Assembly (NCBI GenBank): GCA_046081125.1
Contig: JBJTVH010000040.1
Location: 109 to 64,108 of the forward strand
DNA from: Acidimicrobiales bacterium
GTDB lineage: Bacteria > Actinomycetota > Acidimicrobiia > Acidimicrobiales > Ilumatobacteraceae
Direction: 5' to 3'
DNA: 64,000 bases
The translations under genes and the position numbers were made by a program. The notes beneath the pieces were generated by a model that did not search any database, had not been told where the DNA came from, and saw only the letters and a program-made list of their open reading frames with translations. This document shows positions 1 through 64,000 of this stretch, in pieces. Position 1 is the stretch's first letter. Every line of letters begins with the position of its first letter.

Positions 1-159
1 GCTAATCTTGAAGAAGCGGCCACTGAACTGGTCCGCCGGGCCAATGAAAAAGGCGGCAAGGACAACATCTCCGTTGTGCTGGTGCGACCGCAGGAGGCCG
101 CCGATGGGAAGGCCGGTTTCCTGAAAAAATTCAATGGCTTTATGAAAAAGGGCAGCTGA
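1..159 (+). CDS. PP2C-family Ser/Thr phosphatase, C-terminal fragment (5' end outside window)
   Basis: Frame +1 is open from the window edge to TGA 157-159. It reads ...ELVRRANEKGGKDNISVVLVRPQEA...; GGxDN(I/V)(S/T)VV is the C-terminal signature of PPM/PP2C phosphatases. Many A/T-ending codons (AAT, GAA, AAA, TTT, CTT), unlike the rest of the window. Confidence 0.6.
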   Translation, partial: ANLEEAATELVRRANEKGGKDNISVVLVRPQEAADGKAGFLKKFNGFMKKGS

Positions 160-172
160 ATAGGACAGAACG

Positions 173-457
173 ATGGCGAAGTTGGTTCTGAGCATGAACG
201 GCGCTGTGCAGGGGGAGTTCCAGCTGGGCAAGGAACGGATATCCATCGGCCGCAAGCCCGACAACGATATCCAGATCGACAACCTTGCCGTCAGCGGCAA
301 GCATGCCCTCATCATCACCATCCTCGATGATTCCTTCCTCGAGGACCTCGGCTCCACCAACGGCACCTTCGTCAACGGTGAGCGGGTGGCCGCGCCCACC
401 CGGGTCAACCGGGGTGACAGCCTGCAGGTCGGCACGACCGTGCTGGAGGTGCAGTAG
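173..457 (+). CDS. small FHA-domain protein
   Basis: ATG 173, 94 aa. Canonical FHA motifs: ISIGRKPDNDIQIDNLAVSGKHALI ... LEDLGSTNGTFVNG. Confidence 0.85.
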   Translation: MAKLVLSMNGAVQGEFQLGKERISIGRKPDNDIQIDNLAVSGKHALIITILDDSFLEDLGSTNGTFVNGERVAAPTRVNRGDSLQVGTTVLEVQ

Positions 458-1711
458 GTGGCCACGACCGTCCCCACCGTGCGCTGGGGCGCCACGACCG
501 ACGTGGGTCGGACCCGCCGCGTCAACGAAGACAGCGTGCTGGCCACGGGCGTCGTCTTCGCCGTGGCCGACGGCATGGGCGGGCACGCTGCGGGCGAAGT
601 GGCCTCGTCGTTGGCCGTCGACACCGTCCGCACGAGCCTGGCCGCAAGCCCCCCACCGCTCGAAGCTGCCGTCGCCGCAGTTGCGTCGGCGAATCGGGCC
701 GTCTTCGGCCGAGCCCTCGATGAACCCCACCTGCGGGGCATGGGCACGACCCTGTGCGGCCTCGTGCTGGCCGACGACGGCCGCGTCGTGATCGTCAACG
801 TCGGCGATTCACGGGCCTACGTGCTTCGAGGCGGCGCTCTCGTCCAGATCAGCCGCGACCACAGCTACGTCGAGGAACTCGTCGCCGCAGGCGCACTCAC
901 CCGGGCCGAGGCCCGCACCCACCCGCACCGCAACATCGTGACCCGCGCGCTCGGGATCGAGCCCGAGGTGCACGTCGACGCGTGGCAGGTCGAACCGCTC
1001 GTCGGCGACCGCTTCCTGCTGTGTTCCGACGGCCTCTATGGCGAGGTCGACGACGACGTGATCGCCCAGGTGCTCGCTGGCCTCGACGATCAACAGGCCG
1101 TTGCCGACAAGCTGGTCGTCCTGGCCAACGACGCCGGCGGGCGGGACAACATCTCAGTGGTCATCGTCGACGTGGTCGATGCCCGGACCGCGGCGACCCT
1201 GCGCGACGCCGCGCCGACCGAGCCGGCTGCGCCCGTCCCGGCCGACACCGTGGCCCGGGCGAGCGCGCCACCTCGGCCCAAGAGGCGCCGGCGAGCGCCG
1301 AGGCCGTCGTCGGTGCTGTTCGCCTTCGCCGTCGTGGCCGTGCTCGCCGGCGCAGTCGCCGCCGTGCAGTACTTCGGTCGCCAGGGCTACTACGTCACCT
1401 TCGGCGACACCGGCCGCATCGAGGCCTACCAGGGCCGCTCGGGCGGCCTGCTGTGGGTCCAGCCCTCCCGGGTCCGCATCTTCGAGCTCTCGCGCAGCGA
1501 TCTCGTCCCGGCGTGGCAGGACCGCATCGACGGCGAGATCACCTTCACCGATCGTGCCGCCGTCGATGCGTGGTACGAGGCGTTGTCCCGCAACCCTGCG
1601 GCCCAAGCGGCGACGACGACCACGACGACGGCTACGACGACCACGACGACCACGACCGCCGTGGCCCCTGCGCCCACCGAGGCGACGACCACCACGGTGG
1701 CCGGTCCGTGA
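458..1711 (+). CDS. pstP: PP2C Ser/Thr phosphatase (PstP-like), membrane-anchored with extracytoplasmic tail
   Basis: GTG 458 abuts the FHA stop. PP2C motifs RRVNEDS, VADGMGGHAAGEVAS, GGRDNISVVIVDV. One TM segment (VLFAFAVVAVLAGAVAAV). The C-terminal tail ends in a poly-Thr run. Confidence 0.9.
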   Translation: MATTVPTVRWGATTDVGRTRRVNEDSVLATGVVFAVADGMGGHAAGEVASSLAVDTVRTSLAASPPPLEAAVAAVASANRAVFGRALDEPHLRGMGTTLCGLVLADDGRVVIVNVGDSRAYVLRGGALVQISRDHSYVEELVAAGALTRAEARTHPHRNIVTRALGIEPEVHVDAWQVEPLVGDRFLLCSDGLYGEVDDDVIAQVLAGLDDQQAVADKLVVLANDAGGRDNISVVIVDVVDARTAATLRDAAPTEPAAPVPADTVARASAPPRPKRRRRAPRPSSVLFAFAVVAVLAGAVAAVQYFGRQGYYVTFGDTGRIEAYQGRSGGLLWVQPSRVRIFELSRSDLVPAWQDRIDGEITFTDRAAVDAWYEALSRNPAAQAATTTTTTATTTTTTTTAVAPAPTEATTTTVAGP

Positions 1712-1721
1712 CCACCGGGAC

Positions 1722-3020
1722 ATGAGCAGCTCGTCGGCCACCGGGCGGCGCTCGACCGAGCTCGGCCTGGTGGTGATGGCGGCGCTCGTGACGAGCGGCG
1801 CCTACGTGCTCGTCGCCCTCGGCCGGACCGCCGACGTCCCCCCGAACCTGGTGCCGTTCCTGCTCGGCGTGCTGGGGCTCCTCGTCGTCGCCCACCTTGC
1901 GACCCGCCGCCTGGCCCGCGCCGCCGACCCGGTCCTGCTGCCGATCGCGCTGCTGCTCAACGGGATCGGCTACGTCTTCATCGCGCGGGTCCGGCCCGAC
2001 CTCGCCGGCCTGCAGGCCACCTGGACCGCGGTCGGCATCACGGCCTACGTGGCCACCCTGCTGCTCATCCGCCGCGTCGGTGATCTCGCCCGCTACACGT
2101 GGACCGCTGCGGCGGCCGGCCTCGGGCTGCTGTGCCTGCCGTTCCTGCCGATCATCGGCACGAACATCAACGGCAGCCGTATCTGGATCCGCCTCGGCCC
2201 GATGAGCTTCCAGCCCGGTGAGGTGGCCAAGGTGCTGCTCGCCGTGTCGTTCGCGGCCTACCTCACCGATCGACGCGAACTGCTGGCCACCGGCACGTGG
2301 CGGGTCGGGCCCCTGTGGCTGCCCGAGCCCCGGCACCTTGGGCCGATCCTCGCCGCCTGGGTCGTGTCGATCACCGTGATGATCGGCCAGCGCGACCTCG
2401 GGTCCTCACTGCTGTTCTTCGCGCTGTTCGCCGTGCTGCTGTGGGTCGCCACCGAGCGCACCGCCTACCTCGCGCTCGCCGGGATCCTGTTCGTCGTCGG
2501 AGCGGCCGCTGCGGCGTCGGTGTTCGACCACGTGCAGCGCCGCATCGACATCTGGCTCGACCCGTGGGCGACCCGTCAGGGCAGCGGTTACCAGATCGTG
2601 CAGGCCGTGTATGCGCTCGCCGACGGGGGGCTGTCCGGGGCGGGCCTCGGCCTCGGCGACCCTCGGCGGATCCCCGAGGTGCACAACGATTTCATCTTCG
2701 CCGCCATCGGCGAGGAGCTCGGGTTGTTCGGTGCGAGCGCCCTGCTCATCGGGTATCTCCTGCTCATCGGCGCCGGGCTACGCATCGCCGTGCGCGCCGA
2801 ACGAACCTTCGACAAGCTGCTCGCGACCGGGCTCACGACCGTGGTGGGCGTGCAGGCGTTCATCATCATCGGGGGCGTCACCCGCGTCGTGCCGCTCACC
2901 GGCGTCACCCTGCCGTTCGTGAGCTACGGCGGCTCGTCACTGCTGGCCAACTACGTCATCCTCGGTCTGCTGATGCGCCTGTCGGACACGACGGCCCGCC
3001 GCCTCGGGGAAGCGGGATGA
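1722..3020 (+). CDS. rodA: SEDS-family peptidoglycan polymerase (FtsW/RodA)
   Basis: ATG 1722 within ORF 1101..3020. Multi-pass membrane protein with SEDS motifs GSGYQIVQAVYALADGGLSGAGLG, HNDFIFAAIGEELG, LPFVSYGGSS. Synteny pstP-rodA-pbpA-pknB. Confidence 0.9.
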   Translation: MSSSSATGRRSTELGLVVMAALVTSGAYVLVALGRTADVPPNLVPFLLGVLGLLVVAHLATRRLARAADPVLLPIALLLNGIGYVFIARVRPDLAGLQATWTAVGITAYVATLLLIRRVGDLARYTWTAAAAGLGLLCLPFLPIIGTNINGSRIWIRLGPMSFQPGEVAKVLLAVSFAAYLTDRRELLATGTWRVGPLWLPEPRHLGPILAAWVVSITVMIGQRDLGSSLLFFALFAVLLWVATERTAYLALAGILFVVGAAAAASVFDHVQRRIDIWLDPWATRQGSGYQIVQAVYALADGGLSGAGLGLGDPRRIPEVHNDFIFAAIGEELGLFGASALLIGYLLLIGAGLRIAVRAERTFDKLLATGLTTVVGVQAFIIIGGVTRVVPLTGVTLPFVSYGGSSLLANYVILGLLMRLSDTTARRLGEAG

Positions 3021-4486
3021 ACCGCACGCTGCGTCGCCTCGCACTCGGGCTGATGGCGTGCTTCGTCGCACTGTTCGTCCAGCTGAACGTCGTGCAGGTC
3101 GTCAACGCCGACCGCTACCGCAACGAGCCCGACAACACCCGCCAGGCCGTGCGGGACTTCTACCGCAGTCGCGGGGCGATCTATGCCGCCGACGGCCGCA
3201 CGGTGCTGGCGCGCAGCGACGCGGTCGACGACCGCTTCGGCTTCCAACGGGTGTATCCCTTCGGCGACCTCTTCGCCCATACCGTCGGCTCGTTCTCGTT
3301 CGTCTACGGCTCCTCGGGGCTCGAGCGGATCCGCAACGACGTGCTCACCGGCCGCACGGCCCAGCAGGAACTGCTCGGGCTCGGCGACCTGTTCAGCGAC
3401 ACGCGGCCCGTCGGCGACGTCATCACGACCCTGCGTCCCGAACTCCAGACCGTCGCACGCGACGCCCTCGGCGAACGCGAAGGGTCCATCGTCGTGCTCG
3501 ATCCACGCACCGGCGCCGTTCTCGCGCTGTGGAGTTGGCCGTCGTTCGACCCCGGACCGCTTGCCTCCCACGATCTCGCCATCGCCGACGCCGCCCGCAA
3601 GGCCTTGCTCGCCGACCCGCGCAAACCGTTGCTGGCCAACGCCTATCAGGAGCGGTACATGCCGGGTTCGACGTTCAAGGTGGTCACCGCGGCCGCCGGG
3701 CTCGACCGCGGTGCCGTGACCGTCGACAGCACCTACCCGGTCGAGCGCAGCTTCGTGCCACCGCTGACCACCACGCCGATCCAGAACTACCGGGGCACCC
3801 TGTGCGGCGGGGACTTCTTCACGGTGTTCCGACTCTCCTGCAACACCTCCTTCGCCCGCATGGGTCTCGACGTCGGCGCCCCCGGCATGGTCGCCACGGC
3901 CGACGCCATCGGGTACAACAGCGCCGCGCCCATCGACCTACCCGATCCGGCCCGCTCGTTCTTCGGCGACGAGAAACGGTTCGAGCGCAACGATCCGGTG
4001 CTCGCGCAATCGTCGTTCGGCGCCAACGAGGTGCAGGCGACCCCGCTCGAGATGGCACTGGTGGCCTCGGCCGTGGCCAACAAGGGGATCGTCATGCGGC
4101 CCTACGTCGTGGCCGAGACCCGCACGCCGGCGGGCACCCTGCTCGAACGCACCTCCCCGCAGCCGTGGCGCACGGCGATGCAACCGGCGACGGCCGCCAT
4201 CCTCACCGAGGCGATGGTCGGCGTGGTCACCAACGGCACGGCGGCGTGCTGCCTGCAACTCGAGGGCGGCATCCAGGCTGCCGCCAAGACGGGCACGGCG
4301 GCGCTCAACCCACCCGGCGAACCCGAACGCTCGCACGCCTGGATCATCGCGTTCGCTCCGGCCGAGGCCCCGACCGTGGCCGTCGCCGTGATGGTCAAGG
4401 AGTCACCGGAGGTGAGCGCCTCGGTCGGCGGACGAGTCGCCGGGCCGATCGCAAAGGCCGTGCTCGACCGAGCCCTGCAGCCATGA
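3017..4486 (+). CDS. pbpA: class B penicillin-binding protein (transpeptidase)
   Basis: ATG 3017 overlaps the rodA stop (ATGA). N-terminal TM segment. Transpeptidase motifs PGSTFK (SxxK), SCN (SxN), KTGTA (KTG). Confidence 0.9.
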   Translation: MNRTLRRLALGLMACFVALFVQLNVVQVVNADRYRNEPDNTRQAVRDFYRSRGAIYAADGRTVLARSDAVDDRFGFQRVYPFGDLFAHTVGSFSFVYGSSGLERIRNDVLTGRTAQQELLGLGDLFSDTRPVGDVITTLRPELQTVARDALGEREGSIVVLDPRTGAVLALWSWPSFDPGPLASHDLAIADAARKALLADPRKPLLANAYQERYMPGSTFKVVTAAAGLDRGAVTVDSTYPVERSFVPPLTTTPIQNYRGTLCGGDFFTVFRLSCNTSFARMGLDVGAPGMVATADAIGYNSAAPIDLPDPARSFFGDEKRFERNDPVLAQSSFGANEVQATPLEMALVASAVANKGIVMRPYVVAETRTPAGTLLERTSPQPWRTAMQPATAAILTEAMVGVVTNGTAACCLQLEGGIQAAAKTGTAALNPPGEPERSHAWIIAFAPAEAPTVAVAVMVKESPEVSASVGGRVAGPIAKAVLDRALQP

Positions 4487-4538
4487 CCACGCAGCGACCT
4501 CCAACGACTGCAGAGGGTCGATAACCTCCGCAACAGCC

Positions 4539-6689
4539 ATGGCCGACCGCCCCGTGTTCAACGACCGCTACGAGGTCCACAGCCGCATCGGCCGAGGCGG
4601 GATGGCCGACGTGTTTCTGGCCCGGGACCGCCTGCTCGACCGGCCGGTCGCAGTCAAGGTGCTCTTCCCGGAATACGCGACCGATCCGAGTTTCGTGGAG
4701 CGGTTCCGCCGCGAGGCGCAGTCCGCAGCGAACCTCAACCATCCCAACGTGGTCGGCGTCTACGACTGGGGCCGCCAGGGCGGCACGTACTTCATCGTGA
4801 TGGAGTACGTGAACGGTCGCACCCTCGCCGATCTGCTGCGCGCCGACGGCCCACTGGGCGCCCAACGGGCCGCCGAGGTCGCGGCCGACGTGGCCAACGC
4901 ACTCGGTTTCGCCCACCGATCGGGTGTGGTTCACCGCGACGTGAAACCCGCCAACATCCTGATCGCCACGTCCGGCGCGGTGAAGGTGGCGGACTTCGGC
5001 ATCGCACGAGCCCTGAACTCCGCCACGGAGCAGGACCTCACTCAGGTCGGCGCAGTGATGGGCACGGCCACCTACTTCTCGCCCGAACAGGCCCAGGGCG
5101 CCACGCCGGATCCCCGGTCGGACCTGTACTCGCTCGGCATCGTGATGTACGAGATGCTCGCCGGCCGGCCGCCCTTCACCGGCGACAACCCCGTGGCCAT
5201 TGCGTACCGCCAGGTCCACGACCAACCGCGGCCACTGTCGCAGGTGCAGCCCAACGTGCCCCGCCCGTACGAGGCGATCACCACCAAGCTGCTCTCGAAG
5301 AACCCCGCCGACCGTTACCCCTCGGCCGACGACCTGCGCGCCGACCTGCAGCGCTTCCGGGACGGCCAACCGGTGCTGGCCGCAGGCGCCGGACCCGTCT
5401 CCGGCGGCCCAGGTGTGGCAGCAGGTGCAGCCGCCGCCGCGACGGCGCCGACTCCGGTCACCCGGCCGGCCGATGCGCCGACCGTTGCAACACCGGCTGC
5501 GGTCGCCCCCACGCAGGCAGTCCGTCCGGTCGCCACCCCGGCCCAACGAGAGCAGTACGCGCAGGTGGCCCGGCCCGCCGACGGCGGTCAGTTCTCCGGC
5601 GGTCGTGTCCCCCCCTCGAGGCCACCGGTCGACGACGATCGCGGCCGGGGCGGCGCCGGCTGGTGGGTGACGGGCGGCCTGGTCGCCGTCGTGCTCATCG
5701 GCATCGGCGCGTTCCTGCTCCTGCGAGCGCTCAACGACACCGAGACGACCCCGGCCGACTTCATCACCGTGCCCGACGTTCGTCTGAAGACCCGGGACGA
5801 AGCCCGCGACCTCGTCGTGCGCGCCGGCCTCCAGTACAAGGAGGAGGCGCAAGCGACCGACAGCGTCCAGCCGGGTCTGGTGTGGGATCAGCGCCCTGCC
5901 CGCGGGAACCAGGTGCTGCGCAACGACACGGTCACGGTCGTCTACAACCCGTCCAAGCAGACGGTCGCACTGCCCTCGCTGGTGGGCACGACCAAGGACC
6001 AGGCGGTGCAGATCCTCGCCAGCCTCGGCTTGAAGGCGCAGTTCAAGGACGCCGAGAGCCCGGACCGTCCGGCGGGCACCGTGCTCGCCCAGGATCCGGC
6101 GCCCGGCGACGTCCCGGCCGGCGCGACAGTCACGATCACGGTCTCCGTGGGCAAGGGCAAGGTGACGGTCCCGAACGTGCTCAACCTCGATCAGGCGGTC
6201 GCCAGCAATCAGCTCGGGGCAGCGGGGCTCGTCGCCAAGGTGGCCCCGGAGGCCTCACCGACCGTCCCGACGGGTGCGGTCATCCGGACCGAGCCACCGG
6301 TGGGAACCGAGGTCGACAAGGGCTCGGCGGTCACCCTCGTGGTGTCGAGCGGGCCCGCCCCCGTCGAGGTGCCCAAGCTCGTGGGCCTCACCGAGTCGGC
6401 GGCCCGAGACAAGCTGCAGGAGTTGGGCCTCAAGGCGTCGGTCACCACGACGGACGTGCCGAACGGCTCCGAACAGGCCGGCAAGGTGATCCTCCAGGGC
6501 ACGCCCGAGACCACCAAGGTGCCGCCGGGGTCGACGATCACGCTCACGGTCGGCAAGGCGCTCCCGCCGACGACCACGACCACGACCACGATCGCCACGA
6601 CCACCACGACCACCACCACGACGGCGCCGACGACGACCACCACGGGCGGCACCACGACGACGACGCAGGCGAAACCGCCGACGCCCTGA
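4539..6689 (+). CDS. pknB: Ser/Thr protein kinase with four extracellular PASTA domains
   Basis: Hanks kinase motifs GRGGMADVF...VAVKVL, HRDVKPANILI, DFGIAR, GTATYFSPEQA. One TM segment (WWVTGGLVAVVLIGIGAFLLL). Four PASTA repeats. Poly-Thr C-terminal tail. Confidence 0.95.
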   Translation: MADRPVFNDRYEVHSRIGRGGMADVFLARDRLLDRPVAVKVLFPEYATDPSFVERFRREAQSAANLNHPNVVGVYDWGRQGGTYFIVMEYVNGRTLADLLRADGPLGAQRAAEVAADVANALGFAHRSGVVHRDVKPANILIATSGAVKVADFGIARALNSATEQDLTQVGAVMGTATYFSPEQAQGATPDPRSDLYSLGIVMYEMLAGRPPFTGDNPVAIAYRQVHDQPRPLSQVQPNVPRPYEAITTKLLSKNPADRYPSADDLRADLQRFRDGQPVLAAGAGPVSGGPGVAAGAAAAATAPTPVTRPADAPTVATPAAVAPTQAVRPVATPAQREQYAQVARPADGGQFSGGRVPPSRPPVDDDRGRGGAGWWVTGGLVAVVLIGIGAFLLLRALNDTETTPADFITVPDVRLKTRDEARDLVVRAGLQYKEEAQATDSVQPGLVWDQRPARGNQVLRNDTVTVVYNPSKQTVALPSLVGTTKDQAVQILASLGLKAQFKDAESPDRPAGTVLAQDPAPGDVPAGATVTITVSVGKGKVTVPNVLNLDQAVASNQLGAAGLVAKVAPEASPTVPTGAVIRTEPPVGTEVDKGSAVTLVVSSGPAPVEVPKLVGLTESAARDKLQELGLKASVTTTDVPNGSEQAGKVILQGTPETTKVPPGSTITLTVGKALPPTTTTTTTIATTTTTTTTTAPTTTTTGGTTTTTQAKPPTP

Positions 6690-6708
6690 CGCCCTCACCG
6701 GCGTGGGC

Positions 6709-7284
6709 TCAGGCCGGTGCAGCCAACGCCAGGAAGTTGCGCAGCAGTTGATGCCCGCCCACGGTCAGGATCGACTCCGGGTGGAACTGCACGCCCTCGA
6801 TCGGCAGCTCCCGGTGGCGCAGGCCCATGACGAGGCCGTCGTCGGTCTCGGCGGTGATCTCGACGCAGTCGGGCACGCTCGCCCGATCGACGACGAGCGA
6901 GTGGTAGCGGGTGGCCTCGAGCGGATCGGGCAGCCCGCGGAACACCCCGACGCCCCGGTGACGAACCAGGGAGGTCTTCCCGTGCATCAGCGCCGGCGCC
7001 CGCACGACCCGACCCCCGAAGGCCTGCCCGATCGCCTGGTGCCCCAGGCAGACCCCGAGGATCGGGATCCCGGCCGCGGCCGGAATGAGCGCCGGCACGA
7101 TGCCGGCATCCTCCGGTCGACCCGGCCCGGGTGAGAGCAGGATCGCGTCGGGCGCAAGGGCGAGCGCCTCCTCGACGCCGAGCGCATCGTGGCGGTGCAC
7201 GATCGGCTCCACCCCGAGCTCCCCGAGGTATTGCACGAGGTTGAAGACGAACGAGTCGTAGCAGTCGACCACGAGTACGCGCAC
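6709..7284 (-). CDS. trpG: glutamine amidotransferase component II (anthranilate / aminodeoxychorismate synthase)
   Basis: Class-I GATase motifs [24 protein letters not shown] (catalytic Cys), GVQFHPES. I prefer GTG 7284 ([12 protein letters not shown]...), the typical N-terminus. The ORF-track ATG at 7443 adds 53 non-homologous-looking residues. Confidence 0.85.
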
Positions 7285-7345
7285 GGCCTCAGCGTCGCAG
7301 GGCCGGTCGAGCCTGTCGAGCCACCCCTCCCCTACACTCCTCGGC

Positions 7346-7681
7346 GTGGCACCTCCGAAGCGCAAAGGCGGCGGTCGAGTGACGCCGAAGGGCACCCAGC
7401 CGGGGGCGTTGCCCACGGCTGCCCGACCCACGCTCGGCACCACCGAACACGCCCGCCACGCTGCCGCAGCGTCCGCCCGCTACACCCCGCCGACGCACAA
7501 GCTCAAGGGTCCGAGCCCCCGTTGGGTGCCCATCCTGATGTTCACCCTGCTGATCGTGGGTGCGCTCGTGCTGGTGCTGAACTACCTGACGCTGCTCCCC
7601 GGTGCCACGAGCAACTGGTACCTCCCGGTGGGCCTCGGGCTGATCCTCGGCGGGATCATCACCGCCACGCAGTACCGCTGA
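7346..7681 (+). CDS. crgA: cell division membrane protein CrgA
   Basis: 111 aa. Basic N-terminus, two TM segments and CrgA-like motifs [10 protein letters not shown]...[22 protein letters not shown]...ATQYR. Conserved position next to trpG/pknB. Confidence 0.85.
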
Positions 7682-7753
7682 CCCCGCGCGGGGGGTTGTC
7701 CCCATCGGTATCCACAGGGAGTGGACAACACGCGCGTCCGTTCTCCCGATGCG

Positions 7754-8011
7754 TCAATCCATGATCCGGAAGACGTCCATCTCTTCCATGCAGTGCCGGG
7801 GCGGCACCGGCTCCTCATCGGTGGCGAGCGTCATCCGCAGCTCCGTGCCGCACAGCGAACATCGGTAGCGAACGTTCACCCGGCGTAGTTCCCCCGCGGG
7901 CGGCGGCGGCGGAATCGGGGTGCCCAGGCTCCGCAGGAGTCCGATCCCGATCTTCCAGATGACGAGGAAGGCACCGGCCGCCACCAGCAGGACCACGATC
8001 GTGCCGAACAC
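7754..8011 (-). CDS. hypothetical small membrane protein with CxxC...HC motif
   Basis: 85 aa with an N-terminal TM segment (IVVLLVAAGAFLVIW), a PPPPP linker, then CSLCG...PPRHC. Coding-like composition; no family recognised. Confidence 0.45.
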   Translation of the reverse strand: MFGTIVVLLVAAGAFLVIWKIGIGLLRSLGTPIPPPPPAGELRRVNVRYRCSLCGTELRMTLATDEEPVPPRHCMEEMDVFRIMD

Positions 8012-8080
8012 GACCTCAGGATACGGGGACCGGTCGGTGACGCTCGATCGGCGCCGGCGCCCGGTCCCCGGCCGGATGGC

Positions 8081-9238
8081 TCAGCAGCGCTCGATGATCG
8101 TGGCGTTGGCCATGCCGCCGCCCTCGCACATCGTCTGGAGCCCGAAGCGACCACCGGTCCGCTCCAACTCGTTCAGCAGGGTGGTCATCAGCCGGGCCCC
8201 GGAGCACCCGAGCGGGTGGCCGAGCGCGATCGCTCCGCCGTTCACGTTGACCCGGCTCATGTCGGGGTGGTGTTCCTTCTCCCATGCGAGCACGACCGAG
8301 GCGAACGCCTCGTTGATCTCGACGAGGTCGATCTGGTCGATGGTCATGCCGGCCTTCGCCAGCACCTTCGTCGTGGCCGGGATCGGCGCCGTCAGCATCA
8401 GCCGGGGATCGTCGGCTGCGAGCGCGAACGACACGAACCGGGCCCGCGGCTTCAGGCCGAGCTCGGCTGCCTTTTCCTCGCTCATGATGAGCAGGGCGGA
8501 CGCGCCGTCGGTGATCTGCGAGGAGTTGCCGGCCGTAACCCCGCCGTCCTCCCGGAAGGACGGCTTCAGGCTCTGGAGCTTCTCGATCGTCGACTCCCGG
8601 ATGCCCTCATCCGCGGTGACCATCGCCCCGTCCGCGCCGAGGACCGGGATGATCTCGTTCTGGAACCGTCCCTCGGCGGTGGCCCGAGCGGCGAACTGCT
8701 GGCTGCGAAGCCCGAACGCGTCCATCTCGGCGCGCGTGATGCCCCACTTCTCGGCGATCAACTCGGCCGAGATGCCCTGCGGGACCAACCCCCCGACCGC
8801 GGCATAGCGAGCCCCGATGCTCGGGCCGAACGGCAACCCGAACTTGCCGTCCGCCATCGACGCGCCCATCGGCACCCGGGACATCACCTCGACGCCAGCG
8901 GCGATCACCACGTCGTAGGCACCGGCGATCACGCCCTGGGCGGCGAAGTGCGCGGCCTGCTGGGAGGAACCGCACTGCCGATCGACCGTCGTACCGGGGA
9001 TGGACTCCGGCCAGCCCGCCGCCAGCACGGCATTGCGCGCCACGTTCACACCCTGCTCGCCGACCTACATCACGCACCCCATGACGACGTCGTCGATCAC
9101 CGCCGGGTCGATGCCCGTGCGGGCGACCAGCGCCTTCAGGGTCTCGGCCGCGAGGTCGACCGGATGCCAGTCCTTGAGCTTCCCGTTGCGCTTCCCCATC
9201 GGGGTGCGAACGGCGTCGACGATGACGGCGGTGGTCAC
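8081..9238 (-). pseudogene. acetyl-CoA acyltransferase (thiolase) interrupted by an in-frame TAG
   Basis: GTG 9238 is preceded by AAGGAG. The N-terminal part ...[18 protein letters not shown]...DDVVMGCVM stops at TAG (9067..9065). The same frame continues VGEQGVNVARNAVLAAGW...VDRQCGSSQQA...NVNGGAIALGHPLGCSGARL...CEGGGMANATIIE. The uninterrupted length would be 385 aa, typical for thiolases. Confidence 0.75.
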
Positions 9239-9343
9239 GAGGAACTCCTTTCGCCGACCGTCGATGGCCGGCGGCGAACGCGCGGGCCAAAAGTCTCGCG
9301 ACCGACCGGCGCACTGTCCAGGTGTCGAACACCATGGAAGGGT

Positions 9344-11042
9344 GTGATCGTGACCGCGCCGGGGAACCCCGTAGCCCCCGAGACGACCATCCCCCGGGCG
9401 TTCTTGCGCACCGTTGCCCGGCAACCCGACGCCGTCGCCCTCCGAGCCGTCGACCCGACCGGCTCGTGGGCGCGCTGGACCTGGACGGAGGTGGTCGGCC
9501 ACGTGGCCCGACTCTCGGCCGGGCTCGCCGCCCAGGGCATCGAACCCGGGGACCGCATCGTGTTCGCCTTTCGCAATCGGCCCGAGTTCCATTGGCTGGA
9601 TCTCGCAGCGCAGTTCCGCCGAGCCGTACCGGTGAGCCTGTACCGCACCACGAGCACCGGCGACCCCCCGAAGAGCTTCGATCCCTCGTCGGCCACACCG
9701 GCGCCCGCCTGGCCATCGTCGACGATCCCCGGCTCGCCGAACGCCTTCGCGACTGGTCCGGGGACCTGCCTCGGCTGACCGACGTTGTCGTGCTCGACGC
9801 GCCGGGCACACCCGCGGCGTCCGCGGGCGCACTGCTGGCCGGTGATCAGCACGTCGACGACCTCGAGACCCTCGCTGCCGCGACCCGCGCCGAGGATCTC
9901 GCCACCCTCGTCTACACGTCGGGCACCACGGGTCTGCCGAAAGGGGTCATGCTCGACCAGGCCAACGTCGTGGCCACGGCCGAGCAACTGCGTCGATGCC
10001 TCGGCACCGAGGACCTCACGGGATGGCGCGTCGTCTCCTACCTCCCGATGGCACACATCGCAGAACGGATGGTCGGTCACTACCTGTGGGTGATCGGTGG
10101 ATCCTCGACGCCCTCGATCCCGACCGCCGGTCCCGGTTGGAGGAGGGTGTTGCGCTCGCGCGGACGATCGCAGCGGCCGAACGGTCCGGCACGGCGACCG
10201 ACGAGCAGCGAGCGAGCTGGTCGTTCCTCGACGCCATCGCCTTCGCACCGCTTCGCGAGGCCGTCGGACTCGACGCCCTCCGTCTGGCCGTGAGCGGTGC
10301 AGCGCCGCTGCCCCCGGAGCTCCACGAGTGGTTCCTCGCCGTCGGCATCCCGCTCAGCGAGATCTACGGCCAGTCGGAATCGTCCGGACCGATCAGCTGG
10401 TCCCCGCACGAGGCCCGGCCCGGCCCGGTCGGTCGGGCGATCCCGGAGTGCGAGGTTCGCCTCGCGGACGACGGGGAGGTCTGTTGCCGTGGTCCGAACG
10501 TGTTCCGTGGCTGCTGGCACGACGAGGCACGCACCAGCGATGCCCTCGTCGACGGCTGGTTGCACACCGGCGACATCGGGGTCCTCGAGCCGGACGGGCT
10601 GTTGCGCATCGTCGACCGCAAGAAGGACCTCATCGTGACCTCCGTCGGCGAGCACGTCAGCCCCGCCTCGCTCGAGGCCGCGCTCCGCATGGTCCCGCTC
10701 ATCGGGCAGGCCGTCGTGGTCGGTGACGGCCGCCCGTTCGTCGCAGCCGTCGTCACGCTGGATCCGGATGCGGTACGCAACTCGGCCGCATCGCACGACC
10801 TCGTCGATCGAACGACGGCAACCCTCGTGGAGGAGCCCGCGCTGGTTGCCGACGTTGCGGCCGGGATCGACGGCCTCAACGAACGGTTGGTGCCCCCGAG
10901 CCAGGTCCGGCGCTTCGCGATCGTCACCGAGGACTGGGACCGGACTGCCGGGCTCCTCACCCCCACCGCCAAGCTGAAACGTCGAGCGGTGGCCGAACGC
11001 TACGCCGACGTGATCGACGGGCTCTACCGCACCGTTCCATGA
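9344..11042 (+). pseudogene. long-chain acyl-CoA synthetase (AMP-binding family), frame-disrupted
   Basis: The homologous sequence runs through three frames. Frame 2 covers 9344 to about 9667 ([15 protein letters not shown]...AVPVSLY). Frame 1 runs to about 10095 ([19 protein letters not shown]...[16 protein letters not shown]...YLPMAHIAERMVGHY). Frame 0 runs to 11042 (YGQSESSGP...WLHTGDIG...DRKKDLIV...TPTAKLKRR). The first shift is at a C6 run (9664-9669); the second coincides with an apparently missing segment. Confidence 0.7.
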
Positions 11043-11074
11043 CATCCGAACTACGGGTTGCCTGACTACCCTGA

Positions 11075-12553
11075 GTGACCGTGGCCACGATCGGGACGTC
11101 TTCGGAGTTCGCCCGAGCCCTGCAGGCGAAGCTGGTCGAGGGCGACCTCGACTGGCTGCGGGCTCGGTTCCTCGCCGGCGACCTCAACTTCCTGCGAGAC
11201 CTGCTGCCCGCCAGCGAACGCGCCCAGTTCCCCCGTCGCCTCGATGACCGCGACCTCGGGTGGATCCGGACCGTGCTCGCCGCGGTGGTGATCCCCGGTG
11301 TCGGGCCGCTCGCCGTTCCGGTCGCAGCCCCGACGGTTCCCCCGGCGCCGGTCGTCCCAAACGCCGCACCACGCGGACCGACAGCGCCGGGAGGCACGAG
11401 CCGGCCGGCGATGCCGGGCGAGTACCTGGGCGAGCCCGCCTTCAGCTTCGGCCCCGACTACTCGCCCGATACGGACTTCACCCTCGATCCGGTGACCCCG
11501 ACCGCACGGCCCAACACCAGTCGAACCCCCCAGCGCTGGTGGATCGTGGTAATCCCGGTCGTCGCCGTCCTTGCGCTGGTCGCCCTGGTGTTCGTGCGGA
11601 GCCGTGGCGACGACCCCGGCACAGCCGCCCCGATCACGACCTCGGCCCGGACGACGACCGTTCCGGCCACCGCCAACCTGGCCCGCACGCTCGAAGCCGA
11701 ACCGAGGCTGTCGACCCTGTTCGCCGCCGTGCGCGCCGCCGGTCTCGCCGACGTGCTCGCCGATCCGGCCGGGGTGCTCACCGTGTTCGCTCCCACGAAC
11801 GACGCGTTCGCCGCCCTGGCCCCTGGGCGCCTCGACGCGCTGCTCGCCGATCCCGCGGCGCTGCGAAAGGTGCTCCTCTACCACGTCGCGTCGGGACGTT
11901 GGACCTCCGTCACGGCCAAGACCGGCGAGTTGCCGGTCCTCGACGGGCCGCCGCTCAAGGTCGCCCGCACGGGGAACACCCTGACCGTCGGCGGCGCAAC
12001 CGTCGTGTCGGCCGATCTGACCGCCTCCAACGGCGTCGTCCATCTGCTCGATCGAGTGCTGCTCCCGCCGGACGGGCCTACCCCGACCGGCATCGGGACG
12101 ACGGCGGCTGCGACGACCGGCGCGGCGACGACCGGCGCGGCGACGACGGCGGCCGCGACGACCGGGGTCGCGACGACCACGGCAACGACGGCGGCCTCGA
12201 CGACCGTACCGGCCGGGCCGACGAGCACGACCGGACCCGGCATCGACGTGGTCGTGAAATTCCCGACCCCCAATGGCGTGACCCTCGATGCGCAGGCCAC
12301 CGCCGTCGTCAACGACCTGGCGGCCGCCATCAAGCGTCTCCCGGCCGGAGCGGTCGTCAAGGTGACCGGTTGGAGCGACACCCGCGGGGGTGAACGTGCC
12401 GCACTCGACCAGTCCAAGGCTCGGGCCGACGCCGTCGTCGCCGCCCTGCGCGCCGCCGGCGCAACCTCTGTCACCTACACCGTGACCGGTGCCGGGGGCC
12501 GGTGGGCGGCGGTTTACGCGGACGCCCGCGTCGTGGAGGTCGACCTCCCGTGA
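11075..12553 (+). CDS. membrane protein with FAS1 (fasciclin) domain and OmpA-like C-terminal domain
   Basis: GTG 11075. TM segment (WWIVVIPVVAVLALVALVFV). FAS1 motifs TVFAPTNDAFAAL ... NGVVHLLDRVLLP. Thr/Ala-rich linker. C-terminal GWSDTRGGERAALDQSKARADAVVAAL resembles OmpA/MotB peptidoglycan-binding domains. Confidence 0.8.
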   Translation: MTVATIGTSSEFARALQAKLVEGDLDWLRARFLAGDLNFLRDLLPASERAQFPRRLDDRDLGWIRTVLAAVVIPGVGPLAVPVAAPTVPPAPVVPNAAPRGPTAPGGTSRPAMPGEYLGEPAFSFGPDYSPDTDFTLDPVTPTARPNTSRTPQRWWIVVIPVVAVLALVALVFVRSRGDDPGTAAPITTSARTTTVPATANLARTLEAEPRLSTLFAAVRAAGLADVLADPAGVLTVFAPTNDAFAALAPGRLDALLADPAALRKVLLYHVASGRWTSVTAKTGELPVLDGPPLKVARTGNTLTVGGATVVSADLTASNGVVHLLDRVLLPPDGPTPTGIGTTAAATTGAATTGAATTAAATTGVATTTATTAASTTVPAGPTSTTGPGIDVVVKFPTPNGVTLDAQATAVVNDLAAAIKRLPAGAVVKVTGWSDTRGGERAALDQSKARADAVVAALRAAGATSVTYTVTGAGGRWAAVYADARVVEVDLP

Positions 12554-12993
12554 TCGTTCGCCGTGGGCACCTTGCCCAAGGCCGCAAGCAGCCCCTCTGC
12601 GCCGCCGTCCGTCAAGTGACGCCCGAGATGACGCTGCACGCTTCGACCGTGCACCGCTGACGCCCGGCGGAGGCGTTCCCGGCCGACGCGACTGATGACC
12701 GCGTATGCGCCCCGCCCGTCGGTCGGGTCGGCTTCGCGCAGCGCCATCTCCTGCTCCACGAGCCGATCGAGAACCCGGCTCGCCGTGCTCTTGTGCACAC
12801 CCATCGCCGCAGCGAGTTCCTGCACGCGAAGCGAACCTTCTGCGTCACGGAGCGCTTCGAGCGCCGAGAACCACACCAGAGGCATCCCGCACTGGTCTCG
12901 CAGATCGGCATCGAGGTGCGAAGTCACCACCCCTGCCACCTCGAGCAACCGCTTCCCCGCCGCGAGCCGGTCGGGATCCGGGCGTGCCGCCAT
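12514..12993 (-). CDS. MarR-family transcriptional regulator
   Basis: Winged-HTH segment LRVQELAAAMGVHKSTASRVLDRLVEQEMALREADPTDGRGAY. 159 aa. Confidence 0.85.
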   Translation of the reverse strand: MAARPDPDRLAAGKRLLEVAGVVTSHLDADLRDQCGMPLVWFSALEALRDAEGSLRVQELAAAMGVHKSTASRVLDRLVEQEMALREADPTDGRGAYAVISRVGRERLRRASAVHGRSVQRHLGRHLTDGGAEGLLAALGKVPTANDHGRSTSTTRASA

Positions 12994-13014
12994 GCCCTAA
13001 GCCTACCGACGCGC

Positions 13015-14232
13015 TCAGGCCAGGGTGGCAGCGTGGACCAGGCCTTCGTCCCAGGAGGCACCCTCCATGAGCAGCTTTCGGTACGACATGAGCGCCCGAG
13101 GCATCGACAGGCCGAACACGCCGCGCAGGCGTCCCGCCCGGCCGTACAACGCCACGAACCGTCGCGAAGCGACGTCGCCGACCGCGATCACGACGTCGTC
13201 GTCGCCGGATGCGCGACCGAGGAACTGGATCCGGGCGTCGTACTGGTCACTCCAGAAGAACGGCACCGGGTCGTAGGGCAGGCCGGCGCCACCGGCGGCG
13301 ACCGCCAGCGCGTTGCGGGCGGCGAGCGCTCCCTGCTCCGCCGCGTTGGTCCAGTGCTCGACCCGCATCTCCTCGCCATACCGGGGATTGGGCCACCGGG
13401 CGACGTCGCCGGCGACGTAGACCCCAGGGGGACCCGCAGCCAGGGTCTCGTCGGCGACCACCCCGTCCCGCAGGGTGAGCCCGCTATCGGCCAACCACCC
13501 GGTCGCCGGCTGGACCCCGATGCCGACGACGACGACGTCGGCATCGAGGATCGTGCCGTCCCCGAGGCGGACCCGCTCGACGCGGGTGCCTCCTTCGATC
13601 GCATCGACCCCTACCCCCAGACGGAGCCGCACACCGTGGTCCCGGTGGATCTCGGCGCAGGCGTCGCCGAGGACCGGGCCGAGGCCGCGGACCATCGGGA
13701 CCGGCAACGCCTCCACCATCGTGACCTCGAGTCCCCGGGAGCGCGCCGTGGCCGCAACCTCGGCGCCGATGAACCCGGCCCCGATCACGACCACGTGTTG
13801 CGGGGTCGCGTCGAGATCGGCGCGCAGGGCGAGCGCGTCGTCGAGGGTGCGCAACTCGTGGATGCCCGGCAGGTCCGGTTGGTTCGGCAACCGACGACAG
13901 CCGGCGCCGGTGGCGATCACGAGTGCGTCGTAGGGCACGGACGATCCGTCCGAGAGGTCCACCCGGCGCTGCCCGACGTCGAGTCCGGTCGCCGCCGTGC
14001 CCAGGCGGAACTCGAGGCCGAGTTCGTCGTACCCCCCCGGCTTGCGCAGAGCGATCCGATCGGCATCCCACTCACCGGCGAGGACCTTCTTCGACAGCGG
14101 CGGCCGATCGTACGGGAGGTGCGGCTCGGCGCCGACGAGGGTGAGACGCCCATCGAACCCCTCGCTGCGGAAGGTTTCCGCCGCGCGCAACCCGGCGAGA
14201 GAAGCACCGACGACCACGACGTGTTGCACCAT
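13015..14232 (-). CDS. FAD-dependent pyridine nucleotide-disulfide oxidoreductase (ferredoxin-reductase-like)
   Basis: ATG 14232 (MVQHVVVVGASLAGLRAAE...). Second dinucleotide fold VVVIGAGFIGAEVA. VYVAGDVA motif. The ORF-track start at 14424 adds 64 Arg/Pro-rich residues that look non-coding. Confidence 0.85.
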   Translation of the reverse strand: MVQHVVVVGASLAGLRAAETFRSEGFDGRLTLVGAEPHLPYDRPPLSKKVLAGEWDADRIALRKPGGYDELGLEFRLGTAATGLDVGQRRVDLSDGSSVPYDALVIATGAGCRRLPNQPDLPGIHELRTLDDALALRADLDATPQHVVVIGAGFIGAEVAATARSRGLEVTMVEALPVPMVRGLGPVLGDACAEIHRDHGVRLRLGVGVDAIEGGTRVERVRLGDGTILDADVVVVGIGVQPATGWLADSGLTLRDGVVADETLAAGPPGVYVAGDVARWPNPRYGEEMRVEHWTNAAEQGALAARNALAVAAGGAGLPYDPVPFFWSDQYDARIQFLGRASGDDDVVIAVGDVASRRFVALYGRAGRLRGVFGLSMPRALMSYRKLLMEGASWDEGLVHAATLA

Positions 14233-14293
14233 CACCCCACGATGCCACGCCACTGCGGCACCGGGCACCCGACCCGCATCCGGGCCTCGGCCC

Positions 14294-15046
14294 TCAGGAC
14301 GCTGGTCGGGTGCCGGCGGACCCGAACCCCACGGGCAGTGTGCCGGACTCGTGCGCGAGCGCAGTTGTGCCTTCGTGACGATCGTGCGCGATCGACCGCA
14401 CGGCCTCCGGCGGCGGTGCGGCATCGTGACGGAACGTGATCGAGAGCCGAGGATCGGCCACCGCCACCTTCGGCACGGCGTGCTCCCACCGCTCCTGGCA
14501 GCGGCCGCCCATCACGAGCAGATCGCCGCGACCGAGCAGGAACGTGTGGGACATCCCGCCACCGCGCGGCCGGATCGAGAACGGCCGAGGCGACCCGACG
14601 GACACGATGGCGACCGTGGGCACCGGCTGCCAGGACGCCAGCCGATCCCCATGCCAGGCAACGCTGTCCGCGCCACTGCGATACAGGTTGAACCCGATCG
14701 AATCGAAGCGCACGCCGTACCGCCCGTCGAGCGCAACCCGGATCCCCTCGAGCACCGGCAACGGGACCGGGCCGTCGGTCCGGGACCACCAGGCACTCAG
14801 CCGTGGCTCGGTGACGACCCGCCCGAACATCGGAACCCGGCGGGCGCGCCAGGACACGCGCGCCACCAACTCGGCGAAGACGTGATCGGCGCCCGACAAC
14901 CAGTGCGGAAAGACATCGAGCCAGCACTCCTCGTCGAGCCAGATGCGGGCGATCCCTGCGAACGTTCGATCGAAGTCCGGTTCGATCAGGCCGAAGAGGC
15001 TCGGTTGCCACTCGAGGACGGGCGCCGCCGCGCCGGGTGTGAACAT
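14294..15046 (-). CDS. alkB: Fe(II)/2-oxoglutarate-dependent dioxygenase AlkB
   Basis: ATG 15046 (MFTPGAAAP...). Motifs NLYRSGADSVAWHGD (HxD), WEHAVPK (His), RLSITFR (2OG-binding Arg). Confidence 0.8.
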   Translation of the reverse strand: MFTPGAAAPVLEWQPSLFGLIEPDFDRTFAGIARIWLDEECWLDVFPHWLSGADHVFAELVARVSWRARRVPMFGRVVTEPRLSAWWSRTDGPVPLPVLEGIRVALDGRYGVRFDSIGFNLYRSGADSVAWHGDRLASWQPVPTVAIVSVGSPRPFSIRPRGGGMSHTFLLGRGDLLVMGGRCQERWEHAVPKVAVADPRLSITFRHDAAPPPEAVRSIAHDRHEGTTALAHESGTLPVGFGSAGTRPAS

Positions 15047-15090
15047 GTGTTCGATCCTGATGGGGGCGGCGTGATCTGTCAAGCGCGACC

Positions 15091-15921
15091 ATGGGTCCGA
15101 TGCCGCCGAGGATCGAACCCGTGGTCGACCCGACCGACGAGCGCGTCGCGCCGTACCGGTCGTTGCGCGACCCCGAGGCACGTCGGCGCGTGGAGCCAGC
15201 CGGTGGCGTCGCAGTCGTGGAGGGCCTCGTCGCCCTCGCCGAACTGTTGCGCTCCCCGGTGCCGGTCGTGTCCGGGTTCGTGCTCGACGCACGCCTGGAG
15301 CGGGTCGCTGCGCAGTGGCCCGACGGCCCGCCGCTGTACGTCGCGCCAGCCCCGGTCCTCGACGCCGTCGCCGGATTCCCGGTGCATCGCGGGGTCCTTG
15401 CGCTCGCCCGACGGCCGGCGCCGGTCGCCGTCGCCGACATCGCCGCCCATGCCACGGTCGTGGCGCTCGAGGACCTCAACGACGTCGAGAACCTCGGCGC
15501 GATCGGCCGGGCAGCGCGCGCCCTGGGTGCCGGGGCGCTCGTGCTGTCGCCCCGATGCGCAGACCCGTACACACGTCGCGCGCTGCGGGTGTCTCAGGGC
15601 CACCTGCTGCACCTGCCCGTCGCGCGCGCCCACGCGTGGCCCGACGCACTCGGGGGCCTGCGGGCCGCCGGTCATCGGCTCGTCGCGCTCAGCCCCGACG
15701 GCGACACCGACCTCGAAGGGCTGATCGCAGCACCGACCGACCGCCTGACGCTGCTGCTGGGCGCCGAAGGTCCCGGGTTGTCGCCCGTGGTCCTCGAACG
15801 GGCCGACCACCGGATCCGCATCCCGCTGCTCGCCGGCGTCGACTCGCTCAACGTCGGCCATGCGGCGGCGATCGCCCTCCATCACGTCGCCGCGTCACGG
15901 CGCGCCATGATGCGAGGGTGA
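15091..15921 (+). CDS. TrmH/SpoU-family RNA 2'-O-methyltransferase
   Basis: SPOUT motifs LEDLNDVENLGAIGRAARALGA, LLLGAEGPGLS, IPLLAGVDSLNVGHAAAIAL. Confidence 0.85.
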   Translation: MGPMPPRIEPVVDPTDERVAPYRSLRDPEARRRVEPAGGVAVVEGLVALAELLRSPVPVVSGFVLDARLERVAAQWPDGPPLYVAPAPVLDAVAGFPVHRGVLALARRPAPVAVADIAAHATVVALEDLNDVENLGAIGRAARALGAGALVLSPRCADPYTRRALRVSQGHLLHLPVARAHAWPDALGGLRAAGHRLVALSPDGDTDLEGLIAAPTDRLTLLLGAEGPGLSPVVLERADHRIRIPLLAGVDSLNVGHAAAIALHHVAASRRAMMRG

Positions 15922-16382
15922 TCGACTTCTCCCGCACCTTCCACACCGGCATCCGAGTGCCCGACATCCGCGCCGCGATGGCCGAGCTGTCCGACCAGCT
16001 CGGCGTCACCTGGGCGGCGCTCCAGGAGCGGGACCAGGCCGTGTGGACCCCGGAGACCGGGCTGGTGACCACCCCGCTCAAGTTCACCTACTCCTGCGAG
16101 GGGCCGGTGCACCTCGAGCTTCTCCAGGGTCAACCCGGCACCTACTGGTACGGCGCCGACGCACCGGGCCCGCACCACATCGGGGTGTGGGTCGACGACG
16201 TGAAGGCCACCACCGAAGCCGCCGTCGCCGCCGGATGGACGCTGCTGTCGGCCGGGGCGCCGCCCGAGCAGGGGTACGGAGCGTTCACCTATGTCCGCTC
16301 CCCGCAGGGAGTCATCGTCGAACCGGTCTGGAGCGCAGTCATCCCGGCGTTCGAACGCTGGTGGGCGGGCGGCTCGCTGTGA
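15918..16382 (+). CDS. VOC (glyoxalase/bleomycin-resistance fold) family protein
   Basis: GTG 15918 overlaps the trmH-like stop (GTGA). FHTGIRVPDI... and HHIGVWVDDV are typical paired beta-alpha-beta-beta-beta module signatures. Confidence 0.7.
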   Translation: MIDFSRTFHTGIRVPDIRAAMAELSDQLGVTWAALQERDQAVWTPETGLVTTPLKFTYSCEGPVHLELLQGQPGTYWYGADAPGPHHIGVWVDDVKATTEAAVAAGWTLLSAGAPPEQGYGAFTYVRSPQGVIVEPVWSAVIPAFERWWAGGSL

Positions 16383-16774
16383 GCATCCAGGTCACCACCG
16401 GCGCGGCGCTCGTGTGCAGCTTCGGGATCGCGCCGTCCACGCTCACCGTCGTGCCGACCGGTCCCCCCGTGATGGCCGGCGGAGCGCCGGCCGCCACCGT
16501 GCAGGACAACAAGCCGATGGCCAACGTCGCTCCGTTCGGCATGTGCACCACCCTCACCAACCCGCAGGTCGCCGCGGCCACCTCCGCGGCGCTCGGCGTG
16601 CTCACGCCGCAACCGTGCCTCCCGGTCACCACCGCGCCGTGGACCCCGGGGTCGACCTCGGTGCTGATCGGCGGCCAGCCGGCCCTCGGGTCCACCTGCA
16701 CGCTGCTGTGCCAGTGGGGCGGCACGATCACCATCACCGCACCGGGCAGTGCCACCACGGTGATGACCGGCTGA
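16379..16774 (+). CDS. DUF4280 (PAAR-like spike-tip) protein
   Basis: GTG 16379 overlaps the VOC stop (GTGA). 131 aa with DUF4280-type pattern ...GAALVCSFGIAPSTLTV...NVAPFGMCTTLTNPQVAAATSAALGVLTPQPC.P......W.PGS..VLIGG.PAL...C.LLCQWGG.ITI. Confidence 0.8.
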   Translation: MSIQVTTGAALVCSFGIAPSTLTVVPTGPPVMAGGAPAATVQDNKPMANVAPFGMCTTLTNPQVAAATSAALGVLTPQPCLPVTTAPWTPGSTSVLIGGQPALGSTCTLLCQWGGTITITAPGSATTVMTG

Positions 16775-16902
16775 CCCGCAGCAGCCCGGACCCGCCCGGC
16801 CGGTGGACGCACCGGGGTGTGTCAAGATGCCGGCCGCCGTTGGTCGACGCCGCTGCGGAGGGTTCGGATGCCTGGACGGAGTGCCGTCGTGAAGGTTCCG
16901 TC

Positions 16903-17523
16903 GTGAAGATCCCCGTGTTCGTCCATGCCGATGATCCGGTCCTGCAGGCCGGGGTCACGGCGCTCTTGCGTGGTCGCCCCGAGGCGACCGTGGTCGAGGC
17001 CACCGACCTCGACACGGCCCGCGTGGTGATCGTCGCGGCCGACGACGTCGACGAGCCGACCGTTCGCACCGCTCGGGCGTTGCAGCGCAACGGCTCGATG
17101 CGGCTGGTGCTCGTGATCACCAACCTCGGCGACGCGGCGCTGCTGGCCGGGATCGGTGCGGGCGCCTGCGGGTTCGTGCGCCGATCGGAGGCCACCCCCG
17201 AGCGCCTCGGTGCGGTCGTGCGCAGTGCCGCGTCGGGAGACGGTGCCGTGCCACCCGACCTGCTCGGGCGCCTGCTCGAACACATGAGCTCCGTGCAGAG
17301 CTCGATCCTCGAACCCCGCGGGCTGTCGCTGTCGGGCCTGTCGGAGCGAGAGACGACGGTCCTGCGGCTCGTGGCCGAGGGGCTCGAGACCTCCGAGATC
17401 GCCGAGCGGTTGTGCTTCTCCGAGCGCACCGTCAAAGGCGTCATCCACGAGGTGACGACCCGGCTGCGGCTGCGCAACCGGGCCCAGGCCGTCGCCTACG
17501 CCGTGCGGCAGGGCCTGATCTGA
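16903..17523 (+). CDS. LuxR/NarL-family regulator with atypical receiver-like N-domain
   Basis: GTG 16903. C-terminal HTH LSERETTVLRLVAEGLETSEIAERLCFSERTVKGVIHEVTTRLRLRNRAQAVAYAVRQGLI. The N-terminal 120 aa are receiver-like. Confidence 0.85.
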   Translation: MKIPVFVHADDPVLQAGVTALLRGRPEATVVEATDLDTARVVIVAADDVDEPTVRTARALQRNGSMRLVLVITNLGDAALLAGIGAGACGFVRRSEATPERLGAVVRSAASGDGAVPPDLLGRLLEHMSSVQSSILEPRGLSLSGLSERETTVLRLVAEGLETSEIAERLCFSERTVKGVIHEVTTRLRLRNRAQAVAYAVRQGLI

Positions 17524-17616
17524 GCCGGACACGTCCGCAAGGGAAGCCGCCCCTGCCCGAAGGGGCGCACGAGTAGCCGTTCCCTCCCTGTACGGGGCGT
17601 CCTACCGTCGCCGACG

Positions 17617-18318
17617 GTGATCCACGAGGTCGACGACGCAATCCGAGCCCTGCTGCGCCGCGATGCCATCCGGGGTACGGACATCGACATCGTGTTCGAC
17701 GCGCCCACGAAGGAATGGTCGAGCCGGCGCAATGCGCCGACGATCGACGCCTACCTCTACGACATCCGGGAGGACGTGCGCCGCCGCGAGGTCGGCCGGG
17801 TCGACGTCCGCACCGACGGCCTGGTCACCGCCCGTGTCGGCCCGCCACGCTGGTTCAAGCTGTCCTACCTGCTGACGGCCTGGACGCAACGGCCCGAGGA
17901 CGAGCACCGACTGCTCGCCGCCATGCTGCGCGGGCTGTTGCGCTACGAGGCGCTGCCGGCCGACCTGCTGACGGGTTCGCTGGGCGATCTCGGCCTACCC
18001 GTGCCGTACACCTGCGGGCTCCCGCCACCGGAGGACCGGGCGTTGTCGGACGTGTGGTCGGCCCTCGGTGGCGAGTTGAAGCCCTCGCTCGATCTCGTCG
18101 TCATCGCGCCGTTCGATCTGTCGCGCGACCACGAGTTCGGACCGCCGGTCACCGAGGAGACCCGGCTCGTGGTGAGCACCGGTCGCAATCTCGCCACGAA
18201 CGACTGGGCCCCCGAACGCAGCGAGCCCCCTCGGGTTCCGCTGGCCTCCGAGGAGCGCGTCGTCGGCCCGCCGCAGCGGCCCGGCCGACGGGTGCGGATC
18301 ACGGAACTGCCCCGATGA
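17617..18318 (+). CDS. DUF4255 protein (Afp16/Pvc16-like tail terminator/cap)
   Basis: The N-terminus, with IDIVFDAPTKEW...PTIDAYLYDIRED...FKLSYLLTAW, matches the DUF4255 pattern. It is translationally coupled (ATGA) to the AAA+ ATPase, as in eCIS loci. Confidence 0.8.
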   Translation: MIHEVDDAIRALLRRDAIRGTDIDIVFDAPTKEWSSRRNAPTIDAYLYDIREDVRRREVGRVDVRTDGLVTARVGPPRWFKLSYLLTAWTQRPEDEHRLLAAMLRGLLRYEALPADLLTGSLGDLGLPVPYTCGLPPPEDRALSDVWSALGGELKPSLDLVVIAPFDLSRDHEFGPPVTEETRLVVSTGRNLATNDWAPERSEPPRVPLASEERVVGPPQRPGRRVRITELPR

Positions 18319-20291
18319 ACGCCGCCGAGCGCTACCTGCAGGGCCGGCTCGACGGTGTGCGCGCCCGCGTAGCCGCTGCGATCGAGCGACGCCGCGCCGG
18401 CGATCCCGACCCCGGCGATCGCTTCCGCGGGCTCTACGTCAGCGACGAGCAGGCGGGTCGGCTGCTCGACGACCGGCCGCCACTCGCCGACGTCCCCACC
18501 CTCGACGACGACCTCGAGCGCTGGGCCGACGAGCGCGAGCAGGATGGCGCCGTCGTGCACCTGCGCGACACCGCCCGGGCCTTCGGGCTCGATCCGGTCG
18601 AGGTCGAGCTGATGCTCGTCGCCGCCGCACCGGATCTCGATCCCCGCCTCGAGCGCGCCTACGGCTACCTGCACGACGACGTCACCCGACGGCGGGCCAC
18701 GATCGGCCTCGCGATCGAGCTGACCGGCGGCCGGCCCGACGACCCGGCGGCCCGGGCCCGGCTCGGCCCGGTCGGCACGCTCGTGCGGTTCGGGCTCGTC
18801 GTGGTGGAGGAGACCGACCGGCCGGTGCTGTCGCGGTCGCTGCGCGTGCCGGACTGCGTGCTCGATCACCTGCTCGCCGGCCAGGGCGCCGACCCGGTGG
18901 TCGACGCCCTGCGAGAACGGCCCGTCGCGGCGAACGACATCGACGGCGAATCCTTGGCCCGCGCGCTGCGCTTCGGGTGCCCGCTCGTCTACGTGCGCGA
19001 CCGGCTCGGGGCGGCGACGCTGTCGTTCGCCGTGCGCGGCGTCCACGCCGCCGGCCGGGAGGCGCTCGTGGTCGATCTCGACCGTCTCGCCCCCGGTGCC
19101 GACGTCGCCGCAGTGACCCAGTCGCTCGTGCGCGCCGCCCGGCTCGACGGGGCGGTGCTGGTGGCCGGGCCGATCGAGGCACTGTCCGAGCGTGACGCCG
19201 CGGCGGCCCGGCAGCTCGCCGACGCCGAGGTCGACACCGTGCTGATCGGACACCGGGCCTGGGACCCGGTGTGGTCGCGCCGACCGCCCCTGCAGCTCGA
19301 CCCGCCGGACATCACCGGTGACTTCGCCGCAGGCCTGCCGTTCCGCCTCACCCCCGAGCAGGCCGCCCGGGCGCGCGCCGCGGCCGAACTGCAGGCGACG
19401 GCCTTCGGCGAGCCGGTCACCCTCGACCACCTCGCGGCGGGGGCCCGGGCCCAGAACGCGAGCGGCCTCGAGCGGCTGGCATTGCGGATCTCTCCGGTCG
19501 CCGGGTTCGACGACCTGGTCCTGCCCGAGCCCGTGACACAGCAACTCACCGACATCGTGGCCCGCGTCCGCCATCGGACCCGGGTGCTTGGCGACTGGGG
19601 GATGCGGCGTTCGGCCGGCAAGGGCCGTGGGGTGACGGCACTGTTCGCCGGCGACTCGGGCACCGGCAAGACGCTCTCGGCCGAGGTGGTCGCCGGGGCG
19701 CTCGGCCTCGACCTGTACGTGATCGACCTTGCGACGGTGATCGACAAGTACATCGGCGAGACCGAGAAGAACCTCGACCGGATCTTCCGGGAGGCCGACC
19801 GGGTGAACGGCGTGCTGCTGTTCGACGAAGCCGACGCGATCTTCGGCAAGCGCTCCGAGGTCCATGACGCCCGGGATCGCTACGCCAACGTCGAGGTGGC
19901 CTACCTCCTGCAGCGCATGGAGCGGTTCGACGGCATCGCCATCCTGACCACGAACCTGCGGGCCAACCTCGACGACGCATTCCTGCGCCGCCTCGACGCC
20001 CTCGTCGATTTCCCCACCCCGGACGAGCCGAGCCGTCGCCTGCTGTGGGAGCGCCACCTCCCCCGCAGCCTGCCCACCGGCTCCGACGTCGACCTCGGGT
20101 TCCTCGCCCGCGCGTTCGACCTCCCGGGCGGCAACATCCGCAACATCGCCGTGTCCGCCGCGTTCCTGGCCGCCGCCGCCGACCGGGACGTCGGGATGCC
20201 CGATCTGATCAAGGCCACCGTGCGCGAGTACCGCAAGCTCGGACGGCTGTGCCTGGAATCCGAGTTCGGGCCGTACTTCTCGCTCGTCTGA
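18315..20291 (+). CDS. AAA+ ATPase (Afp15/Pvc15-like)
   Basis: ATG 18315. Long N-terminal region followed by a single AAA+ module: Walker A GDSGTGKT, Walker B VLLFDEADA, sensor-1 ILTTN, second region of homology LRRLD. Confidence 0.9.
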   Translation: MNAAERYLQGRLDGVRARVAAAIERRRAGDPDPGDRFRGLYVSDEQAGRLLDDRPPLADVPTLDDDLERWADEREQDGAVVHLRDTARAFGLDPVEVELMLVAAAPDLDPRLERAYGYLHDDVTRRRATIGLAIELTGGRPDDPAARARLGPVGTLVRFGLVVVEETDRPVLSRSLRVPDCVLDHLLAGQGADPVVDALRERPVAANDIDGESLARALRFGCPLVYVRDRLGAATLSFAVRGVHAAGREALVVDLDRLAPGADVAAVTQSLVRAARLDGAVLVAGPIEALSERDAAAARQLADAEVDTVLIGHRAWDPVWSRRPPLQLDPPDITGDFAAGLPFRLTPEQAARARAAAELQATAFGEPVTLDHLAAGARAQNASGLERLALRISPVAGFDDLVLPEPVTQQLTDIVARVRHRTRVLGDWGMRRSAGKGRGVTALFAGDSGTGKTLSAEVVAGALGLDLYVIDLATVIDKYIGETEKNLDRIFREADRVNGVLLFDEADAIFGKRSEVHDARDRYANVEVAYLLQRMERFDGIAILTTNLRANLDDAFLRRLDALVDFPTPDEPSRRLLWERHLPRSLPTGSDVDLGFLARAFDLPGGNIRNIAVSAAFLAAAADRDVGMPDLIKATVREYRKLGRLCLESEFGPYFSLV

Positions 20292-20297
20292 TCGCCC

Positions 20298-23200
20298 TCA
20301 CGGCGGCGCCACGGACATGTTCGGCTCCGGCGCCGCGGGCGACTCCGAGGAGCCGTACTCCGACGCCGTGCCGTCGACCGCGGCCCGGCCGACGCCCGAG
20401 AGCACCCGGGCGATCGTGCTGCGGTAGGCGAGCCAGCGGGCATGGTTCGCCATCTGCGCCGACATCGCCTCGATGGCCGAGGCGCTGTGGGCGAGGTTCG
20501 CCTCCTGCCGCAACGCCGTGAGCAGGCTGGTCGACTGCTGGGTGACGGCGGCGAGCGCCGCTTCGGCATCGGCCCGGATCGCCGCATCCACGACACCGCG
20601 ATCGGCGCGCACCTTGATGCTCTCGAATCGGGTCACCAGGTCGGCGAACACGCCTTCGGCCGGGCCCTCGAAGCCGACCTCCGCCATACGTCGGCCGTAC
20701 TTGCCGATGCTGCGGAACGCGTCCGCAAGCTGTCCCGGGTTGACGGCGTGGTGCAGTTCCTCCACCGCGTGACGGATCTTGGGGATCTGGTCGATCACCG
20801 AAGACATCCGATCGACGGCGGACATCGGTGCGCCGAGCGGTCCGATCCCGCCGGGTGGCTCGTACAGGCCTCGCTCGGTCACGTAGCGCCGGGTGCCGCC
20901 GCTGGTGAAGTAGCCGCCCTCCTCGGCGGCGTTGATCATCGACTGCCGCTCGACGATCGACTCGGCCACCCGGGCCTGCGCGGCGGTATCCCCGGACCGG
21001 CAGGCCTCGACGAGTTGCTGCTGAAGGGCGTCCACCTCGTGCGACAGCGCGTTGGCCTGCGTCGCGTTCATCACCGACACCCGCCGCACCGGGATCCCGG
21101 CGGCATCCATCTGGGCGCGCAGCGCAGCGACCGCCGCCTCGTCGCCGGCCTGCTGGGCCATCTGGAGCTGCGAGTTCATGACCATCACCTGCTGCGAGGC
21201 CGCCGTGCGCCGGGCGATGTCCTCCCGCAGCGCATCGGGCACCACCTCGGTGAAGGCCCGCATGCGGGCGGCGTCGGTGAAGAAGTCGTTCTTCAGCAGC
21301 CGGTTCAACCCTCCGGGCCCGGTCCCGGCTCGCTCGGCCAGGAACAGCCGCGCCCGGTCACGGTTCTCGGCAGCGAAGGTGCCGTAGGTGGAGATGTCGA
21401 GGTCGTTCTTGAACGACCCGCGCGATCCGGTCGCTTCGAGCAACGGCTGACCCTCGGCGATCCCCTCCCGTCGCAGCCCGTTCGGCGCCCAGTTCAGGAG
21501 ATCCCCGTAGAGCACTTCGCGCCAGGCCACGAGCGCCTTGCCGGTCTCGGACTCGTTGCCGAGCACCGACGACAACATCGTCCATCCCCCGGCCTGGTCG
21601 AGCAGGCCCTTGGGGCCGAGGGCGGCGAGCCCGTCGCGCGCCGCCGCCTCGGCCGCAGCACCCCGCAACTTGCCGCTCGCGATCAACGCCACCCGCTGAC
21701 CGACCGAGCGCGACACCGCCGCGCCGGCCCCGGAGGCACCCGCCTCGACGCCCTCGCGGGCGAGCAACTCCTGGTAGGCGAGCACCTGCCGGCCCGCCGC
21801 CGAGTCCCGCCCGACCGCGGTGAGCAACTCCTCGGCGCTCTTCCCCGACAGGCGCATCGCCTCGGGCACCCCGACCTCGCCGATCCCGCGCGCCAGCACC
21901 TCGGCGGCGTTGGGCGGAAGCGCACCCCGCCCGATCTCGGCGAGCGCGGCGGCCCCCATGCGCTCTTGCGCCGCTCGGGTGACGCCGCGCTCGGCAAACA
22001 ACGCGCGGCCGCGCCCCACACTCTGGAAGCCGTCCAGGAACGCGAAGACCGTATCGAGGATCGCTGCGACGAGCGCCGCATCGGCCTGCCCCTGTGAAAC
22101 GAGCGCCGTCTCCGGTGACGTCGAGGCCCGGGCTGCGACCGCAAGGTCCTCCCACTGCTCCCAACTGCGCGCCGCCATGCTCGCACTGGTGGCCACGCCG
22201 CCGACGAGCGCCACGGTGGCCAAGCCGCCGCTCGCGATCTCGGCGACCACGAACAACGCGCCCGACAGCACGCCGCCGCCGATGGCGAGCAGGGTCTGCA
22301 TCCCCTCGTGGTCGCCGATCACGCCTTGGCCGATGGTGCGGTAGAAGCGGCCCTGCTCGGCGTAGAGCTGGCCGTGGATGGGCTGCAGGTCCCGCCAGTC
22401 GAGGTCGCCGGAATCGATCTTCGGCTGGGTTTCGCGGATCTTGGTCTCGGTCTCGCGCAGCTGGGTGGCCATCTCGGTGCGGGCCTGCTGTGGGCTGGCC
22501 TGCGCCAGGGCATCGACCCGGTTGTCACGTATGGCGAGATGCACGGTCGGCGACATCGCCGAATACCCCGTGAGGACCGCCTGAACCCTGTCCCAGTTGG
22601 TCTTCACCGCGTCCCAGCTCGAGAACCCCGGCTCGGTCGAGGCACGGGTCGGTTGGGTGTTCGGATCGAAGCGGGACACCACCTCGTCGGGTCCGAACGA
22701 GGGCATGTCGCTGTAGTTCGGAATCGTGTCGTAGCCGACCGGGATCTCCCGCAACCCAGCGGCGAACTGCTGGGCCCGGCCGACCTCGACGAGGATCTGC
22801 TGCACGAACGCGAGCCGGTCGTCCTGGTCGTTGCGGACCGCTTCGTTCGGCGCCGACGCCTCCAACCCCATCGCCTCGATCTCGCCGTGGACGCTCGTGA
22901 GGTTCCGGGCCATGTAGTCCCGGGCCCGCTGCTTGGTGTCGTTCTCGAACCGGGTCCGCAGCGCCGCCACAGCGCCGATCGAGTGCAGCTCCGCGCCCCG
23001 GGCGATGCACCCCTCCCACAGCGCGAAGTTGGCCTCGGCCACGCCCTGGATTCCGGCGCCGAAGCTGTCCCAGATCCGCTCCATCGCCGACTCGTCGAGC
23101 GGACCGGCCCAGCCCTGGTTCGAGAGCATCGACAACGCTCGGATCCGTTCCGGTTGACTGAACGACCCCCACGACATGATGTCCTTGAGGGGTCCGACGT

Positions 23201-23471
23201 CGTCGAGGGTGATCGCCCGGTCGTAGCGGCTGCGGTCGGTCTCGGCCGCCCGCTCCAACGGGGCGGCGAGCTGCTCGTCGGTGATCCGAGCGACGAACGT
23301 CCCGGCGGCCTGGTTGCCCGCGAGCCGCTGCACCCGACCCACCATCGCTGCGGCCATGCCGGCCGGTGCGGCCGGATCGAGGACCGGCGGGGCACCCTCC
23401 GGCGACCGGCCGGCGGTGCGCGCCGTGCGAGCCGGTGCCGGTTCCGCCGCCGGCCGCGCCCGCTGCGTCAC
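20298..23471 (-). CDS. large (1057 aa) CIS-associated orphan protein; candidate cargo/effector or structural extension
   Basis: GTG 23471 overlaps the stop of the gpI-like gene (GTGA). The N-terminus has MVGRVQRLAGNQAAGTFV. Central hydrophobic hairpin LLAIGGGVLSGALFVVAEIASGGLATVALVGGVATSA. The remainder is Ala/Glu/Arg/Gln-rich and looks helical. No family recognised. Confidence 0.75.
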   Translation of the reverse strand: MTQRARPAAEPAPARTARTAGRSPEGAPPVLDPAAPAGMAAAMVGRVQRLAGNQAAGTFVARITDEQLAAPLERAAETDRSRYDRAITLDDVGPLKDIMSWGSFSQPERIRALSMLSNQGWAGPLDESAMERIWDSFGAGIQGVAEANFALWEGCIARGAELHSIGAVAALRTRFENDTKQRARDYMARNLTSVHGEIEAMGLEASAPNEAVRNDQDDRLAFVQQILVEVGRAQQFAAGLREIPVGYDTIPNYSDMPSFGPDEVVSRFDPNTQPTRASTEPGFSSWDAVKTNWDRVQAVLTGYSAMSPTVHLAIRDNRVDALAQASPQQARTEMATQLRETETKIRETQPKIDSGDLDWRDLQPIHGQLYAEQGRFYRTIGQGVIGDHEGMQTLLAIGGGVLSGALFVVAEIASGGLATVALVGGVATSASMAARSWEQWEDLAVAARASTSPETALVSQGQADAALVAAILDTVFAFLDGFQSVGRGRALFAERGVTRAAQERMGAAALAEIGRGALPPNAAEVLARGIGEVGVPEAMRLSGKSAEELLTAVGRDSAAGRQVLAYQELLAREGVEAGASGAGAAVSRSVGQRVALIASGKLRGAAAEAAARDGLAALGPKGLLDQAGGWTMLSSVLGNESETGKALVAWREVLYGDLLNWAPNGLRREGIAEGQPLLEATGSRGSFKNDLDISTYGTFAAENRDRARLFLAERAGTGPGGLNRLLKNDFFTDAARMRAFTEVVPDALREDIARRTAASQQVMVMNSQLQMAQQAGDEAAVAALRAQMDAAGIPVRRVSVMNATQANALSHEVDALQQQLVEACRSGDTAAQARVAESIVERQSMINAAEEGGYFTSGGTRRYVTERGLYEPPGGIGPLGAPMSAVDRMSSVIDQIPKIRHAVEELHHAVNPGQLADAFRSIGKYGRRMAEVGFEGPAEGVFADLVTRFESIKVRADRGVVDAAIRADAEAALAAVTQQSTSLLTALRQEANLAHSASAIEAMSAQMANHARWLAYRSTIARVLSGVGRAAVDGTASEYGSSESPAAPEPNMSVAPP

Positions 23472-24046
23472 CGGGGAACGACCTCGACACGCACGGGCAC
23501 ATGGGCCGGGGTCGCTGCGCGTACCAGCCGGCTGACCCGATCGAGTTCGGCGGGAATGAGCGGCGCCGCCACCCGAACGAGGATCCCCGGCGCGCTCGTC
23601 CCCGGCGCGACGCCACCGGGCCGGGCCGAGACCGCGACCCCCCCGTTGTCGAGCACCTCGACCCGACCGCCGAGGTACGCCTCGACGAGCTCGCGCACGC
23701 CCTTGGCGGTCCCCCGCCACCGGAACAGCTCGACGCCGGAGGCAACGAGACGGCGGAGCTGCTCAGGCCGCCAGTTGTCGTCGACCGCAAGGCCCACCCA
23801 ACCGGCCACCCAGGACAGCACGTCGAGCGGCGAGAGCGCCGGATCGAGGTAGGCATCGAGGTTGTCGAGCGTCAGCCACACCGGGGCGAGCACGGCGTCG
23901 AGGGCGTCACACAGGAGCATCGCGTTGGCGTCGAGTTCCTGGTAGATCGCCGGAAGCAACGATCCGAGCCCGACCGCGCCGCGCCCGACGAAGCCGGGGA
24001 CGGGTTCGACCCCCGGCAGCGACCAGTCCTCGAACCCGGCCCTCAT
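23468..24046 (-). CDS. phage tail protein, P2 gpI-like domain (baseplate wedge, Afp12-position)
   Basis: ATG 24046 overlaps the baseplate J stop (ATGA). 192 aa. LPAIYQELDANAMLLCDALDAVLAPVWLTLDNLDAYLDP..SPLDVLSWVAGWVGL resembles the gpI N-terminal tail-protein domain. The longer ORF-track version (to 25252) overlaps baseplate J in another frame. Confidence 0.75.
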   Translation of the reverse strand: MRAGFEDWSLPGVEPVPGFVGRGAVGLGSLLPAIYQELDANAMLLCDALDAVLAPVWLTLDNLDAYLDPALSPLDVLSWVAGWVGLAVDDNWRPEQLRRLVASGVELFRWRGTAKGVRELVEAYLGGRVEVLDNGGVAVSARPGGVAPGTSAPGILVRVAAPLIPAELDRVSRLVRAATPAHVPVRVEVVPR

Positions 24047-26016
24047 GTCGACCCCTGCAACCGCACCTCGCAGCGCTCCAGGTACGGAAGCCCGTTGGCT
24101 TGCGGGACCAGGCGCGGTTGGGGCTGCGGGGCGTACTGCCCGGTGGCGAGGTCGATGGCGAACAGCAGGAGGTCCTCCACCTGGTCCACCCCCGGAAGGC
24201 GGGCCACCGCGCCGACGAGTTCCCCCGTGGTGACCGGCCGCCCGAGCGGCCATCCGGTGCCGTCGGGTCCGCCGTGGACCGGGTGCAGGTGGCGGCGCAC
24301 GGCGGCGACCACCCGCGCTTCGAGTTCGGCGGCGTTCGCGGTGGCCCACGGCCGCACGAACACGACGATCCGCACGCCTTGGTAGACGGGCGGCTCGATC
24401 ACCACGCGGGCGCCGAGGACCCGGCGCAGATCCAGTTCGGCGGCCACTCGGCCCAAGGTGTCGGCGTCGGGTTGGAGTTGCTCCGGGCTGGGCTGCTCGG
24501 GCACGTGGGGCACCACGAGCAACCGGACGACGCCCGGCTCGGCCGCCGGCGTGAGGCAGTGGGCCCGGGCCAGGTTCCGAGACGCCTGCAGCGCAAGGTA
24601 CTCGTAGTCCTCGGCCGTGACCGCCCGGTCCCGCGTGCGGAACGCGAGCGGGGCGCGTGCCTTCGCCGCGTCGACCGTCTCGCCGTCGACCCCGCCGGTC
24701 GCCGCCCGCCGGTTCTCCACGCGTGCCACCGAGGGCACGGAGGCCTTCAGCACCCGCAGGGTTCCCGGCAGGACGTTGCCGACCCGGCCGCCGCCGTGCA
24801 GGTAGCGGCGCACCCGCAACACGCTGCCGGCCGGGGGGACCGCGCCGTACTGGCGCAGCGCACCCTCGGGCTCGCGCACCGCCGGTCCGAACACGATCCG
24901 CCCTGCGGTGGCGTCGATCCGGAACACGCGATCGGTCGGACCGGCATCGACGAAGTCGTCCACCCGGCGCCACTCGTGCACCACGGCCGCCGTGGTGCCG
25001 TCGGCCTGCTCGAGGTCCTGCATGGCCTCGATCACCTCGGGTTCGCCGCCGAACACCACCGGGCGGTGCTCGAGGTCGTAGGTCTGGCCGGGTGCCCCCT
25101 CGGAGTTCCCGAGCACCTCGGCGAGCACCTCGGTGGCGTGCCGGGCGCCCGTGGTACCGCCGACGGTGAACGCCATCAGGTCGGTGATCCGGGGCGAGGC
25201 CCGGTACGGGTTGTCGCCCGGAGGGGTGGCAGCCACCACGCAGCGCACCCAACCGCCCCGCTGACCCGACACGGTCGAGGCCGCATGATCGGCGGGGAGG
25301 TGCAACACCACGTCACCGGGACGGTTGAACCCACCTGTGGTGTCCCGCTCGATCTCGCACGGCTTCCAGCCGTCGGCGGTCCATGCCTCCCAGACCCGGG
25401 GCGGCCGAAGCGGGTTGATGCCGAACCCCTCGACGCTGCCGGCGATGCGCAGGTCGAGCACACACGACGGCGCCGGATCGGACAGCCCGACGAAGCACGC
25501 GTCGCCGGGTTGCGGCGGCTCGGCGAACAGCGCCACGTCCCGACCGGTGGCCAGTGCGTTGGTGCGGTCCTCGAGTGCACCGCCGGCGGGCTGCACGGCG
25601 ATGGCGATCCGCCGGACCGGAACGATCGAGAGCTCCTCGACCGTGCGGAACACGACCGCTTCGGTCCGGTCGGTCCGCTCGGTGGCCACCTCGACGCCGG
25701 CCGGGACGGTCACCACGCGCGACTGCGGCGCGGTCAACCAGAACGTCACGTCTGTCGTCGCGGCGTGGGGCGGTCGCAGCTCGATGCCGAGCAGGTCGAG
25801 GAACTTCACGTAGAGGCGGTCGGGGACCCGGTTGAGCCGGTAGAGCAGCTGCTCCACCATGAACGCGAACGTCTCGATCAGCGTGACGCCGGGATCCGAC
25901 ACGTTGTGGTCGGTCCAGCCCGTCCACTCCGGCCAGCGGCGCTGCACCATGCGCTTGGCCTCGTCGACGAGCTGCTGGAACGTTCGGTCGTCGAGGTTCG
26001 GGGCGGGGAGGCTCAC
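24043..26016 (-). CDS. baseplate J-like protein (Afp11 / T4 gp6-like)
   Basis: 657 aa. N-terminus SLPAPNLDDRTFQQLVDEAKRMVQRRWPEWTGWTDHNVSDPGVTLIETFAFMVEQLLYRLN is typical of eCIS baseplate J proteins. Its start overlaps the gp25 stop. Confidence 0.85.
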   Translation of the reverse strand: MSLPAPNLDDRTFQQLVDEAKRMVQRRWPEWTGWTDHNVSDPGVTLIETFAFMVEQLLYRLNRVPDRLYVKFLDLLGIELRPPHAATTDVTFWLTAPQSRVVTVPAGVEVATERTDRTEAVVFRTVEELSIVPVRRIAIAVQPAGGALEDRTNALATGRDVALFAEPPQPGDACFVGLSDPAPSCVLDLRIAGSVEGFGINPLRPPRVWEAWTADGWKPCEIERDTTGGFNRPGDVVLHLPADHAASTVSGQRGGWVRCVVAATPPGDNPYRASPRITDLMAFTVGGTTGARHATEVLAEVLGNSEGAPGQTYDLEHRPVVFGGEPEVIEAMQDLEQADGTTAAVVHEWRRVDDFVDAGPTDRVFRIDATAGRIVFGPAVREPEGALRQYGAVPPAGSVLRVRRYLHGGGRVGNVLPGTLRVLKASVPSVARVENRRAATGGVDGETVDAAKARAPLAFRTRDRAVTAEDYEYLALQASRNLARAHCLTPAAEPGVVRLLVVPHVPEQPSPEQLQPDADTLGRVAAELDLRRVLGARVVIEPPVYQGVRIVVFVRPWATANAAELEARVVAAVRRHLHPVHGGPDGTGWPLGRPVTTGELVGAVARLPGVDQVEDLLLFAIDLATGQYAPQPQPRLVPQANGLPYLERCEVRLQGST

Positions 26017-26414
26017 GGCTGCTCCTGCGGGATGACGTAGAAGGGGAACACGAGGTTGCGCGGATCATTCGAGCCGCGGATCTCGTAACGGATGTCGATG
26101 TACAGGCACGAGCCGTCGGTCTCGTCGGCCCGCACGGTCACGTCGAGGACGTCGATGCGCGGTTCCCATCGCTCGAGTGCCCGAAGCACGGCGTCGCGCA
26201 GGCGTCCGGCGGTCTCCCGGTCGGCGGGAGCGAACACGTAGTCGTGGATGCCGCAACCGAACTCGGGCCGCATCGGGCGCTCGCCCGGTGCCGTCGCCAG
26301 GATCAGCCGGATGGCCTCCTCGATCTCCTGGACCCCGGTGACCAATGCGAGCGACCCGGACGGGTCGAGCCGCAACGGGAAGGCGATCCCTGCACCGATC
26401 GGACTGCGCGCCAT
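26013..26414 (-). CDS. GPW/gp25-family baseplate wedge protein (Afp9-like)
   Basis: 133 aa. GIAFPLRLDPSG...EEAIRLILATAPGERPMRPEFGCGIHDYVF is the gp25/GPW signature. Confidence 0.9.
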   Translation of the reverse strand: MARSPIGAGIAFPLRLDPSGSLALVTGVQEIEEAIRLILATAPGERPMRPEFGCGIHDYVFAPADRETAGRLRDAVLRALERWEPRIDVLDVTVRADETDGSCLYIDIRYEIRGSNDPRNLVFPFYVIPQEQP

Positions 26415-26427
26415 GGCCGTGCTCTCC

Positions 26428-28158
26428 TCAGTTGAGCTGGATCGGTTGACCGGACACCCGCACCGGGCCCGACCCGCTGACGGCGACTTGACCGCCGTCG
26501 AGATCCAGGTTCGATTGGGCCTTGACCTTCACCGATCGCCCGGACAGCTCGAGGGTGCCGGTGGCCTCGACGGTCACATCGCCCCGGGCGGAGATCTTCA
26601 CGTCGCCGTCGCTCTGCACGGTCAGGCTCTTGCCCGCTTGGTCGAGACGGATCGAGATCGCACCGTCGCCAGTTCGCAGTTCGATCCCCTCGGTGCCGCT
26701 CGCGTCGACGAAGACGAGTTGGTGGCCGGTGCGAGACGTGAACAGACGGTTGTTGACCGCGCCGTTGCCCGAGTCGAGCAGCTGGCCCGGGCCGGTCACC
26801 GCTTTGTCCTGGCCGTTGTAGAGCCCGCCGAGCACGTAGGGGTGGTTCATGTCGCCCTGCTCGAACGCGACGAGGACCTCGTCGCCGACCTCGGGCAGCA
26901 ACAGCCAGCCGCGGTCGGCACCTGCGCCGGCGTGACTGACCCGGGACCACACGCTCACGAACTGATCGGCGAGCCACGGGAAGCGCAGGCGCACCCGGCC
27001 GAGTTGGTCCGGGTCGTCGACGTCGTCCACGACGGCCGGCACGACGCCGGCGATCCGGGTCGACCCCCCATCACCCCCGCCGGTGAGCCCGAGCAGCGAG
27101 CGGGCCTCCCGGCCCGACACGGTGAACAGCGTCCGATACCCCTCGGTCGGGTCGTACCGGTGCGTGGTGGAGGTCAGCACGTACGTGCCGTCGAAGGGCG
27201 CGCCGGCGAGCGCTAGTCGCACTGCCGCACCGGCCCGCAACTTGGGATCGCCGTGCGCGATCCCGTCGATCTCGGCGAAGCTCGCCGCCACGTGCTCGGC
27301 GAGCGCCCGCGCGGCCGCGTCGGCGGCCCCTGCGTTGCGGATCGGCGGATCGACGGCGACCAGGGGCGGGCCCTTGAACAGGCCCGCGAGTTCGGCCGGC
27401 GTGTGGCCGTTGGCGATCGTGACGGTGCGGGCCGGCGCCGTCGCCGTGATCGCCCGCTTGTCGAGCGGGTCCCATCCCCGTACCTCGACCTGCTCGACCT
27501 GTTCGGCCGCGGTCACCGCGGCCCGAAGCTCGACCAGGTTGCCGCCCACCGTCAGCGTGAGCGGATCCTGGCTCGAGAGGTCGGCCTGCCCGGGTGCCCC
27601 CTGCGACGTCGACGGGGGTCGGAAATGGAGGCGGCCGTCGCTCACGAGCACCTCGTTGCCGACCTCCCGGGCCAGGCGACGAAGGAACTCCCAATCGTTC
27701 TCACTGGCCTGCGTGACATGCGGGTGGGTCGAGTTGGTCGCCACGATGTCGCCCGACCGGAGATGGTGCCGGTCGGCCACCTTCCGAGCGATGTCGGCAT
27801 AGGTGACGTTGACGTAGCTCTCCGTGATGCGGCCGTGGAACAACCGGTGGGACTCGTCGTAGCCCCGCACGACCGTGTAGCTGGTCCCGGCGTGGATCTC
27901 GGCCTCCAGCGCCGTGATCTCCCCTTCGATGAGCGGCTCGCCGGCGGGATGCGCGTCGTTGATCACCACCACCTTGAGCTTCGCCCCGATACGAGCCCCC
28001 ATGCGCTCGACGGCGTTGCGCGCCGGATCCTTGAGCGTGATCGAGAACGAATCCGGCAGGTGGAGGTGGTCCTCGACTTCCACCTCGACGATGTCGACGC
28101 CGTCGACGCGCGAACCGCCCACGCTGATCGCGAGGTTGTTGGACGGTTGCGCGGGCAC
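26428..28158 (-). CDS. VgrG / phage late control gpD-like spike-hub protein (Afp8-like)
   Basis: 576 aa. gpD-like N-domain (...SFSITLKDP...TVVRGYDESHRL...NDWEFLRRLAREVG). gp5-OB-like middle (RVRLRFPWL...SVWSRVSHAGAG). C-terminal beta-helix repeats. Confidence 0.9.
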   Translation of the reverse strand: MPAQPSNNLAISVGGSRVDGVDIVEVEVEDHLHLPDSFSITLKDPARNAVERMGARIGAKLKVVVINDAHPAGEPLIEGEITALEAEIHAGTSYTVVRGYDESHRLFHGRITESYVNVTYADIARKVADRHHLRSGDIVATNSTHPHVTQASENDWEFLRRLAREVGNEVLVSDGRLHFRPPSTSQGAPGQADLSSQDPLTLTVGGNLVELRAAVTAAEQVEQVEVRGWDPLDKRAITATAPARTVTIANGHTPAELAGLFKGPPLVAVDPPIRNAGAADAAARALAEHVAASFAEIDGIAHGDPKLRAGAAVRLALAGAPFDGTYVLTSTTHRYDPTEGYRTLFTVSGREARSLLGLTGGGDGGSTRIAGVVPAVVDDVDDPDQLGRVRLRFPWLADQFVSVWSRVSHAGAGADRGWLLLPEVGDEVLVAFEQGDMNHPYVLGGLYNGQDKAVTGPGQLLDSGNGAVNNRLFTSRTGHQLVFVDASGTEGIELRTGDGAISIRLDQAGKSLTVQSDGDVKISARGDVTVEATGTLELSGRSVKVKAQSNLDLDGGQVAVSGSGPVRVSGQPIQLN

Positions 28159-28161
28159 CGC

Positions 28162-28839
28162 TCAGCTCCCCGAGGGCACGACGAGGCGGCGGCCGGGCCG
28201 GACGCGCAACGGATCGTCGATGTCGTTGGCCCGGGCGATCTCCCGCCATCGGGTCGGGGTGCCGAGCAGTCGGGTGGCGACATGGGCGAGCCGTTCGCCA
28301 CCGTCGAGCTGATGCAGGGCCATCGCCTCGATCGCCCCCGAGGTGGGGTTCTGGCGCGGCGGAACGACGGCCAGCACCTCCTCGAGCGTGAGGGTCACCA
28401 CGGCGCGAATCGCCTGACCCGACGACGCGAACCGGGTGTACTTCACCGCAACGGTCTTCACCGTTGCGCAGTGGACGTAATCGGTGCCGCCCCAGGAGAA
28501 CTTGGCATACGGCGCGACCGGCTTGTTCTGGTCGCCCCCCTTGATCGGCATGACCGCGGCCATCAGCTTCGCCGCCACCTCGACGACCGCCGGGGCGTCC
28601 TTGCCGTCCTCGGACCGGTCGAGGAACATCTCGATGGTGATGGTGCCGCCCTTGGCGCCGTTGTACTCCGGCGGCGCCGGCGTCTTGCCGTTCTTCGGCT
28701 TCCACTCGGCCGAGCGCTGCACGGTGAACTCCTTCGGGTTGAAGGAGAACTCGAACTTTGCGATCTCGTCGCCGAGTCCCCGGCCGCCGTTGGCCGGCTT
28801 GTGCAACGTGAGGGAGGCCTTCGCCAGCTTGCCGTCCAT
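28162..28839 (-). CDS. tube-initiator-like protein with C-terminal LysM (Afp7 / P2 gpX-like)
   Basis: 225 aa. C-terminal LysM: HQLDGGERLAHVATRLLGTPTRWREIARANDIDDPLRVRPGRRLVVP. Confidence 0.85.
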   Translation of the reverse strand: MDGKLAKASLTLHKPANGGRGLGDEIAKFEFSFNPKEFTVQRSAEWKPKNGKTPAPPEYNGAKGGTITIEMFLDRSEDGKDAPAVVEVAAKLMAAVMPIKGGDQNKPVAPYAKFSWGGTDYVHCATVKTVAVKYTRFASSGQAIRAVVTLTLEEVLAVVPPRQNPTSGAIEAMALHQLDGGERLAHVATRLLGTPTRWREIARANDIDDPLRVRPGRRLVVPSGS

Positions 28840-28843
28840 CGCC

Positions 28844-29281
28844 TCAGAACCCCTTGTCCTCGTACTCGAACCCGTGGTGGGCCAACTCCAGGGTTTCGGT
28901 CGCCACCTTCGCCGACTCCGCGTTGAACGACGGGCCCGTCCAGCGCACCGGGATCACCCCGGTGAGACTCCACGAGGCCAGGTCGCGACCCTCGGCGTCC
29001 TTGGCCGTGATGCGACCGGTCTTGCGGGTGACCTTGCCCCCCATCGACGAGAACCACTTGGCGACCTTGGCGCTCGAACGGTCGAGCGGTCGGGTGAGCT
29101 TGATGTTCGTGTACTTCACGCGCACCGGGAGCTGGTGGACGAAGGTGTTGTTGCCACCCTCCTCGCGCTGCTCGACCACGACCTCGGCCCCGAGGCCGTC
29201 GCACTGGGTGAACGCGCCGAGTTCAACGCCGTCGATCTCGACGCTGAAGTAGAGCTGGATTCCCGGATCGCCGTCGGCCAT
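28844..29281 (-). CDS. phage tail tube protein (T4 gp19-like; Afp5-like paralogue)
   Basis: 145 aa. F.VEIDGV..G.F..C.GL..E.....EGG.N.....LP.R.KY.NI.L.R... is the pattern of eCIS tube proteins. Confidence 0.9.
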   Translation of the reverse strand: MADGDPGIQLYFSVEIDGVELGAFTQCDGLGAEVVVEQREEGGNNTFVHQLPVRVKYTNIKLTRPLDRSSAKVAKWFSSMGGKVTRKTGRITAKDAEGRDLASWSLTGVIPVRWTGPSFNAESAKVATETLELAHHGFEYEDKGF

Positions 29282-29291
29282 CGATCTCCCC

Positions 29292-31514
29292 CTACCGCCG
29301 GGTCCGCGTCAGCGAGCCGGCCCGCTCCCGGTCATGGCGCAGTTCCTGCTTGAGCAGCAGCCGCATGCGCCCGTAGAGGCGCTTGGCCAATTCGTCGAGT
29401 TCCGCTCCCGACGCAGCGGCGGCCCCGCTGCTCGCCCCGGATCCTCCGGCCGTCGCCGCGCCCCCGCCCGGTCCCCCGTCGGCCTCCCGCTGGACCGGTT
29501 CGTCGTCGGCCGGGGCGTCGAACACGACAGAGCCATCGGCGTGACGTTGCGCCACTCCCGAGGCCACGGCGACGGCACCGGCATCGACCCACGACCCGGA
29601 ATCGGGCGCCGCAGGCGTCGACCCGCCTCGCCAGTCGAGCGAGGCTGCGTTTGCGCGTGCGACCGGCGCGCCGGACAGGACGGCACGCTGCACGGACGGT
29701 CGGTCCGGCGTCGAGGTCGGCGACGCACCTCCAAGCGAACTGGACATGGCGCCCGAGGACGCCGCCGCGGGTGCCACGCCATCGGCAGCCGGCACGGGCC
29801 GCACGCTCGATGCCACCGGCCGATCACCGAGCAGCGCCGCCGTCAGCGGACTATCGCTCGCCATGCGCTGCAACGGCCCTGCTGGCTCGATCGCGTCGAG
29901 CACGGCATCGGCGCTCGACGCCGCCGGGTTCGCCTCCGGCATTGCGTGGCGCTGGACGGGCAGCGGGGCTGCGACCGGGCTCGTCCCCTCGGTGGGCCCG
30001 TCGAATATTGCGCCGGAGAGTGGCGAGCCCGCCCCTGCGGGCGCCTGCGGCCGACGGTCACCGAGCAGCGGGGCGACGGTCGCCGATTCGGCGGTCGTGC
30101 CCGGCTCGCCGGACACGATTGTCGGCCCGGACACGATTGTCGGCCCGGACTCGACCGACGTCCCCGGTACCTCCACTGCGCCGGCAAGATCCGCAACGCC
30201 TCGGGCGGTCGGTGTCCCAGGTGCCGGTAGCCCAGGTGCCGGGGGTACCGATGGCAACGGTGCGCCGAGACCGACCCGACGCGTCGGAACAACCGCCGCC
30301 CCCTCGGTACGTCGCTGCACCACCGGCCCGGCACCGCTTAGGTCGGGCCCCGCCGTCGACGAACCACCAGACCCCGACCGGACCGGCAACGACCCAGCAC
30401 CGAGCACCGGTGCAACCGAGGTCGCGTCCGAACCCGACGCAGGCCCCGCAGCACCGGCGCCGATCAGCGAGCCCGGGATCGGCGCCGGGTCCTGCGCCGG
30501 ACCCGACGATCCCCCGCTGCCCGACGATCCGTCGGCGGCACGACTCACGACCGGTCCGCCCAGGCCGGGGCGACGTGCCGCCGAAGCAGGCGACTCGACC
30601 GGACCCACGCGAGGCGGGGCGCCGGCATCACCCGACCCGTGCTCAGGCGCATCACCTGATGCGCGACCGGCCCCGACGAGCGGCGCCACCGCCGCGGGGT
30701 CATCACCGGCCCCGACGAGCGACGCCGGTTCGCCTGATCCGTCGCCCAGCGGATCGACCGGTAGCTCGACGGGGAGCAAGGCCGATGGCACGGCCGAGCC
30801 GTCGGCTGCCGCTTCGGTCACGGCGCGGCGCTGTACCGACGGCGTCGGGCCCTCCGAGGCCCGAGCCGGAGCCGGCTCGGCCGGCGGCGACACCACGGAC
30901 CCCGTCGGCAGCGCCAGGTCGTCACGGGAGTCGAGACGATCAGCCCAAGCGGACGCCGGCCCTTGCAGCCCAAGGGACGCTGCGTCGGGCACCGTGGCGG
31001 GTTCTGCTGACACCGGCGACGGCTCGGCCGGCGTCGGTTCGCGCACGGCCGTCACCGGCACGGAACGACTCGGCATGGCGACGACCGGCGCAGGACGACG
31101 AGGGCCGTCCAGCGCAACCACGCGCTGGACGGGCGGTCCCGCCGACGGCCCAGGTGCAGCGCTCTGACCCACGTTTCGCCCCTGCGCGACGCGTGCCTCG
31201 GCATCGCGATGCGCCCGGGCGAGCACGAGACCGGCCGGGGCGTCGCTCGACACGGCGTGATCGAGTTGGCGCAACACCAGCGGCGACTGCCACGAGGCCA
31301 AGGACCGGTCGAATCGCCGGTGGACCACCGGCTCGATCGGTGACACCACCGCCGGCATGGCCGGCAGGGTCGTCCAGTCGGCACGCACGGCGCCGCCGAG
31401 CGGCGAGCCCTCGTGCGTGCCGGCGGGCGACCGATCCTGGTCCGGCTGCTCGGCGGCCGGCGAGGCGCCGTCCGCGGCGCCGGTTCGCGCCCGCAACCAG
31501 TCGAACAGGCCCAT
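29292..31514 (-). CDS. Pro/Ala/Gly/Ser-rich low-complexity protein in the tape-measure position
   Basis: 740 aa; ATG 31514. Eight [V/L/A]QR motifs and six L[LVI]G[AD][GR] motifs are spread through a low-complexity body. The charged helical C-terminus is ELDELAKRLYGRMRLLLKQELRHDRERAGSLTRTRR. It lies between the chaperone-like genes and tube2/LysM/VgrG. Confidence 0.7.
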   Translation of the reverse strand: MGLFDWLRARTGAADGASPAAEQPDQDRSPAGTHEGSPLGGAVRADWTTLPAMPAVVSPIEPVVHRRFDRSLASWQSPLVLRQLDHAVSSDAPAGLVLARAHRDAEARVAQGRNVGQSAAPGPSAGPPVQRVVALDGPRRPAPVVAMPSRSVPVTAVREPTPAEPSPVSAEPATVPDAASLGLQGPASAWADRLDSRDDLALPTGSVVSPPAEPAPARASEGPTPSVQRRAVTEAAADGSAVPSALLPVELPVDPLGDGSGEPASLVGAGDDPAAVAPLVGAGRASGDAPEHGSGDAGAPPRVGPVESPASAARRPGLGGPVVSRAADGSSGSGGSSGPAQDPAPIPGSLIGAGAAGPASGSDATSVAPVLGAGSLPVRSGSGGSSTAGPDLSGAGPVVQRRTEGAAVVPTRRVGLGAPLPSVPPAPGLPAPGTPTARGVADLAGAVEVPGTSVESGPTIVSGPTIVSGEPGTTAESATVAPLLGDRRPQAPAGAGSPLSGAIFDGPTEGTSPVAAPLPVQRHAMPEANPAASSADAVLDAIEPAGPLQRMASDSPLTAALLGDRPVASSVRPVPAADGVAPAAASSGAMSSSLGGASPTSTPDRPSVQRAVLSGAPVARANAASLDWRGGSTPAAPDSGSWVDAGAVAVASGVAQRHADGSVVFDAPADDEPVQREADGGPGGGAATAGGSGASSGAAAASGAELDELAKRLYGRMRLLLKQELRHDRERAGSLTRTRR

Positions 31515-31517
31515 GGC

Positions 31518-31664
31518 TCAACGACCTTGGGCGAGTCGCTCCGCCTCGGCCACGAACCGGCGCCGCAGCGGGTGTTCGAGGTCGAGGATGTCGTCGAGCG
31601 GCCAGTGGTAGTGGAAGGCGAGGAACGCCGCTTCCCGGTAGAGCCGGTCCGAGGCGTTCCTCAC
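31518..31664 (-). CDS. small conserved-looking CIS ORF (48 codons), absent from the ORF track
   Basis: GTG 31664 overlaps the upstream stop (GTGA). It translates VRNASDRLYREAAFLAFHYHWPLDDILDLEHPLRRRFVAEAERLAQGR. TGA at 31520..31518 lies 3 nt before the ATG of the next gene. The composition is protein-like and not Arg/Pro noise. It resembles short proteins I recall from actinobacterial CIS loci (possibly DUF6760, unverified). Confidence 0.55.
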   Translation of the reverse strand: MRNASDRLYREAAFLAFHYHWPLDDILDLEHPLRRRFVAEAERLAQGR

Positions 31665-32122
31665 GGTTCCCCCAGGCGACCACCGGCCAGGTCGACCGTC
31701 AACTCGTGCTTGCAGGCGGGGCAGACCACCCGGGCCCGCGTGTGGCCCTCGGTGTTGATGCGGCGGTAAAGGTCCTGCAGGAAGGCCAGATCGGTGGCGA
31801 AGAGCCCTTCGATCGTCCCGGCGTGGACGTCGGTGATGGTCCCGAGCCGTTCGATGACCCGGGCGAGCAACACGACGGTCAGATAGGCGGGATTCTCGCG
31901 GACCCGGTCGTCGAGCAGGGGCACCAACTCGTCGCGGGCGGTGGCCAGACGCATCACCCCGTCCCGGTGGAGGCGCCCGCCGCTGTCCACGTACCCGCGC
32001 GGCAGCACGAACGTGAACTCCGTACGCAGCTCGTAAGGCTCCTCGCGCGGCGCCGGTGCCGTCGGCGAACCCTCCTCGGGCCCGTCGGCACCACCGGACG
32101 CAGACGCGAAGGACCGCCGCAT
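31661..32122 (-). CDS. tail-assembly-chaperone-like protein with C-terminal CxxC (Afp6-position)
   Basis: ATG 32122 shares one nucleotide with the tube1 stop (TGATG). 153 aa: ...YELRTEFTFVLPRGYVD..G.LHRDGVMRLATARDEL...NPAYLTVVLLARVIERLG...VVCPACKHELTVDL. It occupies the P2 gpE position. Confidence 0.65.
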   Translation of the reverse strand: MRRSFASASGGADGPEEGSPTAPAPREEPYELRTEFTFVLPRGYVDSGGRLHRDGVMRLATARDELVPLLDDRVRENPAYLTVVLLARVIERLGTITDVHAGTIEGLFATDLAFLQDLYRRINTEGHTRARVVCPACKHELTVDLAGGRLGEP

Positions 32123-32565
32123 CACTCGGGCTGCAGGGCTTCGTACGTGATCACGAGCTTCTCGGTGACCACGCTGGTGTCGCCAGCCTTCAGCGTGCCG
32201 AGCTCGAGGCTCTTGGGCCATGCAGCCGTCAGCTTGTACCGCTTGATCGCCACGCCCTCGTAGTCGTACACGATGATCGATCCGCCCTTGCGGGCGTCGT
32301 TCATCTTCCCGAAGTGGGCGGCCTTGATCCACTTCTCGAAGCTGCTGTCCGACGTGAGGGCCCGGGTGAGCGTGACCTCGCCGGCCTTGGGTCGGCCGGG
32401 GAGCTTCTTGTTGATGAACTTGCCGTCGGGCGAGTTGGCCTTCATCTCGATCGTGTCCTGCTCGATCTTGAGGCCGCTCACCTCCTGGATGTGCTTGATC
32501 ACGATGCCGTCGATCTCCAGACCGAAGGAGTGGCCGACGGCGCCGTCGAGATCAGGGAGCGCCAT
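32122..32565 (-). CDS. phage tail tube protein (T4 gp19-like; Afp1-like)
   Basis: 147 aa. GHSFGLEIDGIVIKHIQEVSGLKIEQDTIEMK...GEVTLTRALT.D..F.KWI matches the eCIS inner-tube family. Confidence 0.9.
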   Translation of the reverse strand: MALPDLDGAVGHSFGLEIDGIVIKHIQEVSGLKIEQDTIEMKANSPDGKFINKKLPGRPKAGEVTLTRALTSDSSFEKWIKAAHFGKMNDARKGGSIIVYDYEGVAIKRYKLTAAWPKSLELGTLKAGDTSVVTEKLVITYEALQPE

Positions 32566-32604
32566 GATTGATCACCTCGAAGTCGTTGTGGGCGTGTATC
32601 GGCG

Positions 32605-34128
32605 TCACTCGGCGAGCGCGGCGCCGCCGGAGAACTGGGACAGGCGGAAGATCACGAACTCCGCCGGCTTGACCGGCGCCACGCCGATCTCGCAGATGAG
32701 CTGGCCGAGGTCGACCGACTCCGGCGGGTTCGTCTCCCGGTCGCACTTCACGAAGAAGGCCTCGTCGGGCGTGAGGCCGAACAACGCGCCCTTGCGCCAC
32801 TCATTGGTGAGGAACGCCGAGATGGTGCGCCGCACCCGGGCCCACAGCGCATCGTCGTTCGGCTCGAACACCACCCACTGGGTGCCGTTGAGGATCGACT
32901 CCTCGAGGTAGTTGAACAAGCGCCGCACGTTCAGGTAGCGCCACTCGGGATCGCTCGACAGCGTGCGCGCACCCCACACCCGGATCCCCCGACCGGGGAA
33001 CGACCGGATGCAGTTCACCCCGATCGGGTTCAACAGTTCCTGCTCGCGCGACGTGAGGCTGCAGGCGAGGTCGACCACACCGCGCACCACCTCGTTGGCC
33101 GGCGCCTTGTGCACCCCCCGGGTGTCGTCGTTGCGACCCCAGATCCCGGCCACGTGGCCCGACGGCGGCACGAAGACGTTGGCGTTCACGGCCGGGTCGT
33201 ACACCTTGATCCAGGGCCAGTAGAGCGCGGCGTACTTCGAGTCGTACCCGGCGACGTCGGTGCGCCAGTTGGCGACCTTCTGCGGGTTTAGATCGGGCGG
33301 CGGGTCGAGGACCGCCACCCGGTCGCCCATCAGCTCGCAGTGGGCGATCATCGCCAACTGCACGGCCTTGACCCCTTCGAGCGTGAGCAGACCCTTCTGG
33401 TAGGCCGCCATCACGTCGGGGACGCACACCATCGTGATCTCGTCGATCGCCTCGAGGCCACCGAAGCCGGTGCGGTCCGCCGCGTCGCCGATGTAGTCCG
33501 ACGGATCGAGCTTGGCCGGGGTGGCCGAGGCCGCACCCCCGGCAAGGGCGACGGTGCCGTTGGCCGGCCGGATGGCGGGTGCACCGGCCACCTCCGCGAG
33601 TTCGATCAGCTGGCTCGCGCTCTTCAGCACGGTGACCGCGCTCTGCTTGCCCCGACCGCTGGTGAGGTTGTCGTGCTCCTCCACGACGCGGCCGTCGCGC
33701 TTGACCACGAGCTTGAAGGCCTCCTCGCCCCCCTCGCTCGCATCGGTGACCTCGACGCTCAGGCCGTCGCCGGTGGGACCGGCCTCCAGCGCCCGCACCG
33801 AGTAGCGGGCCTTGCTCCCGTCGCCGAGCGCACCGAGGATCCCCTGAGCATTCGGGGCGGCACCACCCGCTCCGACCCGGACCACGAAGCAGTTGCCGCC
33901 ACCGTTGAGGAAGTAGCCGTAGACGGCGTGGGCCAGGTAGCCGTCACCGGTGAAGTCGCCGAAGGTGTCGACGAACTGCTTCCAGTTCGACACCAGGGTG
34001 GGGGTGTTGGCCGGGCCCCGGGCGGCAAGGCCGACGAAGGCCGCCACCGCCGTGCCGACGCCCTCGATGGGCGCCGAGCCGGACGGCTTTTCCTCCACGT
34101 ACACACCGGGCGAGAGATAGGTAGGCAT
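32605..34128 (-). CDS. contractile tail sheath protein (Afp2/3-like)
   Basis: 507 aa. Hallmark N-terminus MPTYLSPGVYVEE. Conserved C-terminal sheath domain (...VNCIRSFPGRGIRVWGARTLS.DPEWRYLNVRRL...). Confidence 0.95.
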   Translation of the reverse strand: MPTYLSPGVYVEEKPSGSAPIEGVGTAVAAFVGLAARGPANTPTLVSNWKQFVDTFGDFTGDGYLAHAVYGYFLNGGGNCFVVRVGAGGAAPNAQGILGALGDGSKARYSVRALEAGPTGDGLSVEVTDASEGGEEAFKLVVKRDGRVVEEHDNLTSGRGKQSAVTVLKSASQLIELAEVAGAPAIRPANGTVALAGGAASATPAKLDPSDYIGDAADRTGFGGLEAIDEITMVCVPDVMAAYQKGLLTLEGVKAVQLAMIAHCELMGDRVAVLDPPPDLNPQKVANWRTDVAGYDSKYAALYWPWIKVYDPAVNANVFVPPSGHVAGIWGRNDDTRGVHKAPANEVVRGVVDLACSLTSREQELLNPIGVNCIRSFPGRGIRVWGARTLSSDPEWRYLNVRRLFNYLEESILNGTQWVVFEPNDDALWARVRRTISAFLTNEWRKGALFGLTPDEAFFVKCDRETNPPESVDLGQLICEIGVAPVKPAEFVIFRLSQFSGGAALAE

Positions 34129-34252
34129 GAACCCCCCACGAGGACACGAGACTCCGGGCAGGCTCGCGGCCCATCGGGTTCACGACAACGGTTCGGGGGA
34201 CGGGCACAGGGGAAGGCACCGGTGCCCGTTCGGGCAACCGGTCCGTGCGACG

Positions 34253-36601
34253 TCAGGTCTTGACGGTGGTGGCCACGACGATCTTGCTGATGTCGACCGG
34301 GTTCTTCAGCACGATGTCCGGCGTGATGAAGATCGACTTGCAGCTGATCCCGACCGCGGAGTCCCGGGCCACCTCGGTGACCACCGTCGTAGTCGGCCCG
34401 CCACCGGTCGAGCCGGACGTGGTCGGCGTGGGCGTCTGGGAGGTCACGGTGTCGGTGTCCTTGCACCACGACGAGACGGTCGCCTTCAGGTTGACCGCCG
34501 TGAGCGCGGCCTTGGCCTGCGCGATCGTTTTCCCGACCAGGTTCGGTACCGGCACCGGAGGACCGCTGGAGACGGTCACCTCAATCGCCGAGCCCTCCGA
34601 CTGGGATGTCCCCGCACCGGGCGACACCGATACGACGCGCCCTGCTGCGACCGTCTTGCTCGGTTCCTTCTTCGTCGTCACGGACAAACCGACCGCTTGG
34701 ATGGCCGCCGTGGCCTCGGCCTCGGTCTTGTTCGCCACGGCCGGCACGGCCACCTTCTTCGTGCCGATCCCGACCACCAACTGCAGCGTGGTGCCGAGAG
34801 GAGCCCTGGTGGACTTGGCCGGGAGGCCGGTGGCGACGACGTCGACGACCTTGCCGAGCTTGGCGTTGTCCCCGGTCACGTCGACGGTCTTGGTGCTCGA
34901 CAACACGGCGAACCCTGCCGCTTTCAGGTCCGCCGTCGCTGCGTCGGGCGCGGCGCCGATGACCGATGGGATGTCCTTGAGCGGCGGGCCGGACGACAAC
35001 ACCAGCGTCACCGCCTTGTTCTTCTCGAAGTCGGTCCCGGCAGCCGGGATCGTCTGCGCCACCGAGTTGGCGGCGAACTCGGTGCTCTGCACCTTCGACG
35101 GCGCGACCTCGACCTTCTGGAACCCCTGCTGGGTGAGGAAGGCCGACGCCTCCTCGGGCTTCATGCCCAGCAGATAGGGCATCGGCAGCTTGCCGGGCGC
35201 CACCGACATGACCAGCTTCACCGTCGCGCCCTTGGCCACGGACTGTCCGGCCGCCGGCGATACCTCGACCACCCGGTCGGGCACGGCGGCCTCCACGGTG
35301 CGAACGTCCTTCTCGGCCACGAGACCCTTGCTGGCCAGAGTCGCCTGCGCATTCGCGAAATCGAGGCCCTCGAGGGCGGGGACCACGACGGCGACCGTCC
35401 CCGCACCGAGGAACACCTTCACCGTCGAGTCCGGCTTCACCTTCTCCGCTGCGGCCGGCTCCTGGCGCACCACCCGCCCCTCGGGTTGATCCGGGACGCG
35501 GTCGGCAGCGGCCTCGACCCGGAGCTTCAGCGCGGTCAGCTGTCCCTGGGCCTGGTCGAGGGTGAGCCCGCTGAGATTCGGCACGGCGACGGGCTCGCTG
35601 GCATCGCTCTTGCTCAGCTGGCGCAGCAGCAGTGGGACACCGAGCGCAAGCAGGATGGCCAGCACGGCGGCGGCGACCGGCAGCAGCCACTTGGGCAGCC
35701 GGGCGATCTGGGTGTACGTGCCCTGGGTGTGCGCCTGGGGCTTGCCGTCGACCTCGACGGAGAACGTGTGACGCTTCGGCTGGCCGATCCAGAGACGTCG
35801 TCGCGGTAACGCCTGCAGCGGCACGGTCAGGTCGGCGCCGGGCGCGAGCTCGACCGTCGGCGGGAGACCGAAGCGCACCTGCTCGGATCGATCCGTGGCC
35901 GAGATCGCCACGTTCCTGGCGACGTTGCCGCGGTTGGCGAGGAGCAGACGATGCTCACCGAGCTTCTTGCCCTCGGACTCCGGCGGGGTCAGCTGGGCGA
36001 CGAGATCGTCGAAACGCCCGACCTCGAGTGCACCGGACTGCGTGGCGCGCACCGAGGCGTCGAGGCTGGAGGACGCAACCACGTTGAACGTCCGTCGTCC
36101 CGGAGCCGTCGAGGGCAACCGAGGCGGTGCGACGCGGACGTGGACCTCGGCGTCGTCGTCGACGTAGAGGTTGAGCGCCGGCGGCTCGATCGTCACCCAG
36201 TCCGCCGGCAGATCCGGCACGGTGACCGACACGTTGTCGACGATCGTGCCGGTGTTGCGCACCCGGAGCGTGGCCAGCACCACCGAACCCGGCTGCACCA
36301 CGAGCTCGCTCGGGGTGAGCACGGTGGTGATCCCGCCGCGGTCCCGAGGCACCGTCGGCGTCGGGCCGGTGACGGGCGGAGGCGGCGGGGGCGGCACGAC
36401 GCTCGTGGGCCGAGTGATCGGTGGCGGCGGCGGGATCGACGGCCCGCCGAGCGGGGGCATGGCCGGCAGGGGAGCCGTCGGCGGAACCTGTGGGTTGACC
36501 GCGGTGGGCGCCGACGACCAATCGAGGTAGGCGTTGCACGACGGGTTGCGGCAGAACACCATGCCCGGCTCGTTGGCCTGACCGCACCGTTCGCAGTTCA
36601 T
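34253..36601 (-). CDS. bitopic membrane protein: N-terminal zinc ribbon, Pro-rich linker, beta-sandwich-like cytoplasmic domains, TM, about six extracellular PASTA repeats
   Basis: ATG 36601 is preceded by GAGGAG. MNCERCGQANEPGMVFCRNPSCNAYL is a zinc ribbon. TM segment WLLPVAAAVLAILLALGVPLLL. The ectodomain has repeats of the PASTA pattern (VPNLSGLTLDQAQGQLTALKL..., VPALEGLDFANAQATLASKGL..., VPNLVGKTIAQAKAALTAVNL...). The ORF-track extension to 37339 is antisense to the prsW-like gene. Confidence 0.8.
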   Translation of the reverse strand: MNCERCGQANEPGMVFCRNPSCNAYLDWSSAPTAVNPQVPPTAPLPAMPPLGGPSIPPPPPITRPTSVVPPPPPPPVTGPTPTVPRDRGGITTVLTPSELVVQPGSVVLATLRVRNTGTIVDNVSVTVPDLPADWVTIEPPALNLYVDDDAEVHVRVAPPRLPSTAPGRRTFNVVASSSLDASVRATQSGALEVGRFDDLVAQLTPPESEGKKLGEHRLLLANRGNVARNVAISATDRSEQVRFGLPPTVELAPGADLTVPLQALPRRRLWIGQPKRHTFSVEVDGKPQAHTQGTYTQIARLPKWLLPVAAAVLAILLALGVPLLLRQLSKSDASEPVAVPNLSGLTLDQAQGQLTALKLRVEAAADRVPDQPEGRVVRQEPAAAEKVKPDSTVKVFLGAGTVAVVVPALEGLDFANAQATLASKGLVAEKDVRTVEAAVPDRVVEVSPAAGQSVAKGATVKLVMSVAPGKLPMPYLLGMKPEEASAFLTQQGFQKVEVAPSKVQSTEFAANSVAQTIPAAGTDFEKNKAVTLVLSSGPPLKDIPSVIGAAPDAATADLKAAGFAVLSSTKTVDVTGDNAKLGKVVDVVATGLPAKSTRAPLGTTLQLVVGIGTKKVAVPAVANKTEAEATAAIQAVGLSVTTKKEPSKTVAAGRVVSVSPGAGTSQSEGSAIEVTVSSGPPVPVPNLVGKTIAQAKAALTAVNLKATVSSWCKDTDTVTSQTPTPTTSGSTGGGPTTTVVTEVARDSAVGISCKSIFITPDIVLKNPVDISKIVVATTVKT

Positions 36602-36665
36602 CGTCGCTCCTCGACCGCTTCTGGTTCGGCATCGTAGAGAGTGCCACGACCCTACGATCAGCGCG

Positions 36666-37823
36666 GTGAGCACCCCGTTGCCGCCCCCGGTGCCGAGCGG
36701 AACACCTGCCGGGTGGTACCCCGACCCGTGGCACCAAGCGGCATGGCGGTGGTGGGACGGTCGATCGTGGACCCCCCACGTCGGCGGTGGACCGGGGCCG
36801 GGTGGTCCTGCAACCCCCCGGCGACCCCGGCTGCCGGCGTGGCTGAGCCCGCCGGTGCTCGTCGCCGCCGTCCTCGCCATCCCCCTGCAGGTGCTCGCCC
36901 TGATCCTGGCGCCCGTGGCGACGCTGCTCGCCGTCGTGCCGTTGGCCGTCGTGTTGCCGACCCTCACCTGGCTCGACCGGGTCGAACCCGAGCCACGTGG
37001 AGCGCGGATCCACGCGTTGCTGTGGGGCGCGACCGTCGCCGTCGTGATCTCGGCGATCGTCAACAGCCTCGTCGCAGTCGGGGCCGGCGAGGACGTGGCG
37101 GCCGTCGCCTCGGCGCCGCTGGTGGAGGAGTTCACCAAAGGTCTCGGGGTCTGGTGGGCGGTCCGCCGGCGCGAGCTCGACGGCGTCGTCGATGGCCTCG
37201 TGTACGCCGGCTGGGTAGCCGCAGGATTCGCGGCGGCCGAGAACGTGCAGTACTTCGTGATGGCCGCCGGGGACGGCTCGCTCGTCGCCACGTTCGTCCT
37301 GCGCGGCATCGCGACCCCCTTCGCCCATCCGTTGTTCACGGCATGGATCGGGGTGGCGATCGGGCTGGCCGTCTCGCGTGGGCGGCCCCGGCTGGCCGCC
37401 GCCGTCCCCGGCTACCTCGCCGCCGTTGCGCTGCATGCGGCCTGGAACGGCTCACTGGTCGCGTCGAGCAACGGAGCCGGGCTGCTGCTGTTCGCCATCG
37501 CCGTGTTCGTTGCGATCTTCGTGACGACGGTGCTGATGGTGATCTGGCTGCGCCAGCGGGAGCGGCGGCGGATCCTGGCCACGATCCCGGCCCTCGCCGG
37601 CCGGTATGGGATCCCGGTCGAGCAGCACGCCGTCCTCGCCGACTGGTCGACACGCCATCGCGTGCGCCGACAGCTCGCCAGGGCCGACCGACGCCGGTTC
37701 GACGACCTCTACGCCACGCTCGCCCGGCTGGTGATGCTGCAGGACCGACCAGGCGGCATCGACCCGGTGACCGAGGCTCGGCTCCTCGAACGTCTCCGCT
37801 CCGGAGGACCCAAGCCGGGCTGA
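36666..37823 (+). CDS. PrsW-family intramembrane metalloprotease with N-terminal DUF2510-like segment
   Basis: GTG 36666. GWYPDPW...RWWDGRSWT N-segment. Multi-pass membrane protein with PrsW motifs PLVEEFTKGLG, FAHPLFT, ALHAAWNG. Confidence 0.85.
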   Translation: MSTPLPPPVPSGTPAGWYPDPWHQAAWRWWDGRSWTPHVGGGPGPGGPATPRRPRLPAWLSPPVLVAAVLAIPLQVLALILAPVATLLAVVPLAVVLPTLTWLDRVEPEPRGARIHALLWGATVAVVISAIVNSLVAVGAGEDVAAVASAPLVEEFTKGLGVWWAVRRRELDGVVDGLVYAGWVAAGFAAAENVQYFVMAAGDGSLVATFVLRGIATPFAHPLFTAWIGVAIGLAVSRGRPRLAAAVPGYLAAVALHAAWNGSLVASSNGAGLLLFAIAVFVAIFVTTVLMVIWLRQRERRRILATIPALAGRYGIPVEQHAVLADWSTRHRVRRQLARADRRRFDDLYATLARLVMLQDRPGGIDPVTEARLLERLRSGGPKPG

Positions 37824-38040
37824 GGTGGCGGTGCTGGTCGTGGCTGCAGACCACGGCGGTGCGCGATGGACGACGTGCACGACCTTGGAGGCCTGCACGG
37901 CGCTCGGTATCCCGGCGTCGTGCCTTGAACCAAGGTGACCTTGCGAGAAGTCGGTTACGACGAGCGACCGCACGCCGGATCCGACCGATGCCCTGCCGAC
38001 GGCGGGTACCCTGGCCACCCAATCCGTAGGCTTCGCGTTC

Positions 38041-38059
38041 GGTGGAGACGAAGGGACTC
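38041..38059 (+). repeat. att repeat, distal copy (GGTGGAGACGAAGGGACTC)
   Basis: Matches 43773..43791 (GGTGGAGACGATGGGACTC) at 18 of 19 positions. That copy is the acceptor/T-arm 3' part of tRNA-Ala. Confidence 0.75.
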
Positions 38060-38108
38060 CAGTGGCACGGACGTTCGCCCAGCTCAGAGCTTGTTTCTAC
38101 GCTCTGGA

Positions 38109-38131
38109 GGGAGCAACCCGGGGAGCAACGG
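38109..38131 (+). repeat. GGGAGCAAC x2 array (23-bp perfect copy of 43632..43654)
   Basis: GGGAGCAACCCGGGGAGCAACGG occurs identically near both island ends and in the same orientation. Confidence 0.8.
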
Positions 38132-38158
38132 AGGGCTTAGTCGCCGGTCGATCTCGAC

Positions 38159-38410
38159 GTGCTCGGTAGCCTTCCGGGCGTGTCTCGTCTCGACCGGATC
38201 ACGGTGGACCCAGCGATCTGCCACGGAAAGCCGACAGTGCGCGGACTGCGCTACCCGGTGGAGATGATCCTCGAGCTACTGGCCTCAGGAATGACCGTCG
38301 ATGAGTTGCTCGCCGACTACGTCGACTTGGAGGCCGATGACGTGCTTGCAGCGCTCGAGTTCGGCGCGTTGGCAGCCGGGAGTCGACTTCGTCCCCTCGG
38401 GGCAGCGTGA
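38159..38410 (+). CDS. DUF433-family antitoxin-like protein
   Basis: 83 aa. ITVDPAICHGKPTVRGLRYPVEMILELLASGMTVDELLADY..LEADDVLAAL is the DUF433 pattern. It overlaps the next gene (GTGA). Confidence 0.8.
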   Translation: MLGSLPGVSRLDRITVDPAICHGKPTVRGLRYPVEMILELLASGMTVDELLADYVDLEADDVLAALEFGALAAGSRLRPLGAA

Positions 38411-38766
38411 GGTTTCTGGTCGACGCACAGCTTCCGGCCCGTCTCGCTCGGTTGCTGACGTCCCTCGGCCACGATGCGGTCCATACCTCTCAACTGCCTG
38501 ATGGAAATCGGACGCCTGACGGGCGTGTCGCGGCCATCGCCGACGCAGAACAGCGGGTACTGGTGACGAAGGATGGCGACTTCCGGGACTCGCATCTGCT
38601 CCGCAGGTCTCCTGAGCGCCTGCTCATCGTCGGAACGGGGAACATCAGCAACGATGAACTCCTCGACCTCGTGGAAGCGAACGTCGACGACATCGTGGGT
38701 TCCTTGACTGGTTCGTCGGTCGTCGAGCTGCGCCGCAACGCACTGGTCGTGCGCGGCGAAGACTGA
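38407..38766 (+). CDS. DUF5615 (PIN-like / Mut7-C-like) toxin-like protein
   Basis: 119 aa. MRFLVDAQLPARLARLL..LGHDAVH... and VLVTKDGDF are typical of DUF5615 partners of DUF433. Confidence 0.8.
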   Translation: MRFLVDAQLPARLARLLTSLGHDAVHTSQLPDGNRTPDGRVAAIADAEQRVLVTKDGDFRDSHLLRRSPERLLIVGTGNISNDELLDLVEANVDDIVGSLTGSSVVELRRNALVVRGED

Positions 38767-39078
38767 AGTCCCGAGAGGCCGCACCGTGTCCCCAGAGCGT
38801 GCCCGAGGTTGATCGTCGCCAGCCCGGCAGTTGGCCGGAGCTGGTCCCCGATGACCGGTCCGAGGTGCATCACCGCTTTGGTGCACATGTGTGCGGTTTG
38901 CGGTCTCGCTCGGCCCTCCGCGGTTCGATCTTGCATCGGAAGCGGTCGCGTCAGATGCGGGGCTCGTGGCCGGCTACGTCGAGGCTGGCGCGCGTATGAC
39001 GGGCGGACTGTTGAGGAGTTTCAAGGTTCGACGGGCCGTCGCTGCTGCGTTTGGCGATTCTTCGGCTCCGTATCAGGC

Positions 39079-39327
39079 ATGAACACCACCATGTCCTTCG
39101 ACGGACCCTCGACGACGGCCACTGACACAAGTGGATGGCGTTGCGTCACGATCGCTGAGGCCGCCAGCTTCCTTGCGATCTCGCGGAGCACCGTCTACGT
39201 ATTGCTCGACAGCGGCGCACTGCGCTCAGTCCACGTGGGTCGCGCTCGGCGCGTACCGATTGTGGAACTCGAGCGCTTCGTCCGCGAGCGCCTTGCAGCC
39301 ACCGACGGTGCAAGTTCGTGCAGGTGA
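39079..39327 (+). CDS. excisionase-family HTH DNA-binding protein (Xis-like)
   Basis: ATG 39079. VTIAEAASFLAISRSTVYVLLDSGALRSVHVGRARRVPIVELERFV matches the MerR-like excisionase DNA-binding domain. Confidence 0.7.
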   Translation: MNTTMSFDGPSTTATDTSGWRCVTIAEAASFLAISRSTVYVLLDSGALRSVHVGRARRVPIVELERFVRERLAATDGASSCR

Positions 39328-39755
39328 ACAAGCATGTGGTCGCGGTCGATAGGCAAGCATCCCGGCGTCTCGGTCAGGAGCGGTCCGCCGACCTGGCCGA
39401 CGGCACAGGGAACGGAGGTTCTCCGGATTACAAGCGCTGCCTCCTCCAGGTTCGCGCTCGCACTGCTTGCACCCTCGGGAGGTGGCTAGGTCCGCACGTG
39501 CTCAGGGAACCACACACCCCACTTCGCATGATATGTGGGTGATGTGGGGCTCGTTCTGTGATGCTGGTTCGATGGTCGGGACTGGTCGGTTATGAGGTGG
39601 GTGCCGTGCGTGGTGCGCTCGGTGTCGCCGTCTGGCGACGGTTCGTGGCCGGTCGGGGACTGCCATCGGCATCCGAACCACTCATCGGGGGACTTCGTGT
39701 CTCGTTGGTGTCCAGGCCTGTGTGGCCGAGGTGAGCTGGGGCGCCTTCGCGTGGC

Positions 39756-40409
39756 TCAGTTCGCGGTCGGTGAATTCCGGTCGTGGCCGCGTCGGCGACG
39801 GTGGCGAACGGCGAGGCCCATGAGCGCTGTTGGGATCCCCCATCCGGCGATGGCGAGCGAGTTCGTTTCGCCGGTGATCGCGAGGAACGGCATCATGACG
39901 GCGAAGAAGTACACGCCCATTGAGACGCTTGCTGCGCTGAGTTGCCGGTCGGCGTGCCGGGCGAGGGTGCCGTAGGCGATGCTCGACACTGCGGTGAGGA
40001 GGGCGGCGATCGGCAGGAGCGTCTCGTTCTCGGTCCCGGCGACGAGTCCGCTGACTTCGGCGGTGGCGAACAGCATGCGTGCAGTGAGGGCCGTGACGAG
40101 CGCGGTTGTTGCTGCGCGGCTCGACTCGTGTGGCCGCAGGCGAAGCAGCCCGAGGAGGCCGGCTACGACGAGCAGGTCGGCTGCCAGCCATGTGATGGCA
40201 CTGGCCCGGAACCGCCAACCCGCTTGGGCGTACAGCAGCCCGGCCGAGACCCAGAGCGCACCGCCGGCGATCCAGGCGGCCGCTGTGTACTTGTGGGTGG
40301 GTGAGCCTTCGGCATGGGGTCGCCGGATCGCGCTCGGACGTCGCGTGCCAGCGAGCTCACCAGTGTCGGCGTGCGTGTGGGACGTGGTGTTGGAAGGCAT
40401 GCATGTCAT
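39756..40409 (-). CDS. hypothetical multi-pass membrane protein
   Basis: 217 aa with about six hydrophobic segments. No family recognised; the start is uncertain. Confidence 0.5.
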   Translation of the reverse strand: MTCMPSNTTSHTHADTGELAGTRRPSAIRRPHAEGSPTHKYTAAAWIAGGALWVSAGLLYAQAGWRFRASAITWLAADLLVVAGLLGLLRLRPHESSRAATTALVTALTARMLFATAEVSGLVAGTENETLLPIAALLTAVSSIAYGTLARHADRQLSAASVSMGVYFFAVMMPFLAITGETNSLAIAGWGIPTALMGLAVRHRRRRGHDRNSPTAN

Positions 40410-40912
40410 TGTCGGGCTCGGTGTGTCCCGCCGTCGCGGGCCATGTTCCCGACGAGTCGGGAACGTTGGTGGTGACGATCGGGATCACACGTCGGCCATG
40501 ATCTGGGGCGTGCGCTTGAGGAGTCGGCCGGCGATCGGTGCCGGGATCATCGCCGTGGTGATCGTCGCCGCGACCGTGGTGGGCCTCGTTCGCCTTGATG
40601 TCGTCGCTGGCGCCGAGGTGCCCACGTCGCAGCTGCCGCTCTTTCAGGTGGCGCTCGCCGTCGCGTGGTGGGTGCCTGGGGCTGCGCTTGCGTGGTGGCG
40701 TCCGACGCTTCCCTTTGCATGGCTGGCATTGGGTGCCGGTTCGAGACGCCCGACGGCGTCAAGCTGCTCAGCGTCACACCGCAACCCACGGACCACACCT
40801 GCGACCGTCCCCGCTGAGCACTGCGAGCAGCACTCATCCCAGCGTTCGGGTGAGGTCTCATGGATGCCGCGCGACTGTCCACTCAACAAGCCGCTGGGGA
40901 GTTCGGCGGGCC

Positions 40913-41425
40913 TCAAGCGTGTCGTGGTTGCCCGCCGGTTGATGCGTCACGCAGTGCGGCCACGGCGGCTTCTGGTTCGGGCACCGTGATGGTGATGATG
41001 CGTTGGTTGTGGAGCGTGAGTCGCACGGTCGGTCCGCTGCGGACGGTGCAGTTCGTTCGCTTGGGTGTCCACCAGAATCCGTAGGAGACTCGCCACCATG
41101 GCAGGGTGATCACTTCCGCGTGGTCGATCTCGTTGATGCGGTAGGTGCTTCGGGGCCATCCGACCTGCCCCCAGTGGATGGTGAGGCCGTTAGGCCCGGC
41201 GGTGGCACGCACGCTGGATGCCGTCAGGACGTTGGCGAGCACGCCGATGGCGACGAGGATCAGCGGCACCACGAACATGGGGTCGCCCCACGCGCCGTCG
41301 GATTCCTTGCCCATGACCACGACGACGAGCGCGCCGACGCATGTCGCGGCGACCATCGGCCAGCTGGTGCTGCGGCCGGTGTACACGGTGTGTCGGCTCG
41401 GACCGGTGACGGGTGGTGAGGTCAT
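40913..41425 (-). CDS. membrane protein with C-terminal bacterial-PH-like region
   Basis: 170 aa with two TM segments, then GLTIHWGQVGWPRSTYRINEIDHAEV...VRLTLHNQRIITITV. Its start overlaps the GntR stop (ATGA). Confidence 0.6.
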   Translation of the reverse strand: MTSPPVTGPSRHTVYTGRSTSWPMVAATCVGALVVVVMGKESDGAWGDPMFVVPLILVAIGVLANVLTASSVRATAGPNGLTIHWGQVGWPRSTYRINEIDHAEVITLPWWRVSYGFWWTPKRTNCTVRSGPTVRLTLHNQRIITITVPEPEAAVAALRDASTGGQPRHA

Positions 41426-41769
41426 GTCAGCTCCTTGATGATGCGGATCAAATCGTTCTTCCCGAGACCGTGCTCGTTGGCGGTGGCGATCAACTTCTGG
41501 GCTGCCTCGGTCACCGACGACAGTGCCGGGCCCGCGGACGCGACGCGTGCTCCGCGTCCGCGTCGGAACTCGAGCACTCCGTCATCGCGGAGCTGTCGGT
41601 AAGCGGCGAGCACGGTGTTGCGATCGACGGACAACGCCGTGCCGAGTTCAGCAGCGGGCGGTAATTGCTCACCGACGGTCAGCTCTCCGGACGCCACCCC
41701 GCGGCGGACGCAATTTGTGATCTGGTCCTGGAGACGCTCTCGGGATGTGTGATCGATCGCCCAACGCAT
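41422..41769 (-). CDS. GntR-family (YtrA-like, short) transcriptional regulator
   Basis: 115 aa. Winged HTH LPPAAELGTALSVDRNTVLAAYRQLRDDGVLEFRRGRGARV. Confidence 0.85.
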   Translation of the reverse strand: MRWAIDHTSRERLQDQITNCVRRGVASGELTVGEQLPPAAELGTALSVDRNTVLAAYRQLRDDGVLEFRRGRGARVASAGPALSSVTEAAQKLIATANEHGLGKNDLIRIIKELT

Positions 41770-41790
41770 GGTACTAATATTATTAGTACC
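41770..41790. promoter_or_regulatory. AT-rich inverted repeat GGTACTAAT-att-ATTAGTACC (candidate GntR operator)
   Basis: Perfect 9-bp arms with a 3-nt spacer. It starts at the base immediately 5' of the GntR ATG (41769). Confidence 0.6.
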
Positions 41791-42359
41791 ATAACGGGAT
41801 GCAAGTCAAGTGCGCTTCTGCGGTTCCGTTCGCGACCCGTCACCGCGCATCGTCCGGGCGCATCGATTGATCACAGACTCAAACCCGCACACTTCGCCAC
41901 GCAGAATCACGCCCCGTCTACTCATCGGCGCGTGCGATATCGGCCCTTATGGGCTACGGGGACGACGCATGCCGTCGTTTGCAACGTGATGGGACGGGGC
42001 CGCCCGCAGAAGGGCACCCGTTGCGGAGAGCTGGTGTCGGTAAACGCGCCATCGCCTGTCGTAGTTGTGTCGCCAAACGCGCCATCGAGCGATGTGGCGT
42101 GCTGTTCGGTGTCGGCGTGGGTTGCTGGATCGCTGTCGTGTCGATCGCAAGGAGTTCGTCGGTGATCGCCTCATGCTCCGATGGCCGCCTGGGCTGTCGT
42201 CGCCATCACCGATCGAAAGCCATCACCGACAGTCCCTCTGCGCCGTTCGTCATCGTCGTCCCTGTGGCTCTTGGCCTGCGCCCGCATCGGCACGACCGCC
42301 CGGGGTCAGCCGAACGCGTGATGCCTGTATGTGGAATGGTCGACCTGGGTTCGGTGCGG

Positions 42360-43604
42360 TCAGCGCGACCGCTCGGCGACGATCGGGTCGAGAAGACGAG
42401 CGGCAAGTTCGGCGGTGTGGTGAGGGCGCGTCCCCAGGTGGCGCACGTACCCGGCCGTCGTCGTGGGCGAGGCGTGGCCGACGTGGCGGGCCACATCGGC
42501 GAGATCGACTCCACCATCGGCGTACAGCGCTGTGATCACTGCTCGGCGGCCTGCGTGGGTTCCGATGCCGGTCGGGTCGATGCCGGCGATCCTGCAGCAC
42601 TCCTGCACCGCTTTGTAGAGCCGCTGACGTACGACGAGCCGGCCGTCGCCGGTCGTGAAGACCATGTCGAGACTCACACCCTGATAGGTCGTGGTGTGCC
42701 AGGCCGGTCCCACGGCGAGCCGTTGCGCCACCTGGGTCGTGCGGTGAGTTCGGAGCAACTCGACGACGACGGGTGCGATCTCGCGCACGCCCTTGGTCGA
42801 CTGTGTTTTCGGCTCGTCGAGTCGTTGCCCGATGCCCCCGCCGGTGTAGGTCGATCCCCGCTGCACGATCACCGTTCGACGGTCGAGGTCGATGTCCGAC
42901 CAGGCAAGACCAAGCACTTCTGACGCTCGGCCACCGAGGGTGAACAGCATGGCGACACCAGCACCCAACGGATGACGACGCGCAGCCTCGACGATTCGTC
43001 GACACTCCTCGGGAGTGGGTGTTCGTTTGGTCGTCCCACTTGCACCGCTCGACTGCTTCGGCGCCCGTACCTCGCTGACCACGTTGAACGGCACAAGCCG
43101 ATGCTTCACGGCCGTCGCCATGATCTGGTGCAACGCGGTGCGATCGTTGCGGACGGTCGACGCTGACAAATGACCCAGTCGCGAAACGCGCCATTGCAGC
43201 ACTTGATCTGTCGTCAAACGCGCCACTGGGATGTCGCCGAGCTCGACAACCAGCCGAGCGACCGACTTGCGGTAGGCGTGCAGGGTCGGCGGTCTGACGT
43301 CAGGTGCCTTGACATAGGTGAGCCACCACTCCGCCAGTTCAGCGATCGTCATCGTCGGCGACAGTGGTCCACCGGTCGAACGGGCGGACGCTTCGGCGGC
43401 ATCGAGCGCACGCTGTTCGGCCTCGGCACGGGTGCGCCCGAGCACCGAGCGCCGCTTCCCTGCGGCGTCGAGGTAGGTCGCTCGCCAGCGGTCCTTGCTC
43501 TTGTCGAAGAACACGCTGCCGGCGCCGTTCTCAGCCTTGCCGGCCACGCTGACGACCTTGCCGTCGCCGTCTCTGCGCTGCTTCGGGGTTGGCCGTCGCG
43601 GCAT
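42360..43604 (-). CDS. int: tyrosine recombinase / phage-type integrase
   Basis: ATG 43604 (MPRRPTPKQRRDGDGK...). Catalytic-domain motifs LFTLGGRASEVLGLAWSDID, GTHAGRRAVITALY (HxxR), HVGHASPTTTAGYVRH (H...Y). Confidence 0.9.
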   Translation of the reverse strand: MPRRPTPKQRRDGDGKVVSVAGKAENGAGSVFFDKSKDRWRATYLDAAGKRRSVLGRTRAEAEQRALDAAEASARSTGGPLSPTMTIAELAEWWLTYVKAPDVRPPTLHAYRKSVARLVVELGDIPVARLTTDQVLQWRVSRLGHLSASTVRNDRTALHQIMATAVKHRLVPFNVVSEVRAPKQSSGASGTTKRTPTPEECRRIVEAARRHPLGAGVAMLFTLGGRASEVLGLAWSDIDLDRRTVIVQRGSTYTGGGIGQRLDEPKTQSTKGVREIAPVVVELLRTHRTTQVAQRLAVGPAWHTTTYQGVSLDMVFTTGDGRLVVRQRLYKAVQECCRIAGIDPTGIGTHAGRRAVITALYADGGVDLADVARHVGHASPTTTAGYVRHLGTRPHHTAELAARLLDPIVAERSR

Positions 43605-43631
43605 CAGCTGGCCGCCGAATCGGTACCTGCG

Positions 43632-43674
43632 GGGAGCAACCCGGGGAGCAACGGGGAGCAACCGGGGGAGCAAC
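43632..43674 (+). repeat. GGGAGCAAC x4 array between the integrase start and tRNA-Ala
   Basis: Units at 43632, 43644, 43654 and 43666. The first 23 bp are identical to 38109..38131. Confidence 0.8.
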
Positions 43675-43771
43675 GAGCCAGAAACGTCACAAGTGCGAAG
43701 TGTATGCCCTAGGACGTTTGCCCTGCTCAAGCCCTACATCGGTGGACAACGGCGGACGGCAGTGGACGGTT

Positions 43772-43848
43772 TGGTGGAGACGATGGGACTCGAACCCACG
43801 ACCTTCTGCGTGCAAAGCAGACGCTCTAGCCAACTGAGCTACGTCCCC
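43772..43848 (-). tRNA. tRNA-Ala (anticodon UGC), CCA encoded
   Basis: Reverse complement: GGGGACGTAGCTCAGTTGGCTAGAGCGTCTGCTTTGCACGCAGAAGGTCGTGGGTTCGAGTCCCATCGTCTCCACCA. It folds as a cloverleaf by hand. The anticodon loop is TTTGCAC, and the G3:U70 Ala identity pair is present. Confidence 0.95.
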
Positions 43849-43894
43849 GAGGGGCGACCGAACTCTATCCGGCCGCACCCGGGTAAACCGAGGG

Positions 43895-44740
43895 CTAGGG
43901 CATCATGCTCCCGAGGGGAAGGAACCCCGTGGCGATCGAGGCGTTCCGGGCTTCGATCGCTCCGAGCATGTCGGGGTGGGTGACGATCCAGAACCGCTCC
44001 GTGCGGATCCCGTCGACGACCATCCCCGCCACCTCCGCCGGGTCGAGTGCGATCGTGGCGAAGATGTCCTTCAGCGTGTCGTTGCGAGCGGTGGCCTCGC
44101 CGCCCTTGCGCCGCTCGTTGCGCAGTTCGGCGGGTCGGTTGCGCTGGCTGGTGAGGATGTTGGTTCGAACCCAACCGGGGCACAGCACCGAGACGTGCAC
44201 CGGCGACCCGGCCTGGTGCAGTTCGACCGCAAGCGACTCCGACAACCCCACCACGGCGAATTTCGACGCGCAGTACGGCCCGATCCCAGCCGACCCGGCC
44301 AGGCCTGCCAGTGATGCGGTGTTGACGATGTGCGCCGGTTCACCGTGAGCCGTCAGGTGGGGCAAGAACGCGTGGACGCCGTGCACCACCCCCCAAAGGT
44401 TCACCTCGATCACCCAGCGCCAGTCGTTGAGCGTGGTGGAGGCGAGCAGGCCGCCACCACCGATGCCGGCGTTGTTGCACAACACGTGCACCCGCCCGAA
44501 GCGCTCGATCGTCGCATCGGCCAGCGCCTGCACCGCCTCGGCCGATCGCACGTCGACCACGCGCCCCATCACCGTGGCGCCACCCGCCGCCAGCGACGCC
44601 ACGGCAGCATCGAGCGGGCCCGGCTCGACGTCGGCGAGCACCACCGACATCCCCTCCGCAGCAAAGCGCGTGGCCAGGGCCAACCCGATCCCGCTCGCTG
44701 CGCCCGTCACGACCGCCGTCCGTCCTGCGAGTTGCTCCAT
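43895..44740 (-). CDS. SDR-family oxidoreductase
   Basis: TGAASGIGLA (TGxxxGxG), NNAG, YCASK (YxxxK). Confidence 0.9.
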   Translation of the reverse strand: MEQLAGRTAVVTGAASGIGLALATRFAAEGMSVVLADVEPGPLDAAVASLAAGGATVMGRVVDVRSAEAVQALADATIERFGRVHVLCNNAGIGGGGLLASTTLNDWRWVIEVNLWGVVHGVHAFLPHLTAHGEPAHIVNTASLAGLAGSAGIGPYCASKFAVVGLSESLAVELHQAGSPVHVSVLCPGWVRTNILTSQRNRPAELRNERRKGGEATARNDTLKDIFATIALDPAEVAGMVVDGIRTERFWIVTHPDMLGAIEARNASIATGFLPLGSMMP

Positions 44741-44820
44741 GCGGGCAACCTAACCCTCCGGCCGGGCCGGGGGCCCGTGCCCGGTTGGGGCCGGTTCGAC
44801 CGGCGTCGTAGCGTTCGGGA

Positions 44821-46062
44821 ATGCGGCTCGGCTTCGGTTCCTTCCTCGCCCCCCACCATCCGCTCGGCGAGTCGCCGACGTTGCTGCTGCGGCGCGACCT
44901 CGACTTCGTCGCTCATCTCGACGCTCTGGGCTTCGACGAGTTCTGGTGCGGGGAGCATCACTCCTCGGGCTGGGAGATGATCGGCTCGCCGGAGTTGTTC
45001 CTCGCCGCCGCCGGCGAACGCTCGCATCACATCCGCCTCGGCACCGGGGTGGTCTCGCTGCCGTACCACCACCCGTTCAACGTGGCGCAGCGGATGGTGC
45101 AGCTCGACCACCAGACGCGCGGCCGGGTCATCCTTGGCACCGGGCCGGGCGCGCTGCCCTCCGACGCCTGGATGCTCGGCATCGACCCGGCCACCCAGCG
45201 CGACCGCCAGGACGAGGCGATCGGGGTGATCAAGCGGCTGCTGGCCGGTGAGGTCGTCAGCCACGAGTCGCCGTGGTTCACCCTGCGCGACGCGCAGCTG
45301 CAGATCCTGCCGTTGCAGGAGCGCCTGCCGATGGCCGCCGCCTCGTCGCTGAGCCCGTCGGGCATGACGCTCGCCGGCAAGCACTCCATCGGGGTGTTGT
45401 CGATCGCGTCGAACTCCTCCGAGGGCCTTCAGGCCCTTCCCACCCAATGGTCCTTCGCCGAGGCCGCGGCGCACACCCACGGCGGCGTGGCCGACCGGTC
45501 CCAGTGGCGGGTCCTGATGTCGTTCCACATCGCCGAGACCCGGGAACAGGCCCGGGCCGAGGCAGCCGACGGGTTGCAGCGGTGGCACAACGAATACAAC
45601 GTGAAGATCCTCGGGCGCCCGAATGCCGTGCACGTCGAGAACAAGTGGGAGTTGCTCGAGCAGATGACCGACCGGGCCGCCGGCGGTGGTGCCGTCATCG
45701 GCACGCCGGACGATCTCGTCGCGGCGATCCGCGACCTCTACGAGCTCACCGGTGGCTTCGGCACCCTCATCGGCTTCGCGCACGATTGGGCCAACCGGGA
45801 GAACACCTGGCGGTCCTGGGAGCTGATCGCCCGCTACGTGATCCCCGAGGTGAACGGCCAACTGCGCAAGCTGCGGGCCTCGGCACAGTTCCTGATCGAC
45901 CGGCAGGCCGAACTCATGGGCGGCGCATCGGCTGCCGTCATGCAGAAGATCCTCGGCAACGACACCGCCGCCGCGGCCCTCGCCGTCACCCTGCAGCAAC
46001 GTCAGGCCAACCAGGCATGGCGACCCGGCGCGGCACCGGAGACGACGCCGGCCAACCGGTGA
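44821..46062 (+). CDS. LLM-class (luciferase-like) flavin-dependent monooxygenase
   Basis: 413 aa. FDEFWCGEHHSS..., LGTGVVSLPYHHP, and the overall pattern of limonene-monooxygenase-type LLM proteins. Confidence 0.8.
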   Translation: MRLGFGSFLAPHHPLGESPTLLLRRDLDFVAHLDALGFDEFWCGEHHSSGWEMIGSPELFLAAAGERSHHIRLGTGVVSLPYHHPFNVAQRMVQLDHQTRGRVILGTGPGALPSDAWMLGIDPATQRDRQDEAIGVIKRLLAGEVVSHESPWFTLRDAQLQILPLQERLPMAAASSLSPSGMTLAGKHSIGVLSIASNSSEGLQALPTQWSFAEAAAHTHGGVADRSQWRVLMSFHIAETREQARAEAADGLQRWHNEYNVKILGRPNAVHVENKWELLEQMTDRAAGGGAVIGTPDDLVAAIRDLYELTGGFGTLIGFAHDWANRENTWRSWELIARYVIPEVNGQLRKLRASAQFLIDRQAELMGGASAAVMQKILGNDTAAAALAVTLQQRQANQAWRPGAAPETTPANR

Positions 46063-46063
46063 G

Positions 46064-48247
46064 CTACTGCTCCTGGAACACGTGGAGACGGCCGACGTAG
46101 CAGGCCACCCACACCTGTCGGGCCTCGGCGTCATGGGTGATCCCGATCGGATTGGTCGACACCGGGATCACGGCCGTCACGGCCATGTCCGAGGTCCGCA
46201 CCTGCGCGAACGACGAGCCGAAGTAGTTGACCACGTACAACGTCGAGCCGTCCGGCGTGAGCACGGCGCTGCGGGGCGTATCACCGGTGACGGCTCGACC
46301 GACCACAGCGCCCGTTGCCGTGTCGATCTTGGCCACCTGGTTGTTGCCGGCCAGCGTCACGTAGAGCCATCGACCGTCGGGGGAGAGGTTGGCGTGCCGG
46401 GGCTGGGTGCCCAGACCCGTGAACCGGCGGGTGACCGTGCCCGTCTCCAAGTCGACGACCGCCACGACGTATGCGCCCATGGCTGCGATGTAGGCCGTCT
46501 TCGAGTCCGCCGTGATGGCGACGCCCCGCGGATTGCGCCCGATCGGCACGCGGCGCACCTCGCGCCCGAGCGCCACGTCGACGATGCTCACGTCGTCGCC
46601 GCACCAGTTCGACACGACGAGCCAGCGGCCGTCGGGGCTGGCCGCCAGGTACTTGGGCACCTTGCCCACGGGGATCACCTGATCGATGGCTAGGGACCCC
46701 AGGTCGACCCGATAGACGGTGCTCGAACCGACCGGATCGCTCGGCAGGCAATCGTCGAACCCTTCGGGTCCGTCGCCCGGGCCGTACATCGCATAGTTGC
46801 TCACGTACATCGAGCGGCCGTCGGCCGACACCGTTGCCTCGACGGGCGCGCCGGGTCGACCGCCGACATTGTCGGAGATGGTCCGCACGAGGCGGAGGTC
46901 GCGGTCGTAGACCGTGATCGTGTGTGAGTACATCATGTTCTGGGCGAAGAACAGCCCGGTCCCCGTGGCGACGACCGACTTGGGCGAAATGCGTCCGCCG
47001 ACGACGCCGAGCGACACGAGGGGACCACCCGAGGCTGCATTCGGCGGTGGCGGCGCAACAGGCGGGACACCGGACTCTGCGGGCACGGGTGCCCCGGTGA
47101 ACCATCCGGCAAGGTCGCCGATGAGTTGCGTCGATCGTTGCGCGTACAACGAGATGGCGTTCGTCGAGCCGAGTCGCACGAGCGCAAGGTTGGCTCTCGT
47201 CTGCCACGTCTGCTCGAGGTTGAGGTTGGACGTGCCGGGCCATGCCGTTCCCGCCGGGTACGCCGTCACGAAACCGGGACGGGTCGATTCGGTCGCGGTC
47301 AGGTTCATCAGCACGGCCGCTGCGGTTCCCGTCGGGAGGCCCGGCACGGACACGTCGCTGCGCCACGAATCGACAGGTCGCGTCATGCCGAAATCGGATC
47401 GCGTGTCGAAGAATCGGGACGGCGCCACCGGCACGAACCGACCCGAGTCGGCGACGGCGGCGGTCGGTCCCGTGAACATCCCGAGGAGGTCGACGACGAG
47501 GTGGGTTCCGCTCTGGCTGAACACCCGGATGTCACCCGTCGGACCGACCGGCACCACGGCGAGGTTCGACACCGTCTGCCCTGCCCGCTCCACGTTGAGA
47601 TTGGACGCCAAGGGACGCTGCACCCCGTCGGGGTGCACGGTGAGGAATCCGGGGGCGAGGGCCTCGGTGGCCGTCACGTTGACCACGACGGCCGATGCGC
47701 CCGGCGTCCTGGCCGCCACCGGAACAACGACGCTGTCCGTCCGGCCCACGGGACGGCCCGCACGGGTGTCGAGGACCCGCACCGGTCCGACCGGTTCGAA
47801 GCGCCCGTCGGCAACCGGGGACGCAGCATCGACGAACACCCCGGAGAGGTCGACGACGACGTGCAGGGAACGCTGGACGAACACCTCGAGCGCGCCCTGG
47901 CTCCCGGTGCGCACGACCGCAGCGTTCGCCAGTGTCTGATCGGCACGCTCGACGTTCAGGTTGGACGCGGGCGGCCGGGGCGAGTCGGCCGGCCAGACCG
48001 TGACGAACCCCGGACCCGTCGTCTCCGTAACGGTCACCGTGACGACGGCTGCGAGCACCTCGGAACCCGGGATGACCACCCGGACCGTCCCACCGTCGGG
48101 CACACGCGCTCCGCCGGTACGCGTGTCGAGCAGGCGTTGCGGTCCGACCGGAACCAGACGGGTCGCGCCCGGCACGCCCGCCGCCTTCGGCATCGGCGGT
48201 GAGGCCGAGCCGCCCTCCCCAGACGGCGCGACCGGCGCAGACGGCAC
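46064..48247 (-). CDS. secreted/lipoprotein candidate: three about 125-aa N-terminal repeats plus C-terminal YVTN-type beta-propeller
   Basis: Repeats share R.LDTR...N.T.T......GF.T..P.......SNLN......N.A.V..G... The C-terminal half has YVTN/lactonase-like blades (SADGRSMYVSN, SPDGRWLVVSN, SPDGRWLYVT, TPDGSTLYVVN). The true start is probably upstream of 48247 (see finding). Confidence 0.75.
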   Translation of the reverse strand: MPSAPVAPSGEGGSASPPMPKAAGVPGATRLVPVGPQRLLDTRTGGARVPDGGTVRVVIPGSEVLAAVVTVTVTETTGPGFVTVWPADSPRPPASNLNVERADQTLANAAVVRTGSQGALEVFVQRSLHVVVDLSGVFVDAASPVADGRFEPVGPVRVLDTRAGRPVGRTDSVVVPVAARTPGASAVVVNVTATEALAPGFLTVHPDGVQRPLASNLNVERAGQTVSNLAVVPVGPTGDIRVFSQSGTHLVVDLLGMFTGPTAAVADSGRFVPVAPSRFFDTRSDFGMTRPVDSWRSDVSVPGLPTGTAAAVLMNLTATESTRPGFVTAYPAGTAWPGTSNLNLEQTWQTRANLALVRLGSTNAISLYAQRSTQLIGDLAGWFTGAPVPAESGVPPVAPPPPNAASGGPLVSLGVVGGRISPKSVVATGTGLFFAQNMMYSHTITVYDRDLRLVRTISDNVGGRPGAPVEATVSADGRSMYVSNYAMYGPGDGPEGFDDCLPSDPVGSSTVYRVDLGSLAIDQVIPVGKVPKYLAASPDGRWLVVSNWCGDDVSIVDVALGREVRRVPIGRNPRGVAITADSKTAYIAAMGAYVVAVVDLETGTVTRRFTGLGTQPRHANLSPDGRWLYVTLAGNNQVAKIDTATGAVVGRAVTGDTPRSAVLTPDGSTLYVVNYFGSSFAQVRTSDMAVTAVIPVSTNPIGITHDAEARQVWVACYVGRLHVFQEQ

Positions 48248-48458
48248 CGCCGCACCCGCTGCAATAGCAGAGGAGGACGACGCAGCGGGAGGGTCCGCGG
48301 CCGCCGGACTCGCCGACTGCGTTGCCTGGCATCCGCTCGCCGTCGCGAGGACGGCACAGACGGCGGTGCCCCAGAGCCTCAGTCCACGTCGCAGACCCGG
48401 TGGGCCTTTCCGTGAACGTCCCGACCCTTCACCGATCGGGCATCAGGGTGCACGTGGC

Positions 48459-50180
48459 TCACGACGAGGCCCCGGAGCGCAGCGTGCGACCCGCGAAGGC
48501 CCCGGTGTGCTCACCGTGCTCCATGAAGACCTGGCCGTTGACGATCGTGGCGTCGTAGCCACCGCCCCGCTGCACGTACCGGCCGGCACCACCGGGGAAG
48601 TCGCGCGCGTACTCCGGGATCGGCAGGTGCAGGCCCTCGAAATCGATCACGTTCACGTCGGCGTAGGCACCGGGCACCAACCGGCCCCGACCGGCGAGCC
48701 CGAACAGGTCGGCAGTGTCGGACGTGAGACGTCGCACCGCCTCCTCGATCGTCCACCGCTGACGCTCCCGGACCCAGTACGTGAGGAAGAACGTGGGCTG
48801 CGAGGAGTCCATGATCTGCCCGACGTGGGCGCCGGCGTCGGCGAGGCCGAGGGTGACCACCGGATCGTCGAGCATCTCCTGCACCGCGTCGAGCGACTGG
48901 TTCAGCGCCGGGTAGTTGAGCACCACGGCGCCGTCGGTCTCATCCGCGAGGGCGAGGAACGCCTCGGCCACCGACACCCCCCGGCGAGCCGCCTCGGCCG
49001 CGAGCGAACGAGCGGGGTCGAGGTCGTAACGGGCTTCACCCGGGCCCAGCACGTAGATCCCGGTTGCGTCGATCGGCAGCGGCCGGGTCTCGGCCTCGGC
49101 CACGAGCGCCGACCGACGCTGCGGATCACGGATCACCGCCAGGCGCTCGGCCGGCGACAGTTCGCCCAGCGCCCGCCACGACGGGTTCAGGTCGAACGGC
49201 GTCCGATTGTCGAGCGACCACAGGATGCCGACCCCGCGCGCCGTGGTCTGGGGGCGCACGACGGCCCCGAGCGCGTTCTCCTCCTTGGCGAAATCGACGA
49301 CCCGCCGGTAGAGGTCGGGTCGGCGGTACGACTGGGTGAGCCCGAAGCTCACCGGCCGCCCGCTGCGCCGGCTCACCTCACCCATCCAGGCCAACTCGGC
49401 CCGGGTGTTCGGGTAGCCGTCGGTGTCGCGCTCGCCGAGGCGGGACGCCGATTCGAACACCCCGCGACCGTGGCGACCGAGGACGTCGGCGATGGCGTAC
49501 AACTCTTCGACAGCGGCGAAGGTCCCCGGAACCGGGCGGCCGTCGGGCACCTTGTGCAGGAAGGTGCGCGACGTCGAGAAACCGAGTGCACCGGAGCCGA
49601 TCGCTTCGTCGACGAGCTCGCACATGGCTGCGAGGTCGTCGGCCGACGCCGGGGCTTCGTCGAGGCTGCGCTCGCCCATCGCCGCGACGCGCACGGCGCA
49701 GTGCCCGACCATGCCGCCGATGTTGAAGCCCTTCGGCAGCGTGTCGATCCAGCCGAGGTACTCGCCGTAGGTCCGCCACGTCCACGGCATGCCCTCGAGG
49801 ATGGCGTGGCGGGGGATGTCCTCGACCGACTCCATCATCTCGGCGAGGAATGGCGCACCGCCGTCGCGCACCGGAGCGAACGTGACCCCGCAGTTGCCGA
49901 GCACGGCCGAGGTGATGCCGTGCCAACAACTCGACGTGCCCACGTGGTCCCAGGCGATCTGGGCGTCGAGATGGGTGTGGATGTCCACGAAGCCGGGGGT
50001 GACGACACGCCCGTCGGCGTCGATGGTGCGCGTCGCCGTGCCCTCCCATCCGGGCTCGACGGCCACGATCCGATCGCCGGCAACGGCTACGTCGGCCCGG
50101 CGGGCTGCAGCCCCCGTGCCGTCGACCACGGTTCCCCCTCGAACGACGAGATCGACCTGCATCGCGTTCCCCATTCTCAC
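48459..50180 (-). CDS. N-acyl-D-amino-acid deacylase (D-aminoacylase) family amidohydrolase
   Basis: VVRGGTVVDGTG...DRIVAV...GRVVTPGFVDIHTHLD (HxH metal site). Length and C-terminal beta-barrel segment are typical. The start may be the internal ATG at 50162. Confidence 0.8.
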   Translation of the reverse strand: MRMGNAMQVDLVVRGGTVVDGTGAAARRADVAVAGDRIVAVEPGWEGTATRTIDADGRVVTPGFVDIHTHLDAQIAWDHVGTSSCWHGITSAVLGNCGVTFAPVRDGGAPFLAEMMESVEDIPRHAILEGMPWTWRTYGEYLGWIDTLPKGFNIGGMVGHCAVRVAAMGERSLDEAPASADDLAAMCELVDEAIGSGALGFSTSRTFLHKVPDGRPVPGTFAAVEELYAIADVLGRHGRGVFESASRLGERDTDGYPNTRAELAWMGEVSRRSGRPVSFGLTQSYRRPDLYRRVVDFAKEENALGAVVRPQTTARGVGILWSLDNRTPFDLNPSWRALGELSPAERLAVIRDPQRRSALVAEAETRPLPIDATGIYVLGPGEARYDLDPARSLAAEAARRGVSVAEAFLALADETDGAVVLNYPALNQSLDAVQEMLDDPVVTLGLADAGAHVGQIMDSSQPTFFLTYWVRERQRWTIEEAVRRLTSDTADLFGLAGRGRLVPGAYADVNVIDFEGLHLPIPEYARDFPGGAGRYVQRGGGYDATIVNGQVFMEHGEHTGAFAGRTLRSGASS

Positions 50181-50292
50181 GAGTGGCTCTCCCGATCATT
50201 GCAGCAGCGCAGCGGGCCGACCACCTTCTCCATTCGGAACGGCTAGGGTCCGGCGGTCCTCGCACCGGTCGTGCTCGCCCCGAGGAGTCCCC

Positions 50293-51507
50293 GTGGCCGC
50301 TGAGCTCATCTACGCGTTCCGGGTCATGCGCCTCACCCTGCTCGACGCGGACGGCGCGCCGATCGGGCGGCTCGACGACGTCGTGCTCGCCCCCGGCCAG
50401 GCCGCGAAGCCGCCCCGGGTCGTCGGATTCGTCGCCACGAGCCAGCGCCGACGGATCTTCGTGAACGCGAACCGGGTGGCCGCGCTCGACAACGACGGCG
50501 CGCATCTCCGGTCCTGGGATCTCGATCTCAACCCGTTCAAGCCGCGCGCCGGCGAGATCCTCGTGTCGTCCCTCATCGATCGGCGGGTGGGCGAGGAAGC
50601 GGTCTCGGACATCGCCCTTCGGCCGGTCGCCGGGCGGACCTTGTCCTGGGAGGTCGCCCGGGTGCGCCTCGCCCGGCGGCACCCGCTGCGCCGCCGCCGC
50701 AGCGAACGGGTGGTCGACTGGGAGGAGGTGGCCGAGTTGTTCGCCACCTCGACGCTCGCCGCCGAAGCGGCGCGCCTGCGCGAGTTGCACCCCAGCGACG
50801 TCGCTGCAGCGTTGCGCTCCCTCCCCCTCACCCAGCGCCGCCAGTTGGCCGCCATGCTCGACGACGAGGGGCTCGCCGACCTCCTCGAGGAGTTGCCCGA
50901 GGCCGAGCAACTCCGGCTGATCGAAGGGCTCGACCTCGAGCGGGTCGTCGCCGTGTTCGACGAGATGGAATACGACGACCTCACCGACCTGTTGGCCGAG
51001 ATGCCGGGCGAGCAGCGCAGCCGGATCATCGCCGCCATGGAGCCGGAGGAGGCCGACGTGGTCACCCGGTTGCTGGCCTACGCAGAGGGATCGGCCGGCT
51101 CGCTCATGACCCCCGAGGTCATCATCCTCGGGCCCACGGCCACCGTCGCCGAGGCGCTCGCCCAGGTTCGCGATCCGAGCTGGCAGGTCTCGGTCGCCGC
51201 GCAGGTCTACGTCACCCAGGCACCGTTCGTGGCACCGACCGGCACCTACCTCGGCGTCGTCCACTTCCAACGGTTGTTGCGCGAACCGCCGGCGATGGAG
51301 CTCGGACGCTGCCTGGAGCCCGAACCGACGATCCCGCCCACGATGCCCGAGCGCGAGGTCGCCGAACGTCTCGCCGCCTACAACCTGCTGTCGGTCGGCG
51401 TCTGCGACGAAGCGGGTCACCTGCTCGGCGCGATCACCGTCGACGACGTCCTCGACCGTGTGCTGCCGACCGGCTGGCGTCAGCGGCGGCGCACCGGGGT
51501 GGGTTGA
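50293..51507 (+). CDS. soluble MgtE-N-domain plus CBS-pair protein
   Basis: GTG 50293. LHPSDVAAALRSLP...LLEELP..E....IE.LD resembles the MgtE N-domain, followed by a CBS pair (MTPEVIILGPTATVAEAL...LSVGVCDEAGHLLGAITVDDVLD). No TM domain. Paired with DUF1003. Confidence 0.75.
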   Translation: MAAELIYAFRVMRLTLLDADGAPIGRLDDVVLAPGQAAKPPRVVGFVATSQRRRIFVNANRVAALDNDGAHLRSWDLDLNPFKPRAGEILVSSLIDRRVGEEAVSDIALRPVAGRTLSWEVARVRLARRHPLRRRRSERVVDWEEVAELFATSTLAAEAARLRELHPSDVAAALRSLPLTQRRQLAAMLDDEGLADLLEELPEAEQLRLIEGLDLERVVAVFDEMEYDDLTDLLAEMPGEQRSRIIAAMEPEEADVVTRLLAYAEGSAGSLMTPEVIILGPTATVAEALAQVRDPSWQVSVAAQVYVTQAPFVAPTGTYLGVVHFQRLLREPPAMELGRCLEPEPTIPPTMPEREVAERLAAYNLLSVGVCDEAGHLLGAITVDDVLDRVLPTGWRQRRRTGVG

Positions 51508-51508
51508 C

Positions 51509-52018
51509 ATGCCCCGGACCGACCTGTCGACCCCCCGCAACCGGGGCCGGTTCGGGGTTCATTACGACCCCGAAGCTTTCGGACAGTTCTCCGAGGCGAT
51601 CGCCCGCTACCTCGGCACCGCCCGTTTCCTCGTCATCCAGACGATCATCGTGATCGTCTGGATCGCGCTGAACGTCGCCGTGGTCGCGCTCCGGTTCGAC
51701 CCCTACCCGTTCATCTTGCTCAACCTGGGCTTCTCCACCCAGGCCGCCTACGCCGCGCCGCTGATCCTGCTCGCCCAGAACCGCCAGGAGGCACGCGACC
51801 GCACCCAACTCGAGCTCGACCGGCAAGTCAACGCCCGGGTGCAGGCCGACACGGAATTCCTGGCCCGTGAGCTCGCCAGCGTGCGGCTCGCACTGGCGGA
51901 CGTGGTCACGACGGGCGATCTCGACGATCTCACCCGAGCCGTCGAGCGCATCCACCGCCGCCTCGACGACCTCAGCGAACCGGGACCGCCCCCACCGCGC
52001 GAACCAACGCCCGACTGA
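51509..52018 (+). CDS. DUF1003 membrane protein
   Basis: ATG 51509. GTARFLVIQTIIVIVWIALN...FDPYPFILLNLGFSTQAAYAAPLILLAQNRQ is the DUF1003 pattern. Confidence 0.8.
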   Translation: MPRTDLSTPRNRGRFGVHYDPEAFGQFSEAIARYLGTARFLVIQTIIVIVWIALNVAVVALRFDPYPFILLNLGFSTQAAYAAPLILLAQNRQEARDRTQLELDRQVNARVQADTEFLARELASVRLALADVVTTGDLDDLTRAVERIHRRLDDLSEPGPPPPREPTPD

Positions 52019-52799
52019 ACGCGGCGGGCGACTCCCACGGCACGAGATGGTCGCCGTCGAGCTCGACAACCGCCGCACCGATCATCCCGGCCAGCTCGCG
52101 CTGGCGACCCGGCGGCACCAGCCGGTCGCGTGTGGTCACTACGGACACGGCGGGAACCCCGAGCGAGCCCACCCAGGGCCGGCCGTCGAACCCGCTGATC
52201 GCCCGACCCGCCTCGCGCAACGCCCGCGGGTCGTGACGGCGCCCTTCGGCGGCGAGCCACGGAAGGTAACCGCCGAGTTCGTCCGCCAACACCCGCCGTA
52301 ACCCACGTTGCCCCAGGCGCGCCCCGAGCCGACTGCGCAGCATCGTCTCGAGCAGCGGGAGGCCGATCCACCCCAGGCGCTGATGGCGGTGGCTCGAGAA
52401 CTCGAGCGAGGTCGCTGCGAGCACCAGGCCGCTCACCAGCTCGGGATGCCGGCGAGCGACCAGCAACGAGATCGGTCCGCCCATCGAGTAACCGGTCACG
52501 ATCGACGGACCGAGCCCGAGCACCCGCATCACCCCGGCCACGTCGTCGGCCGCGTCTTCGAGCCGGAACGGATGGAGATCGCGCACCCCTCGCCCGTGAC
52601 CCCGGTGGTCCACGGCGACGAAGCGGTGGGTGGACGCCAACGCCTCGTAGGCGGTGAACCACTGGAGATCACCCGACGCCGTCCACCCGTGCAGCAGGAC
52701 CACCCACGGGCCGGCTCCCTCGGCGTGCACCCGACAGACCATCTCACCCCGACCCGGGAGATCGATCACCTGGGCGGGAGGAAGCCATGGACGCTGCAC
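51972..52799 (-). CDS. alpha/beta hydrolase
   Basis: VVLLHGW..., DHRGHGRG, nucleophile elbow GYSMGG, C-terminal GDHLV. Confidence 0.85.
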   Translation of the reverse strand: MQRPWLPPAQVIDLPGRGEMVCRVHAEGAGPWVVLLHGWTASGDLQWFTAYEALASTHRFVAVDHRGHGRGVRDLHPFRLEDAADDVAGVMRVLGLGPSIVTGYSMGGPISLLVARRHPELVSGLVLAATSLEFSSHRHQRLGWIGLPLLETMLRSRLGARLGQRGLRRVLADELGGYLPWLAAEGRRHDPRALREAGRAISGFDGRPWVGSLGVPAVSVVTTRDRLVPPGRQRELAGMIGAAVVELDGDHLVPWESPAAFSRALVRAVGAVPVR

Positions 52800-52896
52800 G
52801 GCGCCGGAGGGTACCGGGCGACCGGGCGGGGGCTGCCTCCACCCGCTGCTGTGACTCCTGTGACACGATCAGGCCAAGCGGTCGTAGACTCCCAGC

Positions 52897-53688
52897 GTGC
52901 GCACCCAATTGCCGCCCGACCACCTCGCTCGCGACGAGCGCTTCCACCGGATCACCACGGCCGAGCGCTTCAACGATCAGCGGCTCACCAACGGTGAGGA
53001 GCGACGGATGGATCCGACGGCCGAGGACGTCGCCGATCGGGCACGCCGCCAGATGCACGGGATCTTCGTCGGCGAGATCCAAGCCCTCGAGGGGGCCGGA
53101 CGCACGGCGTTCGACTACGGCACCGACGAGATCCCGTTTGCGATGAAGCTGGATATGGCTCGTCAGTGTTGGGACGAGGCCCGTCACGTCGAGATCTCGC
53201 TGAAGCTCGCCGAGCACATGGGCGGCGAGATCGGCGAGTACGCCGAGGCGGTCACCCTGTTCGAAGCGGCATGCCACCCCGATCCGGTGTTCCGCCTCGC
53301 CGGCGTGAACCGGGCGCTCGAAGGCCTCGCGATCGACGTGTTCACCACGATGCGTGACTTCGCTGCCGAGATCGGCGATCCGGTGCTGTGGTTCTGCGAG
53401 GACTGGATGCTCGCCGACGAGGTCACCCACGTGAAGATGGGCTCGACCTGGCTGCGCGAGGTCACCAAGAACGACGCCGACCGCCAGAAGCGGGCGCTCG
53501 AATTCCAGCGCACGGTCGACGGCCTGTTCAACTTCCGCGGTCTGCGAGGCGAGGGCCGCGAAGCGGCGATCCGACTCGCCCGGAAGTTCCGTGAGCTCGC
53601 CGGGTTCGACACCGAAGAGATCGACGACATCCTCGCCGTCGCGGCCGCCCAGCGCGAGGAGCGCCTCGCCGCCATCGGCGCCTACTGA
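52897..53688 (+). CDS. ferritin-like (DUF455-type) protein
   Basis: GTG 52897. EIQALEGAGR...MARQCWDEARHVEISL...ALEGLAIDV...CEDWMLADEVTHVKMG are di-iron four-helix-bundle-like E/ExxH pairs. Confidence 0.7.
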   Translation: MRTQLPPDHLARDERFHRITTAERFNDQRLTNGEERRMDPTAEDVADRARRQMHGIFVGEIQALEGAGRTAFDYGTDEIPFAMKLDMARQCWDEARHVEISLKLAEHMGGEIGEYAEAVTLFEAACHPDPVFRLAGVNRALEGLAIDVFTTMRDFAAEIGDPVLWFCEDWMLADEVTHVKMGSTWLREVTKNDADRQKRALEFQRTVDGLFNFRGLRGEGREAAIRLARKFRELAGFDTEEIDDILAVAAAQREERLAAIGAY

Positions 53689-53699
53689 TCGCTGCTCTG

Positions 53700-53730
53700 C
53701 CGGTGGCGCCTAGCTAGCGGGCGCCACCGG
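53700..53730. terminator. GC-rich hairpin between convergent genes
   Basis: CCGGTGGCGCC (53700-53710), 9-nt loop, GGCGCCACCGG (53720-53730): a perfect 11-bp stem. There is no clear U-tract on either side. Confidence 0.45.
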
Positions 53731-53735
53731 AACTG

Positions 53736-54713
53736 TTACTCGCCGGCGCCGACGAAGCGAGCCGCACGGATCCCGCGCCGGTAGAGCTCGGTGAGCAGCG
53801 CGATCGTGTCGAGCCGTCGGTCCGCCAACCCGTAGGCGCCTCGCGGCGCCGTAGGTGCCGCCAGCGCCGCCAGCGCAGCGACCCCACCGGCGGCGACCGC
53901 TGGACGGTCGACAGCGCCGAGGATCTCGACGACACGGGCCCCATTGCGCTGACCACGCACCTCGATCCGCACCGCACCGAGCCCGCCTTCAGGATGGGGT
54001 GGTCGCAGCATCGGCAGCCGGGCCGTGAGCCGGTCACGCCGGGTTGCGCTGGTACGGGCCGAAAGGCGTTGCGCCTCCGGGAACGCCGGGAGCAACAGCG
54101 TCGGGTCGACGAGCTGCGCGTGGTAACAGTCGCGAGCGCCGACCGGCTCGGGGAACCAGAGCAGCTCTCGGCCAGAGCCGCCGGAGCGCTCCATCCAACG
54201 CCCGTCTCGCCACATGACGGCTGTCGACGACAGCGCCCGGTGATGCTGCCGAGCACACGCCGGACCGCCGGTCCCGTGCCGAGCCACGTGGACCTCGTCC
54301 ACGTGGTCCATGTCCGCCGCGGCGAAACGCGCCAGCAAGCAGGTGAGGCCAGGAGCGAAGCCGGCGCCGACCAGCACGGTCCGGTCCGAACACTCGGCGT
54401 CCTTACCCAGGTCCAGCACGTCGCGCACGTCCCGCAGGTCGTCCGACGTACTGACGACGTGCGCTCCGAGGGCAAGCGCCGAGCGAACAGCAGGCCCGTG
54501 CGGGGCCGGCGTTGCCAGCACCACGACGTCACACGGCTCCATCGGGAACGCCTCCGACATCCCCCGTGCCGAGCCAGCCAGCGACGCCGCTACCTGCGCC
54601 GATCGACCAGAGACCACGTCGTGAAGCCGCACCTCGGTCACCTGCGGCGACACGGTGAGCTGTCGCGCGGCTCTCGCTCCGACCGCGCCGAGACCGACGA
54701 CCGCAATCCGCAC
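53736..54713 (-). CDS. saccharopine-dehydrogenase-like NAD(P)-binding oxidoreductase
   Basis: MRIAVVGLGAVGARAARQL Rossmann N-terminus. Overall pattern of the Sacchrp_dh_NADP family; the assignment is tentative. Confidence 0.65.
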   Translation of the reverse strand: MRIAVVGLGAVGARAARQLTVSPQVTEVRLHDVVSGRSAQVAASLAGSARGMSEAFPMEPCDVVVLATPAPHGPAVRSALALGAHVVSTSDDLRDVRDVLDLGKDAECSDRTVLVGAGFAPGLTCLLARFAAADMDHVDEVHVARHGTGGPACARQHHRALSSTAVMWRDGRWMERSGGSGRELLWFPEPVGARDCYHAQLVDPTLLLPAFPEAQRLSARTSATRRDRLTARLPMLRPPHPEGGLGAVRIEVRGQRNGARVVEILGAVDRPAVAAGGVAALAALAAPTAPRGAYGLADRRLDTIALLTELYRRGIRAARFVGAGE

Positions 54714-54852
54714 TCAGGCCGTCCGGTCGAAGGGAATCTCCTGCCAGCCGCCACGCTGCGGAGGCACGCCACCTCGGCCGCGCAGCCGCACGAGAAGTGC
54801 GATCACGGCGGTTCCCGACACAGCCAGGAGCGCTCGGCGTACGGCCTTCACG

Positions 54853-54926
54853 TGGGGCTAGCTGGAATCGAACCAGCGACCTTCACATTATCAGTGTGAC
54901 GCTCTAACCGACTGAGCTATAGCCCC
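54853..54926 (-). tRNA. tRNA-Ile (anticodon GAU), CCA not encoded
   Basis: Reverse complement: GGGGCTATAGCTCAGTCGGTTAGAGCGTCACACTGATAATGTGAAGGTCGCTGGTTCGATTCCAGCTAGCCCCA. The anticodon loop is CTGATAA. Confidence 0.95.
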
Positions 54927-54967
54927 GAACCGGGACCGGCAGGCTACCCGCCCCGAACCGGATGGCG

Positions 54968-55723
54968 TCAACCGGATACCGCTGGTCCCGCGAGGGCCGG
55001 GTCGCTCCCATCCGCCGGGGCGCCGGACGGCAGGTCGTAGGCGAGGACGACCTCTTCCTCGAGCACCGTCACCCGAATGCCCCCGACGAGGTCGGTAATC
55101 AGGTTGAACAGGATCGCCGCCACGACGCTCGCCGCCGTGCCCGCCAGGGCGAGCACCGCTCCGAGCCACACCGCAGCACGGAAGATGACGTCGCCCTGAA
55201 GCTCAAAGGAGTCGAGCGCGAACAGTTCCTTCACGAACCCTTCGACGTTGGCGATCGTGCCGGTGGTGTCCGCAAGGTTCCACAGCAGCACGGAGGCGAC
55301 GAGCACCACGGCATACGCCACCGCCCAGAACACGAGCGCCACCTTGAACACCGACCAGGCGTCGACCCGGCGCACCACCCGGGACACCTTCCGGACCCGC
55401 GGACGGCGCATTCGCCACCGTTGCCAAGCCGAGGGCGCCGGCCGGACCGGTTCGACGACCGGTTCGACGATGGCGGCGGGCTCCGGATCGACGGTCACCA
55501 CAGCAGGGACCACGGTGGCCAGTTCGGCGGGCCAGGACTGGTCGTGCGCTCCGAGATCCGTACGCGCCGGCTCCGGCGCCTCGGGCTCCAGGAGCGCATC
55601 GTTCGCCGTCGGTTCGTTCCACGGGGGAGCCTCGCTCGGCGGCGCCCAGGAGGTGAACGGCGAGTCCGCGTTCGTTGGATCGTCGCTCGGCCGCAGCGGT
55701 CGGTCGTCGATCCGTTCGGCCAT
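54968..55723 (-). CDS. DUF3566 transmembrane protein (conserved gyrA neighbour)
   Basis: C-terminal VRRVDAWSVFKVALVFWAVAYAVVLVASVLLWNLA...LFNLITDLVGGIRVTVLEEE is the DUF3566 pattern. I prefer ATG 55723 (MAERIDD); the alternative 55765 overlaps the upstream gene. Confidence 0.8.
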   Translation of the reverse strand: MAERIDDRPLRPSDDPTNADSPFTSWAPPSEAPPWNEPTANDALLEPEAPEPARTDLGAHDQSWPAELATVVPAVVTVDPEPAAIVEPVVEPVRPAPSAWQRWRMRRPRVRKVSRVVRRVDAWSVFKVALVFWAVAYAVVLVASVLLWNLADTTGTIANVEGFVKELFALDSFELQGDVIFRAAVWLGAVLALAGTAASVVAAILFNLITDLVGGIRVTVLEEEVVLAYDLPSGAPADGSDPALAGPAVSG

Positions 55724-55733
55724 CACGGCGAGC

Positions 55734-56081
55734 TTACGGCGGCGAGGTGTTCCGACGGCGTTCATCCGCGGGCACCCAGACGAGCTCGGCGCGCGCGTGC
55801 GCCCGGGCGCCTCCGACTACGACGACCACCTCAACGACGTCACCGGTGCGAACCACCGACGCCACACGTGCGCCGTTGTCGGCGGCCAGCCGCTCCGCGG
55901 GCGCGCCCATCGCCACCCCGAGCGCCACGGCATCGGCGGCAGTGCGGGCCCGGGCAGCATCGACCGCCACCGCCGACAACCGTCCGATCGCTGTCACCGA
56001 CACGGCAGCGACCGCAGCGACGGCGACCACCAGAACCGTCGCTCCTCCGAGCTCCGCTCGCACGTCCGAATGACCACCCAC
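55734..56081 (-). CDS. Rv3654c-type TadE-like protein (orphan)
   Basis: 115 aa. GGATVLVVAVAAVAAVSV...ARARTAADAVALGVAMG...LAADNGARVASVVRTGDVVEVVVVV resembles the helicase/secretion-neighbourhood TadE-like family. No other Tad genes are nearby. Confidence 0.5.
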   Translation of the reverse strand: MGGHSDVRAELGGATVLVVAVAAVAAVSVTAIGRLSAVAVDAARARTAADAVALGVAMGAPAERLAADNGARVASVVRTGDVVEVVVVVGGARAHARAELVWVPADERRRNTSPP

Positions 56082-56147
56082 GACCCACCTCCGGCCAACC
56101 GGGGCGGCGCACGCCGCGAACGAACGACCTGGGTCGCCCGAGACCGC

Positions 56148-58676
56148 TCACTCGGCGGGATCGACCGCCTCGGCGACAATGGGCGCCACCGACGCAACCG
56201 ACTGACCCTCGCCGAGGCTCATCACCCGCACCCCGGTGGCTTCGCGACCCTGGAGGGAGATCTCCCGGACAGGCATCCGGATCGTGACTCCCTCGGTGCT
56301 GACCGCCACGATCTCGTCGTCCTCGCCGACCATGAACGCTGCGACCACGGCACCCTTCAACGAGGTCAACCGGATCGCCATCACCCCTTGACCGCCACGA
56401 CCCTGGACCGAGAACCGAGCGGTTTCGGTGCGCTTGCCGTAACCGGCTTCGGTCACCACCAGCAGGGCCATCTGCGGGCGCACGAGATCGCAGGACACCA
56501 CCGTGTCGCCCGCACGTAGACGCATCCCCCGCACACCCGTGGCGTCGCGCCCCATGGACCGCGCGTCCGACTCGGTGAAACGGATCGCCATCCCTTGGCG
56601 GGAGACCAGCAGCACGTCGTCGTCACCGGAGGTGACCACGACTCGGACCAGCTCGTCACCGTCACGCAGATGCAGCGCAATGAGCCCGTCGCGGCGCGAC
56701 GAGGCGTACTCGGCGAACTCCGTCCGCTTCACCGTACCGTCGCGAGTGACGAACAGCAGATAGCGCTCTCCACCGATCTCGCGAGTGTCGATGATCGCCT
56801 GGACCTGCTCACCGACCTGCAACGGCAACAGGTTCTGGATCGGCATCCCTTTCGCTGTGCGCTCCCGCTCGGGAATGCGATGGGCGCGAAGGCGGTAGAC
56901 GCGACCCAGGTTCGTGAAGAACAAGACATGGGCGTGAGCCGTCGTGTGGATCACGTGCCGGACCAAATCTTCGTCCTTCAGCTTTGCGGCCGACACCCCC
57001 CGTCCACCGCGGGCCTGGGTCCGGAATGCGGCGGCGTCGACCGTCTTCACGTAGCCGGCACCGGTCATCACGACGACGAGTTCCTTGTCATCGATCAGAT
57101 CGAGGTCGTCGATCTCACCGATATCCTGGGTGAGCTGCGCACGACGCGGGGTTGCATACTCGGCCCGGATCGCGACGAGTTCGTCGGTGATCACCGCACG
57201 CTTGCGACCTTCGTCGGCGAGCAGCACCTCGAGCTCGGTGACCGTCGCGCGCAGCGCTTCGATGCGCTCCTCGATCTCGACCCGGGAGAGTCGGGTCAGC
57301 TGCCCGAGACGCATGTCGAGGATGTGGTTCGCCTGGTCCTCGCTGAATACGTAGGGCTCGGTCATCAGCCGGCTCCGGGCGTCGGCCCGGTCCTCGCTGG
57401 CGCGCACGAGGGCGATGATCTCGTCGATCACGTTGATCGCTCGCGCCAAACCCTCCTGGATGTGGAGCTGGTGTCGCGCCTCGGCGAGCCGGTGCTCGCT
57501 TCGCCGGGTGATCACCTCGAGCTGGTGCGCCACGTAGGCGGTGAGCGCATCGCGCAGGTTGAGCGTCCTCGGCACACCGTCGACGAGCGCCACCATGTTC
57601 ACCGGGAAGCTGGTCTGCAGCTGGGTGAGCTTGTAGAGGTTGTTGAGGACCACGTTGGGGTTCGCGTCCCGCTTCAGCGAGAACACGAGCCGAGTCCCGA
57701 CCTTGTCCGACGATTCGTCGTTGACGTCGTCGATCCCGGTGAGTTCCCCCGCGGCGACCAGTTCGGTCGTGCGCTCCGCGATCGCGTTGCAGCTCGTCTG
57801 GTACGGAAGTTCCGTCACGACGATCTGGAAGCGATCGCCTCGGCGGCCCGCTTCCTCGATGACGGCGTTGGCGCGCATCTTCACCGAACCACGGCCGGTC
57901 CGGTAGGCCTCGGCGATCCCGACCCGACCGAGGATCAGGCCGCCGGTCGGGAAGTCCGGTCCCTTCACGAACCTCATCAGGTCGTCTGGGGTTGCGTCCG
58001 GGTTGGCGAGCAGGTGCACCGTGGCGTCGATGACCTCGCCGAGGTTGTGTGGCGGGATGTTGGTGGCCATGCCTACCGCAATGCCCTGGCTGCCGTTCAC
58101 CAAGAGGTTGGGAAAACGGGCCGGGAGCACGACCGGCTCGGTGGTCTGCGCGTCGTAGTTCGCCGTGAAGTCGACGGTGTTCTCATCGATGTCGGCGAGC
58201 AACCGCATGGCGATGGACGCAAGGCGGCATTCCGTGTAGCGCTCTGCGGCGGGGCCGAAGTCCGGCGAGCCGTAGTTGCCGTGGAAGTCGACCAGCGGAT
58301 GTCGCAGCGAGAACGGCTGGGCCATCCGCACGAGGGCGTCGTAGATCGCCGAATTCCCGTGCGGATGGAACTTCGCCATCGTGTCCCCCGTTACCCGGGC
58401 ACACTTGACGAACGGCCGGTCGGGACGGAAGTTCTGCTGCTCCATGTCCCAGAGGATCCGTCGGTGCACCGGTTTGAGGCCGTCGCGCACGTCTGGCAGA
58501 GCGCGGGCGACGATGACCGACATGGCGTAGTCGAGGAACGACCGTTCCATCTCGGCTTGGATCTCGATGGGTTCGATGGACGAGGGGGCCGGGATCTCCA
58601 CCACGGCATCGACCGGGGTGCCGTCCGGGGTGGCCTGAGGCGTCGGTTCCGGGTGGTCGGGCGGAAGGTCGGTCAT
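56148..58676 (-). CDS. gyrA: DNA gyrase subunit A
   Basis: ATG 58676 is just downstream of the gyrB stop. FLDYAMSVIVARALPDVRDGLKPVHRRILW, HPHGNSAIYDALVRMAQ, and the C-terminal beta-pinwheel repeats. Confidence 0.97.
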   Translation of the reverse strand: MTDLPPDHPEPTPQATPDGTPVDAVVEIPAPSSIEPIEIQAEMERSFLDYAMSVIVARALPDVRDGLKPVHRRILWDMEQQNFRPDRPFVKCARVTGDTMAKFHPHGNSAIYDALVRMAQPFSLRHPLVDFHGNYGSPDFGPAAERYTECRLASIAMRLLADIDENTVDFTANYDAQTTEPVVLPARFPNLLVNGSQGIAVGMATNIPPHNLGEVIDATVHLLANPDATPDDLMRFVKGPDFPTGGLILGRVGIAEAYRTGRGSVKMRANAVIEEAGRRGDRFQIVVTELPYQTSCNAIAERTTELVAAGELTGIDDVNDESSDKVGTRLVFSLKRDANPNVVLNNLYKLTQLQTSFPVNMVALVDGVPRTLNLRDALTAYVAHQLEVITRRSEHRLAEARHQLHIQEGLARAINVIDEIIALVRASEDRADARSRLMTEPYVFSEDQANHILDMRLGQLTRLSRVEIEERIEALRATVTELEVLLADEGRKRAVITDELVAIRAEYATPRRAQLTQDIGEIDDLDLIDDKELVVVMTGAGYVKTVDAAAFRTQARGGRGVSAAKLKDEDLVRHVIHTTAHAHVLFFTNLGRVYRLRAHRIPERERTAKGMPIQNLLPLQVGEQVQAIIDTREIGGERYLLFVTRDGTVKRTEFAEYASSRRDGLIALHLRDGDELVRVVVTSGDDDVLLVSRQGMAIRFTESDARSMGRDATGVRGMRLRAGDTVVSCDLVRPQMALLVVTEAGYGKRTETARFSVQGRGGQGVMAIRLTSLKGAVVAAFMVGEDDEIVAVSTEGVTIRMPVREISLQGREATGVRVMSLGEGQSVASVAPIVAEAVDPAE

Positions 58677-58677
58677 C

Positions 58678-60660
58678 TCAGATGTCCAGGAACCGAACGT
58701 CTTTCGCGTTGCGTTGGATGAACGCCTTGCGAAGGTCGACCTCGTCACCCATCAGCACGCTCGTGATCTCGTCCGCGAGCGCAGCCTGCTCGACCGTGAC
58801 CTGCAGCAACGTACGCCGGTCCGGATCCATCGTGGTGTCCCGCAGTTCGGCGGCATCCATTTCGCCGAGGCCTTTGAGGCGCTGGAATTCCTTGCGGTGA
58901 TTCGGATGCGCCTGCAGGAACTGGGTCTTCGCGACGTCGTCCTTCAGGTAGCGCTTCTCTTTCCCCACTTCGGTCGAATAGAGCGGCGGCTGCGCGATGT
59001 AGATCATCCCGCTCTCCACCAGGGGCTTCATCTGCCGGAAGAAGAACGTGAGGAGCAACGTTCGGATGTGGCTGCCATCGACATCGGCGTCGCACATCGC
59101 GATCACCTTGTGGTAGCGCACCTTGCCCAGATCGAACTCGTCGCCCACCCCGCCACCGATAGCGGTCACCAAGGCGATGATCTCGTTGTTCTTGAGCATC
59201 CGATCGATACGCGCCCGCTCGACGTTCAGGATCTTCCCGCGGATCGGCAGGATCGCCTGGATGCGCGGATCGCGTGCCGACACGGCGGTCCCGCCGGCCG
59301 AGTCGCCCTCCACGATGAACAGCTCGCATTCACCCGGGTCGCGGCTCGAGCAATCCTTCAACTTCTCGGGCATCCCGGCCCCCGACAGGCCGGTCTTGCG
59401 ACGGATGGCGTTTCGGGCGTTCTTCGCTGCGACGCGCGCGAGCGCAGCCGCTTGCGCCTTGCGGACGATCAGCTGCGCCTCTTTGGGGTTCTCCTCGAAC
59501 CATTCGGCGAGCTTTGCGTTCGTGACCTTCTGTACGAGCGAACGAATCGAAACGTTGCCGAGCTTCGCTTTGGTCTGACCTTCGAACTGCGGTTCCCGGA
59601 GCTTCACCGCGATGATTCCGGTGAGACCTTCGCGTATGTCGTCACCGGTGAGCCGTTCGTCCTTGCCCTCTTTCAGCAGTCCACGGGCAAAGGCGTAGTC
59701 GTTGACCACCTTGGTGAGCGCAGAGCGGAAGCCCTCGACATGCATCCCCCCTTCAGTGGTGGAGATGCCGTTGGCGTACCCGTGGATCGACTCGTAGTAG
59801 CCGGTGTTCCACTGAAGGGCGACGTCGACGGTCTGGTCGTCCTCCTCGGCGTCGAAGGTGATCGCCTTCACGAACAGCGCTTCTTTCGACGCGTTGAGGT
59901 GCCGGACGAAATCGACGAGCCCGCCGTCGTACCGGAACACCTCGGCGTGCTCGCGGCCGGCACGTTCGTCGACGAAGGCGATCTCGAGACCGCGGTTGAG
60001 GAACGCCATCACCTGCAGGCGTTCGAGGACGGTGCGGGCGACGAACTCCACGCCTTCCTCGGACTGGAAGATCGCAGCATCGGGCCAGAACGTGACGGCC
60101 GTGCCGCTTCGCCGGCCTTCTGGACTGTCGCCGACGATCTGCAGCGCAGCCGCGACCTTGCCACCGTCGGCGAACACCATCCGGTGACGGGAGCCGCCCC
60201 GGTCGATCTCGAGTTCGAGCCGCGTCGACAACGCATTGACGACGGAGACGCCCACGCCATGGAGACCGCCGGACACCTTGTAGCCCTCGCCGCCGAACTT
60301 GCCACCGGCGTGCAGCACCGTGAGCACGACCTCAGCAGCACTCTTGCCCGCATGCGGCCCTTCCGGATACGGGTCGACGGGGATGCCCCGGCCGTCGTCG
60401 ACCACTCGACAGCCGCCGTCGGCAGTGAGGGTGACCTCGATCCGTCGGCAGTAGCCGGCCATCGCTTCGTCGACCGAATTGTCGACGACCTCCCAGATCA
60501 GGTGGTGGAGCCCGGTGAGGCCGGTGGAGCCGATGTACATGCCCGGCCTCTTGCGGACCGGCTCGAGCCCTTCGAGGACCTGGATGTCCTTCGCTCCGTA
60601 CTCCCGCGAACCGGACATTGCCGAACCGCTCGTCAAGTTGTCACTCGTGGCATCCGTCAA
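58678..60660 (-). CDS. gyrB: DNA gyrase subunit B
   Basis: LEGLEPVRKRPGMYIGSTG, GLHHLIWEVVDNSVDEA, GGLHGVG, EGDSAGG, PIRGKILNVE, C-terminal RFLDI. Confidence 0.97.
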   Translation of the reverse strand: MTDATSDNLTSGSAMSGSREYGAKDIQVLEGLEPVRKRPGMYIGSTGLTGLHHLIWEVVDNSVDEAMAGYCRRIEVTLTADGGCRVVDDGRGIPVDPYPEGPHAGKSAAEVVLTVLHAGGKFGGEGYKVSGGLHGVGVSVVNALSTRLELEIDRGGSRHRMVFADGGKVAAALQIVGDSPEGRRSGTAVTFWPDAAIFQSEEGVEFVARTVLERLQVMAFLNRGLEIAFVDERAGREHAEVFRYDGGLVDFVRHLNASKEALFVKAITFDAEEDDQTVDVALQWNTGYYESIHGYANGISTTEGGMHVEGFRSALTKVVNDYAFARGLLKEGKDERLTGDDIREGLTGIIAVKLREPQFEGQTKAKLGNVSIRSLVQKVTNAKLAEWFEENPKEAQLIVRKAQAAALARVAAKNARNAIRRKTGLSGAGMPEKLKDCSSRDPGECELFIVEGDSAGGTAVSARDPRIQAILPIRGKILNVERARIDRMLKNNEIIALVTAIGGGVGDEFDLGKVRYHKVIAMCDADVDGSHIRTLLLTFFFRQMKPLVESGMIYIAQPPLYSTEVGKEKRYLKDDVAKTQFLQAHPNHRKEFQRLKGLGEMDAAELRDTTMDPDRRTLLQVTVEQAALADEITSVLMGDEVDLRKAFIQRNAKDVRFLDI

Positions 60661-60782
60661 CGCGCGCTCCGCGGCTGGTCAGGTGGGGCGGAACCGGGCC
60701 GAGTGGGAATGAACCGGCAGGTCAGACGGTCCGTGGGGAGGGGTTCCTCGACCACCCGAAGTCTACCAGGGGGGTGACGCGA

Positions 60783-61148
60783 CTATCGGCGACGCACGCG
60801 CACCTCGAGCGCCACGACGCGGCCTGGCCCGACCACGGCCGCGAGTCGTCCGAGCACCTCGGACTCGAGGAACCGCACCTGCGTCGACCAGGCCGGATCG
60901 TCCACCTCGACCACGAGACGGCCGTCGTCGAGATGCACCGGGCGGACGTGACGAGCGATGTGGTCACCCACCGCCGCTTCCCAGGACGCGAACACCGATG
61001 CCGTCGCCCGACCGTCGCCTCCCCGCCACGACCGCACGACGGCATCGAGCGCGTCGGTGATCCCCACCGGATCGTCTCCTCGGCGAGCTCGGTCAGGGGC
61101 ACTCATCGCCGGATCCCGATCATGGACATCCCGATCACGACTGGTCAT
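60783..61148 (-). CDS. DUF721 (DciA-like) protein
   Basis: Conserved position between recF and gyrB. W..AVG..IA.H..PV.L.DG.L.V.V....W...L.....E.L..L pattern. Confidence 0.8.
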   Translation of the reverse strand: MTSRDRDVHDRDPAMSAPDRARRGDDPVGITDALDAVVRSWRGGDGRATASVFASWEAAVGDHIARHVRPVHLDDGRLVVEVDDPAWSTQVRFLESEVLGRLAAVVGPGRVVALEVRVRRR

Positions 61149-62223
61149 CCGGCACGATCGTGGACTGTTCGATGCGCACGCGCCGGTCCACGTGCAGGCC
61201 CGGAGGCAACAGACCGGCAGTGGTCAGCAGGACCTGCGTCGGCGGCAGGGCGCCGACCAGGGCTTCGCTGCGACGGGCATCGAGTTCGGAGAACACGTCG
61301 TCGAGCACGAGAACCGGCTGCTCGCCAATTGCTTCGGCCACGAGCCGATGGGCCCCGAGACGCAATGCGAGCGCTATCCCCCGCTGTTCCCCCTGCGACG
61401 CGTGGGTGCGTGCCGGTTGGGTGTCCAAGGTGATCTCGAGGTCGTCACGATGCGGACCGACGCCGGTTGACTGGCGACGCAGGTCGTCGGACCGAGCGGA
61501 CGAAAGCGCCGGGCCGAGCCCGCCGGCGAGCCAGGTCGGGTCGTACGCCAGCGACACCCTCCCTCCACCCGCAAGGGTCCGGTACGCCTCGTCGACCAGG
61601 GGTTGCAACGCCGCCACCAGATCGGCCCGCGCCCGACCGAGCCGATCGCCGGCCTCGGCGAGCTTGTGATCCCACACGTCCAGTGTGAGCTCGGTCTCGG
61701 GGGTGAGTCGCCCGGCCATCTGACGGAGCAAGCTCGCTCGTTGCCGCAAGATGCGGTCCACATCGCTCACCACGAGATCGAGGGCGGGCCGGCGTGCGAC
61801 GAGGGCATCGTCGAGGAAGCCTCGCCGCACCGCCGGGCCGCCTTTGACCAGTTCGAGATCGTCGGGAGAGAACACGCTCACCCGGACCACCCCGAGCAGG
61901 TCTCGAGTCCGGTGCACCCGCTGGCGGTTCACCTGAGCCCGCACTCGGCCCCGCCGCGGCACCTCCACCTCGACGAGCAACTCGCGCCCGTCGGCGTGGC
62001 GAACCTGCGCCCGTATCACCGCATGCTCGGCTCCGGTACGAACCATCGCTTCCGACGGCACGTTGCGGAAGCTCGACAGGGTGCCCAGAAAGGCGAGTGC
62101 CTCCACGAGGTTCGTCTTGCCCTGGCCGTTGCGACCGAGCACCAGCGTGCAGCCCGGGTCCAACTCGAGCGTGGCCGAGGCGTAACTGCGCACATCGCGC
62201 AACCACACCTGCTCGACGTGCAC
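61135..62223 (-). CDS. recF: DNA replication/repair protein RecF
   Basis: Walker A GRNGQGKTNLVEA, signature/Walker B VLVLDDVFSELD. dnaN-recF synteny. Confidence 0.95.
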   Translation of the reverse strand: MHVEQVWLRDVRSYASATLELDPGCTLVLGRNGQGKTNLVEALAFLGTLSSFRNVPSEAMVRTGAEHAVIRAQVRHADGRELLVEVEVPRRGRVRAQVNRQRVHRTRDLLGVVRVSVFSPDDLELVKGGPAVRRGFLDDALVARRPALDLVVSDVDRILRQRASLLRQMAGRLTPETELTLDVWDHKLAEAGDRLGRARADLVAALQPLVDEAYRTLAGGGRVSLAYDPTWLAGGLGPALSSARSDDLRRQSTGVGPHRDDLEITLDTQPARTHASQGEQRGIALALRLGAHRLVAEAIGEQPVLVLDDVFSELDARRSEALVGALPPTQVLLTTAGLLPPGLHVDRRVRIEQSTIVPDDQS

Positions 62224-62224
62224 G

Positions 62225-63319
62225 TCAGGGCACGCGCACCGGCATCAGCAGGTACAGGTAGCCGTTGTCCTCCGCGGACCGCAGCAGCGCCGGCTTGAGC
62301 GCGTCGAGGGTCTCGATCACGACCTCCTCGCCCCCGACGGCCTCCACCCCGCTCGACAGGTAATCGGGATTGAAGGCCACCGTGAGATCGCCGCCGTCGA
62401 AACTCGCATCGAGTGCCTCGTCCGCATTGCCCATGTCTTGGGTTACCGCGACGAGTTCGAGTTGCTCTGCGGTCATCCGGAGCCGTACCGGCGACGAATC
62501 GCGGGCAAGGATCTTCACGCGACGGATGGCATCGAGCAGGTTCGCACGGTTCACCCGCATCCGGTTGGGATGGCTCGACGGAATCAGCTGGCGGTAGTTC
62601 GGGAACTCCCCCTCGATCAGCCGGGTCGTGAGACGCACCCCGCCGATCTCGAACGTCGCGTCCCGCTCCCCGAGTCGCAGCACGACCTCACCGCTCGCCG
62701 GCAACAGGCGCGTGAGTTCGTTGAGCGCACGGGACGGCACCAGCACCTTTTGGCCGGCGCTGAGCACCGACTGACCCGCGAGATCGCGGACGGCGAGCCG
62801 GTACGAATCGGTCGCCACCAGACGGAGACCCTCTCCCTCGGCGCTCATGAGCACACCGGTCAGCACGGGACGGGCCTCGTCCGAGGACGCCGCCCGCACC
62901 ACCTGCCGCAGCGCTTCACCCAGATCGGCCGCCGGGATCGATGTTGCGTTCGCGGCGGGAGGGCTGCTGCGGGGGAAATCCTCCACGGCCATCGTCCGCA
63001 ACGAAAACACCGTTCGGCCCGCGCTCAGCCGAGCCTCCTCGGGTCCCACCGTGACCTCCACCGCCCCGGCCGGGGCGGCTCGCACCACGTCGCCGACCAG
63101 GCGGGCGGGCAACACACAGTGACCGTCCTCGCTACCGGCCACCGTCGTCGACACCTCGATCAGGAGTTCCAGATCGGTCCCCGTGACCGTCAGACGATCG
63201 CCGACAAGGTGCACGTGCACACCGGCCAACACAGGATGACCGGCGCCGCGGCTCGCTGAGGCGCGAGCGGCGGTACCGATAGCGTCGGCGAGGAGATCTC
63301 GTTCACAACGGAACTTCAC
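62225..63319 (-). CDS. dnaN: DNA polymerase III beta sliding clamp
   Basis: 364 aa, MKFRCERDLLADAI..., three-domain clamp pattern. Position between oriC/dnaA and recF. Confidence 0.95.
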   Translation of the reverse strand: MKFRCERDLLADAIGTAARASASRGAGHPVLAGVHVHLVGDRLTVTGTDLELLIEVSTTVAGSEDGHCVLPARLVGDVVRAAPAGAVEVTVGPEEARLSAGRTVFSLRTMAVEDFPRSSPPAANATSIPAADLGEALRQVVRAASSDEARPVLTGVLMSAEGEGLRLVATDSYRLAVRDLAGQSVLSAGQKVLVPSRALNELTRLLPASGEVVLRLGERDATFEIGGVRLTTRLIEGEFPNYRQLIPSSHPNRMRVNRANLLDAIRRVKILARDSSPVRLRMTAEQLELVAVTQDMGNADEALDASFDGGDLTVAFNPDYLSSGVEAVGGEEVVIETLDALKPALLRSAEDNGYLYLLMPVRVP

Positions 63320-63612
63320 GGGTGGTTTCCCTCTCGTTCAGGTCGTTCATGCCGGAGTCGGATGGAACACAGTCGGTAATGGTGGTGATAGGGGCTGTGG
63401 ATTGTGGACAGCGCCCGTTTCGGCCAGGCCAGGGCATTCGACGATGGTCACAGCGCGTCCACTGCAGTGCACAGCTCGAGCGACCGCTGTCGGGACCGCA
63501 GTGGACGACGGTTCGGTGGTCCACTGTGTCCACCCGGTCGTCCACCCGGTGTCCCCAGATCGGTCCCCATGTCGGCCACGGTGGCCACGGTGGCCACGGT
63601 GGCTACGGGTGG
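63320..63612. promoter_or_regulatory. dnaA-dnaN intergenic region: candidate oriC with DnaA-box-like cores
   Basis: Back-to-back TGTGGAT/TGTGGACA at 63396-63410. GTCCAC/GTGGAC cores at 63457, 63501, 63519, 63528 and 63540. This is the location of oriC in Actinomycetota. Confidence 0.6.
63574..63600 (+). repeat. 9-bp tandem repeat GGCCACGGT x3 (plus two degenerate units to about 63618)
   Basis: Three perfect head-to-tail copies, followed by GGCTACGGG and GGTCACGGA. The repeat ends at the dnaA stop codon. Confidence 0.85.
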
Positions 63613-64000
63613 TCACGGATTGCCCTTCACGGTCTGGATCAGGTCGGTGACCTGGTCGTACACCTGCTGGCGCTCCTTCATCAGACGCTGCACTTTGTCG
63701 ACGGCGTGGATCACGGTGGTGTGATCACGGTTGCCGAAGACGCGAGCAATCGCCGGGAAGGAGAGATCGGTCTGGTCGCGGAAGACGAACATGGCGATCT
63801 GGCGCGCCGTGACGAGCGGCCGCTGCCGGCTCTTGCCCTTGAGGGCCTCCACGGTGAACCCGAGCTTGTTCGAGATGAGCTCGAGCATGGCGTCAGGCGT
63901 GAGTTGGCGCGGTCGATGACCGCCGACGATGTCGTCGAGCAGACGCTCGGCCAGGGCGGTGGTGACCGGGACACGGTTCAGGCTGGCGTAGGCGCCGACC
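63613..64000 (-). CDS. dnaA: chromosomal replication initiator DnaA, C-terminal part (5' end outside window)
   Basis: The frame is open to the window edge. Domain IV HTH: SRQRPLVTARQIAMFVFRDQTDLSFPAIARVFGNRDHTTVIHAVDKV. Confidence 0.9.
   Translation of the reverse strand, partial: VGAYASLNRVPVTTALAERLLDDIVGGHRPRQLTPDAMLELISNKLGFTVEALKGKSRQRPLVTARQIAMFVFRDQTDLSFPAIARVFGNRDHTTVIHAVDKVQRLMKERQQVYDQVTDLIQTVKGNP

Follow-up and report, generated by a model that had tools for sequence, protein, structure and literature searches.

The window analysed here is a stretch of 64,000 nucleotides from an Acidimicrobiales bacterium, and a 782-aa protein encoded in it is part of a contractile injection system (CIS) locus. 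On the evidence of sequence comparison and predicted fold, its β-sandwich pair and transmembrane (TM) helix are the conserved module of the Sco4256–4258 family of class IId CIS-associated membrane proteins. The protein is probably a member of this family with a PASTA ectodomain and an N-in/C-out orientation, acting as an envelope-anchored partner that sets the place or time at which the cytoplasmic CIS attacks the membrane of its own cell. The gene and the parts of its product are as follows.

34253..36601, minus strand: gene of the bitopic protein, 782 aa (translation; Pfam PASTA, E = 5e-55; BLASTP, E = 8e-28 to a Streptomyces CIS RICIN protein)
36518..36601, minus strand: N-terminal zinc ribbon, aa 1–28 (signature C-x2-CG...FC...C-x2-YLDW, read from the sequence)
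36341..36517, minus strand: Pro-rich linker, aa 29–87, presumably disordered (sequence composition)
35702..36340, minus strand: tandem ASH/PapD-like β-sandwich domains, aa 88–300 (phmmer, AF2, Foldseek, Pfam)
35621..35689, minus strand: single TM helix, aa 305–327 (hydropathy scan; helix 219–247 of the AF2 model)
34466..35590, minus strand: PASTA array, extracytoplasmic, aa 338–712 (five Pfam repeats and a sixth, degenerate one)
34256..34465, minus strand: C-terminal tail, aa 713–782 (Thr/Ser/Gly-rich, two Cys)

The open reading frame starts with an ATG at 36601 and ends with a stop codon at 34253–34255 on the minus strand. The cysteines of the zinc ribbon (CERCG...CRNPSC) lie within aa 3–23, and the AF2 model, with a pLDDT of 94.7, shows two β-sandwiches. 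Pfam recognizes five stretches of the ectodomain as PASTA (E = 5e-55), a local HMM adds a sixth, degenerate repeat, and the tail (aa 713–782) gave no family match. The initial annotation had described a bitopic protein of this length with a zinc ribbon, a Pro-rich linker, β-sandwiches, a TM helix and about six PASTA repeats; Pfam, hydropathy and AF2 agree with this description, the number of repeats being five or six. Domain types alone suggest that the ribbon, linker and β-sandwiches are cytoplasmic and that the PASTA array is in the wall compartment.

A word-indexed search with the 782-aa protein was swamped by words from the Pro-rich linker. With BLASTP, aa 91–326, which include the TM helix, match aa 3–237 of a 471-aa RICIN-domain protein (30% identity, E = 8e-28), such that the TM helices of the two proteins are aligned. 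The gene for this protein is located between the sheath and AAA genes in the plasmid CIS cluster of Streptomyces sp. NBC_01426. Matches with tblastn also include Streptomyces proteins annotated as ‘hydrolytic protein’ or ‘hydrolase’, and pSCATT. Foldseek matches of the AF2 model are to 7sqc, 7ptb, 4kkr, the chaperone-usher chaperones CsuC/YadV and a transglutaminase, and these templates coincide with the HHpred list published for domain 1 of Sco4256. Family membership is based on a Streptomyces proxy that fits the published description, and not on the sequence of Sco4256 itself.

The family was described in 2023 as ‘putative effectors’ having one TM helix, a common N-terminus and variable C-termini, and the Sco4256–4258 triple mutant phenocopies deletion of the CIS (PMC10066040). 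Sco4256 is present in purified particles, and its homologues are rare outside eCIS regions (PMC10020575). An exhaustive phmmer search found the β-sandwich module in 3961 cluster representatives, again with variable C-termini, and PASTA, ricin lectin and β-propellers are swapped as C-terminal modules within the family. Among the 101 closest relatives, PASTA is found in 19, Zn_Ribbon_1 in 17 and Cep192_D3 in 82, the last being a weak Pfam match in the protein itself. The variant with a PASTA ectodomain was seen mainly in Acidimicrobiales.

The protein resembles Sco4256, Sco4257 and Sco4258 of Streptomyces coelicolor in having a tandem PapD/ASH-like domain of about 215 aa, which is N-terminal in those proteins, followed by one TM helix and a variable C-terminus, and in that the genes belong to class IId CIS clusters, where they typically lie 5′ of the sheath operon. 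It differs in ending with five or six PASTA repeats rather than a ricin-type or haemolytic lectin, in its additional N-terminal zinc ribbon and Pro-rich linker of about 60 aa, in the position of the gene, which immediately precedes a co-oriented sheath gene, and in its host, an Acidimicrobiales bacterium rather than an actinomycete that forms filaments and spores. Roughly one third of the Sco4256–4258 family end in a domain of lectin or toxin type, which is absent here, with PASTA in its place. Given that the published family allows variable C-termini, this makes the protein a variant and does not exclude membership. The suggestion that it is an undescribed kind of membrane adaptor for a CIS is not supported: the cytoplasmic module and TM helix belong to a published family (PMC10066040, PMC10020575). 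Our literature search found no paper that pairs ‘PASTA domain’ with ‘contractile injection’.

The surrounding CIS locus contains the following features.

32605..34128, minus strand: CIS sheath gene (Pfam Phage_sheath_1 and Phage_sheath_1C)
16361..32565, both strands: remaining CIS cluster (Pfam scans). Plus strand: DUF4280, LuxR/GerE regulator, Pvc16_N cap, AAA+ ATPase. Minus strand: 1057-aa protein, P2_I, Baseplate_J, gp25, VgrG, CIS_tube-LysM, then gp19 tube, 740-aa low-complexity protein, 154-aa protein, gp19 tube
34129..34252, minus strand: spacer between the PASTA and sheath genes, the control region of the sheath operon (alignment of six loci)
34223..34236, no strand: palindrome TGCCC-N4-GGGCA, with the sheath ATG about 105 nt further downstream

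Coordinates and Pfam bear out the reported location of the PASTA gene 5′ of the sheath gene, on the same strand and separated from it by a spacer of 124 nt. The sheath is 99% identical to that of an Acidimicrobiales MAG. The initial annotation had asked whether genes of this architecture sit next to CIS loci elsewhere, and they do: CIS genes were found within 10 kb in all 10 protein-centred homologue contexts, five of which are independent zinc-ribbon/PASTA versions, indicating a real CIS accessory gene. Of the 54 sheath-centred loci whose upstream flank is 8 kb or longer, 32 have a homologue of the N-terminal module upstream of the sheath gene, and all 33 homologues at sheath-centred loci are on its 5′ side. 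Two further PASTA-type loci, L013 and L014, are CIS loci, and L014 has the same layout as the window, in that a PASTA-type gene immediately precedes a co-oriented sheath gene.

The palindrome in the spacer occurs as a single exact copy in the window. It is found upstream of the sheath gene at a fixed distance, exactly in 39 of 79 loci and with at most one mismatch in 70 of 79, and on this pattern of conservation is a probable regulator binding site of the sheath operon. With a conserved control palindrome of its own in the spacer, the sheath operon need not be co-transcribed with the PASTA gene. The palindrome was not found upstream of PASTA-type genes, which leaves co-regulation of these genes with the CIS unsupported.

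Such CIS do require a membrane protein, as the initial annotation had stated: in S. coelicolor, firing depends on the bitopic CisA (SCO4242; PMC12237407). Like that of CisA, the gene of the 782-aa protein is in the CIS cluster, and the protein would resemble CisA in a bitopic architecture with a long cytoplasmic N-terminus and an extracytoplasmic C-terminal domain of a ligand-binding type. The role of sensor and adaptor proposed for CisA fits the idea put forward in the initial annotation. Of the predicted bitopic architecture, one TM helix and the Pro-rich linker are seen directly, while the orientation is read from domain types only. The zinc-ribbon signature is present in 40 of 150 family representatives, and the same signature, followed by a long disordered linker, is found in CisA-position proteins of two Streptomycetaceae plasmids. 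The similarity is short (about 40 aa, E ~1e-5), and zinc ribbons of this type are common. It suggests that the ribbon and disordered linker may form a docking handle shared with CisA-position proteins.

Beyond the ribbon, the two proteins differ. CisA lacks the tandem β-sandwich module, and the extracytoplasmic C-terminal domain of the CisA family, of about 150–160 aa, has no homologue in the window. A tblastn search of the window with a CisA-position protein (L094, 9019–10656) matched the zinc ribbon only, leaving its C-terminal domain unmatched. The gene studied here is upstream of the sheath gene and not downstream of the baseplate wedge genes, where the post-baseplate slot is occupied by the unrelated 1057-aa protein. 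Membrane attachment is also required in the thylakoid-anchored CIS (tCIS) of Anabaena, which likewise works inside the producing cell. There the anchor is an extension of baseplate components, whereas here it would be a separate bitopic protein with an ectodomain of a wall-binding type.

The window also contains a canonical pknB, as reported, with a kinase and four PASTA domains at 4539–6689, and the PASTA array studied here is about 32% identical to the ectodomain of this PknB. PASTA Ser/Thr kinases of the PknB/Stk1/PrkC type have the same order of one TM helix and then a PASTA array, in the same orientation. The NCBIfam model PknB_PASTA_kin aligns with the TM helix and PASTA array only and stays below its cut-off of 450 bits, at 234.6. 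Relatives carry the JGI name ‘beta-lactam-binding protein with PASTA domain’. These similarities would fit a PASTA protein that senses the cell wall in general, resembling a PBP or a PknB without its kinase, and that lies beside the CIS cluster by chance. This is most improbable, given that Pfam finds no Pkinase match in the protein and no Transpeptidase match either, such that it is not a PASTA-bearing penicillin-binding protein. In place of a kinase it carries a cytoplasmic zinc ribbon and ASH/PapD-like domains, its gene is in a CIS cluster, its non-PASTA part is a CIS-linked family module, and all five independent PASTA-type contexts, as well as L013 and L014, are CIS loci. A chance neighbour of the CIS cluster is refuted by these neighbourhood data.

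On the other side of the gene is a protease gene.

36666..37823, plus strand: PrsW-family protease gene, divergent, with N-terminal DUF2510 (Pfam PrsW-protease, E = 1.4e-42)
36631..36658, no strand: inverted repeat ATCGTAG-N14-CTACGAT, in the gap between the PrsW and PASTA genes

The divergent PrsW gene, 64 bp away, and the 7-bp inverted repeat are both present as first described. Gene callers place the PrsW start later in related contigs (322–324 aa), and the DUF2510 match favours the long form. An envelope-stress signalling protein resembling an anti-sigma factor, whose cleavage by PrsW frees the cytoplasmic part to control the CIS, would account for the shared gap with its repeat and for the retention of the adjacency in a 95%-identical relative. 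The repeat arms are unchanged in this relative while the spacer and flanks vary, which is not significant, and by a rough estimate such a repeat has a chance of about 0.07 in a gap of this size. PrsW adjacency is limited to the window's own species and the 95%-identical relative (L001/L012, L097–L100); around all other family members examined, with or without PASTA, a span of 10 kb contained no PrsW. Moreover, PrsW is located where the CIS cluster gives way to housekeeping genes, no sigma factor gene is near the PASTA/PrsW pair, and the protease scores 48.6 bits in NCBIfam, far under the cut-off of 225 for true PrsW. We therefore consider this signalling role very unlikely. The processing by PrsW first envisaged is at odds with the absence of PrsW from every other PASTA-type locus examined, and the protease, which the comparison of loci does not support as a partner, appears to be a neighbour outside the mechanism.

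The published reading of Sco4256–4258 as CIS cargo or effectors has to be taken more seriously. The N-terminal module would load the protein into or onto the tube, firing would push it into the membrane, and the TM helix and wall-binding PASTA array would damage the envelope and kill the cell. Sco4256–4258 are toxic when expressed in E. coli, and in the triple mutant the tube lumens are mostly empty and CIS-dependent death is lost (PMC10066040); empty lumens together with toxicity fit cargo better than a fixed membrane receptor. The detection of Sco4256 in purified particles (PMC10020575) is in line with this, as is the combination of an invariant N-terminal loading domain with exchangeable C-terminal modules, a design typical of CIS and T6SS effectors. 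However, toxicity in E. coli does not discriminate, since CisA is toxic there as well and yet is treated as an adaptor (PMC12237407). Furthermore, PASTA, ricin lectin and β-propellers are binding modules without catalytic toxin signatures, and the export of about 450 aa of PASTA, normally co-translational and Sec-dependent, is ill-suited to storage in a 4-nm lumen. In the S. lividans particle, a close relative, the packaged cargo identified by a 2026 study is another protein, which resembles a tape measure. On balance we regard an effector role as possible but rather unlikely.

We favour an envelope-anchored partner. The conserved cytoplasmic module would engage the CIS particle, given that relatives of the protein co-purify with particles (PMC10020575) and are needed for CIS-dependent cell death (PMC10066040). 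The lineage-specific ectodomain, which consists of PASTA repeats in this protein and of a ricin-type lectin in its Streptomyces relative, would grip or report peptidoglycan or lipid II. With the module on the CIS and the ectodomain on the wall, the protein would most likely be an envelope-anchored partner that determines the place or time of CIS action. The initial reading as a wall-sensing anchor or trigger is a plausible hypothesis, and the PASTA ectodomain hints that the family may read or grip the cell wall rather than act as a classical toxin. A wider proposal, which is speculative and more doubtful than not, is that the Sco4256 family are modular envelope receptors for cytoplasmic CIS and not toxins, which in Acidimicrobiales would combine a CisA-like zinc ribbon for docking, a Sco4256-type module that binds the particle and a PknB-like PASTA sensor, such that damage to peptidoglycan or lipid II licenses docking and firing.

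It is an open question in the field by what means cytoplasmic CIS without fibres reach the membrane and which signal makes them fire, and the role of Sco4256–4258, as cargo or otherwise, is unsettled. PASTA is the best understood bacterial module for sensing muropeptides or lipid II. Its recurrence as an outer domain gives the Sco4256 family a concrete ligand class, and speaks for outer domains that bind wall or carbohydrate rather than act as toxins. The requirement for CisA was shown only in 2025 (PMC12237407), and the zinc-ribbon signature common to the protein and CisA-position proteins is a candidate docking motif. The PASTA variant extends such CIS systems to the Acidimicrobiales, an abundant and mostly uncultured group that is not known for filamentous development, and weakens the tie to multicellular development of the Streptomyces type. 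If the receptor reading is true, wall damage, for example by β-lactams, lysozyme or phage lysis-from-without, would trigger regulated cell death in an actinobacterial lineage that does not form filaments.

The PASTA gene lies 5′ of the CIS sheath gene. Its product has an N-terminal zinc ribbon (C-x2-C...C-x4-C), then some 60 proline-rich residues and a module consisting of two tandem ASH/PapD-like β-sandwiches (aa 88–300) and the only hydrophobic helix in the protein (the TM helix, aa 305–327). In Pfam, PASTA is recognised in five stretches (E = 5e-55), and Cep192_D3 matches below threshold at aa 99–160. The NCBIfam alignment for PknB-type kinases covers the TM and PASTA part only, and its score of 234.6 bits falls short of the 450-bit cut-off. 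The descriptive elements of the initial annotation (gene, domains, TM helix, spacer, divergent PrsW-family gene, inverted repeat and pknB) were all confirmed. The main features, in a window of approximately 70% GC, are as follows.

Features of the CIS cluster (genes assigned with Pfam) and its flank
~16361 to 34128, both strands, CIS cluster
Plus-strand genes of the cluster: DUF4280 (PAAR-like), LuxR/GerE regulator, Pvc16_N cap, AAA+/WHD ATPase
Minus-strand genes, baseplate side: 1057-aa protein, P2_I, Baseplate_J, gp25, VgrG, CIS_tube-LysM
Minus-strand genes, sheath side: gp19 tube, 740-aa low-complexity protein, 154-aa protein, gp19 tube, sheath
16903–17523, plus strand, LuxR/GerE regulator
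17554–17567, one-mismatch copy of the palindrome, between the LuxR gene and Pvc16_N
24043–26016, minus strand, Baseplate_J
32605–34128, minus strand, sheath gene, 124 nt 3′ of the PASTA gene
34223–34236, palindrome TGCCC-N4-GGGCA, proposed operator, TGCCCGTTCGGGCA, sole exact copy within the window
34253–36601, minus strand, PASTA gene, 782 aa by translation
36631–36658, 7-bp inverted repeat (ATCGTAG arms) in the gap between the PrsW and PASTA genes
36666–37823, plus strand, PrsW-family gene (Pfam, with N-terminal DUF2510), divergent, 64 bp from the PASTA gene

The PASTA protein is the sole canonical single-pass membrane protein of the cluster. The sheath shares 99% identity with its counterpart in an Acidimicrobiales MAG, which places the host in this order. 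At its left end the window carries the canonical pknB with pstP, rodA and pbpA, and at its right end gyrA.

The family to which the module belongs was revealed by an exhaustive phmmer search with aa 88–335, which matched 3961 cluster representatives at E ≤ 1e-3. A word-indexed protein search gave 2 hits with aa 1–331, where the proline-rich linker dominated the candidates, 14 with aa 88–335, and 4 with a 17-sequence profile. The two β-sandwiches and the TM helix are common to the family, while the C-termini vary: among the 101 closest relatives, Cep192_D3 was found in 82, PASTA in 19, Zn_Ribbon_1 in 17 and DZR in 12. The AlphaFold2 model of the module (pLDDT 94.7) contains two β-sandwiches and one helix. 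Compared with the PDB, it most closely resembles ASH-domain ciliary proteins (7sqc), the CEP192 SPD-2 domain (7ptb), RbmA (4kkr), chaperone-usher chaperones and transglutaminase C-terminal domains. These coincide with the fold templates listed by Vladimirov et al. (PMC10020575) for domain 1 (aa 2–216, followed by a TM helix at aa 219–250) of Sco4256, one of the CIS-associated single-TM proteins Sco4256–4258 of Streptomyces coelicolor.

A tblastn search of plasmids with the module matched 25 records, mostly Streptomyces megaplasmids, annotated as 'RICIN domain-containing protein', 'hydrolase' or 'hydrolytic protein', the term 'hydrolytic' being the label carried by Sco4256; the pSCATT entry in PLSDB carries no annotation. 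The match in Streptomyces sp. NBC_01426 is a 471-aa RICIN protein located between sheath/DUF4157 and AAA/DUF4255/LuxR genes, the same gene layout as in CIS-Sc. BLASTP aligns aa 91–326 of the PASTA protein with aa 3–237 of this protein at 30% identity (E = 8e-28), TM helix included. We conclude from these comparisons that the PASTA protein belongs to the Sco4256–4258 family, with the Streptomyces RICIN protein as a proxy for comparison. Fusions of the module to Ser/Thr protein kinase and FHA domains also occur, on Deinococcus plasmids (H24, H25) and in 1 of the 101 representatives (alignment A2), which hints at a signalling use of the ASH/PapD-like module.

The initial annotation proposed testing whether orthologues co-occur with CIS loci, and co-occurrence was borne out from both the protein and the sheath side. 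CIS core genes were present within 10 kb in 10/10 homologue contexts reached from the protein side, the contexts of P0001 and P0002 being uninformative short contigs. They include non-PASTA members (Nocardioides albidus and a soil metagenome), zinc-ribbon/PASTA members (representatives P0004, P0005, P0009, P0014 and P0169, of which P0009 has two paralogues flanking a GerE gene) and plasmid members (Streptomyces, Kitasatospora and S. clavuligerus). Genomes, one per species, were scanned with a sheath alignment, the N-module alignment being too divergent for a degenerate-pattern scan. This gave 80 loci from Actinomycetota, Chloroflexota, Dormibacterota and others. A homologue of the N-module lies within 10 kb in 32 of the 54 sheath-centred loci that have at least 8 kb of upstream flank, and all 33 of 33 homologues are positioned 5′ of the sheath gene. 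PASTA-type members occur in three loci (L012, L013 and L014), all from Acidimicrobiales, with zinc ribbon and PASTA domains confirmed by Pfam; L014 has the layout of the window, with the PASTA-type gene directly 5′ of the sheath gene on the same strand. Orthologues in CIS-free genomes were not observed in the contexts examined.

Two other loci have more elaborate arrangements. In L009 (590–5746), two Zn/ASH/PASTA paralogues (544 and 863 aa) flank a GerE regulator, directly 5′ of Pvc16_N, AAA, eCIS_core and sheath genes, echoing the three paralogues Sco4256–4258. In L010 (11810–19484), a Zn/PASTA-type locus, genes for NADase_transloc/DUF7577, a dynamin-like GTPase, two unknown proteins and HSP70 lie between the family member and the sheath, and may constitute a CIS-attached module with an effector or defence-like role.

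Just 3′ of the PASTA stop codon, in the 124-nt spacer (34129–34252), is a hairpin-like sequence. The predicted fold of the spacer is no more stable than that of shuffled sequence (z = −0.16), and neither a sigma-70-like promoter nor a U-tract terminator turned up in a consensus scan of it. A terminator between the PASTA and sheath genes was dropped as an explanation, the 'hairpin' being a conserved DNA palindrome, TGCCC-N4-GGGCA, which is invariant in an alignment of sheath-upstream regions from six loci. Within 260 nt 5′ of the sheath ATG it is present exactly in 39/79 sheath-centred loci and with at most one mismatch in 70/79, mostly at a distance of 104–121 nt, compared with 43 exact copies elsewhere in 1.29 Mb. 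Its fixed distance from sheath genes spans Actinomycetota, Chloroflexota and Dormibacterota (loci L012–L091). At up to one mismatch the palindrome is upstream of only 13 of 41 family genes, the PASTA-type genes being without it. Its probable role is as operator for the LuxR/GerE regulator of the cluster, and no mention of it was found in the CIS papers examined. Since it is conserved 5′ of the sheath gene, the sheath operon would have its own control region, with read-through from the PASTA gene possible and not required.

The need of intracellularly firing CIS for a membrane protein was supported by CisA (SCO4242), a bitopic protein required for CIS contraction in situ (PMC12237407). A tblastn search with the protein at the CisA position of a Streptomyces plasmid found no homologue of the CisA C-terminal domain in the window, and membership of the PASTA protein in the CisA family was rejected on this basis. 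Within the window the search matched the PASTA protein alone, at its zinc ribbon (40% identity across 41 aa, E = 4e-5). The ribbon signature C-x2-CG...FC...CG-x-[FY]L-x-W, with a long disordered linker, is present in the Streptomyces plasmid protein and its Kitasatospora counterpart, and the same signature heads 40 of 150 module-family representatives. The PASTA protein may thus combine a CisA-like N-terminal handle with a Sco4256-type module, although for so short a motif this is a lead and not proof.

The proteins at the CisA position in two plasmid-borne Streptomycetaceae CIS clusters (L094 9019–10656, minus strand, and L095 7958–9946, plus strand) are built alike. Each has an N-terminal zinc ribbon, whose signature is also that of the PASTA protein, then a very long disordered linker (in Kitasatospora acidic and proline-rich), a second zinc ribbon immediately before the TM helix, and a homologous C-terminal domain of ~160 aa. 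In the window, the post-baseplate slot, which is the place of CisA in Streptomyces, holds the 1057-aa protein (20298–23471, minus strand). It has no Pfam match and may be an effector. A Gly/Ala-rich hydrophobic stretch at aa 391–435 could form a helical hairpin, and the N-terminal motif 'VQRLAGNQA' resembles DUF4157/eCIS_core proteins.

PrsW-mediated processing had also been proposed. This was not borne out: a PrsW homologue is the adjacent gene in the window, in contigs of the same species (L001 and L012) and in a 95% relative, but in no other locus examined, and coupling to PrsW was rejected on these neighbourhood data. The gene is at the edge of the CIS cluster next to housekeeping genes, and is treated as a neighbour and not a system component. 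Conservation of the ATCGTAG inverted repeat against the 95% relative was not significant. The PrsW start is called late in related contigs (322–324 aa); the 385-aa reading frame from the GTG at 36666 holds a good DUF2510 motif (GWYPDP...WWDG..WT), and this GTG is probably the true start. Past PrsW, a lower-GC genomic island (~37900–43772) adjoins tRNA-Ala (43772–43848) and contains a tyrosine integrase (42360–43730, minus strand), GntR, a DUF433/DUF5615 (PIN-like) pair and an excisionase-like HTH protein. The 95%-identical relative (L097) lacks this island; its genes run SDR, PrsW, PASTA gene, sheath, and SDR abuts PrsW.

The Sco4256–4258 family and its association with CIS were published in 2023, as putative effectors (PMC10066040, PMC10020575). 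The main argument for such a cargo role is the empty tube lumen in the Streptomyces triple mutant, but for the PASTA protein we regard this reading as rather unlikely. The exchangeable outer domains of the family are binding modules, and the large PASTA ectodomain implies stable insertion in the membrane; both argue against cargo and favor an envelope-anchored partner. In such a partner, with a presumed N-in/C-out orientation, the cytoplasmic module would bind the CIS particle and the PASTA array would bind peptidoglycan or lipid II. Taken as a whole, we lean towards the suggestion that the PASTA protein is an envelope-anchored partner through which CIS action is coupled to the wall and membrane of the producing cell itself.

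The idea that a PASTA-bearing CIS adaptor was undescribed holds in part: the family and its CIS link were already known, but the literature yielded no description of the PASTA ectodomain variant, the zinc-ribbon extension or the occurrence in Acidimicrobiales. No publication pairing 'PASTA domain' with 'contractile injection' was found, and the word 'PASTA' is absent from Vladimirov et al. (PMC10020575) and its supplements.
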